Notes under the pieces: model-generated | What the model was told of the DNA's origin: nothing | Seen by the model: the letters and a program-made list of their open reading frames with translations, nothing else | Database searches by the model: none | Source of the DNA: an uncultured bacterium | GTDB lineage: Bacteria; Chlamydiota; Chlamydiia; Chlamydiales; SLFE01 | DNA length: 64,000 nucleotides | NCBI GenBank assembly: GCA_964584775.1 | Contig: CAZPBC010000003.1 | Span: forward strand, 14,015 to 78,014 | Reading direction: 5' to 3' | Position numbers and translations under genes: made by a program | Part shown: piece by piece, positions 1 through 64,000 of the stretch | Layout of the letters: every line of letters starts with the position of its first letter | Numbering within the stretch: position 1 is the first letter of the stretch

Positions 1-1
1 C

Positions 2-52
2 TGCGATCTAGGCTCTTTTGCAGAGTATGCAGATGATGAGCTGGAGTCTTAG
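2..52 (+). CDS. 3' end of an ORF cut by the window edge. Its position suggests the antitoxin partner of the following toxin.
   Basis: Frame 2 reads CDLGSFAEYADDELES, then TAG at 50-52, 2 nt before the TTG start of the toxin ORF. The acidic C-terminus and tight spacing are typical of antitoxin-toxin pairs. It is too short to identify. Confidence 0.3.
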   Translation, partial: CDLGSFAEYADDELES

Positions 53-54
53 GA

Positions 55-348
55 TTGCCAAAGATTCTTTTTTCACATGAAGCTCAATCTCAGTACAAGA
101 AGCTCCAAACGTCTTCTGGCAAGCAGCGAGTCTATAAAGCTGTTAGAAAGACCTTGGGATTGATGGAGGTTGATCTTCGTCACCCGTCACTAAACACTCA
201 TCAGTATCATTCTTTAAAAGGCCCAGGTGGTGAAAAAGTGTTTGAAGCCTATGCTCAAAATAAAACTCCTGGTGCATATCGAGTGTTTTGGTGTTATGGT
301 CCAGAAAAGGATGAGATCACGATTCTTGCGATGACTCCTCATCCCTAG
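55..348 (+). CDS. Type II toxin-antitoxin system toxin, RelE/ParE (YafQ/RelE-like) superfamily
   Basis: 97 aa. The pattern HPSLNTHQYHSLKGPGGEKVFEAY...YRVFWCYGPEKDEITILAMTPHP matches the RelE/ParE-fold layout (HPsL.tHkL.G, then Ri.y, then i.il.i..H). TTG start. Confidence 0.6.
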   Translation: MPKILFSHEAQSQYKKLQTSSGKQRVYKAVRKTLGLMEVDLRHPSLNTHQYHSLKGPGGEKVFEAYAQNKTPGAYRVFWCYGPEKDEITILAMTPHP

Positions 349-593
349 GAGCTTATTAAGAGACCCACGGCTGGTTCTCTGCTCTTATCTTCTCTGAGAA
401 AGTCGAAGAGGCAGGCCTTATCCAAGAACCTGAACTCGTCGTTGTCGTCTACCTTCCCTTCGCTGCCTCAATCGCCCGTAAATGGCGCTCTATTCAATCT
501 CATTTAAATTAGAATAAAAAAACTTTCTCTTTTTTTATTGAATAAAGGTATAATAATTTCATTCAATTAAATAACTTTAATGAGGAGTTAAAT

Positions 594-959
594 ATGGATT
601 TTTTTCTTGTGAGCTTTGATAATGGTGTAGCCACGGTAGAGTGTGAGGTCGATAACACTGACCTGGCAAATCAGCTTCCAGATAAAATTTTGGGGATGAT
701 GGATGGCCGGGAGGTGAAAGAAGTTGTCCTCAGAGGTTCTGTTTCAGAAGATGCCATGCCTGTGCTAGCTACTGCAATGAGGGCAAACGATGTGGAGTTA
801 AGCGTAGATGGTCCCTTTGTAGGAGGTTTTAGCTTAACTGAATGTAATCAGGTAACGAGTTTAGATACTTTGACTGTAGGACATCTTGACCTAACTGGAT
901 GTAATCAGATAACGAGTTTGCCAGATACTTGGTCTGTTAATGGCTGGCTGTCGTCATGA
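594..959 (+). CDS. Small protein ending in Cys-containing LRR-like repeats. It may be a fragment of the LRR family seen at 28-32 kb.
   Basis: C-terminus LTECNQVTSLDTLTVGHLDLTGCNQITSLPDTW resembles the C..L.SLP repeats of ORFs 28135-32390. AT-rich upstream region with GAGGAG before the ATG. Confidence 0.45.
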   Translation: MDFFLVSFDNGVATVECEVDNTDLANQLPDKILGMMDGREVKEVVLRGSVSEDAMPVLATAMRANDVELSVDGPFVGGFSLTECNQVTSLDTLTVGHLDLTGCNQITSLPDTWSVNGWLSS

Positions 960-1154
960 TCAACAAAAATGTAAGATTATGTTTAAACTGACTGCCGTAC
1001 CTAGGGATAACTAGCCCGGTCTATCATTTTTCACTCTATTAGGTATCTGAAATGGCACTCAGCTGCCTGTTCAGTGGAAAAGTACGAAGCAGGTTGTTAC
1101 GCTTTAGCTACGGTGTTTTCGAGTAAATGAAATTAGATTGGAAATCGGTTATCC

Positions 1155-2504
1155 ATGATTTCATGCAATATTTTGGCTGAAAGCATAATGAATAGATCGG
1201 ATATTTCTATTGGTGCAAAGCAAGTATTACAAGACCTTGAAGAAAGGGATGAGGAAGCTCTTAGCGCGACTCTATCCACTCTAACGGCTTTAGATTTTAA
1301 TGGAAGGTCTTTAGCAATTCTAAGAGTTGATTTTCGGTTATTCGCTAGAGCTCTTCAGATGAATACGACTTTGGTTGAGCTCAATCTCGCTCGTGCTCAG
1401 ATCGATGAGGAGGCTGTTCCTGCTTTTGCGAAGATGCTTGGTGAAAACCGCACTCTCACAAGAGTCAATCTTTCAGGAAATTATATCGATGATGACGGAG
1501 CGAAAGAGGTAGCTCGAGTGGTGGCGACGCATCCGTCACTGACTGACCTCGATCTTTCCGATAATGGGATTTTTATGAGAGGCGCGCAAGCTCTTGAGGC
1601 GGCTCTTCGACGAAACACGGTCCTTGAATCACTCAATTTCAGCGAAAATGGAATTTATGATGAATATGATAATGGTGAAGACTGTGCTGTGTTCGTTGTG
1701 AGAGCTTTAAAAAGTAATCGAACGCTAAAATGGTTAGATTTAAGCAAAACTGGTGGATTTGATCAGCAGAATAAGGCTGTCGGGTTAGCACTGCAGGTGA
1801 ACCAAGCACTTGAGACGCTTATTTTTAGAAACAATGTTTTGTGGGAGAAATCGCTAACGGCATTAGGTCAAGCACTCCGAGTCAATGCAGTACTGCGTTG
1901 TCTAGATTTATCCGGATCACTCCGTTCAGGCTCTATCGAGCCTTTTATCAGTGGACTCAGTGAGAATACGGCTCTTGAAGAGCTCAGACTTGCAGAGTGT
2001 CGTCTAAATAGGCGGGAATTAGACGAGTTAATGGAAGCAGTTGCACACCATCCTCGATTGAGGACACTTGACCTATCGAAAAATGGACTTTGCACCTCCC
2101 AAGCTGGCGTCGTTATCGCAGCACTCAATAAAAACCCTCGAATTCAGGAGATCGATCTGAGACATAATGCGATTGAAGCTCTGCCGGGATGGGAAGAGCT
2201 GCATGAACTCCAAGTGGTGAAATTGGGACACAACCCCCTTGGTCCGGACATAGGGCCGTTCATTGCCGAATGGATAACTCAAGCCTCTGCTCTTCGAGAG
2301 CTATACCTCGACTACACAGGCCTTGCGACAGCGGACCAGCCAGAAATCGTAGCGGCCGTGGAAATCCACCCCTCTCTCCAGCACCTCGATCTCAGTGATC
2401 GATCGATTACTCCTGCCTTAAAAGACTCCCTCTCAGCCGCGATGAGAATGAGTACTTCTCTACACACTCTTGTTTTAGAAGAGCCTGAAATTTTAGTGTT
2501 TTAA
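1155..2504 (+). CDS. Ribonuclease-inhibitor (RNI/NLR)-type leucine-rich repeat protein, eukaryote-like
   Basis: About 12 repeats of 28-29 aa, for example NRTLTRVNLSGNYIDDDGAKEVARVVATHPSLTDLDLSDNGIFMRGAQALEAAL. This is the L..L.L..N.I...GA..LA.AL signature of RI-type LRRs. The true start may be the internal Met at 1188. Confidence 0.75.
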   Translation: MISCNILAESIMNRSDISIGAKQVLQDLEERDEEALSATLSTLTALDFNGRSLAILRVDFRLFARALQMNTTLVELNLARAQIDEEAVPAFAKMLGENRTLTRVNLSGNYIDDDGAKEVARVVATHPSLTDLDLSDNGIFMRGAQALEAALRRNTVLESLNFSENGIYDEYDNGEDCAVFVVRALKSNRTLKWLDLSKTGGFDQQNKAVGLALQVNQALETLIFRNNVLWEKSLTALGQALRVNAVLRCLDLSGSLRSGSIEPFISGLSENTALEELRLAECRLNRRELDELMEAVAHHPRLRTLDLSKNGLCTSQAGVVIAALNKNPRIQEIDLRHNAIEALPGWEELHELQVVKLGHNPLGPDIGPFIAEWITQASALRELYLDYTGLATADQPEIVAAVEIHPSLQHLDLSDRSITPALKDSLSAAMRMSTSLHTLVLEEPEILVF

Positions 2505-2738
2505 GGTTAGGTTCTAAAACCCCTCTAATTTTGATCTAAGTTACTTGTGTTTAGATTTTTATAACAAAATGTAAACAAAAAATATGCCCTATGATTTATA
2601 ATAGGGATAGAGAGTTACTTGGGGGGAAAGCCCCTGTTCTTGGCACCCTTAGCCTCGATATCTTATGAAGTATCCAGGTTAGCCTATTTTCCTTAGCACT
2701 CCAGAATTGGCAATACCCAGACCTTTTGGAGGTGTAAT

Positions 2739-4187
2739 ATGGCCTATCCATTGAATCAGAAGCTGAACCAGAAAGGCGTTCAGAACCAGAAGCAGCAGCA
2801 GCTCATCATGCTTTTGCCAGAGATGCAGCGTGCGATGGATCTGCTGCAGGCGCCTGTCATGGAGCTGGGTGAGCAGATCGAACTGGAGCTCGAGCAAAAC
2901 CCTGTTTTGGAGTACTTCGAAGAGGTCGCCGGGGAGATGGGAGTCAAGAAAGATGAGGGAGTCAAAGAGCTAGATCTTTCCGATCAGGATTATTCTGTCT
3001 TGAAAGATTTGGATGAGTCTTTTGAAGATTTCTTTAGCCAAGATCAAATCACTGAAAAAATCACGGAAGAAGACAAAAAGAAACGCTCTTTCAAAGAATC
3101 TTTGATCGTAGAGGAACGGACGCTCTACCAACATCTGATGGAGCAGGCGCAGGAAACCTTCGAGACAGAAAAAGAGAGACGAGTTGCGAGCCATCTAATA
3201 GGCAGCTTGGACTTGAGTGGGTTTTTCAAAGGAGATTTCAAAGAGGCGGCACTCCTGACAGATTCGACCCCTGATTTTGTTGAAAGAGTTTTAAAAGAAG
3301 TTCAAAAATTTGATCCTCCAGGAATTGCCGCAAGATCGCTCCAAGAGTCCCTGCTCACTCAACTGCGTTACCAGGATAAAGAAAACACCATCGGATACCG
3401 ACTGATTCGCGATTACTTTGACGACTTTATCCACCACCGCCTTCCCCTGATCCAAAAAAAATCGAGGCTTTCTCACAAACAGATCCAAAAAGCGATCGAT
3501 CAGGATATCACTCATCTGGATCTACATCCAGGAACCCTCTTCAATACAGAAGATGTAGGGCCTATGGTTCCTGATGCGAGCTTACTTGAAGAGGATGGGG
3601 TTTTAACCGTCACGATCAACGACGATTCCGTTCCTCCTTTACGGTTTAACCGCACTTACTTACAGCTTCTCCGTCAAGAGAGCTCGAGTGAGGAGACAAA
3701 GGAGTACATCACAAAGAAGTTGAACTCAGCCAAGCTGTTGATCAAAAACATCGAGCAGCGCCATCAGACGCTGACTCGTATCTTAGAAGCGATTGCAAAA
3801 CATCAGCGTGCGTTCCTTGTCCGTCCTGAAGGGCAACTGAAGCCCATGACCATGACGGCATTAGCTGAAGAGCTCGGTCTTCATGAGTCAACGGTCGCCC
3901 GTGCAGTGAGTCGTAAAGTGGTCCACACGCCTCGTGGACTTCTCATGCTTCGCAGCTTCTTCACCACAGCCCTTACCACCCAAGATGGGGGAGAAGTTTC
4001 GAACGCGACGATTAAGGAAGAGATCCTCAAGATCATTGACAAAGAGGATAAGAAAAAACCCTTCAGTGATGTTCAGCTTGCTGAAATCCTCAAAAAAGAG
4101 GGGTATATTGTTGCACGTCGTACCGTTGCGAAGTACCGAGCCCTCCTTTCCATCGGATCTTCCACCCAACGACGAAAGTACAGTTAA
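2739..4187 (+). CDS. rpoN: RNA polymerase sigma-54 factor
   Basis: Gln/Leu-rich region I (QKQQQLIMLLPEMQRAMDLLQ), core-binding region, HTH, and RpoN box ARAVSRKVVHTPRGLLMLRSFF. Confidence 0.95.
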   Translation: MAYPLNQKLNQKGVQNQKQQQLIMLLPEMQRAMDLLQAPVMELGEQIELELEQNPVLEYFEEVAGEMGVKKDEGVKELDLSDQDYSVLKDLDESFEDFFSQDQITEKITEEDKKKRSFKESLIVEERTLYQHLMEQAQETFETEKERRVASHLIGSLDLSGFFKGDFKEAALLTDSTPDFVERVLKEVQKFDPPGIAARSLQESLLTQLRYQDKENTIGYRLIRDYFDDFIHHRLPLIQKKSRLSHKQIQKAIDQDITHLDLHPGTLFNTEDVGPMVPDASLLEEDGVLTVTINDDSVPPLRFNRTYLQLLRQESSSEETKEYITKKLNSAKLLIKNIEQRHQTLTRILEAIAKHQRAFLVRPEGQLKPMTMTALAEELGLHESTVARAVSRKVVHTPRGLLMLRSFFTTALTTQDGGEVSNATIKEEILKIIDKEDKKKPFSDVQLAEILKKEGYIVARRTVAKYRALLSIGSSTQRRKYS

Positions 4188-4216
4188 CCCTCTCCACTTC
4201 TCAGTTGTTTAGGAAG

Positions 4217-4681
4217 TCACTCGTCGACTTGCTCAATCTCCATCTCTGGGTTGGTAGCCCATCTCTTCACGACGTCTACGAGAGGGTGTGGAATACCGCT
4301 TGGTGAGAGAAAGGTGACTCTGTTACATGAGAGCGTTACACTTGGGGGTGCGCGATGGAGCAACACCTTTCCTATGTAGACTTCGTCGGCTCCAATGGAC
4401 AGCTGGCTTGAGGCAAAGAATTGAAAGGGATCTGATCCGTCGCCAACACCCAGTTTTAAAGTTTCAACTGCAAGTAGATTAACGGTCGGTGCAGCCACAC
4501 AGACTCCACCTCTGAGATCAATGGTTCTTCCGGTGATCCAAGTGATCTCTCTGGCCCCGAGAAAGACGCCCGATTTAGCGGTATACTCTTCTAAAGCATG
4601 TCGGATATTTCGTGCAGGGAGGCTTGTAGCAGAGTAACTCTCCTGGAGGACTCGAATTTGATCTAGGGGACTAGGGAGCAT
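4217..4681 (-). CDS. Hypothetical protein, last gene of the NRPS-like operon
   Basis: 154 aa. AAGGAG Shine-Dalgarno about 5 nt upstream of the ATG. Beta-strand-rich composition with no motif I recognise. Confidence 0.5.
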   Translation of the reverse strand: MLPSPLDQIRVLQESYSATSLPARNIRHALEEYTAKSGVFLGAREITWITGRTIDLRGGVCVAAPTVNLLAVETLKLGVGDGSDPFQFFASSQLSIGADEVYIGKVLLHRAPPSVTLSCNRVTFLSPSGIPHPLVDVVKRWATNPEMEIEQVDE

Positions 4682-4712
4682 GATTCTCCTTTGGCAAAGT
4701 TTTAAGAAGTGT

Positions 4713-5603
4713 CTAGCTCTGTCTAATGTAAGCGTAGAGCTGTCTCCAACGGGGGGATGTCTCTTTTTGTTTTTCTGCGAAGTGTAGGATGTCTTCTGGT
4801 GTTTGCTTGGAGAGATGGATGATCTCGTTGTCGGTAAGTCGGAAGAGGATCGCCTGAGCTATTTGGGAGTTAAAGAGCTGGGTGAGTTTTTCTTTGAGAG
4901 AGTGGAAGAGGCGCCGTTTATTGTAGAGGCGGAAGAGAGCGTAGGTGAGGAGGAGGGCGGGAAAGATTTTTAGCCATTGGAAGGACTGGAAGATTTCCAG
5001 CTGTCCTGAGGCGAGGAGAGCGAAGTCAATGAAGAAGAGAGTGAGCAAAAGGAGGACAAACAGCACTGCTTCGATCCGTTTTTGGATCAGGGGTCCGAGC
5101 CATCGTTGCCAAGAGCGTCCTTGACACTGATAAGCGATGATTTCCTCGAAGAGGGGTTCGTTAAAGGTCATCCGGCAGGTATGGGCGAGCTCATGGGCGA
5201 TCAACTCTTCGCGTTTGTAGAGTCCGAGGAGGCTTTTTTTCTTTCGAAATTCTTTGCGTAGCTGAAGGAGGGAGGCCCATGGAGTTGTCTCCTCTTTTTG
5301 AAAGATCCACGCGCATCCACCGTGCCAGGGGAGGAGCTTGTAGTTGCTGAAGAAGAGGGGGACCCAGTCAGGTTTGACGTCGAAGAGCGGTTCTGTGAGA
5401 GAGAAGGACTCTTCTAAGAAGGCTTCTTGATCCTCTTCTTCAGAGCGTAGGGGGGCGAGTTCGTTGCCGAACTCGTCAAAGAGGTGGTTTTTTAGGTTTT
5501 TGCAATAGTCGACACGCTTTAGAAAGCTCTCTTCGTCCTCATCAGGACCTGCGATAAAACCCTCTTTACTCAGTTGGATCAGCTGTGTGTCGTCGAGCGT
5601 CAT
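4713..5603 (-). CDS. Membrane protein with an HExxH metallopeptidase-like motif
   Basis: IAHELAHTC (HExxH) sits in the soluble N-terminal half. Two hydrophobic helices lie in the C-terminal half (AVLFVLLLLTLFFIDFALLA and IFPALLLTYALFRLY). The start overlaps the upstream gene by 38 nt. Confidence 0.55.
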   Translation of the reverse strand: MTLDDTQLIQLSKEGFIAGPDEDEESFLKRVDYCKNLKNHLFDEFGNELAPLRSEEEDQEAFLEESFSLTEPLFDVKPDWVPLFFSNYKLLPWHGGCAWIFQKEETTPWASLLQLRKEFRKKKSLLGLYKREELIAHELAHTCRMTFNEPLFEEIIAYQCQGRSWQRWLGPLIQKRIEAVLFVLLLLTLFFIDFALLASGQLEIFQSFQWLKIFPALLLTYALFRLYNKRRLFHSLKEKLTQLFNSQIAQAILFRLTDNEIIHLSKQTPEDILHFAEKQKETSPRWRQLYAYIRQS

Positions 5604-6387
5604 ACTTGAGAATCATCTGGTCGGGACGGAGTCGTTCTTTCATCGTCCTGAGCCCTTTCAGTCCTAAGTCCTGTTCAATATTGAAGTAAGTAAACTCCCT
5701 TCCTGCATTTTTTGCAAAGGAGTGGTACATCATTGGTGTCATCCCATGAAAATCATGATTCGATTTTTCGACGTGCCCGACGAGGGTGGTGGGGTTCAGC
5801 TTCTCTCCAATTAACATCGCAGCGATCTGATTCTCGACGCGGAGGAGTCCTCCGATGAGGGGGAGGCGTGTGTAGTGTTCAAGTAAAAGGAAGAGAGCCT
5901 CTTTCTCTTCAGGAGTGCGGATGACGAGGGTGTCGATCCAGTCGCGGATTTCTGGGATTTCTTTTTCAGTGATCTCGAAGTAAGCGGGTTGGTAGCGCTG
6001 CTCGCAGCTGCGGATCTGTTGCCTGAGGCGGTGGAAGGGATGCCCATCCAGCTCGACCAACTCTTCCATTTTCAGTAGGTAGTCTGCTTGGTCGCGGTTG
6101 AGCTGAGACTCCCACTTTTGGAGGTCAGCGGAAGCGAGTAGAATCCGTTCTTGTGTCTTGGAGGGGTGAGGAAAACGTTTCTCAGGACCGATCGGTTCAC
6201 CAAAGGGGATCCACTCGTCTTCCTCTTTTTTATAGAAGAAAAGGGTGTCGCGCGCGATCTGAAAGTAGATCTTGCGGCTCTTTGACCAGATGAAAAGGTT
6301 GGTGAAGGTCATCTCTGAGAGCTGAGGAGGGTGTGCTTCAAAGAAGGGCTTCAGTTCCTCTTGGTGTTTAAATGAGAGGGGCGTCAT
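5566..6387 (-). CDS. DUF2156 / LPG_synthase_C-like protein (free-standing homolog of the MprF aminoacyl-phosphatidylglycerol synthase catalytic domain)
   Basis: The N-terminal LSEMTFTNLFIWSKSRKIYF matches the characteristic s.ytF.NlfiW motif of DUF2156 proteins. Its ~270 aa size fits a double GNAT-like fold. The start overlaps the stop of the upstream gene by 4 nt (ATGA). Confidence 0.55.
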   Translation of the reverse strand: MTPLSFKHQEELKPFFEAHPPQLSEMTFTNLFIWSKSRKIYFQIARDTLFFYKKEEDEWIPFGEPIGPEKRFPHPSKTQERILLASADLQKWESQLNRDQADYLLKMEELVELDGHPFHRLRQQIRSCEQRYQPAYFEITEKEIPEIRDWIDTLVIRTPEEKEALFLLLEHYTRLPLIGGLLRVENQIAAMLIGEKLNPTTLVGHVEKSNHDFHGMTPMMYHSFAKNAGREFTYFNIEQDLGLKGLRTMKERLRPDQMILKYDARRHTADPTE

Positions 6388-8924
6388 GAGAGCAGGCGGG
6401 CGATGCTCTGAGCCAGAAAGGTGAGCGAGGAGGACTCAAAGAGTTTTTCATGTCTTGTGGGGAGCAGCTTGATCGAGAGGCGAGGAACAAAGGCCTTCCA
6501 TCCTTCTGCAATCTCTTTTCGTTCGTTCTCGAGCTCTTCCGCTTCAAAGAGGACCACGTCGATATCGAGGGGAGAGGGGTGGTAGCTCTTTTTGGGAGTT
6601 TTCATTTCGCGGGAAAAGCGTTGAGTGACCTTCTCTTGGAGCTTTTCATCAGCAGAGGAGAGGCCGATGGTGCGTAGGAGGCGCTCCTCAAAGCGCTGGT
6701 AGCGCATGAGGAAGGGTTCATCGCTTCTTTTGTAGATCTTTTTGAAGAAGGTTTTCAAACTATAGAAGGGACGGAGAAGGAGGAATGTCTTTTTCGGTGA
6801 TGGAGCGTCGACGAGGGCTAAAGTGCGGATGTGGATGCCCCGTTTTTTGAGGAGGCGCGCCACTTCAAAGGCGAGGATTCCCCCAAAGCCATAGCCGAGG
6901 AGGGCGACCTCTTCAGTGCGGAGGGTTCTTGAAAGTTCTTTGTCGACCTCTTCAGCACGTTTTATCACGTCAGGATGGCGCTCGATCGTTTCCATTTTCA
7001 CACCGTATAGAGCGTGCTTATCACTAAAGTGTTTGCCGAGCTCAAAGAAGGGGTAGAGCTCGCCGTCGATCCCGCCGAAGCAGATGAGCGGCATGCCGTC
7101 GCCGCCTTCACGGATGTCTGCAAGAAGGCTTTCATCTTGCGGCTCTTTGAGGTATTCAGCGAGTTCAGCGACGGTGGGGTGTTCATAAAGGGTGGTGATG
7201 TTGATCTTCCGGTGGAGTCTTTTATCGATGCCACTGACAATCTTAGCGAGGCTGACAACACTGTAGGGGAACTCAAAGAGGTTCTTCTTTGTGCTGATGG
7301 GGTAGATGCCGAGATGTTCTTGGCAGATGAGGGTGAGCTCTCTTTCGGTCGCGTTTTTAGGAGGGAAGTAGATCTCCTCTTCACACTCTTCCTTAGGTGG
7401 GTTCGGAAGCTGGTCGTAGAGGACCTTCATGTGGTGGTTGAGGGGGAGCTGTGAAAGTTCAATCAGGAAAGAGGGAACGGCGTGTTTGGGTAGATTTGAT
7501 TTGAGGAGTTTGACAAGTGCTTGCTTCGTGACGAGGAGGTCTTTTTTCACGACGTAGTAGGCAGCGAGCATTCCAGGGGAGACTTCCTTCACTGCAGCTT
7601 GCAGGACGCTTGGGTGGTTCACGAGAAGGGTTTCGATCTGATCGAGCTGGAGGCACTCGTCACCGATCGTGACTTGCTTATCTTTACGGCCGATGAATTG
7701 GTATTCACCGTTCTCCAGTTTTTTGACCGTGTCGTCGGTGAGGAAGTAACGCTCGGGGCGCTTCCCGAGCTTCGAGTAGATGATGAAGTTCTTCTTCTTC
7801 TCTTCGTCGGCTCCGAGGTAGCCTTCTGCTAGGGCTGGACTCGAGAGGGCGAGCATCCCCTCTTCTCCCTCTTCCACCTCTTGGAGAGATTCGCTAAGAA
7901 GGAGGACTTTGACAAAAGGAAGAGGTTGTCCGATCGGAGGAGGCACCGAAGAACTCTCTGACACGCGGTGATAGAGCGAGAGGACGCCGTTCTCGGCAGG
8001 GCCGTAGCAGTTCACCACCTCAAAAGGAAGGTCGGCGCGGACCCGTTTTTTGAGCGTTTCTCCTCCGGTGAAGAGGGTGCGTAGCTGACAGGTGCCGAGG
8101 GAGGGATCTTCCCAGTTCTCATCGATCATGAGCTCACAGCTGGAGGTCGGAAGGTGGATCAAGGTGATCTTTTCACTGATGATCCATTTCTTGAGCTCTT
8201 CAGGATTTTGGAGCACTTGACGGGTGGGAATTTTGATCTGCACGCCACTTAAAAGGTAAACAAGGATCTCAGCGATCGACATATCTTGGCTCGGCTTCGA
8301 AGTGATCGCGGCGATATCTTCGCTAGAAAGGTCAAACGTCTCTTTATACCAAGGGATGAGAGCTGAGATCGACTGGTGGGTGAGCTCGACGGCTAACTTT
8401 CCAGAGGAGGTGAAGGTGCAGTAGAGAGGGGTTTTTGGTGAAGGAGGTGTGTGTGTCATCTCTTCAGGGGCGGAGCTGCTGGCAATGATATCGCGGATGG
8501 AGAAGCTCTTCATCTCTTCGTTGAGGATGGAGGGGGCGACACTAGAACTCGTGAGGAGGATTTCTGGAGTCGTGAGCTCCACCATCTCCATCAATTTTGC
8601 CTTGGGTAGAAGCGGGTCAAGGGGGACATAGGTGGCGGAGATCTTAGAGAGAGCAAGGAGGGCGACGACTTGCTCGTACGAACGGTCAGCGAAGAGGGCG
8701 ACACGCGACCCAGCAGCGGCACCTTCTTTGGTTAAAAAGTGGGCGAGGCGGAGTACGTCGGCATGGAGATTCGCAAGGGTGATCGGACCAAGGGGGGTAT
8801 GGATAGCGGGGGCATCTGGATGGACCGCGACGAGCGCTTCGAAGAGCTCATCGATAGTTTGCGGTTTAGTGGAGGGCTTATTAGCCCCTGAGCCGGTCTT
8901 TGTTTCAACGAGGGTTGTCATCAC
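6384..8924 (-). CDS. NRPS-like tridomain protein: AMP-dependent adenylation domain, carrier (T/PCP)-like region, and thioesterase/alpha-beta-hydrolase-like domain
   Basis: A-domain cores: ATYVPLDP (A2), NCYGPAENG (A5), GRKDKQVTIGDECLQLDQIE (A8). Carrier-like segment LFEFPYSVVSLAKIV. TE-like segment PLICFGG...LLGYGFGGILAFEVARLL...LVDAPSP...RHEKLF. Confidence 0.75.
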   Translation of the reverse strand: MMTTLVETKTGSGANKPSTKPQTIDELFEALVAVHPDAPAIHTPLGPITLANLHADVLRLAHFLTKEGAAAGSRVALFADRSYEQVVALLALSKISATYVPLDPLLPKAKLMEMVELTTPEILLTSSSVAPSILNEEMKSFSIRDIIASSSAPEEMTHTPPSPKTPLYCTFTSSGKLAVELTHQSISALIPWYKETFDLSSEDIAAITSKPSQDMSIAEILVYLLSGVQIKIPTRQVLQNPEELKKWIISEKITLIHLPTSSCELMIDENWEDPSLGTCQLRTLFTGGETLKKRVRADLPFEVVNCYGPAENGVLSLYHRVSESSSVPPPIGQPLPFVKVLLLSESLQEVEEGEEGMLALSSPALAEGYLGADEEKKKNFIIYSKLGKRPERYFLTDDTVKKLENGEYQFIGRKDKQVTIGDECLQLDQIETLLVNHPSVLQAAVKEVSPGMLAAYYVVKKDLLVTKQALVKLLKSNLPKHAVPSFLIELSQLPLNHHMKVLYDQLPNPPKEECEEEIYFPPKNATERELTLICQEHLGIYPISTKKNLFEFPYSVVSLAKIVSGIDKRLHRKINITTLYEHPTVAELAEYLKEPQDESLLADIREGGDGMPLICFGGIDGELYPFFELGKHFSDKHALYGVKMETIERHPDVIKRAEEVDKELSRTLRTEEVALLGYGFGGILAFEVARLLKKRGIHIRTLALVDAPSPKKTFLLLRPFYSLKTFFKKIYKRSDEPFLMRYQRFEERLLRTIGLSSADEKLQEKVTQRFSREMKTPKKSYHPSPLDIDVVLFEAEELENERKEIAEGWKAFVPRLSIKLLPTRHEKLFESSSLTFLAQSIARLLS

Positions 8925-8940
8925 AAGCCTCTTTCTTTGT

Positions 8941-9103
8941 CTGGATATTTCATGAATAGTCGCAAAACTGTCACAAAATCCTTTGCGCCACCTTCGACAA
9001 ATTTCCCTTTTGGAAAGGGTGTTAGACCCTTCCCTTCAAGGGTGATTCGTCGAATTTGTCGATCATTTTGTTTCATTTTCACAACTCTTCATGAAACATC
9101 CAG
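8941..9103. repeat. Copy A of a ~165-bp palindromic intergenic repeat (MITE-like)
   Basis: Termini CTGGATATTTCATGAA ... TTCATGAAACATCCAG are inverted repeats (15/16). The arms are imperfectly complementary around a central CCCTTTTGGAAAGGG hairpin. A homologous copy lies at 20957-21120. Confidence 0.75.
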
Positions 9104-9183
9104 GACAGCTATAAAAATTCCAGGAACGTTATTATGTATTAAGCTATAGTCTGATCCATATCATCTCTAGAGTAATATATACA

Positions 9184-10731
9184 ATGAATAGAAACGAAAC
9201 CCTCTTCCGCACCCTCCTAGCTCTCCTCATCCTCAAGTTTCTGATCGTTCTTTTCTTTTTGATTACCAGTGGGATAGGCCTTTCTCCCGACGAAGCACAG
9301 TACTGGGCTTGGAGTCAGGATCTCAGCTTCGGCTACTACAGCAAACCTCCTGGCATCGCCTGGGTGATTGCCTTTTTCACCGCGCTTTTTGGAAACCAGA
9401 TGGTGGCTGTCCGTCTCGGCGCGAGTTTGATTTCCGCACTCCTTGCCTTAGTCACCTACTTTTACAGTAGAAAGCTCTCTCTCTCAGAGGCTTCTGCTTT
9501 TTTTGCAGCGGCCCTGGTTGCCTTTTCTCCTCTCGGTTGGTTGGCTTCAGTCTATATGACCACCGACGGTCCGATGACGCTCTTTTGGAGTGCGGCGACT
9601 TTTTCGCTGCTGGTCTCTCTCCATCGAGAGGAGGAGATCCGCCCCCTTCAGCTCGGGCTCTTTGTGGGGCTCGGTGCTCTATTCAAATGGACCTGCTTCC
9701 TCTTCTGGCCGGTGGCGGGGATTTACCTGCTCCTCCGGCGCAAACTTTCTTGGCTGCCTTTTCTTAAAGCGGGGGGGATCTCTCTCTTCGCTCTCCTTTT
9801 TCCATTGATATGGAATGTAGAGAACGACTTTGTGACATTCCGCCATGTGTTAGGACAGGTTCTCGGCAGCCCGGGTGCGATCCAAGGGGCTCCACGTGCT
9901 CCAGCCAACCCCCTTGACTTTTTTGCTGCGCAGATGGCTCTTGCTTCTCCTTTGATCTTTGTCTTTTTTCTTGCGGGGGTCTGTTGGGGTGCGGTCCGCT
10001 GGCCTAAGCTAGCAGAACGAGAAAAGGGTCTCCTCTTTTTTTCTGGGGGGGTGCTTCTCTTTTACCAAATCTTCAGCTGTTTTCAAAAGATCCAAGGAAA
10101 CTGGGCCGTCTTTGTTTTCCCGACTCTCTTTGTTTTTGTCGCACTCTTCACCTTTGATCTTTTCCACCGCCTCCGTAAGTGGGCGGTCTTTGGACTCTGT
10201 TTAGGTTTGGTAGAAGTCTTTCTGCTCTTTTCGATTCCCTACATCCAATCCAGCGGATGGAAAGAGATCCGCATTCCTTTCCGTTGGAACCGATTCCGCG
10301 AAACGATGGGAGTGGCAGAGCTCGGACCGCTTCTTGAAAAGGCAGGCTTTGATCCAGAAAAACAGTTCCTTCTTTCCGACACCTATCAGATGAGTTCGCT
10401 TCTCAGTTTTTATAATCCCTCTCAAGTGCGCGCCCTATTTATCAACTTGTATGGCCGCCGTCAAAACCAATTCGATTTTTGGCCCGGTCTGAAAGAGGAG
10501 CCAAAAAAAGAGGGACTCTTCCTGACCCTCGAAGAACTCCCTAAAACAGGGAGTCAAATGAAAGCCCTACAAGCAGACCTGACACTCAAACTCTCCCTCT
10601 ATTTCGACGAGGTAGAGTGGGTGGAGCTCGTTCCCTTATACGAAAGTCAAGGGGAGCCTGCCCGCGCCGCCACGCTCTTCAAGGTGAGCGGCTTTAAAGG
10701 AAAACTTCCTGCAACCACGCATCAATACTAA
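9184..10731 (+). CDS. ArnT/PMT-type (GT39/GT83-like) polytopic glycosyltransferase
   Basis: N-terminal motif GLSPDEAQYWAWSQDLSFGYYSKPPGIAW is typical of the dolichyl/undecaprenyl-phosphate-sugar dependent transferase family. There are more than 10 hydrophobic helices and a soluble C-terminal domain. Confidence 0.8.
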   Translation: MNRNETLFRTLLALLILKFLIVLFFLITSGIGLSPDEAQYWAWSQDLSFGYYSKPPGIAWVIAFFTALFGNQMVAVRLGASLISALLALVTYFYSRKLSLSEASAFFAAALVAFSPLGWLASVYMTTDGPMTLFWSAATFSLLVSLHREEEIRPLQLGLFVGLGALFKWTCFLFWPVAGIYLLLRRKLSWLPFLKAGGISLFALLFPLIWNVENDFVTFRHVLGQVLGSPGAIQGAPRAPANPLDFFAAQMALASPLIFVFFLAGVCWGAVRWPKLAEREKGLLFFSGGVLLFYQIFSCFQKIQGNWAVFVFPTLFVFVALFTFDLFHRLRKWAVFGLCLGLVEVFLLFSIPYIQSSGWKEIRIPFRWNRFRETMGVAELGPLLEKAGFDPEKQFLLSDTYQMSSLLSFYNPSQVRALFINLYGRRQNQFDFWPGLKEEPKKEGLFLTLEELPKTGSQMKALQADLTLKLSLYFDEVEWVELVPLYESQGEPARAATLFKVSGFKGKLPATTHQY

Positions 10732-10791
10732 ACATTTTATTCGCACTTTCGATAAGATCAAATCTTTGATACGTAAGAGGAGATCGAAGTT

Positions 10792-13700
10792 ATGGAAAGG
10801 CTATTAGGAGCTTTTGGTTATGCACCTGTTGACCACACTCCACAACCAAAACAGGTCTGGAAGAAAAAACTGGAAGAGATGCTTGGTTCAGAAGTTGCTG
10901 AGAGGTGTGATGAGGCTCTACCTGAACTGAAACACTATTTCACTGATGAGAATTGGCTGGAGTTTCTTCAAGAGCTTGGAATCTATGTGGGTAATGCAAG
11001 GCTGAGGAGAGAAGAGAATTACCAGTTGCTCCAGACAGGGGGTGAGTCGCAGATGGACCGCACGGTCAGGCAAACCTGTGAAACACTGAGAACTGACTTT
11101 CAGATCAAAGTGAGTCAGCTTGCAATCAACGGAGTGTGGCCCGATGAAGCGAGAAGGCTACTTGGAACCATCCTCTGGACGGTAGAGTTTTTAACCAATC
11201 CCTTTGCTCCATCACAGCTTCTATCCGATCTTGTATTCAACATTCTTCCTATTGAGGGGCGAGTCAGTCATTTAGCCGAACGAACAGGTGAGTACCTTGA
11301 GAGTCATGATGTCGAGCAAAACGTTATCTTTGGTTCTGCTCGTTTTCAAAGGTATGGCGAAGTGTACGTTTCTACAGAGTGGGTAAAAATGGGACTTGAT
11401 GAATTGAAAAACCCACAGCCTTTGAATTCGGCCTTGAGGATGACCTTTTACGTTCCTGGTCTTGACTGTCTCACCTTTACCCTTCCCTTTTCCATTCCCG
11501 AGTTGAATGTGCACTGGACGTTCTCTGCTGAGGAGTTTCTTCAGCTGTTTCACTGGTACTTACGTTCTACAGAGGAAGAGCAAGAAAAGTATTTAGAGGA
11601 TCATCGAGGAGAGCTTCGAAAGGTGGTCACAGGACACGCCGATCTCTTAGCGTCGCTCACCAAATTCTACCATGCGTTTGACCAAGTCGTAGGAGAGGAT
11701 TTTCATCGTCAATTGAGAGAGTGTGGGGCTCAGTGGGACCCTGACGGTTGCCAAGAGCTTTCCAGGCAACTGTCAGAGTTTGCGGGAGAGTGGGGTGAAA
11801 AAAGGTTTAACCCAGGACTCGGGATGGGTCTAGCCGTCTACTCAAGTCTTATTCAAGAAGTGGGTGTCGACTCGGACCTAAAGTATGGCGCTGAATCGTG
11901 CCAGGTGAACTTGCGTCAACTTCAGGGTGTTGTTGATCTCTCTTCTGTAAGGGGAAGGGTCGGCTCCTCTGTTGAGCAGGAGGTGAATGATGGTCTCCGC
12001 GCGATGGAAGAGTACGCCAGGAAGGACCTTGCAACGTTGGAGGAATTTGAGGAGCTTCGATTGAAGTTGAAGGGGGTCGAAGCGTTAAAAGGTGAACTGG
12101 AGATCTTGGAAAAGTCGCATGAGTTGAGAAAGGCTCTTTGGGTGCACTATCAAAAGCTCTCACCTGAAGTGAAAGCAGCGCGTGCGGCACTGGAGGCTTT
12201 TTCTCGGAAAGAGCGTGTCGATCGAAGTGATGTACAGGCTTTACGCAAAGCTCTAGAACCGGTGAAAGAGATGGCGGGCTTCCAGGACGTCTACGCTACA
12301 CTGGCTAACTTTGAAGAGGGCTTTGATCGCGAGAAAGAGGCGGTGGCAGAGGGTTTTGGCAAATTCTTGAACCACACGGTTTCGATCTTTGAAGAGGGCA
12401 CGGAGCAGCTCGCAAAACCGAAAGTCGCTGCATTTTTACAGAAAGACAACGTGAATCAAGCCGATGTGCAAGGGGTTTTGGTTTCTCTTGAGCCCTATAA
12501 AGCGCAACCGGGTTTCCAAGAGGTATACGAAGCCCTTGAGGCATTTAAAGCAGCGCGCTTCAAAAGCGGTGTTGATCAAGTAATAAATGATTTTAAAGTC
12601 TTTTTTGAGGGAAGGTTCAATGCTTTGAAAAAAATAGGAGAAGTCGAATTTGAAAACTTCCTTCAAGAATTTTGCGTGGTTCCCTACCGGTATGTTGCAC
12701 CGATGCGTGCTCTCTTGGAACCTCTAGCCGGTTCAGCAGAAGCGGTCGCTGCTTTAGATGCTTACACGGGCAGGTTGAAGCAGAGTGAAGCGCTTGTTAA
12801 GCAAGTGGAAAAAGCGATGGCGGAATTTAAGGAGGAGGTCAAGGTCCGATTCCGCCGTTTTTCTCCTCTTCTCGGTCGGATAGGAGCGACAGAGCGCGAT
12901 ACAATGTTGACGAATTTGGAGCCCTACTTGCCTCTGATCCGACGGATCGGTGCGCTCGGTGAACTTTCTCATCAACTTACCCATGAGGAGTACCACAATT
13001 TGATGGTGGCTCTCGAGAACCCCGACAACGAAAAGTATATAGAGTGGGTTGTGAAAGGGTGTGAAGAGGTGCAAGCGCAACGAGTCGGTGGTGAGACGGC
13101 TTCTTCTGAAGTGTGGCTTCAGCCGCTGCGTACCCTCTTCAGCGCTGCAACGCTGCCTCCTCTAGATATTGTGAAGCATTTTATGGGGATTGCAGATCTC
13201 GATGATTACAACTACGCCATGTTGACCTACCTCTTGCCTCTTCTCTATAAATTAGAGACTTTTGGACTGACAGACCACGATTTTACCCAAAGTGATCCTC
13301 TCTATCGGGGACTGACTGTGGACAGCGATGGGTTCACCGTTCAGTTTAAAAGAGCTCTTGAATGGATCGTGAAAGCGTGCCAGGCCTTGAACACACGCTT
13401 TGATGGAGCGTTCAAGCGAGACTTCGACGAAGTGGTTCGGTTACTCAAACCCGTCGAAACGACAGATGCTGTGTATAAAACGCAAGTATCGAGGAAGGCC
13501 AGAGAGGTCCTTGTTCTTGTTGCGAAGATTGCCGACTTAGGGATGTATGGAACAGAGGATCATGCGAAAATCTTCAGTGGAGTGGTGAGGGATCAAATCC
13601 GCCCAGAGCTTGAAAAAGCGGTGAGAATTTGTGAGTGCTTAAGAGAGCTCCATTTGGATCAAGAAGGACAACCTCATTATCTTCTTAAACCCGATAGAGA

Positions 13701-13944
13701 GGTCTATGAGCCCTGGCAAAAGCCTTTGGTTGACTTGATCCGTCGCGTCAAAGAGCTTGAACACGGTGAACCTTTAGGGAATGTCGTAGAGGCTCCTCCT
13801 GGCGCGTCTGTCCATCTAGAAGATGGCAGGCCGGCGATTCAGATGGGGGATGCCCCTTCCGAAATGGGCAGTGTGGCGGATCCCGATGTGTATGATAATT
13901 CTAACCCTTTTGTGTCTGATCCTGCCGATGACCCAGCTCGGTAA
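10792..13944 (+). CDS. Large orphan protein, paralog 1 of a tandem pair (candidate secreted effector)
   Basis: 1050-aa uninterrupted ORF with GAGGAG about 8 nt upstream of the ATG. It is collinear with the ORF at 14141-17353. Acidic, proline-containing C-terminal tail. No domain recognised. Confidence 0.8.
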   Translation: MERLLGAFGYAPVDHTPQPKQVWKKKLEEMLGSEVAERCDEALPELKHYFTDENWLEFLQELGIYVGNARLRREENYQLLQTGGESQMDRTVRQTCETLRTDFQIKVSQLAINGVWPDEARRLLGTILWTVEFLTNPFAPSQLLSDLVFNILPIEGRVSHLAERTGEYLESHDVEQNVIFGSARFQRYGEVYVSTEWVKMGLDELKNPQPLNSALRMTFYVPGLDCLTFTLPFSIPELNVHWTFSAEEFLQLFHWYLRSTEEEQEKYLEDHRGELRKVVTGHADLLASLTKFYHAFDQVVGEDFHRQLRECGAQWDPDGCQELSRQLSEFAGEWGEKRFNPGLGMGLAVYSSLIQEVGVDSDLKYGAESCQVNLRQLQGVVDLSSVRGRVGSSVEQEVNDGLRAMEEYARKDLATLEEFEELRLKLKGVEALKGELEILEKSHELRKALWVHYQKLSPEVKAARAALEAFSRKERVDRSDVQALRKALEPVKEMAGFQDVYATLANFEEGFDREKEAVAEGFGKFLNHTVSIFEEGTEQLAKPKVAAFLQKDNVNQADVQGVLVSLEPYKAQPGFQEVYEALEAFKAARFKSGVDQVINDFKVFFEGRFNALKKIGEVEFENFLQEFCVVPYRYVAPMRALLEPLAGSAEAVAALDAYTGRLKQSEALVKQVEKAMAEFKEEVKVRFRRFSPLLGRIGATERDTMLTNLEPYLPLIRRIGALGELSHQLTHEEYHNLMVALENPDNEKYIEWVVKGCEEVQAQRVGGETASSEVWLQPLRTLFSAATLPPLDIVKHFMGIADLDDYNYAMLTYLLPLLYKLETFGLTDHDFTQSDPLYRGLTVDSDGFTVQFKRALEWIVKACQALNTRFDGAFKRDFDEVVRLLKPVETTDAVYKTQVSRKAREVLVLVAKIADLGMYGTEDHAKIFSGVVRDQIRPELEKAVRICECLRELHLDQEGQPHYLLKPDREVYEPWQKPLVDLIRRVKELEHGEPLGNVVEAPPGASVHLEDGRPAIQMGDAPSEMGSVADPDVYDNSNPFVSDPADDPAR

Positions 13945-14046
13945 ACGGCGCTTTCATATTCGCGTATTTACCGTACACGAAATCGCAGAGGTTGTGGGAA
14001 AAGTCCTACAATCTCTGGGTTTTTTTCTCGATCGGGTAGTCTGGTG
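13919..14046 (-). pseudogene. Relic of the 3' end of the 2-hydroxyacid-dehydrogenase-like gene, carried along by the tandem duplication
   Basis: The reverse complement reads DYPIEKKTQRL*DFSHNLCDFVYGKYANMKAPFTEL. The intact gene at 17328-17460 reads GYPIEKNHQSFQDFLYNLRQFLHGNYADMKSLFTQL. In-frame TAG at 14006-14008 (minus strand). No upstream remainder of the gene is present. Confidence 0.7.
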
Positions 14047-14080
14047 AAGGAAAACTGCTTGCGACCAGCCATCACTACTA
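14047..14080 (+). pseudogene. Relic of the last ~30 nt plus stop of the glycosyltransferase gene, marking the start of duplication unit 2
   Basis: AAGGAAAACTGCTTGCGACCAGCCATCACTACTAA aligns with AAGGAAAACTTCCTGCAACCACGCATCAATACTAA at 10697-10731. Both are followed by the same ACATTTTATTC...TAAGAT upstream region. Confidence 0.65.
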
Positions 14081-14140
14081 AACATTTTATTCCCACATTC
14101 GCTAAGATGCAACCTTTCAGTTAAAGAGGAGGGTGAAGTT

Positions 14141-17100
14141 ATGTTAAGTGGGGTATTTGGATATCTAGGGTACGAACGTGTTGACAGCACTTTAAAACCA
14201 AAACAAGTTTGGCAACAAACACTGGAAGAGCATCTAGCCGACGAGGTTGCTACCAGGCTTGGTGGTGCTTTACCTGGGCTTAAAGAATATTTTACTGATG
14301 CGAATTGGCCGGAGTTTATTCAGTCTCTTGGAATCTATGTGTCTAATGCAATGATGAGGAGAGAAGAGAACTACCTGCTGCTCCAGACTGGCGGTGAGTC
14401 GCAGATGGGTCGCACGGTTAGGCAGATCTGTGAAAGAGTGAGGTCTGAGTTTCAGTTGAAAGTAAGTCAACTTGCAAAGGATGGAGTGTGGCCCGATGAG
14501 GCGAGCAAGCTACTTGGAACCATCCTGTCGACGGTCGAGTTTTTAACCAATCCCTTTGCTCCAACACAGCTTCTATCCGATCTTGTATTCAACATTCTTC
14601 CGACTAAGGGGCGAGTCAGTCATTTAGCGAAACGAACAGGATCATACTTTCATCCTGAGGATGAAGAGCAACAAGTCATTTTTGGTTCTGCACATTTTCA
14701 ACAGTATGGAGAGGTGTATGTTTCTACTGAGTGGGTAGAAATGGAGATTCTAAAAACGGTTGATCCGCAGCCTTTAGAATCCGCTTTGAGGATGACTTTT
14801 TACCTTCCTGGTGTGGATTGCCTGACTTTTACGCTTTCTTTTTCCCTTCCTGATTTGGATGTACGGAGGGAGGCCTCTTCCAGCAAGTTTCTTAAGCTGT
14901 TTCACTCTTACTTATCTGCTTCGGAAGAGGAGGAAGAAACGTATTTAAAGAAGCACCGTGGAGAGCTTCGAAAGGTAGTCAGAGGACACGCTGATCTGAT
15001 AGAGGCGTTGACCAAATTTTACCATCCGCTTGAAATTATGATAGGGGGAGATTTTCGCCGTCAGATGGCGAAATGCGATGCTCAGTGGGATCCTTACGAC
15101 TGGAAAGAATTAAAGGATCTGCTGTTATTGTTTGGCAGGGAGTGGGGCCAAAAAAGGTTTAATATGGAATTGGGACTGAGTCTAGAAGTCTACTCAGAAT
15201 TTTTTCGACTAGAAGCTCTCCACCCTGAAGAAGCAGTAGGCGCTGAACCGGAAGTGAAGTATGATCCTAAAGCGTGCCTGCTGTTCTTGCATCGTCTTCA
15301 GAATGTTGTGGATCTCTCTTCTGTAAGGAAAAGAGAAGAGGAGAGGGTTGTCGACTCCTCTATTTCAGAGGAGGTGACTCAAGGTCTCCTTGCGATTGAA
15401 GAGTATGCAGGAAAGGAGCTCGCGACCTTGGAGGAATTTGAGGAGCTTCGATCTCAATTGGCGGAGGTCGAAGAGTTACAAGATGAACTGGAGATCTTGG
15501 ATAAGTCGCATGAGTTGAGAAAGGCACTGTGGAAACACTATCAAAAACTCTCAAATGAAGTGAAGGTTGCAAGTGCGGCGTTGCAGGCCTTTTCTCGGAA
15601 AGAGACGATCTACCGATTGGATATCAAATCCTTTCGAGAGGCTCTAGAGCCGGTGAAACAAATGGTGGGCTTCGATGAAGTCTACGCAACACTTGCCACC
15701 CTTGAAGAAGGCTTTGCCGAAGAAGAGGCCGTAGAAGAGGGCTGTGCCGACGAAGAGGCGGTGGCAAAGGCTTTAAGCAAATTCTTGAGCCACCCCTTTG
15801 AAGAGGGCTCGGAGCAGCTTGCAAAGCCGCAAGTTGACGAATTTTTAAAGAAGGAAAATGTGAATCAAGCGGATGTGCAATGCGTTTTGGACGCTCTTGA
15901 GCCCTATAAAGAGAAAGCGGAATTTAAAGAGGTGCACAGAGCCCTCAAGGCTTTTCATGCAGAGCGTTTCACGGAAGGAGTAGAATTCGTAGAAAATGAC
16001 TTTAAGGCATTTTTTAAGGAACAATATGGTGATGTGGAAAAAATAGGAGGGGTAGCAGTTGAGAACTTCCTTGAAGAGTTTTGCATCGACTCATACCAGT
16101 ATCTTGCATCGATGCGTGCTCTCTTGGAACCTCTAACTGGCTCCGAAGAGGCAGTGGCTGCTTTAGACGCTTTCTCGGAGCGGTTGAGGCAAGGGGAAGC
16201 CCCTGTTGAGCGTGTCGAGGCAGCGATGGTCGCTTTTAAGAAAGAAGCGGTGGTCCGTTATTGCCGTTTTTCTCCTCTTCTCGGTCGGATAGGAGCTACG
16301 GAGCGCGATACGATGTTGACGAATTTGCATCCCTATCTACCTCTGATCCGACGTATTGGTGCGCTCGGTCAGCTTTCTCATGAGGAGTACCACAATTTGA
16401 TGGTCGCTCTGGAGAACCCCGACAACGGAAAGTATATCGAGTGGCTTGTGAAAGGGTGTGAAGAGGTGCAAGCGCAAAGAGTGGGTGGTGAAATGGCTTC
16501 CCCTGAAGTGTGGCTTCAGCCACTGCGTACGTTCTTCAGCTCTGCAACGCTGCCTGCACTTGATATTGTGAAGCGTTTTATGGAGATTAAAGATCTCGAT
16601 GAACACAACTACGCCATGTTGACCTACCTCTTGCCTCTTTTTTATAAACTAGAGACTTTTGGACTGACAGACTACACCCTTACTGACGAGGATCCTCTCT
16701 ATCGGGGACTGACTGGGGCCTTCACCGTTCAGTTTAAAAAAGCACTTGAATGGATCGTGAAAGCGTGTCAGGCCTTGAACAGGCGCGTTGCTGGAGGATT
16801 CAAGCGAGACTTTGACGAGGTGGTCAGGTTACTCACACCCATTCGAGAGACAGATGCTGTGCATGAAACGCAGGTATCGTTCAAAGCCACAAACGTCTTT
16901 ACTCTTGTCGCGAGGATAGCCGACTTAGGGAAGTGTAAAGCAGAGGATCACGCGAAACTCTTCAGCGCAGTTGTCAGGGATAAAATCCGCCCTGAGCTTG
17001 AAAATTTGGTGGACATTTGTGAGGGCTTAAGAAGATTCCATTTCGATCAAAAGGGAAAGCCTGACTATCTCCCTAAACCTGATGGAGAGGAGTATGAACC

Positions 17101-17353
17101 CTGGCAAAAACCTCTAGTGGATTTCATCCGCCGCACCAGAGAGCTTGAAAAAGATGCACCTTTGGACAATGAACCTCCCCCAGGTACGGCTGTAGTAATA
17201 GAGGGAGAAGAGGTGGCTTATCTTGTAGATGAACTACCTGCAGGTATGATGGGGCTACATCGAGGTTTGGATCAGGGACCTTCAGAAGGGGAGAGTTTTA
17301 CAGATTCTGAGTACCGTGATGGGGACTCTACTGGGGAGGATTCAGCTGAGTAA
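14141..17353 (+). CDS. Large orphan protein, paralog 2 of the tandem pair
   Basis: 1070-aa ORF collinear with 10792-13944. GAGGAGGG lies upstream of the ATG. The 3' end overlaps the convergent dehydrogenase-like gene by 26 nt. Confidence 0.8.
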   Translation: MLSGVFGYLGYERVDSTLKPKQVWQQTLEEHLADEVATRLGGALPGLKEYFTDANWPEFIQSLGIYVSNAMMRREENYLLLQTGGESQMGRTVRQICERVRSEFQLKVSQLAKDGVWPDEASKLLGTILSTVEFLTNPFAPTQLLSDLVFNILPTKGRVSHLAKRTGSYFHPEDEEQQVIFGSAHFQQYGEVYVSTEWVEMEILKTVDPQPLESALRMTFYLPGVDCLTFTLSFSLPDLDVRREASSSKFLKLFHSYLSASEEEEETYLKKHRGELRKVVRGHADLIEALTKFYHPLEIMIGGDFRRQMAKCDAQWDPYDWKELKDLLLLFGREWGQKRFNMELGLSLEVYSEFFRLEALHPEEAVGAEPEVKYDPKACLLFLHRLQNVVDLSSVRKREEERVVDSSISEEVTQGLLAIEEYAGKELATLEEFEELRSQLAEVEELQDELEILDKSHELRKALWKHYQKLSNEVKVASAALQAFSRKETIYRLDIKSFREALEPVKQMVGFDEVYATLATLEEGFAEEEAVEEGCADEEAVAKALSKFLSHPFEEGSEQLAKPQVDEFLKKENVNQADVQCVLDALEPYKEKAEFKEVHRALKAFHAERFTEGVEFVENDFKAFFKEQYGDVEKIGGVAVENFLEEFCIDSYQYLASMRALLEPLTGSEEAVAALDAFSERLRQGEAPVERVEAAMVAFKKEAVVRYCRFSPLLGRIGATERDTMLTNLHPYLPLIRRIGALGQLSHEEYHNLMVALENPDNGKYIEWLVKGCEEVQAQRVGGEMASPEVWLQPLRTFFSSATLPALDIVKRFMEIKDLDEHNYAMLTYLLPLFYKLETFGLTDYTLTDEDPLYRGLTGAFTVQFKKALEWIVKACQALNRRVAGGFKRDFDEVVRLLTPIRETDAVHETQVSFKATNVFTLVARIADLGKCKAEDHAKLFSAVVRDKIRPELENLVDICEGLRRFHFDQKGKPDYLPKPDGEEYEPWQKPLVDFIRRTRELEKDAPLDNEPPPGTAVVIEGEEVAYLVDELPAGMMGLHRGLDQGPSEGESFTDSEYRDGDSTGEDSAE

Positions 17354-18305
17354 ACAGCGACTTCATATCGGCGTAGTTACCGTGGAGGAACTGACGGAGG
17401 TTGTAGAGGAAGTCTTGGAAGCTCTGGTGGTTTTTCTCGATCGGGTAGCCTGCCGACTCAAAGGTGACGAGGGCGTTGGGCAGACCGCGTAGCTCTTCGA
17501 GGTGTTTAGGGTTGGAGAAGTGGGCGTCGATCACGGCGCCGCGGAGCCGACCACTCAGAAGGAGTTCTTTGAGGTCAGTGAGCTTGACGACCGAACCGGA
17601 TCCAAAAAGCAGGAGAAGGGCGTCCTCTTTTAAAAGGGAGAGGAGCTCTGAGGAGAACCAGGGCTCGTAGCTGTGGTCTCGTGGCATGGTGAGAGAGACG
17701 ATATCAAACTGGGGAAGCAGCTCTTTGAGAGCACTCGTCGGGTGGGTGACTTCGCAGCAGGGGTGGAATGAGGCTGGGTCTGAGACACCTGTCACTTTAA
17801 ATCCAGCTTCGCTCACCTTTTTCGCAATTTCCGAGCCGAGCACACCGAGTCCCACTTGTAAAAAAGATTTTTCTTTGGCTGCCCACATCCGGGCGCGGAG
17901 GTTGTCGACGTCGTAGGGGCTCTGAAGCCAAGAAAAGAGATTTTTTGAAAAAGAGAGGAGGGAAGCGAGGGCAAATTCGGCAGTGTGGTCGATGTTGGCC
18001 TCTTTAGTCGTACTAATGAGGAGGCTTTCGCTGCTAGCGCTTGCCTCGAAGGCGATCTGGTCGAGGTAGGGTTTGGGGCAGTGGATCCAATGGAGGTGGG
18101 GGAGTAAAGGAAATTCTTGAGCACTTAAAGTCGATCCGTAGAAGATTTCTACTTGCGCAAGTCTCTCAATACCAAGGCTTGCGAGGTTTTCTCCTGCGGG
18201 CAGGCGGATGAGCTCCAGCTGGGGAAACTCCGTCATCAGCAGCCCGAGCTCTTCATGGCCGATCTCTTCACGAATAAGGATAGTGCTCATCATAACAGTT
18301 GTCAT
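17328..18305 (-). CDS. D-isomer-specific 2-hydroxyacid dehydrogenase family protein (NAD-binding fold; catalytic residues look substituted)
   Basis: Rossmann motif VGLGVLGSEIAKKVSEAGFKVTGV. The overall layout fits the family, but the usual N..RG, D.f..EP and PH motifs read FGSGS, DAHFSNP and FES. Confidence 0.65.
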   Translation of the reverse strand: MTTVMMSTILIREEIGHEELGLLMTEFPQLELIRLPAGENLASLGIERLAQVEIFYGSTLSAQEFPLLPHLHWIHCPKPYLDQIAFEASASSESLLISTTKEANIDHTAEFALASLLSFSKNLFSWLQSPYDVDNLRARMWAAKEKSFLQVGLGVLGSEIAKKVSEAGFKVTGVSDPASFHPCCEVTHPTSALKELLPQFDIVSLTMPRDHSYEPWFSSELLSLLKEDALLLLFGSGSVVKLTDLKELLLSGRLRGAVIDAHFSNPKHLEELRGLPNALVTFESAGYPIEKNHQSFQDFLYNLRQFLHGNYADMKSLFTQLNPPQ

Positions 18306-18321
18306 GATATAGACTTTTCCT

Positions 18322-18350
18322 TTGATTTCAAAGGGAGTTTCGGCTATGAT
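18322..18350 (+). promoter_or_regulatory. Candidate sigma-66/70 promoter for rplU-rpmA
   Basis: TTGATT (18322-18327), 17-nt spacer, TATGAT (18345-18350), about 38 nt upstream of the rplU ATG. Confidence 0.4.
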
Positions 18351-18387
18351 GAACGATCAAATTTAAGGTTTAAGGAGATATAGACCC

Positions 18388-18732
18388 ATGTACGCGATTA
18401 TTAAAAGCGGTGGAAAGCAATACAAAGTGAAAAAAGGCGACTTCATCGATGTCGAGCTTCTTGAGGGAGCCGATGGCGATAAAGTGGAGTTTAAAGAAGT
18501 CCTTTTCATCGGTGATGACAAAAATCAAACCGTCGGAAGCCCCACAGTCAAAGGCGCTGTTGTCAAAGGAAAGATGGTGGAGACGACTTTCGGTCCTAAG
18601 GTCACTTCGATGATCTTCAAGCGCAGAAAGAACATCCGTCGCACGTTTGGTCACCGCCAGCGTTACACACGAGTTGAGATCACAGAAGTTAAAAAATCAG
18701 CAGCAAAAGCAAAACCAGCAGAAGCTGCTTAG
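18388..18732 (+). CDS. rplU: 50S ribosomal protein L21
   Basis: MYAIIKSGGKQYKVKKGD N-terminus, with a Lys/Ala-rich tail. Confidence 0.95.
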   Translation: MYAIIKSGGKQYKVKKGDFIDVELLEGADGDKVEFKEVLFIGDDKNQTVGSPTVKGAVVKGKMVETTFGPKVTSMIFKRRKNIRRTFGHRQRYTRVEITEVKKSAAKAKPAEAA

Positions 18733-18749
18733 TAGGAGTTTAATCGAGT

Positions 18750-18995
18750 ATGGCACATAAGAAAGGACAGGGATCGACCCGTAACGGACGTGATTCACAC
18801 GCTCAGCGCCTTGGAGTCAAAGTGGGCTCAGGCGAGCGCGTCACTGCCGGAAGCATTCTCATCCGCCAGCGCGGCACAAAGTGGCACCCCGGTGCTCACG
18901 TGGCTCGTGGCAATGACGACACTCTCTTTGCACTGAAGGACGGCGTGGTCCGTTTTCGTAAAGCAAAGAAGACGAGCGTCTATCTGGAAGTTTAA
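18750..18995 (+). CDS. rpmA: 50S ribosomal protein L27
   Basis: [24 protein letters not shown] signature. Confidence 0.95.
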
Positions 18996-19020
18996 TCCCT
19001 TTTTTTGAATGATAACGTTT

Positions 19021-19061
19021 TCCCAGCAGAGTCTTTTTAAGATTTTGCTGGGATTTTTTTT
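19021..19061 (+). terminator. Candidate intrinsic terminator or attenuator between rpmA and obg
   Basis: TCCCAGCA (19021-19028) pairs with TGCTGGGA (19046-19053) and is followed by T8. The loop is large (17 nt), so the structure is weak. Confidence 0.4.
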
Positions 19062-19064
19062 GGT

Positions 19065-20069
19065 ATGTTTACAGATCGAGTCACATTAGAAATGATCGCA
19101 GGAAAGGGGGGCAACGGAGTTGTCGCCTGGAAGCGCGAGAAGTATATCGCAAAAGGAGGCCCGACGGGTGGCAACGGCGGCGATGGCGGTGCCATCGTGC
19201 TTCAAGCTGACTCGGGCGTCTTTGCGCTCGATTGGTTCCGCAATAAGCGTCATATCCGCGCTGAAAATGGCCAGCAGGGGGGAAGTAGCTGCCGCACTGG
19301 CCGCAAAGGAAAGACACTCACCCTCCGTGTTCCAGCTGGAACGCTTGTCAAAGATGCCAAGACGGGTGAGCTTATCGCCGACCTAACGGAAAGTGGCGAG
19401 ACACTCACTCTTTGTTCCGGAGGGAAAGGGGGACGAGGCAACGAGAGCTTTAAATCCCCAACGAACCAAGCGCCCAACATCTGCACCCCTGGAAAGCCGG
19501 GAGAGACACGCCTTGTTGAGCTGGAGCTAAAGCTCATTGCTGATGTCGGCCTAGTGGGTTTTCCGAATGCAGGGAAGTCGACCCTGATGAACGCCCTCAC
19601 ACACCTCAAAGTGAAGTGCGCAGCCTACCCTTTCACCACACTCCGTCCCAACCTCAGCTTCATGAAGCTTCCCGATCAGCGTCGGATCTATATCGCTGAT
19701 ATCCCAGGTCTGATCGGCGGAGCGAGCGAAGACCGCGGTCTGGGGTTTGAATTCTTGCGCCACGTTGAACGCACGAAACTCCTCATCTTTGTTCTCGATG
19801 CCTCTGGAATCGATGGGCGCGACCCTCTCTCTGACCTTGAGGTGCTGCGCAAAGAGATCGATGCGTATTCGAAAGAGATTTTACAAAAACCCTATCTCAT
19901 TGTTCTCAATAAGCTCGATGACCCCGAGTCCACGCCTCACGTGTTTGCCTTTGAGGAGGCGATGGAGAAGGAGAAGCACCCCTTCTTTCAAATTTCTGCG
20001 TTGACGGGACAGGGGCTAGAGGAATTGATTGAAGCGATCGCTGATGCATTCTTTTCTCAGTCAGTTTAA
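19065..20069 (+). CDS. obg: GTPase Obg/CgtA
   Basis: Obg fold N-terminus (FTDRVTLEMIAGKGGNGVVAWKREKY, Gly-rich repeats). G1 motif GFPNAGKST and G3 motif DIPGLI. Confidence 0.95.
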   Translation: MFTDRVTLEMIAGKGGNGVVAWKREKYIAKGGPTGGNGGDGGAIVLQADSGVFALDWFRNKRHIRAENGQQGGSSCRTGRKGKTLTLRVPAGTLVKDAKTGELIADLTESGETLTLCSGGKGGRGNESFKSPTNQAPNICTPGKPGETRLVELELKLIADVGLVGFPNAGKSTLMNALTHLKVKCAAYPFTTLRPNLSFMKLPDQRRIYIADIPGLIGGASEDRGLGFEFLRHVERTKLLIFVLDASGIDGRDPLSDLEVLRKEIDAYSKEILQKPYLIVLNKLDDPESTPHVFAFEEAMEKEKHPFFQISALTGQGLEELIEAIADAFFSQSV

Positions 20070-20955
20070 ACGGGCGGGATTCTCTCTTGAGTCGCGCGTC
20101 CACGCCCTCAAAAGTTTCGGGGGAAGACTCTATATCAAAAGAGATGACGAGCTCTCCTTTCTATCGAATGGTTCCAAGCTCCGTAAGTATGAAACTCTCC
20201 TTCCCTATCTGAAAGAGAAGGACCCAGCTCTTGTGGCTCTGAAAGGCAGCGCGCTTTCCAATCATATCACCGGCCTCACTCCTCTTTTGAAAGAGTGGGG
20301 GCTTCCTTTCAAACTCTTTTTAAAAAGAGGCGAGGTGGAAGGGACGGTACAGATGCGTCTTCTGGCCCGCTTTGAAGAAGAGATCGTCTGGATCGAACGA
20401 GAAGAGTGGTCCGTGGTGGATGAGAAGGTCCGTGAGCTGCATGAAGAGGCCTTTATCGTTCCAGTAGGTGGAGACCATTTTTCAAGTCTACCGGGTGCGA
20501 TGACACTCGCCTCAGACATCCTCCGCAATGAAGAGGAGTGGGACTTACGCTTTGAAACCTTATTGATCGATGCAGGAACAGGTCATCAAGCCATCTCTTT
20601 GCTTCTTGGCCTTGCGCTTCTTTCTGAAAAGAGAGAGGTCGACATTCTTTTAGTGGCAGGAACAGAGGCAGCGTTTGAGGCAAAGCTTCAGAGTTACCAA
20701 AGGCTCGTTGAAGAGCGGGTGGAGCGTCCTTTGTCTTTGACGCCCTATACGCTGCGTTTTCCAACGACAGAGAAGCGCTTCGGGCCGCTCAGTCAAAAGT
20801 ACCGCCCCCGTTTAGAGAGCTATATGAAGAGGGAGGGGCTGCTTCTCGATCCCGTCTATATGGGAAAACAGTTCTTAGAGATCGAGCAGCTCAAAATCAA
20901 ACACCCCACACTGTTGATTCATACAGGTGGGGTGCTTTCAACTTTAAATTCATAG
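20029..20955 (+). CDS. PLP-dependent enzyme of the ACC deaminase / D-cysteine desulfhydrase family
   Basis: LYIKRDDELSFLSNGSKLRKYETLLPYL matches the KRDD....GNK.RKL lysine motif. The start is uncertain (20029 or 20044); either one overlaps the end of obg. Confidence 0.7.
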   Translation: MKRSLMHSFLSQFKRAGFSLESRVHALKSFGGRLYIKRDDELSFLSNGSKLRKYETLLPYLKEKDPALVALKGSALSNHITGLTPLLKEWGLPFKLFLKRGEVEGTVQMRLLARFEEEIVWIEREEWSVVDEKVRELHEEAFIVPVGGDHFSSLPGAMTLASDILRNEEEWDLRFETLLIDAGTGHQAISLLLGLALLSEKREVDILLVAGTEAAFEAKLQSYQRLVEERVERPLSLTPYTLRFPTTEKRFGPLSQKYRPRLESYMKREGLLLDPVYMGKQFLEIEQLKIKHPTLLIHTGGVLSTLNS

Positions 20956-20956
20956 C

Positions 20957-21120
20957 CTGCATATTTCATAAACACTCGCAAAACTGCCACAAAATACTTT
21001 TCGTCACCTTCGGCAGATCTTCCTTTCGGAAAGGGTGCTAGACCCTTCCCTTCAAAGAAGATTTACCGAATTCGCCGAGTATTTTGTCTCATTTTCACGA
21101 GCTTATCATGAAAAATCCAG
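20957..21120. repeat. Copy B of the ~165-bp palindromic intergenic repeat (MITE-like)
   Basis: Aligns end to end with 8941-9103 without large gaps, roughly three quarters identical by eye. Same termini (CTGCATATTTCATAAA ... ATCATGAAAAATCCAG) and same central CCTTTCGGAAAGG hairpin. Confidence 0.75.
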
Positions 21121-21134
21121 GTAGCCTTAACATT

Positions 21135-22493
21135 TTAATCTTTTAACGACAGCAAGAACTCGACATTGGAGCACTTTTTCAAACGCTGGAGCAGGAGGCT
21201 CATCGCGTCGATCGGTGTCAGGTCGGCAAGCTGTTGACGGAAGCGGTAGATCTTCTCCAGCTCTTCTGAGTGGTAGAGAAGTTCTTCTTTTCTGGTTCCG
21301 GAGCGGACGATATCGATCGCTGGGAACATACGTCGGTCGGCGAGGTCGCGGCGCAGCACGAGCTCCATGTTACCGGTTCCTTTAAACTCCTCGAAGATGA
21401 CCTCATCCATACGCGACCCGGTCTCGACAAGAGCCGTTGCGATGATGGTGAGAGAGCCGCCGTTTTCGATGTTCCTTGCGGATCCAAAGAAGCGTTTTGG
21501 TTTGTGCAGGGCGTTGGCGTCCATACCCCCGGTGAGGATCTTTCCTGAGTGGGGCTGGACGGTGTTGTACGCTCGTGCAAGTCGAGTGATGGAGTCGAGA
21601 AGGATGACGACATCTTTCCCGTGCTCAACGAGGCGGCGTGCTTTTTCGAGGCACATCTCCGCGACCTGAACGTGACGCTCAGGGGGCTCGTCAAAGGTAG
21701 AGGAGATGACCTCTCCCTTCACAACACGCTGCATGTCGGTCACCTCTTCCGGACGCTCACCGATCAGTAGAACGAGGAGAGTGACATCGGGGTGGTTCTC
21801 TGCAAGGGCGGTGGTGATGTTCTGCAAGAGAACGGTTTTACCTGAGCGGGGCGGCGCGACAATGAGTCCACGCTGACCTTTACCAATCGGAGAAGCGAGA
21901 TCGAGGACGCGGGTCGAGAGCGTCTCTTTATTCGTCTCCATGATAAAGCGCTCCTCAGGGTAGAGAGGAGTCAAGTTTTCGAAGAGAATCCGCTCTTTAG
22001 CCGTTTCTGGTGAGACGTTGTTGATGGTATCGACTTTCAGTAGAGCGAAGTATTTCTCTTTTTCCTTCGGTGAACGGATGGGTCCAACGACGGTGTCTCC
22101 CTTTTTCAAGTCGAAACGTCGGATCTGAGCAGGAGAGACGTAGATGTCTTCTGCTGATGGAAGGTAGTTGTAGTTGGGGGAGCGGAGGAAACCAAATCCA
22201 TCGGGAAGAATCTCTAGAACCCCTTCACCGACGAGAAGTTCGTTTGGATCACCAGAGAGGCGCTTGACGATGTCAAAAACCACCTGTGATTTGGTGAGGG
22301 AGCCGAGGTGCTCAAGACCGAGCTGTTTGGCGAAGATCGTAAGCTGATCCATGTTCATGCGCTGGATGTCTGAGATCTTTACAATTTCGGCTTTGGGGTT
22401 TCTGGGGATATTTTCTTCTTCGAGGACTTCAGTCTCTGTTGCAGAGGCTTTGGGTTTGTTAGGTTTTTGCCGTGGACGGCGTTGGTTTGTCAT
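21135..22493 (-). CDS. rho: Transcription termination factor Rho
   Basis: Rho N-terminal and cold-shock-like RNA-binding domains. Walker A motif [14 protein letters not shown]-terminal LLSLKD. Confidence 0.95.
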
Positions 22494-22507
22494 GGAAGGT
22501 GTTTCTC

Positions 22508-23125
22508 CTAACTTTGATGGGTTATTTGAGAGTGGAGGGACTCCACGGCCCTTTCTAGCCGATGTGGATCCCGACGGTTTTCTAAAATGAAATTCGCTTT
22601 CTTTCGTTTGAATTCCATAGGTAAAAGGCGTTGTTCACGCATTTCAAAATCTTTTTCGTTTCCTCGCCCACTCTTGACAAAACGCTCTTTACAACAGTGT
22701 TCAGGGGTGTCGACAAGAAGGACTAGGTCATCACTTTCTTCGAAATTTCCCTCGTAATAGAGAGGGATCTCTACGACAAAAAGTGTTTGATTATTCTCTG
22801 TTTTACGCGCCATCATCTTTTCATCAATGGCGGCTCTCACCTCAGGGTGGAGGAGCTCTTCGAGGCTTTTTAGGAGGAGTGGATCTTGGAAGACGCGGTC
22901 AGCGACCCTCTTTCGATCAATTTTTCCTTCTACCAGAACCTCCTGGCCGAGCAGTTCCACAACTTTTTGGATGATCGGGGTGTTGGTGGAGAGAATCTGG
23001 TGGACAACCTCGTCGGCACTGATCGTAAAAGCACCGAGCTCTTCAAAGAGTTGACATACTGTTGATTTCCCACTGGCAACGGGGCCAGTGACGACGATCT
23101 TGTTAAATTTTAACATTCGGCCCAA
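22508..23125 (-). CDS. coaE: Dephospho-CoA kinase
   Basis: P-loop [13 protein letters not shown], followed by [10 protein letters not shown]. Confidence 0.9.
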
Positions 23126-25770
23126 TTTTTTCCAACTGCGATATCCACGACGAGGGGGACTTTGAGTTGCCAGACACCCTCCATGACACCCCGAACGATC
23201 TTTTCTACCTCAGGGAGAAGGGGGTCGGGGACCTCAAAGAGCAGCTCATCGTGGATCTGGAGCAGCATCATGGGGGGGAAATCCCGCTCCTGAAAGAGGC
23301 GATCGATCTGGATCATTGCCATTTTAATCAGGTCAGCAGCAGCTCCCTGGAGGGGAGTGTTGATCGCTAGGCGCTCTGCTGCTCTCATGAGCTGTCCGTT
23401 TTTACTGTTGATTTCGGGGAGGGGACGCTCACGTCCGGTGAAGGTGACGGCTTTCTCAGCTTTTCTCGCCTGCTCCACCGTTGCCTCCATGTACTCTTTT
23501 ACCTTCTTGTAGCGGTCAAAATATTTTTCGATAAACTCGCCCGCCTCTTTTTGAGAGATCTTGAGCTGCTGAGAAAGGCCATACTTTCCTTGTCCGTAAA
23601 TGATCCCGAAGTTGACGGCTTTGGCAGCATGGCGCATCTCCTTCGTCACCTCTTCTAGAGGCACCTCGAAGACCTTGGAGGCGGTGTGGCTGTGGACATC
23701 TTTGCCTTCGTGAAACGCATGGAGCATCTCCGGGTCTTCGCTCAAGTGTGCAACCAGGCGCAGCTCGATCTGGGAATAGTCAGCAGAGAGGAAGCTCGAT
23801 CCGCTTTTTTCAGGGATGAAGGCGCGGCGGATCTCTCGGCCGAGCTCAGTGCGGATCGGGATGTTTTGCAGGTTGGGGTCGTGAGAGGAGAGGCGTCCTG
23901 TGGCTGCGATAAATTGATTGAATGTGCAGTGGATACGGCCCGTCTGCGGGTTGACCTGCTCAGGCAGCGCGTCGACATAGGTCGAACGGAGCTTCTCGAG
24001 CGTGCGGTAGTCGAGGATCTCCTCAACGATGGGGTAGTTGTCTCGCATCGTCTCCAACACGTCGGCCGCGGTGGAATAGGCACCCGTCGCTGTTTTTTTT
24101 GGAGGGGGGATCTGCAGCTTTTCAAAGAGAACCTCTCCGAGCTGTTTGGGGGAGTTGAGGTTGAACTCCATCCCTGCCATCTCGTAAATTTTCGAGCGGT
24201 TTTCTTCGATCCGCTTTGAGATCGTCTCACTGAATTTTTTCAGGTAGTCGACATCGAGGTAGATGCCGGTCCGTTCCATCTTTTCGAGGACTTTGACAAG
24301 CGGCATTTCCATTCTGTAAAAGAGGTCGGAAAGACCACGCTCTTCGATCTCGGGTCCATACTCTTCCATCAAGCGGTAGGTGTAGTCCACATCTTCGTTG
24401 CAGTAGTCTGCCACTTTTTGGATCTCGACCTCTTTCATCGTGATCTGCTTTTTTCCTTTTCCAATCAGGTCACTGATAGGAGTCTTCACTTTCCCAAAGT
24501 GGGAAAGGGCGAGGGCATCGAGGCTGTGCTGCCTTAATCCTGCATGGAGAACGTAGGAGGCGAGGATCGTGTCAAAGTGGACATTTTTGACCTCAATTCC
24601 TTCGTTTTTCAAGATGTGGAGATCATACTTGATGTTGTGTGCACAAAATTGGATTTGCTCATTCTCAAAAAGGCCTTTAAGAAGCCCGAGGACTTCGCTT
24701 CGGTCCATCTCGCCGTTGAGAGGAATGTACCACGACTCTCCTGACTGGTAGCCGAGGCCGATTCCGACAGTTTCAGCAAGGAGCGGGTGGGGGTTAGTGG
24801 TCTCGGTGTCAAAGCAGAGGAGACTCTGCTTAGAGAGTGTCTCGATCAGCGTTTTGAGTTCGCCAAGGCTCTCAACTAGGTGATAGTTCACCGGCTCTTC
24901 TTCTTTAGTTTCAACCTCCTCTCCCAACTCTTTGAGAAAGCGATTGAACTGCTTGTTTGCGAGAAACTCTCTTAAAGGCTCACGTGACTGCTCTTTCAGT
25001 TCAAAGAAGCGTATTTCGTGAGGGAAGTCGACTTGAGTATCGATGGTGACCAGCTTTTGGGAGAGGCGGGCCTGGTCGGCAAAGTTTTTCAGTGTCTCTT
25101 GCTTCTTTCCTTTAAAGTCGTCTGCATGAGCGAGGACATTTTCTAGCGTCTCGTACTCATTGAGGAGCGTCATCGCTGTTTTGGGTCCCATGCCGGGGAG
25201 TCCTGGGACATTGTCTGAAGCATCTCCGACAATCGCCAGGTAGTCAATGATCTGGTCGGGGCGGACACCGAACTTTTCGTGGACTTCCGCAGGTCCAACG
25301 ACAAGATTTTCTTTGCGGGTGTGGAGTAGAGAAATCTGTTCATCGACAATTTGGCAAAGATCTTTATCTTCGGAACAGATCAGCACTTCAAAATCTTGCT
25401 CTTTTGCAAACAGGGCAACGCTGCCAATGGTATCATCTGCTTCGACATTGGGGACAGAGAGGGAGGGGATACCGTAGAGGTCACAAAAGTCTTTTGCCCA
25501 CTCAATCTGATGAGAGAGGTCGGGAGGGCACGCACTGCGGTTGGCTTTGTATTCAGGGTAGATGTCGAGCCGTGTTTGCCAACTTTGCGGTCCATCAAAA
25601 ATGGAGGCGACGTGGGTGGGTTCAAAGTCTTTCACGAGCTTCATGAACGAACTGATAAAGCCATAGAGGGCGTTGGTCGATTTGCCCTCTTCATTCGTCA
25701 TATTTTGAATGGCGTGGTAAGCGCGGAAGAGATAACTTGAAGCGTCGATGAGAAAGAGTTTTTTCTTCAT
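23110..25770 (-). CDS. polA: DNA polymerase I
   Basis: 5'-3' exonuclease N-terminus, 3'-5' exonuclease-like domain, and polymerase motifs A (DYSQIELR), B (RHAAKAVNFGIIYG) and C (QIHDELLFE). Confidence 0.95.
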   Translation of the reverse strand: MKKKLFLIDASSYLFRAYHAIQNMTNEEGKSTNALYGFISSFMKLVKDFEPTHVASIFDGPQSWQTRLDIYPEYKANRSACPPDLSHQIEWAKDFCDLYGIPSLSVPNVEADDTIGSVALFAKEQDFEVLICSEDKDLCQIVDEQISLLHTRKENLVVGPAEVHEKFGVRPDQIIDYLAIVGDASDNVPGLPGMGPKTAMTLLNEYETLENVLAHADDFKGKKQETLKNFADQARLSQKLVTIDTQVDFPHEIRFFELKEQSREPLREFLANKQFNRFLKELGEEVETKEEEPVNYHLVESLGELKTLIETLSKQSLLCFDTETTNPHPLLAETVGIGLGYQSGESWYIPLNGEMDRSEVLGLLKGLFENEQIQFCAHNIKYDLHILKNEGIEVKNVHFDTILASYVLHAGLRQHSLDALALSHFGKVKTPISDLIGKGKKQITMKEVEIQKVADYCNEDVDYTYRLMEEYGPEIEERGLSDLFYRMEMPLVKVLEKMERTGIYLDVDYLKKFSETISKRIEENRSKIYEMAGMEFNLNSPKQLGEVLFEKLQIPPPKKTATGAYSTAADVLETMRDNYPIVEEILDYRTLEKLRSTYVDALPEQVNPQTGRIHCTFNQFIAATGRLSSHDPNLQNIPIRTELGREIRRAFIPEKSGSSFLSADYSQIELRLVAHLSEDPEMLHAFHEGKDVHSHTASKVFEVPLEEVTKEMRHAAKAVNFGIIYGQGKYGLSQQLKISQKEAGEFIEKYFDRYKKVKEYMEATVEQARKAEKAVTFTGRERPLPEINSKNGQLMRAAERLAINTPLQGAAADLIKMAMIQIDRLFQERDFPPMMLLQIHDELLFEVPDPLLPEVEKIVRGVMEGVWQLKVPLVVDIAVGKNWAEC

Positions 25771-26801
25771 GGTCTGTAGAGGTAAAGGAGTTGTCCGTCT
25801 AGCTCAGGAGGGAGCATTCCGGAAACTTCCAGGCGGTGGTTCACTTTTCCTTCGAAAAGGGAGGTTTTCATAGAGAGGAGTTGTTGTAAAAAAGACTCTT
25901 TTTCAAGACGGACGACTTGGATCTCTTGCGGGTCCAGCTCAAGGTCTTCAGCAAGCAACTGAAGCGCCTCTTCACGGGTGGTCACCACACCGTCGATATA
26001 CCCTTTTTCCATCGCATTTGCAGCAGGGAACACTTTCGCACCGTAGTCTTGGATCAACTTCTCTCTTGAGATTTTCGGGCGCCCTTTTGTGACAATGTCG
26101 ATGAACATGTCGTACATCGTGTCCGTGAGGTATTGATAGTTTTGTGACTCGCCCTTCGTCCAAGGGCGTAAGGGATTCATCGCGTCTTTGTCTTTTCCTG
26201 CAGAGATGGTCAACGTCTTCACGCCGATTTTTTCTAGAGGATCGGCAAAGTTGAGAAAGGAGTTGAGGATGACACCGACACTTCCGACCACACTCACATC
26301 TGTTGCATAGATTTTATCTGCAGCAGAGGAGAGGTAAACCGCACCGGACGCTGAAAGACCGTCTACAAAAGCATAGACAGGCACATCGTAGCGCTGCTTA
26401 TAGTCGAGAAGAGCGCGGTAGATCCCATCTGAATCAAAGACCGTTCCACCAGGGGAGTTGATGTTAAGGAAGACTGCTTTAACGAGTCCCCCCTCGAGGT
26501 CGCCCTCCCTCGACTCGACGAGCATCTGCTGAACGCGCTCTTTTGTCAGTTTTTCGAGTCCGATGACACCGTGGATATCGATCTGCAGGATGGTTGGTTT
26601 CTCGTTGGAAAGAAACTGACGCTTTCCATCGATCCCAGGCATCACCTCTTCAAAGAACTGCTTTTCGGGACGGTTATCCTCGAAGGAAACGACCCCTCCC
26701 AAGATCAAGAAAAAGGGAAGGAGGCCGACAAAGACTCCGAAGGTTTTGAAGGCGGTGACAAAGAGACCCCGAAAGGCTGACTTGAAGATGGATTCTGACA
26801 T
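25767..26801 (-). CDS. sppA: Signal peptide peptidase SppA (36K type; SohB-like)
   Basis: N-terminal TM helix. ClpP/crotonase-fold motifs INSPGG and GLSASGAVYLSSAADKIYA. The stop overlaps the polA start by 4 nt. Confidence 0.9.
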   Translation of the reverse strand: MSESIFKSAFRGLFVTAFKTFGVFVGLLPFFLILGGVVSFEDNRPEKQFFEEVMPGIDGKRQFLSNEKPTILQIDIHGVIGLEKLTKERVQQMLVESREGDLEGGLVKAVFLNINSPGGTVFDSDGIYRALLDYKQRYDVPVYAFVDGLSASGAVYLSSAADKIYATDVSVVGSVGVILNSFLNFADPLEKIGVKTLTISAGKDKDAMNPLRPWTKGESQNYQYLTDTMYDMFIDIVTKGRPKISREKLIQDYGAKVFPAANAMEKGYIDGVVTTREEALQLLAEDLELDPQEIQVVRLEKESFLQQLLSMKTSLFEGKVNHRLEVSGMLPPELDGQLLYLYRP

Positions 26802-26896
26802 GAAGAAGACCTTTTTGGTAACTAGACGCGACTATTCTATACCGCTCGAACATAAAGTTTGAGACTTTTTTCTATTCTGTTTAACATAAAAGCCTT

Positions 26897-36204: not shown

Positions 36205-36284
36205 TTATCTTTTGTTTTTTATCGCTCTCGTGATAGTATTCTGTAATTCAGAAACTTAGTAATTAAAATTTTAGAGGTAGTATT

Positions 36285-38045
36285 ATGGAAGCTCCAACAC
36301 CAACACCTGCATCTGGTTCAGTCACGCCAGTTTCAAAAATTCCTATGACGTCATCAGGACTAACAACACCATATGGCTCTCGACCAGGAAGTCCAGTTCG
36401 CGCAGAAACATTTAACATGCGAGAAATTGCAAAGAAATATGCATCTCCTAAATCGGCCGGAGTTTATGGTTTTCGTGAAGGAGGAGCAATCCTCGAAAAA
36501 ACAAGAACGGCGGCTCAAGAAGTGTTTTTGAAGGTCGGTATTCAATGGGAGATTCCTTTTGAGCTGACGGTTCCTGGTTTTTCTACTTTTGAACAGTATT
36601 ATCTTGCTCAAGCAGCGATTTCAGACCGTGCTGCTACACGCATCCTTAGTTCAGGGCAAGGGCATTTTAAAAAATGGGAGGGTCTTACACCAGAAACCTT
36701 GAGAGAACTACCTTCTTTGTACAAACTCTACAAGCTTATCTTAGATAGTAGAGCAAGGGGCACCTCCCGAGTGAGTACCCAAGAGCTTTGTCAAATCGGC
36801 CTTCCTAATACAGCATTTCTTCTTACACGCGTCAAGCATGGTGATGATTTTCCAAATGAAAAAGCTGCTTTGGTAGGGGCCTTTACCCCTAAAAACGAAG
36901 AAGACTTTAAAACTGAAGGAGATCTTGATATAGCTCGTGCTTTAGCTTGTCCAAGGATAAGCGGAGAAAGAGGACAAGTGGATCAAGTGGCTCATTTAGC
37001 AAAAGCGTACTTTGAAAAGGGCCTAGTCATCAAGGCAAGAGATTGCATTCTTAGTCAGCCAGAAGATGAGCGTTCAATCACGATTCAAAGAGTGCTTGAA
37101 ATAATGCCGGATAAAGGAATTCCTTATGTGTTCTTTGCCATGCATTTACCCCTTCAAGATCGGGGGCCTCATTTAAAACTGTGTGCTGAAGAAGCGGCTA
37201 CGGAAGCTGCTAGGAATACGTATAGACTTAAAGACTGTCTTACTCTACTTGGGCATATAGATGATAGAGTGCTGAGGGAGCAAGCTGAGTTAGAGTGCGT
37301 TAACACCTTTAAAACCTCATTAACTAATGTACTCGTTATTGTCGACACATTAAGGAATTTTGAAACGTTTGAAGCTTCTAAGAAACTTGTCGAACACCTC
37401 GTTACTCTGATGTCTGGTACGGGTCATTCAGCTGCTTTTGATTTATTTGATGAAATACGCGAGAAAGATGGACGTAAAGGAAACGAAGAAGCGAGGCTCT
37501 ATGCCTATCAGCACTGGTTCACGGAGAGACATATCTCTACTACTGAAGCCAAAGGTATGATCAGAGAGAGTTCAGACTCAACTCGTAAGAAGGGGCTGCT
37601 TATCGGCTACGCGCATAGTTCTGTAATTAAAGATACAAATAGCGATATCGTCACTAAAGCAGCAGGATTAAGAGAGCCAGACGAGATCCGTGTCTTGCAG
37701 GAGGTGGTTGAAATCCTCTGTAATAAAGAGCATGACTGGAGTGCAGCCACATTACTTGTCCAATCTAAGCCACATATGTCTCTTTATAGGACTCTTGCAG
37801 AGCTCTTAATTGGCAATAGTGATCAAAAGGCTACTGTTGCTCTGATGAGATATGCTGTTAAAAATGTTACAAGAGGTGACCGGTTAGTTCAACAGATGGC
37901 TGAGCATGCGAAACATTTGAATAAGCGCGAAATTTCTGATGCGATTAGGAAAGTCATCGGACTTCCAAGTCTCTACAAAGATCAAGTAGCTCGAGGTTGG
38001 TGGTTCGGAAGAATCTTCCATCCTTTGTGGGGTTCGAGCGGCTAA
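36285..38045 (+). CDS. Orphan protein with a Ser/Thr/Pro-rich N-terminus (candidate secreted effector)
   Basis: 586-aa ORF with GAGG before the ATG and an AT-rich upstream region. GC is visibly lower (~43-47 percent in sampled lines) than neighbouring housekeeping genes. No recognised domain. Confidence 0.7.
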   Translation: MEAPTPTPASGSVTPVSKIPMTSSGLTTPYGSRPGSPVRAETFNMREIAKKYASPKSAGVYGFREGGAILEKTRTAAQEVFLKVGIQWEIPFELTVPGFSTFEQYYLAQAAISDRAATRILSSGQGHFKKWEGLTPETLRELPSLYKLYKLILDSRARGTSRVSTQELCQIGLPNTAFLLTRVKHGDDFPNEKAALVGAFTPKNEEDFKTEGDLDIARALACPRISGERGQVDQVAHLAKAYFEKGLVIKARDCILSQPEDERSITIQRVLEIMPDKGIPYVFFAMHLPLQDRGPHLKLCAEEAATEAARNTYRLKDCLTLLGHIDDRVLREQAELECVNTFKTSLTNVLVIVDTLRNFETFEASKKLVEHLVTLMSGTGHSAAFDLFDEIREKDGRKGNEEARLYAYQHWFTERHISTTEAKGMIRESSDSTRKKGLLIGYAHSSVIKDTNSDIVTKAAGLREPDEIRVLQEVVEILCNKEHDWSAATLLVQSKPHMSLYRTLAELLIGNSDQKATVALMRYAVKNVTRGDRLVQQMAEHAKHLNKREISDAIRKVIGLPSLYKDQVARGWWFGRIFHPLWGSSG

Positions 38046-38072
38046 AAAGACCTTTCCTTTTCAGGCTTGAAA

Positions 38073-38106
38073 CTCCAGTGAGCATCGGCTCACTGGAGTT
38101 TTTTTT
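38073..38106 (+). terminator. Rho-independent terminator between the convergent orphan gene and argS
   Basis: Perfect 11-bp stem CTCCAGTGAGC / GCTCACTGGAG with loop ATCG, followed by T8. Confidence 0.8.
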
Positions 38107-38109
38107 GGC

Positions 38110-39855
38110 TTACATTTTTTCTACGGGGTGGACACCGAGGAGGGTGAGACCTTGCTTCATCGTGCGGGCGGTGAGCTCAGCAAGGAGGAGGCGGCTTGCC
38201 TCTTCGTCGCTGCCGACGACTCGGCAGTCGCGGAAGAACGCGTGGAACTTTTCAGCCAGGTTGTAGAGGTAGTCGGTCATCCGGTTTGGGGAAAGATCTT
38301 TCGTCACACGGGCGACAGCTTCAGAGAAGCGGGTGAGTTGGAGTGCGAGGGCGCGTTCGGTGGGGTGGTTGAGTTGGATATGGGGCTTTTTAAGGAGGGT
38401 GGAGAGATCCAACTCGCTCTTTCTTTTGATGCCGTTGATCCTCACGTAGGAGTACATCAGGTAGGCGGCGGTATTTCCTTCAAAGCGGAGCATCTTGTCA
38501 TAGCTAAAGAGGTAGTCGCTCTGGCGGTTGATGGAAAGGTCGGCATACTTGATCGCACCGATTCCTATCGCTTTTCCTATCGTGTCCAGCTCCTCTTCAG
38601 AAAGGGAGGGGTTTTTCTCTTTGAGGATTTCACGTGCACGCTCGATCGCTTTGGTGATGAGTTCCATCAGCTGGATGGTCTCTCCTGAGCGGGTGCGTAG
38701 TTTCTTTCCATCTTCTCCGAGGACGAGACCAAAAGGGACATGGTCGATACGGATTTTCTCAGCGTCGTACCAGCCGATCTTTTTCGCAGCATCGAAGATC
38801 ATTTTAAAATGGGTCGCCTGTCCTTGGTCGGTGACGTAAATGAGGTGGGTCGCTTTTTCTTCAGTAAGACGTTGTTGGATGGCAGCGAGGTCGGTCGTGT
38901 CATAGTTGTATCCTCCGTCTGACTTTTGAATCATCAGGGGAAGAGGGTTGCCTTCACGGTTTTGGTAGCCTTCGAGAAAGACGCACTTGGCTCCGTCGCT
39001 GACGGTCACAAGCCCGCTTTTTTCAAACTCGTCGATGACTGTGGGGAGGGCGGGATTGTAGAAAGACTCTCCACGCTCAACGAGGTCGACGTCGAGCAGG
39101 TCGTAGATCTCTTGGTAGGAGCGGCGAGAGATCTCACAGATGATCTCCCAGGCGTGGATCGAATCGGGATTGCCAGCTTGGAGTTCGACCACTTCAAGTT
39201 GCGACTGTTTTTTGAACTCGGGATCTTCGTCGAACCGTTTTTTGGAGGCCTTGTACCAAGCCATCAGGTGAGAGAGGTCGGTCTCTTCTTTGCCTTCTAG
39301 AACGCCCTTCGCCTCTTGCTTCATGTAGGCAATCAACATTCCAAAAGCCGTTCCCCAGTCGCCGACGTGGTTGAGGCGCAGGACATCATAGCCAAGGAAC
39401 TCGAGATGGCGAGCAAGGGCGTCGCCGATGATGGTTGAACGGAGGTGGCCGACATGCATCTCTTTTGCCGTGTTGGGTGAGGAGAAGTCGATCACGACAC
39501 GCTCTCCAGCAGGTGTTTTATGGACGGCAAGATCGGGTTCGGTGAGCATCTTTTGCAAGAAGTTCTCAAGGGCCGCTTGTTTCAGGGTGATGTTGATGAA
39601 GCCGGGACCTGCAATCTCGAGCTTTTCGATCTGCTCAGCGCCTGCTTCCAAGACTTTTTCTTGAATCTGGGCGGCGATTTCGCGGGGATTCTTCTTGAGA
39701 AGCTTTGCGAGGTTCATGCTGGAGTTGTACTGATAGTCTCCAAAGCGCTCTTGAGTGGCCTCGGTGATTTCCGGTGAGGGGAGCTCTGCATCTGCAAAGG
39801 CTTCCGCCGCTGCTTCAGAAAAGAGTTCCTTAAGTTGATAAGAGAGAGTGTCCAT
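38110..39855 (-). CDS. argS: Arginine--tRNA ligase
   Basis: HIGH-type motif ANPTKEMHVGHLRS region (SSPNTAKEMHVGHLRST), Add-1 N-terminal domain, and DALR anticodon-binding C-terminus. Confidence 0.95.
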   Translation of the reverse strand: MDTLSYQLKELFSEAAAEAFADAELPSPEITEATQERFGDYQYNSSMNLAKLLKKNPREIAAQIQEKVLEAGAEQIEKLEIAGPGFINITLKQAALENFLQKMLTEPDLAVHKTPAGERVVIDFSSPNTAKEMHVGHLRSTIIGDALARHLEFLGYDVLRLNHVGDWGTAFGMLIAYMKQEAKGVLEGKEETDLSHLMAWYKASKKRFDEDPEFKKQSQLEVVELQAGNPDSIHAWEIICEISRRSYQEIYDLLDVDLVERGESFYNPALPTVIDEFEKSGLVTVSDGAKCVFLEGYQNREGNPLPLMIQKSDGGYNYDTTDLAAIQQRLTEEKATHLIYVTDQGQATHFKMIFDAAKKIGWYDAEKIRIDHVPFGLVLGEDGKKLRTRSGETIQLMELITKAIERAREILKEKNPSLSEEELDTIGKAIGIGAIKYADLSINRQSDYLFSYDKMLRFEGNTAAYLMYSYVRINGIKRKSELDLSTLLKKPHIQLNHPTERALALQLTRFSEAVARVTKDLSPNRMTDYLYNLAEKFHAFFRDCRVVGSDEEASRLLLAELTARTMKQGLTLLGVHPVEKM

Positions 39856-39906
39856 AGGGAGATGATTATAGCAAGATAAGGATAAAGAAGAAAAGAGAGA
39901 GGCTTC

Positions 39907-40989
39907 TTAAGAAAAAAGAATGGGTACTTCGCGTTTGCCAATTTGATTTTTGAGATTGTGCTCAGCAAGCTCGACGGCGATGAAGTTGGGAGGGATATTC
40001 CGTTTCTTCGACTCTAAAAAGATTTTACGGAGTGTTTTGGGAATGCTCCGGACTTTTTGGAGCGCTTTTTGGGGGCTGTAGCCCCCGGTATCAAATTCGG
40101 TGGAGGCGTTGAGGATGCCGCCAGCATTGATGACGAAGTCGGGGGCGAAGAGGATCTTTCTTTCAAAGAGTTGAACGCCTGCTTCGCTGTCAACGAGCTG
40201 GTTATTGGCGCCTCCGGCGATCGCTTGAACGCGTAGGCGGGGGATCGATTTCTCATGAAGGATCCCGCCAAGGGCGCAGGGAGCGAGGAGATCCGCTTCG
40301 ACGGTGAGGATTTCAGCGGGGTCGACCAGTTTCGCTCCAAATGATCTGGCCATCTGGCGCGCCAGTTGAGAGTCAAGGTCGGAGACAAGGAGGTCGGCTC
40401 CGGCCCAGAAGAGGTGGCGGGCGAGTTTGGATCCGACGTTGCCGAGACCCTGGATTGCCACTTTTTTCCCGGTCAGGTCGGGAGTTCCATAGAGCTCCTC
40501 AAGGACGGTTTGGATCCCTATAAAGACGCCGTAGGCTGTGAAACGAGAGGGGTCTCCGCTGGAGGAGGGCAGTGCAGCGACAAAAGGTGTCTTTTTCTGC
40601 AGGATTTTCATGTCCTCTGGGGTGGTGCCCACGTCTTCAGCGGCGATGTATTGCCCTCCGAGAGAGTGGACGACCTCCCCGAAAGCCTCAAGGAGCTGAT
40701 CCGTCTTCTCATGTTTCGGATCTGCGAGGATGACCGCCTTCCCGCCTCCGAGCCCATCTTGAGCAATGGCAGATTTGTAAGTCATTGCTCTAGAAAGTCT
40801 TAAAACATCTTCAAGGGCCTCATCAAGGGTCTTGTATGGGTAGATGCGCGTGCCGCCGAGAGCGGGCCCGAGGGTGCTGTTGTGGATGGCGATGTAGCAA
40901 CGGAGGCCAGCTTGACGGTTTTCCGCATAGATGACCTTCTCATACCCCTCTATCACAAGCTCTTCGACAGTGAAACTTTCTTTTTTCAT
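39907..40989 (-). CDS. Glu/Leu/Phe/Val dehydrogenase family protein (leucine dehydrogenase-like)
   Basis: Catalytic lysine motif GLGGGKAVI and Rossmann motif GLGNVGSKLARHL. The size (360 aa) fits the Leu/Phe/Val dehydrogenase type. Confidence 0.85.
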   Translation of the reverse strand: MKKESFTVEELVIEGYEKVIYAENRQAGLRCYIAIHNSTLGPALGGTRIYPYKTLDEALEDVLRLSRAMTYKSAIAQDGLGGGKAVILADPKHEKTDQLLEAFGEVVHSLGGQYIAAEDVGTTPEDMKILQKKTPFVAALPSSSGDPSRFTAYGVFIGIQTVLEELYGTPDLTGKKVAIQGLGNVGSKLARHLFWAGADLLVSDLDSQLARQMARSFGAKLVDPAEILTVEADLLAPCALGGILHEKSIPRLRVQAIAGGANNQLVDSEAGVQLFERKILFAPDFVINAGGILNASTEFDTGGYSPQKALQKVRSIPKTLRKIFLESKKRNIPPNFIAVELAEHNLKNQIGKREVPILFS

Positions 40990-41009
40990 GGGACCCAGCT
41001 TGATAAGAG

Positions 41010-41038
41010 TTGAATTTAACCCCTTGATAGAGTAGAAT
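41010..41038 (+). promoter_or_regulatory. Candidate sigma-66/70 promoter for the 41085 operon
   Basis: TTGAAT (41010-41015), 17-nt spacer, TAGAAT (41033-41038), about 46 nt upstream of the ATG. Confidence 0.45.
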
Positions 41039-41084
41039 CTTTACTTAAATCCTTCCCGATAGTCTTGATCAAAAGAGGTTTATA

Positions 41085-41822
41085 ATGGCTAAAGCCACAG
41101 TGAGTAAAGATCAGCTAACAGCAATCCGAAAGTACCTGGATGAAACGAGCAATCCAGAGCTGATCAACACCTATCTTCGTTTTATCGAAAAGAAATTTAA
41201 CCTTCAACCGGTCCTCTTTCCTCGAGATAAGTCCGTCTTTCGGTCGCTTGATGAGCTGATGAAGCACCTAGAAGAACAGGGGAAGCTCTGGAAAGAGACA
41301 GAGATTAAAATTGGTTTTAGCCGTGAAAGCGTCAATGACCAGACAAAGAAAATTTACATCTGCCCCTTTACTGGTAAGGTTTTTGGGGATAACACCCATC
41401 CTAACCCTCTAGATGCGATCTATGACTGGGTCTCTCGCTGTCCTGAAAACACGGAGCGCGTAGGTGGTCTCAAAGTCAAACGGTTCCATGTCTCTGAAGA
41501 CCCAGAGGTGATCCAATCGTATGCGGAGAAGACCAAGCCTTCGAAAGAGCCGATTACAAAGATCGTCTATACTTCGGCACTCAATGGTAAGATCTTCAAC
41601 TCAAAAGAGTCGGTCGTCGAAGATTTCAAACGCCACTACATCAAGAAGATGTCGTTAATTGAGGTTCAGAACCAGAACCAGTTTGAAATTGAAGAGGGCT
41701 TCCTGGCTTTCCTACAGGAGCAGCTCACAGAAGAGAAGATCGCAGAGTTTGTGGAAACGATTGCAGAGTTTGAAGAGTTTATTCCCTACATTGAGCGCTG
41801 GCTTTCTGAAGAAGAATCCTGA
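41085..41822 (+). CDS. Conserved-looking hypothetical protein
   Basis: 245 aa with a putative small Cys/His cluster (YICPFTGKVF...HPNP...WVSRCPEN) and an acidic C-terminus. First gene of an operon with tsaE-engB. Confidence 0.6.
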   Translation: MAKATVSKDQLTAIRKYLDETSNPELINTYLRFIEKKFNLQPVLFPRDKSVFRSLDELMKHLEEQGKLWKETEIKIGFSRESVNDQTKKIYICPFTGKVFGDNTHPNPLDAIYDWVSRCPENTERVGGLKVKRFHVSEDPEVIQSYAEKTKPSKEPITKIVYTSALNGKIFNSKESVVEDFKRHYIKKMSLIEVQNQNQFEIEEGFLAFLQEQLTEEKIAEFVETIAEFEEFIPYIERWLSEEES

Positions 41823-42237
41823 TGTTCTGATCAGTGACGAAGAGACGGTTCTCTTCGGGCGCGAACTGGCGAAGCAGCTGCCTTCCGGACAGATTGTCGC
41901 TTTTTCAGGTGACCTCGGCGCTGGAAAAACAACCATGATCAAAGGGATCGTTGCGGAGCTGACAGGCGCCTCTGAAGAGAGTGTGATGAGTCCCACCTTT
42001 GTTCTCCATTCGGCCTACGGAAACGCCCCTGTTGTTCACCACTTTGATCTCTACCGCCTAGCTGGAGTGGATGAATTTTGTTCGCTTGGATTTGAAGAGA
42101 TGGTCTTTTCGGATGGAGTGAGTTGTATTGAGTGGCCTGAGCGTATTGCAGAGATCCTTCCTGAGGAGACCCTTTGGATCCATCTATCTCATCACCCGGA
42201 AGGGGGGAGAGAAGTGAGAGTAGAAAACCATGTTTGA
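41791..42237 (+). CDS. tsaE: tRNA threonylcarbamoyladenosine biosynthesis ATPase TsaE (YjeE)
   Basis: P-loop GDLGAGKTTMIKGI, then HFDLYRL and IEWPE motifs. The start is uncertain; a TTG at 41791 or a CTG at 41827 are the only nearby candidates. The long ORF from 41659 overlaps the upstream gene. Confidence 0.8.
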   Translation: MSAGFLKKNPDVLISDEETVLFGRELAKQLPSGQIVAFSGDLGAGKTTMIKGIVAELTGASEESVMSPTFVLHSAYGNAPVVHHFDLYRLAGVDEFCSLGFEEMVFSDGVSCIEWPERIAEILPEETLWIHLSHHPEGGREVRVENHV

Positions 42238-42832
42238 AGTGAAAAATCCCAAATTTATCAAAACCGTCGTCGACTTCAAGGAAGTGCCAACACTTTACCG
42301 TGAAGATGGCCGCGCGATGCAAGAGGTGGCTTTCGTCGGGCGCTCCAACGCCGGAAAATCGACACTGATCAACTTCCTCTTCCGCCATTCAAAAATTGCA
42401 AAAACTTCAAAGACGCCTGGAAAAACCCAAGCAATCAACCTTTTCACGCTGAATGACGAGGTCCTTTTTATCGACCTGCCTGGGTATGGCTTCGCGAAAG
42501 TGCCAAAATCTGTGAAACGTGACTGGGGACCTCTTGTCCAAGGGTATCTTGAAACCAGCCCCCAGCTTCAGGTGATCCTCTTTGCTTTTGACATTCGCCG
42601 CGATCCCAAAGAAGAAGACCTCCAGTTGATGCACTGGATCACAGAGAATGAGAAGAAGGTGATCCTTGTTCTGACAAAAGCTGATAAATTGAAAAAACGC
42701 GAGATCCCTGAGAGAGAAGAGGCGATTGTCTCGGGCTTTCAACCCTTTGAGGTAGAAACGGTGGTCGTTTCTGCAAAAGCGGGGAAAGGGCGCGACACAC
42801 TCCTCAAAAAGGTACAGGCGCACTTGACATGA
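42230..42832 (+). CDS. engB: Ribosome biogenesis GTPase EngB/YihA/YsxC
   Basis: G1 motif GRSNAGKSTLIN, G3 motif DLPGYG, G4 motif TKADK. Confidence 0.9.
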   Translation: MFEVKNPKFIKTVVDFKEVPTLYREDGRAMQEVAFVGRSNAGKSTLINFLFRHSKIAKTSKTPGKTQAINLFTLNDEVLFIDLPGYGFAKVPKSVKRDWGPLVQGYLETSPQLQVILFAFDIRRDPKEEDLQLMHWITENEKKVILVLTKADKLKKREIPEREEAIVSGFQPFEVETVVVSAKAGKGRDTLLKKVQAHLT

Positions 42833-43596
42833 TGAAACGAAAGCAAAATTCCCTTGATGAGCAAGTCTTTGTCTGTATTGACTGCGAGTCGACTGGACTC
42901 GATCCGGATAAGGACCGCATCATTGAGGTTGCTGCTGCGCGCTTCACGACAAAAGAGGTTCTCGGAGAAGTTGAATGGTTGATCGACCCAGGGGTCGAAA
43001 TTCCTGAAGAGTCGATCAAAATCCACAACATCACCGAAGACATGGTACGAGGTCAACCTCCATTTTCATCGGTTGTGGACGAGCTCATCGACTTTATCGG
43101 AAACCACATCATTGTCGGTCACGCGGTGAATTTCGATATCCAGTTGATTCAGAAGGAAGCTGAGCGCCTTGGGAAGAGCAAGCCTCTTGAAGGGAATGGG
43201 ATCATCGACACGGTCCGCCTAGCTCGACACTATGGCGAGTCTCCCTCAAATAGCCTCGAAAACCTCCGGCAGCACTTCAATATCGACGAAATGGGAGCCC
43301 ACCGGGCAATGAATGACGTCCAGGTCAACATCTCTGTCTTCAGGTACTTAGCGAAGGCGTTCAGGAGCACTAAAGAAATTCAGCAGCTTTTAAAGAAACC
43401 TGTTAAACTAAAGTATATGCCCCTCGGACCACACAAAGGACGCCTGATTAAGGAAGTGCCTTTAGAATTCCTGAAGTGGGGGGCGAACAAAAACTTTGAT
43501 GAAGATCTACTCTTCACGATACGAAGTGAAATCAAACGAAGGGAAAAGGGACAAGACTTCCTACAGTCTTCTAACCCGTTTTTAAGTTTGGAGTAA
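42829..43596 (+). CDS. DnaQ-like 3'-5' exonuclease with a DUF3820-like C-terminal extension
   Basis: Exo I motif FVCIDCESTGLD, Exo II motif VGHAVNFDI, Exo III motif HRAMNDV. The C-terminus YMPLGPHKGRLIKEVPLEFLKWGANK resembles MPfGKykGr.l.dlP..YL.W. Confidence 0.8.
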   Translation: MMKRKQNSLDEQVFVCIDCESTGLDPDKDRIIEVAAARFTTKEVLGEVEWLIDPGVEIPEESIKIHNITEDMVRGQPPFSSVVDELIDFIGNHIIVGHAVNFDIQLIQKEAERLGKSKPLEGNGIIDTVRLARHYGESPSNSLENLRQHFNIDEMGAHRAMNDVQVNISVFRYLAKAFRSTKEIQQLLKKPVKLKYMPLGPHKGRLIKEVPLEFLKWGANKNFDEDLLFTIRSEIKRREKGQDFLQSSNPFLSLE

Positions 43597-43600
43597 GCTG

Positions 43601-44461
43601 ATGCAGAAGAAGCAAAGCGTTTTAGGCTTGAAAGAAGCAAGCGCTGTCAAAGCCGCTCTCGCCGATCTCTTGAGAGGCGGCATTCTTTTTGAAGTTTGTA
43701 CAGCCGAAGAAGCGAAAATTGCGGAAGAGGCAGGAGCTCTTGCAGTCGTCACTCGCCCAGAGTGCAATTCAGCTTTCGAACAGATCGAAAAAATCCAAGA
43801 AGCGGTTACCATTCCTGTGATTGCTTACTGTCGCTCTGGCCACAGTGTAGAAGCGGCGATGCTTGAAGCGCTCTTTATTGATTTCATTGATGAATCCCTC
43901 TTTGCTGATAGTGGACTGACAATTCATAAAACCGATTTTCAAACGCCCTTTATTTCACCGATCACAGACTTGAAGAGTGCCCTCCAAAAGATTGCAGAAG
44001 GAGCGACCATCCTACGGAATGGTGAGGGGTTTGCGACTCTCTCGGAATCGATGAAGATGCTGAATGGTCTCAAAACGGGGTTTGCAGAACTCTCCCTACT
44101 TCTACCGGAAGAGATCGCACACTGGTGTGCAAATGGAGGCCACAGCTATGAAGTGGTGTCGCGTTGCCGCGAGCTCGGTTCTCTCCCGATTCCTCTCCTC
44201 GTGGCTTCAGAAGTGAGAGACCTCTCCGACGTCGCGCTTCTCATGCAAATGGGTGCTGACGGTCTCATTCTACCCAACACGTTTATGGAAAAAGAGGATC
44301 CGCTTGCCTTTGCCAAAAGCCTCGTCTTTGGCGCGACCCACTACAGCGAGCCCGACCAGCTTCTCAAATACCTCCTCGGTCACGAAACCACACCCAAGCA
44401 TCACCACCACCTCCTCAAAAGAGAGGAGATCGCTGTCCAAGATCTCAATGATCAACTTTAA
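43601..44461 (+). CDS. PdxS (PLP synthase, SNZ/PDX1)-like protein with degenerate active site
   Basis: Clear PdxS-like blocks: GGILFEVCTAEEAKIAEEAGALAV, IPVIAYCRSGHSVEAAMLEAL.IDFIDES, KIAEGATILR, LLMQMGADGLIL, FAKSLVFGATHY. Catalytic positions are substituted (see findings). Confidence 0.7.
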   Translation: MQKKQSVLGLKEASAVKAALADLLRGGILFEVCTAEEAKIAEEAGALAVVTRPECNSAFEQIEKIQEAVTIPVIAYCRSGHSVEAAMLEALFIDFIDESLFADSGLTIHKTDFQTPFISPITDLKSALQKIAEGATILRNGEGFATLSESMKMLNGLKTGFAELSLLLPEEIAHWCANGGHSYEVVSRCRELGSLPIPLLVASEVRDLSDVALLMQMGADGLILPNTFMEKEDPLAFAKSLVFGATHYSEPDQLLKYLLGHETTPKHHHHLLKREEIAVQDLNDQL

Positions 44462-44588
44462 TCTCGAGTGATTTAACAGGATTTATATACTTGATTTTAA
44501 GTAATTTAATTAAATCTCCTCGTTATTCCAGGTATTAATTTAGCATGAAAGTCGAGTAAATTTTTGCACGAAAGTCGATTCACTTGTT

Positions 44589-45374
44589 TTAGAAAATCAT
44601 CTTTAGCCCCATCCCTAGAAGGATGACGGCAAAGATCTGCTTGAGGAAGTTGACGGAGATCCGTTCTTCAACGCGGGCTCCGAAGTAGGCAAAGAAGGGG
44701 CTCGTGAGGTTCATGCCGATCACCGCAGGCCAATAGACATAGCCGCTCGTGTCAGGGGGGAGGACCGTCTGAAAAGAGCCGGTGGTGATATAGGCAATCG
44801 TTCCGACAAAACTCACCAGAACCGAAAGAAGAGCTGCGACTCCAACGGCACGGTGCATTTCCATATTGAGGTAGTTGGTGAGGAAGGGGAGTCCGATGGA
44901 GCCTCCTCCAATCCCAAAGATGGCAGATGTGAAACCGATCACAAAGGAGCCGAAGTGCAGTGTGCCCATATGGGGAGGGTGCTCTCGATTCTTAAACTGA
45001 GGATCGAAGAAGATAAACAAAGCAACCCCGATAGCAAAAATCCCGAAAGCCATCTTTAGGTGATCGGAGTAGAGGACATTGGCGAGAAGGGCTCCCGAAA
45101 CGGATCCAACGAAGACAAAAGTCGCCATCTTCTTGAAAAACTTGAGGACCTCGGGGTGCACTTTCGTATGGACTTTAGCGGAGAAACAGGTCGTGGTGAC
45201 CATCGAGGCAAGGGAGGTTCCAATGACAACATGCATCAGTGTTTCATGGGGGAAGCCCATATAATGGAAATAGAAGGTCAGGAGGGGGACAATGATCAGC
45301 CCTCCGCCAATTCCTAAAAGGCCTGCCAAAAAGCCTGTCGCCGACCCGATAAACAAGTAAATTAAAGCGTGCAT
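44589..45374 (-). CDS. TauE/SafE (DUF81) family anion exporter membrane protein
   Basis: Two GIGGG-type motifs (LLGIGGGLIIVPLL and IFGIGGGSIGLPFL) and about 8 TM helices. Start trimmed to the ATG at 45374. Confidence 0.8.
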   Translation of the reverse strand: MHALIYLFIGSATGFLAGLLGIGGGLIIVPLLTFYFHYMGFPHETLMHVVIGTSLASMVTTTCFSAKVHTKVHPEVLKFFKKMATFVFVGSVSGALLANVLYSDHLKMAFGIFAIGVALFIFFDPQFKNREHPPHMGTLHFGSFVIGFTSAIFGIGGGSIGLPFLTNYLNMEMHRAVGVAALLSVLVSFVGTIAYITTGSFQTVLPPDTSGYVYWPAVIGMNLTSPFFAYFGARVEERISVNFLKQIFAVILLGMGLKMIF

Positions 45375-45630
45375 GACCCCCTTCTTAGCAGAGGGGGTTG
45401 TTTTGTACAACTACACACCAATGTAAGTTAAAATTTTATTTTTACATCCCGCTCTGACTGAGTGAACTAAAACATTTCTTGTCACGAATCCATTTTTCTG
45501 ATAAAATTAGGAAAACGCACTAAAAAAGTGATTTAATCATGTTTATTAAAATTTATTGTTGTTGTTGCACTTGTACCCACTAGAAGTATAAACAATTGCT
45601 GCAACCAATAAATTAAGGATTAAATCACAA

Positions 45631-64000: not shown

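Follow-up and report, generated by a model that had tools for sequence, protein, structure and literature searches.

The 64,000-nucleotide stretch of DNA analysed here (the window), from an uncultured environmental chlamydia, carries a combination of genes in which a free-standing DUF2156 protein with a double-GNAT fold is encoded between an NRPS-like protein of adenylation-carrier-thioesterase (A-T-TE) order and a membrane-anchored HExxH protein. The combination is real and has not been described before: our literature search found no published account of A-T-TE, DUF2156 and HExxH genes together, just as an earlier sequence-only reading had known of no system of such composition. The block is best read as a lineage-restricted, partly decayed module of environmental Chlamydiae, and as far as its sequence can tell it probably works otherwise than that reading had proposed. 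The explanation we favour, at a probability of roughly 0.4, is an eroded acyl-transfer module in which an intact double-GNAT enzyme draws on a soluble donor and its NRPS-like partner is kept in a non-catalytic role.

Gene order and its conservation

The block and its surroundings comprise the following features:

6384..8921, minus strand: NRPS-like A-T-TE gene, 845 aa from the ATG at 8921 (846 aa from a GTG at 8924)
5566..6387, minus strand: DUF2156/double-GNAT gene, 273 aa, free-standing, BT_3689 (PDB 2HQY) subfamily
4713..5603, minus strand: HExxH gene, 296 aa, membrane-anchored, of a Chlamydiae-wide family
4217..4681, minus strand: 154-aa ORF (the 'orphan' of the sequence-only reading), SDR/FabG-like in its N-terminal part
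9184..10731, plus strand: PMT_2/ArnT-like glycosyltransferase (GT-C family; Pfam PMT_2 1.4e-21), divergent from the block
2739..4187, plus strand: rpoN (sigma-54; TIGR02395 1.4e-111), convergent with the block and used as synteny anchor
8941..9103, no strand: imperfect palindrome of ~165 nt, copy of a repeated element

The coordinates and minus-strand placement of the four genes are as previously given, and Pfam reproduced the domain calls for the A-T-TE, DUF2156 and PMT_2 proteins. The tight packing and translational coupling attributed to the genes were likewise found: the A-T-TE and DUF2156 genes share an ATGA stop/start overlap (6384-6387), the DUF2156 and HExxH genes overlap by 38 nt (5566-5603), and a 31-nt gap (4682-4712) separates the HExxH gene from the 154-aa ORF. 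Codon-usage scores of 0.40-0.47 bits/codon mark the A-T-TE (0.47), DUF2156 and HExxH genes as clearly coding.

Conservation was followed in three or four lineages, all metagenomic, two of which (L014 and L015) are assigned to the chlamydiae by synteny alone. The order A-T-TE, DUF2156, HExxH is common to the window and two other environmental chlamydiae, and a third has the DUF2156-HExxH pair alone. In Chlamydiae bacterium K940_chlam_3 (L017), the run A-T-TE, PPTase, DUF2156, HExxH lies between a glycosyltransferase gene on one side and rpoN and a PBP gene on the other; in L014, rpoN stands upstream of A-T-TE, DUF2156 and HExxH; and in L015, DUF2156 and HExxH are followed by rpoN, while the gene upstream of DUF2156 encodes not an A-T-TE protein but a product with a hydrophobic tail at its end. 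That diverged L014 and K940_chlam_3, and in part L015, have the same gene order makes the arrangement more than chance, and at ~75 free-standing DUF2156 loci from outside the Chlamydiae neither an A-T-TE nor an HExxH gene lies alongside. The HExxH gene also occurs without the A-T-TE/DUF2156 pair in L011, L012 and L013, so its adjacency may be inherited synteny rather than a sign of function; rpoN adjoins it in L013, as in L015 and K940_chlam_3. Co-conservation thus holds in related chlamydial contigs for A-T-TE, DUF2156 and HExxH and fails for the 'orphan'. The divergent PMT_2 transferase keeps its place in one relative: K940_chlam_3 has a full-length orthologue (39% identity) in the same divergent position, but in L014 the gene is not adjacent to the block.

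Eroded catalytic motifs in the A-T-TE protein

Pfam recognizes AMP-binding (1.6e-46), AMP-binding_C (8e-8), PP-binding (3.8e-6) and Thioesterase (1.8e-10) domains in the A-T-TE protein, in which the following regions depart from canonical motifs:

7431..8840, minus strand: adenylation-like domain, A3 P-loop TFTSSGKLAV (residues 168-177) versus YTSGSTGxPKG
7149..7328, minus strand: carrier (T) domain remnant, FEFPYSVVSL versus FFDLGGxSL in homologues
6387..7091, minus strand: thioesterase-like alpha/beta-hydrolase domain, nucleophile Ser replaced by Gly (GYGFGG, G678)

The AMP-binding signature is present in 9/9 non-chlamydial homologues versus 0/3 chlamydial A-T-TE proteins, and the P-loop is broken differently in each of the three, in K940_chlam_3 through a 6-residue deletion. 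Given its degenerate P-loop, the window protein appears unlikely to adenylate, although its adenylation-like domain retains the A5/A7 motifs (YGPAE, TDD) and the A10 Lys (K499), a position occupied by Lys in K940_chlam_3 and by Gln in L014. The three lineages have D, G and E at position 235 of the specificity code, so that a conserved substrate pocket is not apparent. In the carrier domain, Val555 occupies the canonical phosphopantetheine-Ser position, with a Ser one residue before it; the corresponding motif reads LTRDPAL in L014 and GGNSL in K940_chlam_3, which alone among the three keeps the carrier Ser and alone has an in-cluster Sfp-type PPTase, no PPTase gene being present within the window's cluster. 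The thioesterase nucleophile is Gly in 3/3 chlamydial proteins (also GEGIGG in L014 and GQGVGA in K940_chlam_3), and the window domain retains the Asp (VDAP) and His (TRHEK).

These losses bear directly on the sequence-only reading, which took the A-T-TE protein for an activating enzyme that would attach an amino or carboxylic acid to its T domain, from which DUF2156 would pass it to a lipid or glycan in Dlt-like fashion. The domain order and the ATGA coupling agree with such a scheme, as do the carrier Ser and PPTase inside the K940_chlam_3 cluster, and an acyl-pantetheine arm is a plausible substrate for a CoA-binding GNAT. A further parallel is the leinamycin-type PKS off-loading module (ACP-ACP-DUF-SH-TE), where PF09924 has carrier domains and a thioesterase as neighbours and its proposed substrate is an intermediate tethered to a carrier (PMC3870968, PMC7618002); that DUF, however, is fused within a megasynthase, has a PLP lyase as its partner and operates alongside functional ACPs and a Ser-Asp-His thioesterase, whereas the window protein is free-standing and the key residues are missing from the carrier and thioesterase domains beside it. 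Dlt (DltABCD) and AlmEFG, the analogy first drawn, likewise combine an adenylating enzyme, a carrier and an envelope-acting transferase, but the window has no MBOAT (DltB), DltD or LpxL-type acyltransferase (AlmG), and its A and T functions are apparently lost. With the P-loop signature, carrier Ser, thioesterase nucleophile and cluster PPTase all missing from the window, the P-loop and thioesterase Ser missing from both chlamydial homologues as well, and no conserved pocket in sight, we regard this scheme as highly improbable.

Erosion of this kind raises the question of whether the A-T-TE gene, together with an SDR stub at 4217-4681, is merely the functionless leftover of a lost biosynthetic cluster, with DUF2156 and HExxH as independent housekeeping genes. 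Motif erosion does differ in each lineage, the PPTase has been lost in two of them, conservation among the three A-T-TE proteins is lowest in the T and TE regions (20-33% identity), and L015 has no A-T-TE gene upstream. Yet a neutral 2.5-kb frame would not be expected to stay open across three lineages at ~30% identity, and full-length A-T-TE ORFs are intact in all three at only 26-32% mutual identity, with strongly coding codon usage, conserved stop/start overlaps and many invariant non-catalytic positions. A mere relic is accordingly quite unlikely; the intact ORFs and the coding score favour a retained, non-canonical function over neutral decay. ANL proteins that lack the adenylation half-reaction have precedent, e.g. 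PtmA3.

The double-GNAT protein and its donor

The assignment of 5566-6387 to DUF2156/LPG_synthase_C is borne out by a Pfam match of 2.1e-33 that spans positions 7-297 of the 298-position model, and the protein retains all family-invariant residues (W34, Y103, G115, H205, K208, N236, E238, D240, G242, G245 and P255). An exhaustive search with it gathered 3468 related cluster representatives. The family profile scores 6e-87 against 2HQY and 0.08-0.3 against MprF domains, and in Foldseek the AF2 model (pLDDT 91.5) matches 2HQY with a TM of 0.86, followed by MprF (TM 0.6-0.68), Sbb17 and FemX. The catalyst, previously likened to MprF, therefore belongs to the BT_3689/2HQY subfamily and not with the MprF C-domain.

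Within this subfamily, 2HQY is reported to hold acetyl-CoA, in a structure itself unpublished, and deletion of the H. pylori homologue HPB8_1270 reduced acetylation of RNase J lysines, the genetic effects being partial; these data, the only ones for the subfamily, point to acetyl-CoA and lysine acetylation (PMC10700544). BT_3689 and HPB8_1270 resemble the window protein in size (~273-305 aa), two-GNAT fold and invariant residues, and none of the three has fused membrane or aaRS domains. The window protein differs in having ~24% identity to 2HQY, and in the chlamydial clade the Cys-containing insert present in most members is missing and the GNAT I loop is shortened; this clade is also the only one found with A-T-TE and HExxH genes alongside.

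GNAT control of ANL enzymes via the A10 lysine is well established in Acs/Pat and AcsA/AcuA, where the GNAT gene adjoins an ANL-family gene with that lysine, so that the block might be a regulatory pair in which the GNAT acetylates the A10 Lys of its A-T-TE neighbour and controls its residual activity. The A10 Lys of the window and K940_chlam_3 fits this idea, the Gln of L014 mimics acetyl-lysine, and the H. pylori homologue affects lysine acetylation (PMC10700544). There would nonetheless be little to regulate if adenylation is already gone, Pat and AcuA belong to a GNAT family other than the DUF2156 type, and the HExxH link is left unexplained, all of which makes a regulatory pair very unlikely.

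A better, though still unlikely, alternative is that the DUF2156 protein acts as MprF or ErgS does, using aminoacyl-tRNA to attach an amino acid to a membrane lipid or a sterol-like molecule, with the HExxH protein as the removing hydrolase and the A-T-TE protein as an accessory. Membership of LPG_synthase_C (PF09924), the double-GNAT fold with MprF, Sbb17 and FemX as next-best structural matches, and a C-terminal GLRxxK..P motif common to the protein and MprF domains are all features held in common with the MprF/aaPGS C-domain, ErdS and ErgS. The Arg-rich helix between the GNAT halves is also retained (R120, R122, R126 and R131; helix 116-132 in the AF2 model), and since this basic helix is tied to aminoacyl-tRNA binding in MprF and ErdS (PMC7334510), the donor may yet be an aminoacyl-tRNA. 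Moreover, the fungal free-standing DUF2156 protein ErgS is proven to be Gly-tRNA-dependent (PMC8913301), and transferase and hydrolase genes are often adjacent, e.g. erdS-erdH and mprF-aaPG hydrolase (PMC7334510). Against this, the protein lies far nearer, in sequence and structure, to 2HQY with its reported acetyl-CoA than to any tRNA-dependent member; it has no flippase or aaRS fusion, nor is there an aaRS paralogue or flippase domain nearby; and the HExxH protein, which by prediction has its catalytic domain in the cytoplasm, occurs in chlamydiae without DUF2156 at that locus.

In the eroded acyl-transfer module that we favour, the GNAT gene is translationally coupled on both sides, to A-T-TE upstream and to HExxH...EE downstream. 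Because the window A-T-TE protein, having apparently lost canonical chemistry in all three domains, would not carry out textbook adenylation, carriage and release, a soluble donor most likely supplies the acyl group to the GNAT, and the parallel with BT_3689 and HPB8_1270 makes acetyl- or acyl-CoA the favoured candidate. The group may then be passed to a protein or envelope-precursor acceptor at the membrane. If the proteins are physical partners, the NRPS-like protein could serve without catalysis as scaffold, substrate binder or target. The HExxH...EE protein would be anchored in the inner membrane, facing the cytoplasm. The intact carrier Ser and in-cluster Sfp-type PPTase of K940_chlam_3 suggest descent from a carrier-dependent system, in which an acyl-S-pantetheine arm would have been a CoA look-alike for the GNAT, and the window version may represent a later, eroded state of that ancestor.

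The HExxH protein and flanking elements

The zinc-hydrolase-like HExxH protein carries HELAH at residues 137-141 (nt 5181-5195) and an invariant E153/E154, followed by two predicted membrane helices that form a hairpin (176-243) and by a helical domain at the C-terminus. Its AF2 model is confident (pLDDT 94, pTM 0.90), yet no PDB match was found by fold or sequence and no match in Pfam or NCBIfam. Lacking a signal peptide, the protein is predicted to have its catalytic domain on the cytoplasmic side. This topology, together with 136 homologues at 38-47% identity in a Chlamydiae-wide family and its presence without the pair in L011-L013, lends no support to the suggestion that it could act as hydrolase or editor in the proposed system.

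The 154-aa ORF is not conserved along with the block. Its residues ~7-62 look like the very C-terminal end of an SDR/FabG-type reductase (18/18 PDB matches are SDR C-termini, best E 0.013), and the remainder matches nothing. Its coding score is weak (0.15 bits/codon), its GC3 is 0.47 versus 0.61-0.64 in its neighbours, and it is absent from L015 and K940_chlam_3, where HExxH abuts rpoN. It probably represents either a gene remnant or an ORF specific to its lineage.

The palindrome at 8941-9103 consists of nested inverted repeats that fill most of the divergent intergenic region; its RNA has a predicted MFE of -79.3 kcal/mol (z = -9.1), and a second copy lies at 20961-21098.

The gene block and its conserved neighbourhood

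The block consists of four minus-strand ORFs and one divergent plus-strand ORF, whose coordinates are exactly those of the sequence-only reading, next to a gene that serves as a synteny anchor:

8921 to 6384, minus strand: A-T-TE, an NRPS-like protein with adenylation (A), carrier (T) and thioesterase (TE) domains
6387 to 5566, minus strand: free-standing DUF2156 protein
5603 to 4713, minus strand: HExxH membrane protein
4681 to 4217, minus strand: 154-aa ORF
9184 to 10731, plus strand: PMT_2/ArnT-like glycosyltransferase (GT)
2739 to 4187, plus strand: rpoN, the anchor

The tight packing described by that reading was likewise reproduced: A-T-TE stops and DUF2156 starts within one ATGA at 6384-6387, the DUF2156 and HExxH genes overlap by 38 nt, and the final gap measures 31 nt. 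Codon usage is strong and alike in the first three genes (0.40-0.47 bits/codon; GC3 0.61-0.64), and the 154-aa ORF scores 0.15 with a GC3 of 0.47. Base composition gives no signal of horizontal transfer, the block's GC and GC3 falling inside the window's range. The locus is 99.98-100% identical to six metagenome contigs over the 5.1 kb compared; these represent one strain without population signal, and such near-identity makes the calculation of dN/dS from population data impossible. Sigma-70-like, sigma-54-like and terminator-like sites were about as frequent as expected by chance, and the 8925-9183 gap contained none. PADLOC models of anti-phage defence matched none of the five proteins, and Rfam (gathering score) and tRNA searches of the entire 64-kb window returned no family and no tRNA gene.

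Related chlamydial loci carry the genes of the block in different combinations, listed below, where the pair denotes A-T-TE and DUF2156.

Gene order at related chlamydial loci
L017 (Chlamydiae bacterium K940_chlam_3): divergent PMT_2 GT, A-T-TE > Sfp-type PPTase > DUF2156 > HExxH, rpoN, PBP
L014 (JGI 3300014198): PBP > rpoN > A-T-TE > DUF2156 > HExxH
L015 (metagenome contig): gene with hydrophobic-tail end > DUF2156 > HExxH, convergent rpoN
L016/L039 (a Parachlamydiales MAG): DUF2156 without either partner
L011: HExxH without the pair, after a Peptidase_S11 gene
L012: HExxH without the pair, alone
L013 (Parachlamydia sp. AcF125): HExxH without the pair, convergent with rpoN
L111: HExxH without the pair, before enolase

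The contexts in which HExxH stands without the pair indicate that the HExxH-rpoN synteny is the older arrangement and that A-T-TE and DUF2156 lie upstream of HExxH in some lineages only. Co-conservation had been expected of all four minus-strand genes; it holds for A-T-TE, DUF2156 and HExxH and fails for the 154-aa ORF, which is absent from L015 and L017. At L015 (3-116), DUF2156 is preceded by a gene for a membrane protein rather than an A-T-TE; this gene overlaps the DUF2156 start, and its product has a hydrophobic, TM-like C-terminal tail. A genome scan for DUF2156 loci, made with a 4-sequence DUF2156 alignment, and comparison of ~75 Desulfobacterota, Brocadiia and other loci by use of our own HMMs placed A-T-TE and HExxH beside DUF2156 at these chlamydial loci only; the sole other matches were two distant AMP-binding genes, 2-5 kb off. 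No recurrent partner of free-standing DUF2156 was found outside Chlamydiae, where the neighbours are assorted housekeeping genes. Scanning metagenomes with an alignment of the chlamydial A-T-TE proteins recovered the K940 contig again and no further lineage. In the literature searched, no published description of the A-T-TE, DUF2156 and HExxH combination was found. Every part falls in a known superfamily; as far as searched, neither the HExxH family nor the pseudo-NRPS state discussed below has been described before.

The 154-aa ORF has no Pfam match. All 18 of its PDB matches are SDR/FabG-type reductases (best E 0.013), whose extreme C-termini align with residues ~7-62 of the ORF, and the SDR hallmark FLxxxExx[YW]ITGxT[IL]x[VL]xGG is visible there; the ORF lacks the ~190 N-terminal SDR residues and continues beyond the aligned stretch with ~90 unrelated residues. 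From its sequence, the ORF reads as a gene remnant or lineage-specific ORF and not as a module component. Comparison of the ORF with the L017 PPTase showed no similarity. The divergent GT (515 aa) is assigned to PMT_2 (77.8 bits vs a cut-off of 26.1, E 1.4e-21), matches the ArnT equivalog weakly (27.7 bits vs a cut-off of 567), and is 39% identical to the L017 GT over its full length.

Catalytic motifs of the A-T-TE protein

By Pfam, the 845/846-aa protein comprises AMP-binding (1.6e-46), AMP-binding_C, PP-binding and Thioesterase domains, in the A, T, TE order of canonical NRPSs. NCBIfam returned generic NRPS/DltA-type similarity only, far under every cut-off, and the best homologues are 24-28% identical. 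The window protein was aligned with nine homologues and with the two later-found chlamydial orthologues (L014 and L017), and simple signatures were also tested. The AMP-binding signature, written as a pattern that we take to be PROSITE PS00455 and that covers the A3 P-loop, is present in 9/9 of the other homologues and in 0/3 of the chlamydial proteins.

Core motifs of the three chlamydial A-T-TE proteins (motif: canonical; window; L014; L017)
A3 P-loop: YTSGSTGxPKG; TFTSSGKLAV; TSHADPYGRML; KSGVK-G (six residues deleted)
Carrier Ser: GGxS; PYSV; TRDP (Pro); GGNS (GGNSL)
TE nucleophile: GxSxG (Ser/Cys); GYGFGG; GEGIGG; GQGVGA
A10 Lys: K; K; Q; K
Specificity position 235: D; D; G; E

Judged from these sequences, the catalytic motifs are eroded in three lineages, partly by different routes. 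In the window carrier domain, Val555 is aligned with the phosphopantetheine Ser, with a Ser at -1 and an alignment register uncertain by one residue. Of the TE triad, Asp and His survive in all three chlamydial proteins. The A core is best conserved (29-37% identity among the three), and T and TE are worst (20-33%). The hand-read specificity code of the window A domain, D-M-A-H-F-G-C-V-L-K at presumed GrsA positions, varies from lineage to lineage and corresponds to no code known to us; no substrate is therefore proposed.

The protein had been seen in the sequence-only reading as an enzyme built to activate an acid and tether it to a carrier, a view contradicted by the window protein's own P-loop, carrier Ser and TE nucleophile, all of which depart from the motifs. 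That a Dlt-like system is at work in this genome is thus highly improbable. Dlt (with DltB, an MBOAT) and AlmEFG (with the LpxL-like AlmG) differ further in combining a separate carrier with a dedicated membrane acyltransferase, and the genes between positions 1 and 17353 encode no such Pfam or NCBIfam domain. Erosion of this kind might instead mark a decaying relic, which is quite unlikely, however, given that the ~2.5-kb ORF is intact in all three lineages and has many invariant non-catalytic positions. Together, intact ORFs, invariant non-catalytic positions and eroded motifs are more in keeping with a selectively maintained pseudo-enzyme than with a dead gene or an active NRPS. More generally, NRPS domain calls are no proof of activity unless the core motifs are checked.

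Several observations concern individual homologues. The L014 protein (5576-8014) carries Gln, an acetyl-lysine mimic, in place of the catalytic A10 Lys (ADGQIS). P0004, P0009 and P0011, the closest non-chlamydial A-T-TE proteins (25-28%), have no DUF2156 neighbour and lie in polysaccharide or glycosyltransferase clusters; they are not orthologues and were used solely as motif references. The TE nucleophile is Cys, not Ser, in P0009, P0011 and P0032, the nearest non-chlamydial proteins, and the setting of P0009 and P0011 (L009, L010) inside glycosyltransferase/polysaccharide clusters hints at acylated or aminoacylated glycans there.

The DUF2156 and HExxH proteins

The placement of the second gene product in DUF2156 was borne out by Pfam (PF09924, LPG_synthase_C; 116.1 bits vs a cut-off of 27.5, E 2.1e-33, model 7-297 of 298). 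A word-indexed search gave three homologues only; an exhaustive search gave 3468 related cluster representatives, nearly all single-domain proteins of ~290-300 aa, the closest being 37-39% identical, and the best match among the GTDB species representatives searched reached 35%. Against the PDB, the single sequence matched only 2HQY, the structure of Bacteroides BT_3689, a free-standing double-GNAT DUF2156 protein, with no MprF at E <= 1; a profile of the 30 best relatives matched 2HQY at 5.8e-87, and the MprF and LpiA synthase domains at E 0.08-0.3, which speaks against close sequence kinship with the latter. The AlphaFold model (pLDDT 91.5) adopts a tandem GNAT fold for which Foldseek ranked 2HQY first (TM 0.86, E 7.5e-22), followed by MprF C-domains (TM 0.6-0.68, E ~1e-10) and then by Sbb17/Sba18 and FemX. 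All subfamily-invariant columns are kept (W34, Y103, G115, H205, K208, N236, E238, D240, G242, G245 and P255); as a single-domain protein close to the subfamily size of ~290 aa and with its profile match, the protein belongs to the BT_3689/2HQY type.

The 2HQY active site is reported to hold acetyl-CoA, and deletion of the H. pylori homologue HPB8_1270 lowers acetylation at four RNase J lysines (PMC10700544). Aminoacyl-tRNA users within the Pfam family include MprF, ErdS and the free-standing fungal ErgS (PMC7334510, PMC8913301), and leinamycin-type PKS modules have a PF09924 domain placed between the carrier domains and a TE, where it is proposed to act on a tethered intermediate (PMC3870968, PMC7618002). 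As the nearest relatives favour an acyl-CoA donor, the step from DUF2156 to an MprF-like catalyst is unjustified, and a Pfam LPG_synthase_C match should not be equated with tRNA-dependent lipid aminoacylation. The architecture also differs: MprF-type aaPG synthases carry a fused N-terminal flippase membrane domain, whereas the 273-aa window protein is one domain and its upstream gene encodes A-T-TE. An Arg-rich basic helix (residues 116-132) lies between the two GNAT halves and would be compatible with an aa-tRNA donor, though it is not diagnostic for aa-tRNA use. A tRNA-dependent aminoacylation of lipids for which HExxH would be the paired hydrolase appears unlikely. Pat/AcuA-like acetylation of the A10 lysine, a residue present in the window and L017 proteins and replaced in L014, is a very unlikely role.

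The HExxH protein has no Pfam or NCBIfam family match, and in the PDB the best Foldseek hit is at E 0.58, with nothing relevant from a profile search. Its 136 homologues (38-47% identity) come, where a source is named, from Protochlamydia, Parachlamydia or 'Chlamydiia', and five residues (H137, E138, H141, E153 and E154) do not vary across 35 homologues. In the AlphaFold model (pLDDT 94, pTM 0.90), a helical bundle at the N-terminus is followed by a sheet of three strands, the HELAH helix, two long hydrophobic helices (176-243) and a helical domain at the C-terminus. The gluzincin-like pattern is present, with HELAH in helix 131-143 after the sheet and a conserved downstream Glu. The protein has no signal peptide, and from the hairpin topology its two soluble parts are both predicted to be cytoplasmic. 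On this model it is plausibly a membrane-anchored gluzincin-like hydrolase of a family without annotation. At L011 (6705-8876), the gene of the closest homologue (47%) comes 7 nt after a Peptidase_S11 (D-Ala-D-Ala carboxypeptidase) gene, and a large PBP gene lies near rpoN/HExxH at the other loci; from these neighbours, the family may be linked to peptidoglycan.

A candidate acylation module and further features of the locus

In the explanation that we prefer, an intact BT_3689-type double-GNAT acyltransferase would draw on a soluble acyl donor and would be coupled both to an NRPS-like partner without catalytic function and to a membrane zincin, the module's ancestor having been a carrier-dependent acyl-transfer system. 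We assign this explanation as a whole a probability of roughly 0.4, on an evidence base of three or four uncultured lineages known from sequence. At L017, the gene between A-T-TE and DUF2156 (4567-5259) encodes an Sfp-type 4'-phosphopantetheinyl transferase, and this lineage with its in-cluster PPTase is also the only one to keep the carrier GGNSL; because the two coincide, the window version would represent a later, eroded state of the carrier-dependent ancestor. More specifically, and doubtfully, the A-T-TE protein could be a 'pseudo-NRPS' adaptor, devoid of adenylation, carrier and TE chemistry, that presents a substrate to, or is modified by, the DUF2156 acyltransferase and the membrane zincin, the three forming an unrecognised acylation system of environmental chlamydiae in whose ancestor an acyl-S-pantetheinyl carrier served the GNAT as a CoA mimic. 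Should the module prove functional, it would show that an NRPS-type protein may be retained for a non-catalytic role, the large BT_3689-type DUF2156 family (thousands of clusters) would gain its first defined partner proteins, and the Chlamydiae-wide HExxH membrane protein, which has neither annotation nor structural relative, would acquire a testable function.

Other features were noted in and around the block. An imperfect palindrome of ~165 nt (8941-9103; RNA MFE -79.3 kcal/mol, z = -9.1) occupies the divergent A-T-TE/GT intergenic region, and a further copy at 20961-21098, with 86% identity over 95 nt, separates convergent ORFs; the two look like a repeated MITE/REP-like element. The GT/A-T-TE intergenic region of L017 (~1640-1890) also holds a long palindrome, almost perfect and unrelated to that of the window, with GACGC[AG]AA-type short repeats on its flanks. 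Two neighbouring ~1050-1070-aa proteins without Pfam or NCBIfam family (10792-13944 and 14141-17353) are found in every related metagenome contig. Finally, a leucine-rich-repeat protein (1155-2504; LRR_6, with a weak XopAC-like match) has a low GC3 of 0.39, and on contig L003 (13884-15233) this gene is split into two calls of 328 and 96 aa, suggestive of a frameshift or stop at the strain level.

Follow-up and report, generated by a model that had tools for sequence, protein, structure and literature searches.

Tandem duplication is a textbook source of new bacterial paralogs, and gene-fragment relics at the seams of bacterial segmental duplications are a general, well-known genome scar. After about 25% divergence, the exact segment that was duplicated is rarely readable. 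In Protochlamydia amoebophila, 47 tandem duplication events have been described, with tandem arrays regarded as a hallmark of duplication (Domman et al. 2014, PMC4209131). The locus analyzed here, in a window of 64,000 nucleotides (the whole stretch of DNA examined) from an uncultured chlamydia-like bacterium, resembles the tandem duplications of environmental Chlamydiae in having head-to-tail paralogs of a lineage-specific protein under purifying selection. It differs from the families in that report (Domman et al. 2014, PMC4209131) in comprising two copies rather than a large array, in belonging to an orphan family without a recognizable domain or a homologue elsewhere, and in having exact limits and relics of both flanking genes that are still legible, a feature that the paper does not describe for its cases. 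Our analysis indicated a tandem duplication of an ordinary kind, whose traces are preserved very cleanly and are unusually easy to read. The truncated, decaying ends of neighboring genes mark its boundary, as they do at duplication seams generally, but here both relics are present and fused, and one of them carries directional substitutions toward an RNA hairpin with a U-tract. The sole unusual part seems to lie at the seam itself, where a dead piece of a gene may have turned into a transcription stop signal. The coordinates of all features are collected in Table 1.

Table 1. Features of the duplicated locus, in window coordinates, with the evidence for each
Feature	Position	Strand	Description	Basis
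PMT_2-type glycosyltransferase gene	9184-10731	+	Intact, 515 aa	Pfam PF13231 (1.4e-21); ORF list
Unit 1	10697-14046	+	3350 nt	Repeat scan, blastn, boundary alignments
Upstream block, paralog 1	10729-10791	+	-35-like TAAACA (10729-10734), 18-nt spacer, -10-like TAAGAT (10753-10758), RBS AAGAGGAG before ATG	
Paralog 1, orphan ORF	10792-13944	+	1050 aa; mostly alpha-helical, acidic disordered tail	
Dehydrogenase coding relic	13934-14046	-	Last ~40 codons	Translation; tblastn (E = 1.4e-7); motif conservation
Intrinsic-terminator-like element inside the relic	13986-14026	+	Candidate	Consensus scan, folding, simulation
Unit 2	14047-17456	+	End uncertain, 17452-17456; first reading ran to 17464	
Glycosyltransferase 3' relic	14047-14081	+	Last 11 codons and stop	29/35 identical to 10697-10731
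Upstream block, paralog 2	14079-14140	+	TAAACA (14079-14084), TAAGAT (14103-14108), RBS AAGAGGAG	
Paralog 2, orphan ORF	14141-17353	+	1070 aa	ORF list, sequence comparison
2-Hydroxyacid-dehydrogenase-like gene	17328-18305	-	Intact, 325 aa	Pfam PF02826 (7e-19)

A 3.4-kb piece of the chromosome was present twice, head to tail, as adjacent collinear copies on the same strand. The direct-repeat scan returned nine collinear repeat families at offsets of 3350-3418 nt, with 83% identity between 10697-10767 and 14047-14117 and 74% identity between 13922-14043 and 17331-17452. Two HSPs were obtained with blastn, one pairing 10697-13783 with 14047-17171 (76.1% over 3167 nt, E = 0) and the other pairing 13934-14043 with 17343-17452 (75.5% over 110 nt, E = 1e-16), and no match extended beyond their limits; over the whole unit, the copies were identical at 77% of ungapped columns. 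The first-pass annotation had proposed a ~3.35-kb tandem duplication and a blastn comparison as its check. The proposal was borne out by the collinear repeat, the blastn result, the boundary alignments, and both relics. The left limit was sharp and lay where that annotation had placed it, with the alignment collapsing upstream of 10697/14047. On the right, clear homology ran to 14043/17452 and ungapped extension reached 14047/17456; the similarity ends at 14043-14047/17452-17456 and not at 17464, as had been claimed. Four elements make up each unit: first the final 35 nt of the glycosyltransferase gene, then a conserved upstream block, an orphan ORF, and lastly ~110-125 nt from the 3' end of the dehydrogenase-like gene. 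The outer flanking genes are intact, and their truncated copies lie at the junction, where the distal end of the segment joins its proximal start. Collectively, these data demonstrated a single head-to-tail duplication with fused, non-coding inner gene ends. The ancestral order was the glycosyltransferase gene, the orphan gene, and a convergent dehydrogenase-like gene whose 3' end already contained the orphan-gene stop codon. A single event then duplicated everything between a point 35 nt short of the glycosyltransferase stop and a point ~125 nt inside the dehydrogenase gene. With the outer copies of their ends, both flanking genes remained intact, whereas the inner copies were fused at 14043-14047 and ceased to code.

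The relics at the junction were compared with their living counterparts. The 3' end of the glycosyltransferase gene (10697-10731, 35 nt) falls inside unit 1, and its relic differs from it at 6 of 35 positions; for the dehydrogenase-like gene, the part inside unit 2 is the final ~125 nt (17328 to about 17456). Translated from the minus strand, the dehydrogenase relic reads YPIEKKTQRL*DFSHNLCDFVYGKYANMKAPFTEL, and the aligned counterpart at the C-terminus of the live protein reads YPIEKNHQSFQDFLYNLRQFLHGNYADMKSLFTQL. The in-frame TAG at 14006-14008 was found at the position given by the first-pass annotation, and the two flank relics are fused directly as it had described, the minus-strand dehydrogenase relic abutting the glycosyltransferase relic without intervening sequence. 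The motif SFxxFxYNLRQ..HGN..M, invariant in six orthologues, is kept in the live dehydrogenase copy and broken in the relic, which points to the relic as the altered copy. The term "dead relic" that had been applied to this fragment holds for coding, given the in-frame TAG and the lost invariant residues, but not otherwise, as the same fragment forms the best terminator-like hairpin in the window.

Since the source is a metagenome-assembled genome, the repeat might have been artefactual, produced in assembly or by merging two strains that each had their own allele of one gene. Strain alleles would hardly have diverged to 77% identity, a value far too low for them, and each copy has relic flanks of its own. 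A unitig of 1382 nt (13213-14594), built from short reads, crossed the junction in four metagenomic runs (X1-X4) from four studies, with 0 differences in any of them, and depth was even over both units. Gene order and context were identical on 11 contigs, assembled independently and reaching 620 kb in length. The organism occurs in sediment or seawater samples (runs X1-X5). Alternative joints, sequence differences, and one-copy strain variants were absent from seven runs, three of which were examined down to 80% likeness. The identical junction unitig in four runs, together with the same order on 11 contigs, indicates that the junction is not an assembly artefact, and we assign that explanation a negligible probability. 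A single-copy relative, by which the first-pass annotation had hoped to polarize the event, was not found in the searched collections. The best Chlamydiae orthologues of the glycosyltransferase, all from metagenome-assembled genomes (33-39% identity), had neither the ORF nor the dehydrogenase gene alongside. Among orthologues of the dehydrogenase-like gene (42-46% identity), the side toward rho-obg-L27-L21 is retained, synteny with L21-L27-obg being conserved, and the other side had neither the glycosyltransferase gene nor the ORF.

The tetranucleotide AAGG had been put forward as a sign of microhomology-mediated illegitimate recombination, occurring at both parental breakpoints and kept once at the junction. 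Its presence at 10697, 14047, and 17461 was confirmed, and AAAGG is common to 10696 and 17460. The copies are nevertheless out of register: the last aligned base is separated from AAGG by 3 nt (GTG) at the junction and by 8 nt in the parental gene (CCGACTCA), so that the microhomology model needs a 5-nt indel, and the ungapped alignment carries the homology to 14047/17456 without AAGG, placing the break at 14043-14047. The probability of meeting AAGG by chance no farther than 8-12 nt from any chosen point is 4.5-6.7%, the two 50-nt flanks have seven 5-mers in common, and even the shared 7-mer AAGGTGA (10681/17461) has P = 0.13. A 4-nt signal is also irrecoverable at about 25% divergence. Recombination at AAGG is an unlikely explanation, since the match does not exceed what chance would give and is displaced by 5 nt at the right breakpoint, and the mechanism of the duplication, with microhomology or without, is no longer readable from the sequence.

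Both units carry a long ORF, in agreement with the ~1050-aa ORF per unit noted at first pass, and the last 26 nt of paralog 2 overlap the convergent dehydrogenase-like gene. The paralogs share 64% amino acid identity (dS 0.54; dN 0.22), with dS ranging from 0.2 to 1.4 along the genes. Their dN/dS of about 0.4 demonstrates that both have been retained as proteins since the duplication, and the duplication itself is old, judging by dS 0.54 and 77% nucleotide identity. Recent gene conversion was considered and rejected, the longest exact run between the copies (37 nt) being about the chance level (uniform model: median, 26; 95% limit, 36). The paralogs contained no Pfam or NCBIfam domain and no F-box, BTB, or LRR. 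A word-index search over 5.8 billion proteins gave no homologue of the orphan ORF, nor did the scanned genome and metagenome contig collections. An exhaustive phmmer search of 1.84 billion representative proteins likewise gave none, its matches being a self fragment and two ebh-like repeat proteins of Branchiostoma (amphioxus). The latter were rejected as homologues, their phmmer score being weak helical-repeat similarity summed over 16-28 near-identical repeats (21-22% identity, E about 0.005 per repeat); the similarity to a single repeat was not significant and no Pfam domain was in common, so the paralogs could not be placed among Ebh-like or other giant helical-repeat proteins. A PDB profile search yielded an SMC coiled-coil match alone (E 0.18), a match to XopAD was non-significant (E 0.077), and AlphaFold2, run on the two-sequence alignment of the paralogs, returned an unusable model (pLDDT 34). 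The suggestion that the paralogs encode a protein specific to this lineage, possibly secreted and interacting with a host, is no more than a guess.

The region upstream of each paralog was also conserved. The TAAACA-N18-TAAGAT element differed from its counterpart at 14079-14108 at 3 of 30 positions (27/30 conserved), and the spacing from RBS to ATG is the same in both copies. Across a 71-nt upstream block there were 12 differences (12/71), far fewer than expected from synonymous sites (pS 0.386; P = 6e-5), with the conservation becoming marginal (P = 0.07) if measured against the 25% divergence of the relic itself. The element matches the sigma-70 consensus at 8 of 12 positions, below the scan threshold of 9/12, and hence was not called by the promoter scan. 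The earlier suggestion that each paralog keeps its own promoter accordingly finds agreement in the conserved hexamers and RBS spacing and none in the weak consensus match. Each copy may have kept a weak sigma-70/66-like -35/-10 pair plus RBS, and a promoter retained in each copy is plausible. Inspection by eye found no GG-N10-GC pattern in the conserved block, and a sigma-54 promoter was rejected on that ground.

The dehydrogenase relic contains a perfect 14-bp stem (13986-13999/14004-14017) with a 4-nt loop and, beginning 2 nt past the stem, a run of seven T residues (14020-14026); the hairpin sits 42 nt past the stop codon of paralog 1 (13944) and was called by the consensus terminator scan. 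In having a G+C-containing stem-loop of this size followed by a U-tract (U7) on the same strand, downstream of a gene and its stop codon, the candidate is like Rho-independent terminators. It differs from them in being derived from the opposite-strand coding sequence of another gene and in having a near-ancestral version 3.4 kb away. Its predicted folding energy was -24.1 kcal/mol (z -6.6), whereas the corresponding part of the live gene gave -12.8 (z -0.6). With both strands considered, it was the strongest hairpin-plus-T-run in the window, and the next two strongest, of the same build, lie at real gene ends. The minus-strand fold reached only -12.8 because two of the pairs are G.U, and the T-run is on the plus strand only. 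Eight stem substitutions separate the relic from the live gene, seven improving pairing and one converting A-T to G.U, and the T-run is five in the live-gene form and seven in the relic. An Rfam search gave no relevant match, and a search for RNA sequencing runs containing this stretch found none.

How readily such a structure could arise by neutral decay was gauged by simulation. When fifteen random substitutions were placed on the live sequence, energies at or below -24.1 were reached once in 4000 trials under a uniform model and four times in 4000 under a transition-biased model (~0.03-0.1%). These figures apply to an element noticed after the fact, and they use the live sequence as a stand-in for the ancestral one; half of the differences in the stem fall at third codon positions of the live gene, which could itself have changed at those sites. 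Quasi-palindromes can also be "corrected" by template switching, a known mutational route that could build a hairpin without selection. The duplication could be as described and the hairpin functionless, left behind by neutral decay or by one or two such corrections, with the paralogs co-transcribed with the glycosyltransferase gene. An imperfect inverted repeat and T5 already exist in the parental sequence, the genes lie on the same strand with short gaps (60 nt between the glycosyltransferase gene and paralog 1; 196 nt between the paralogs), and the promoter-like hexamers are weak, all of which is in keeping with a functionless hairpin. Neutral simulations, however, rarely attained its stability, and DNA-templated correction should yield Watson-Crick pairs, whereas two of the pairs are G.T, one of them arising from A-T, so that the structure is strong only as plus-strand RNA. 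The T-run was lengthened from five to seven at the same time, and form and position are as in the two clear gene-end terminators of the window. We consider a functionless hairpin possible but distinctly the less probable outcome.

The relic hairpin is most likely, with a fair degree of confidence, a Rho-independent terminator, in which case the paralogs would be separate transcription units. The inner dehydrogenase fragment, once released from coding constraint, may have gathered substitutions through which a weak quasi-palindrome with T5 became a perfect 14-bp RNA hairpin with U7, located just past the stop codon of paralog 1. We lean slightly toward the stronger proposal that the junction is a full before-and-after record of a Rho-independent terminator born from coding sequence, in which selection would have fixed about eight stem substitutions (seven of them improving pairing) and the change from U5 to U7, separating the paralogs into independent transcription units. 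The explanation as a whole, comprising the duplication, the maintenance of both paralogs, and a probable relic-derived terminator, is very probable in our judgment.

No general principle is changed by this finding. Its value lies in the precision with which both breakpoints can be located (to within about 5 nt), in the survival of the two flank relics, and in the clear maintenance of both copies, and it illustrates how two neighboring genes both stay intact when a duplication cuts into them. It also draws attention, in a chlamydia-like lineage that is little known, to a 1050-aa protein family that has no relative in a set of 1.84 billion representative proteins. The junction further offers a candidate regulatory element, a terminator that would have evolved from a coding relic and comes with a built-in ancestral comparator, testable by simple reporter assays. 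If the terminator reading is true, its near-ancestral form lies 3.4 kb away, so that each mutational step could be rebuilt and assayed.

Two tandem copies of one segment, unit 1 and unit 2, were linked by nine collinear direct-repeat families (10697-14043 with 14047-17452) in a repeat scan, and blastn aligned them in two HSPs, 10697-13783 against 14047-17171 (76.1%; E = 0) and 13934-14043 against 17343-17452 (75.5%; E = 1e-16), beyond which it yielded no match. Global alignment of the units gave 77% identity over ungapped columns. The left boundary was abrupt, with AAGGAAAAC beginning at 10697 and 14047 and similarity between the copies absent upstream of these positions in the boundary alignment, and the right boundary lay at 14043/17452 (…CGATCGGGTAG[T/C]CTG), from which ungapped extension added two matches and reached 14047/17456. 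The tandem duplication of a ~3.35-kb unit described in the first-pass annotation was thus borne out by the repeat scan, the global alignment, and blastn matches that end at the proposed limits with none outside; the inner glycosyltransferase copy (14047-14081) also directly abuts the dehydrogenase relic, the inner copy of the 3' end of the live dehydrogenase-like gene, as had been described. Paralog 2 (ORF2) and the live gene meet tail to tail, with an overlap of 26 nt (17328-17353). The homologous stop of paralog 1 (ORF1), TAA at 13942-13944, sits in the relic, so that this overlap is older than the duplication. Judged from the sequence, the core interpretation is correct: the tandem duplication is old and its junction is still legible.

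Positions and content of the features discussed (window coordinates unless a relative's locus is named)
Feature	Position	Strand	Content
Unit 1	10697-14046		
Unit 2	14047 to ~17452-17456		
Glycosyltransferase piece, each unit			final 35 nt of PMT_2 gene
Upstream block, each unit			conserved
ORF, each unit			1050 aa or 1070 aa
Dehydrogenase piece, each unit			final ~110-125 nt of convergent 2-Hacid_dh_C gene
ORF1	10792-13944	+	
ORF2	14141-17353	+	
Dehydrogenase relic	13934-14046	-	
In-frame stop of relic	14006-14008	-	TAG
Called terminator in relic	13986-14017	+	
Live dehydrogenase-like gene	17328-18305	-	
rpoN	2739-4187		
296-aa neighbour gene	4713-5603		
DUF2156 gene	5566-6387		
Terminator-like site	19021-19061	+	after L27 gene, just ahead of obg
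Terminator-like site	38065-38106	+	after 586-aa gene ending at 38045
Split genes, L081	8283-9258, 10923-11744, 13049-14501		obg, DUF2156, rpoN

The junction is real DNA and fixed. In four runs, drawn from four studies, a unitig of 1382 nt (13213-14594) crosses it with 0 differences; no alternative joint was found in three further runs compared down to 80% likeness, and eleven contigs assembled independently of one another, the longest 620 kb, share one context of glycosyltransferase, ORF1, ORF2, and dehydrogenase. Unitig breaks coincide with words >31 nt common to both paralogs, as a diverged repeat would be expected to show. Across 10400-17800, every matching contig from seven sediment or seawater metagenome runs, which come from at least five studies, showed 0 differences, and this identity suggests that the population is clonal and has been widely sampled, or that the sample sets are related.

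The word AAGG is present, as had been reported, at the junction and near both parental breakpoints (14047, 10697, and 17461); the microhomology-mediated recombination drawn from it was not supportable. Between the last aligned base and AAGG stands GTG at the junction versus CCGACTCA in the parental gene; the AAGG copies are out of register, so that a microhomology model needs a 5-nt deletion plus substitutions. The ungapped alignment is simpler, placing the break at 14043-14047 with an overlap of at most 1-2 nt. In the window AAGG has a frequency of one per 175 nt and a 4.5-6.7% chance of lying ≤8-12 nt from a given point; the two 50-nt flanks have seven different 5-mers in common, and even a 7-mer match such as their AAGGTGA (10681/17461) would arise in 13% of random window pairs. 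At ~25% divergence, the mechanism of the duplication is no longer legible in the sequence.

The window, a piece of bacterial chromosome, carries rpoN, obg, rho, coaE, polA, and sppA, with polA-coaE-rho-sppA in the order of Chlamydia genomes. The best matches of the glycosyltransferase were found in Parachlamydiaceae, Waddliaceae, and Chlamydiae MAGs (33-39% identity), and dehydrogenase orthologues (42-46% identity) retain the rho-obg-L27-L21 neighbourhood. This gene order and these matches point to an uncultured Chlamydiota member that is remote from all species sequenced so far. In the closest relative found (locus L081; Rho 79%, dehydrogenase 46%), the DUF2156/LPG_synthase_C gene, its 296-aa neighbour, and rpoN come immediately after the dehydrogenase gene (10001-14501); this relative therefore lacks the NRPS-like gene, glycosyltransferase, ORF1, and ORF2, which make up block 6384-17327 of the window. 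This block is either a lineage-specific insertion here or a loss in that relative, and only the relics that the duplication left behind polarise the event. On the L081 contig (ENA), each of obg, DUF2156, and rpoN was called as two or three separate pieces, which looks like long-read assembly indel errors rather than real pseudogenes. Downstream of the dehydrogenase gene, another relative (L083, 12262-15234; L084, 5588-8614) carries a pair of neighbouring DUF1254/DUF1214 genes (482 aa, and 504 or 522 aa), apparently a further tandem duplication at the corresponding locus.

The paralog proteins share 64% identity, and their dS of 0.54 and dN of 0.22 (Nei-Gojobori, 1033 aligned codons) indicate purifying selection on both genes and an old event. 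Along the gene dS ranges from 0.2 to 1.4 (~0.2 in patches 11062-11330 and 13063-13330; 1.0-1.4 in 11602-11870 and 12511-12690), possibly owing to old gene-conversion tracts or to local or uneven constraint. Because the longest exact match was 37 nt (uniform model median 26, 95% limit 36), with no long identical run, this test gave no sign of recent gene conversion. The paralogs had no Pfam or NCBIfam family and no PDB relative, and homologues were found neither among 5.8 billion proteins (word-index search) nor in scans of GTDB genomes and JGI metagenomes. No relative came from an exhaustive phmmer search against 1.84 billion representatives either: its only hits were a 170-aa fragment of the ORF protein and two 'ebh-like' giants of amphioxus, rejected since their score sums 16-28 near-identical repeats (~22% identity, E ~0.005 per repeat). 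AlphaFold2 on only two sequences (pLDDT 34) suggests that the protein is mostly helix, with a single small sheet at residues 184-235 and an acidic, disordered tail; considering the lineage, a role in host interaction would be a guess.

Within 71 ungapped nt from the left boundary, 12 positions (17%) differ between the copies, TAAACA-N18-TAAGAT differs at 3/30 positions, and both copies retain the RBS AAGAGGAG with the same spacing to ATG. When neutrality was calibrated on the synonymous-site difference (0.386), as for two copies free to evolve, this conservation gave P = 6e-5; against the relic divergence (25%), P was only 0.07. The -35/-10-like hexamers match 8/12 consensus positions, and the promoter scan made no call. 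A promoter or leader kept in both copies is plausible.

Minus-strand translation of the relic gave YPIEKKTQRL*DFSHNLCDFVYGKYANMKAPFTEL, aligned with YPIEKNHQSFQDFLYNLRQFLHGNYADMKSLFTQL at the homologous place of the live dehydrogenase (tblastn, E = 1.4e-7), and the in-frame TAG reported earlier was confirmed in the sequence. The motif SFxxFxYNLRQ..HGN..M was invariant in six relatives in the orthologue comparison; since the orthologues and the live copy keep it and the relic departs from it (Y to H, R to C, Q to D, N to K), the direction of change is fixed. The 'dead relic' of the first-pass annotation is dead as coding sequence; otherwise, it has probably been reused as a terminator (hairpin plus U7).

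A consensus scan called a terminator here, followed by GGTTTTTTTC, and the hairpin lies 42 nt downstream of the paralog 1 stop. Its RNA pairs perfectly over a 14-bp stem, closed by a 4-nt loop and followed by U7 (dG -24.1 kcal/mol, z -6.6), and the homologous stretch in the live gene folds at -12.8 (z -0.6) with U5. Eight stem positions differ between relic and live gene, seven of them improving pairing (three mend mismatches, four convert G.U to Watson-Crick) and the eighth turning A-T into G.U; the TAG belongs to the 3' arm. When 15 random substitutions were applied to the live sequence, ≤ -24.1 was reached in 1/4000 uniform and 4/4000 transition-biased trials. The hairpin is the strongest hairpin-plus-T-run of the whole window, both strands considered, and its minus-strand fold falls to -12.8 as two G.U pairs become C.A, so that the structure is specific to the paralog 1 sense RNA. 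The chief alternative is that the hairpin has no function and arose by drift or by template-switch correction of a quasi-palindrome; the G.U pairs in the stem and the lengthened U-tract both count against it, though not decisively. We somewhat favour recruitment of the relic as an intrinsic terminator. The two terminator-like sites elsewhere in the window rank next and have the same build, with perfect stems of 11-15 bp and T8, and these textbook intrinsic terminators, as predicted sites, show that the organism uses classical Rho-independent termination.

As an event type, the duplication is ordinary: environmental Chlamydiae commonly carry tandem duplicates (PMC4209131), and relics at duplication seams are a well-known kind of genome scar. 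The interest of this case lies in its clarity and in its testable story of how a terminator may be born.
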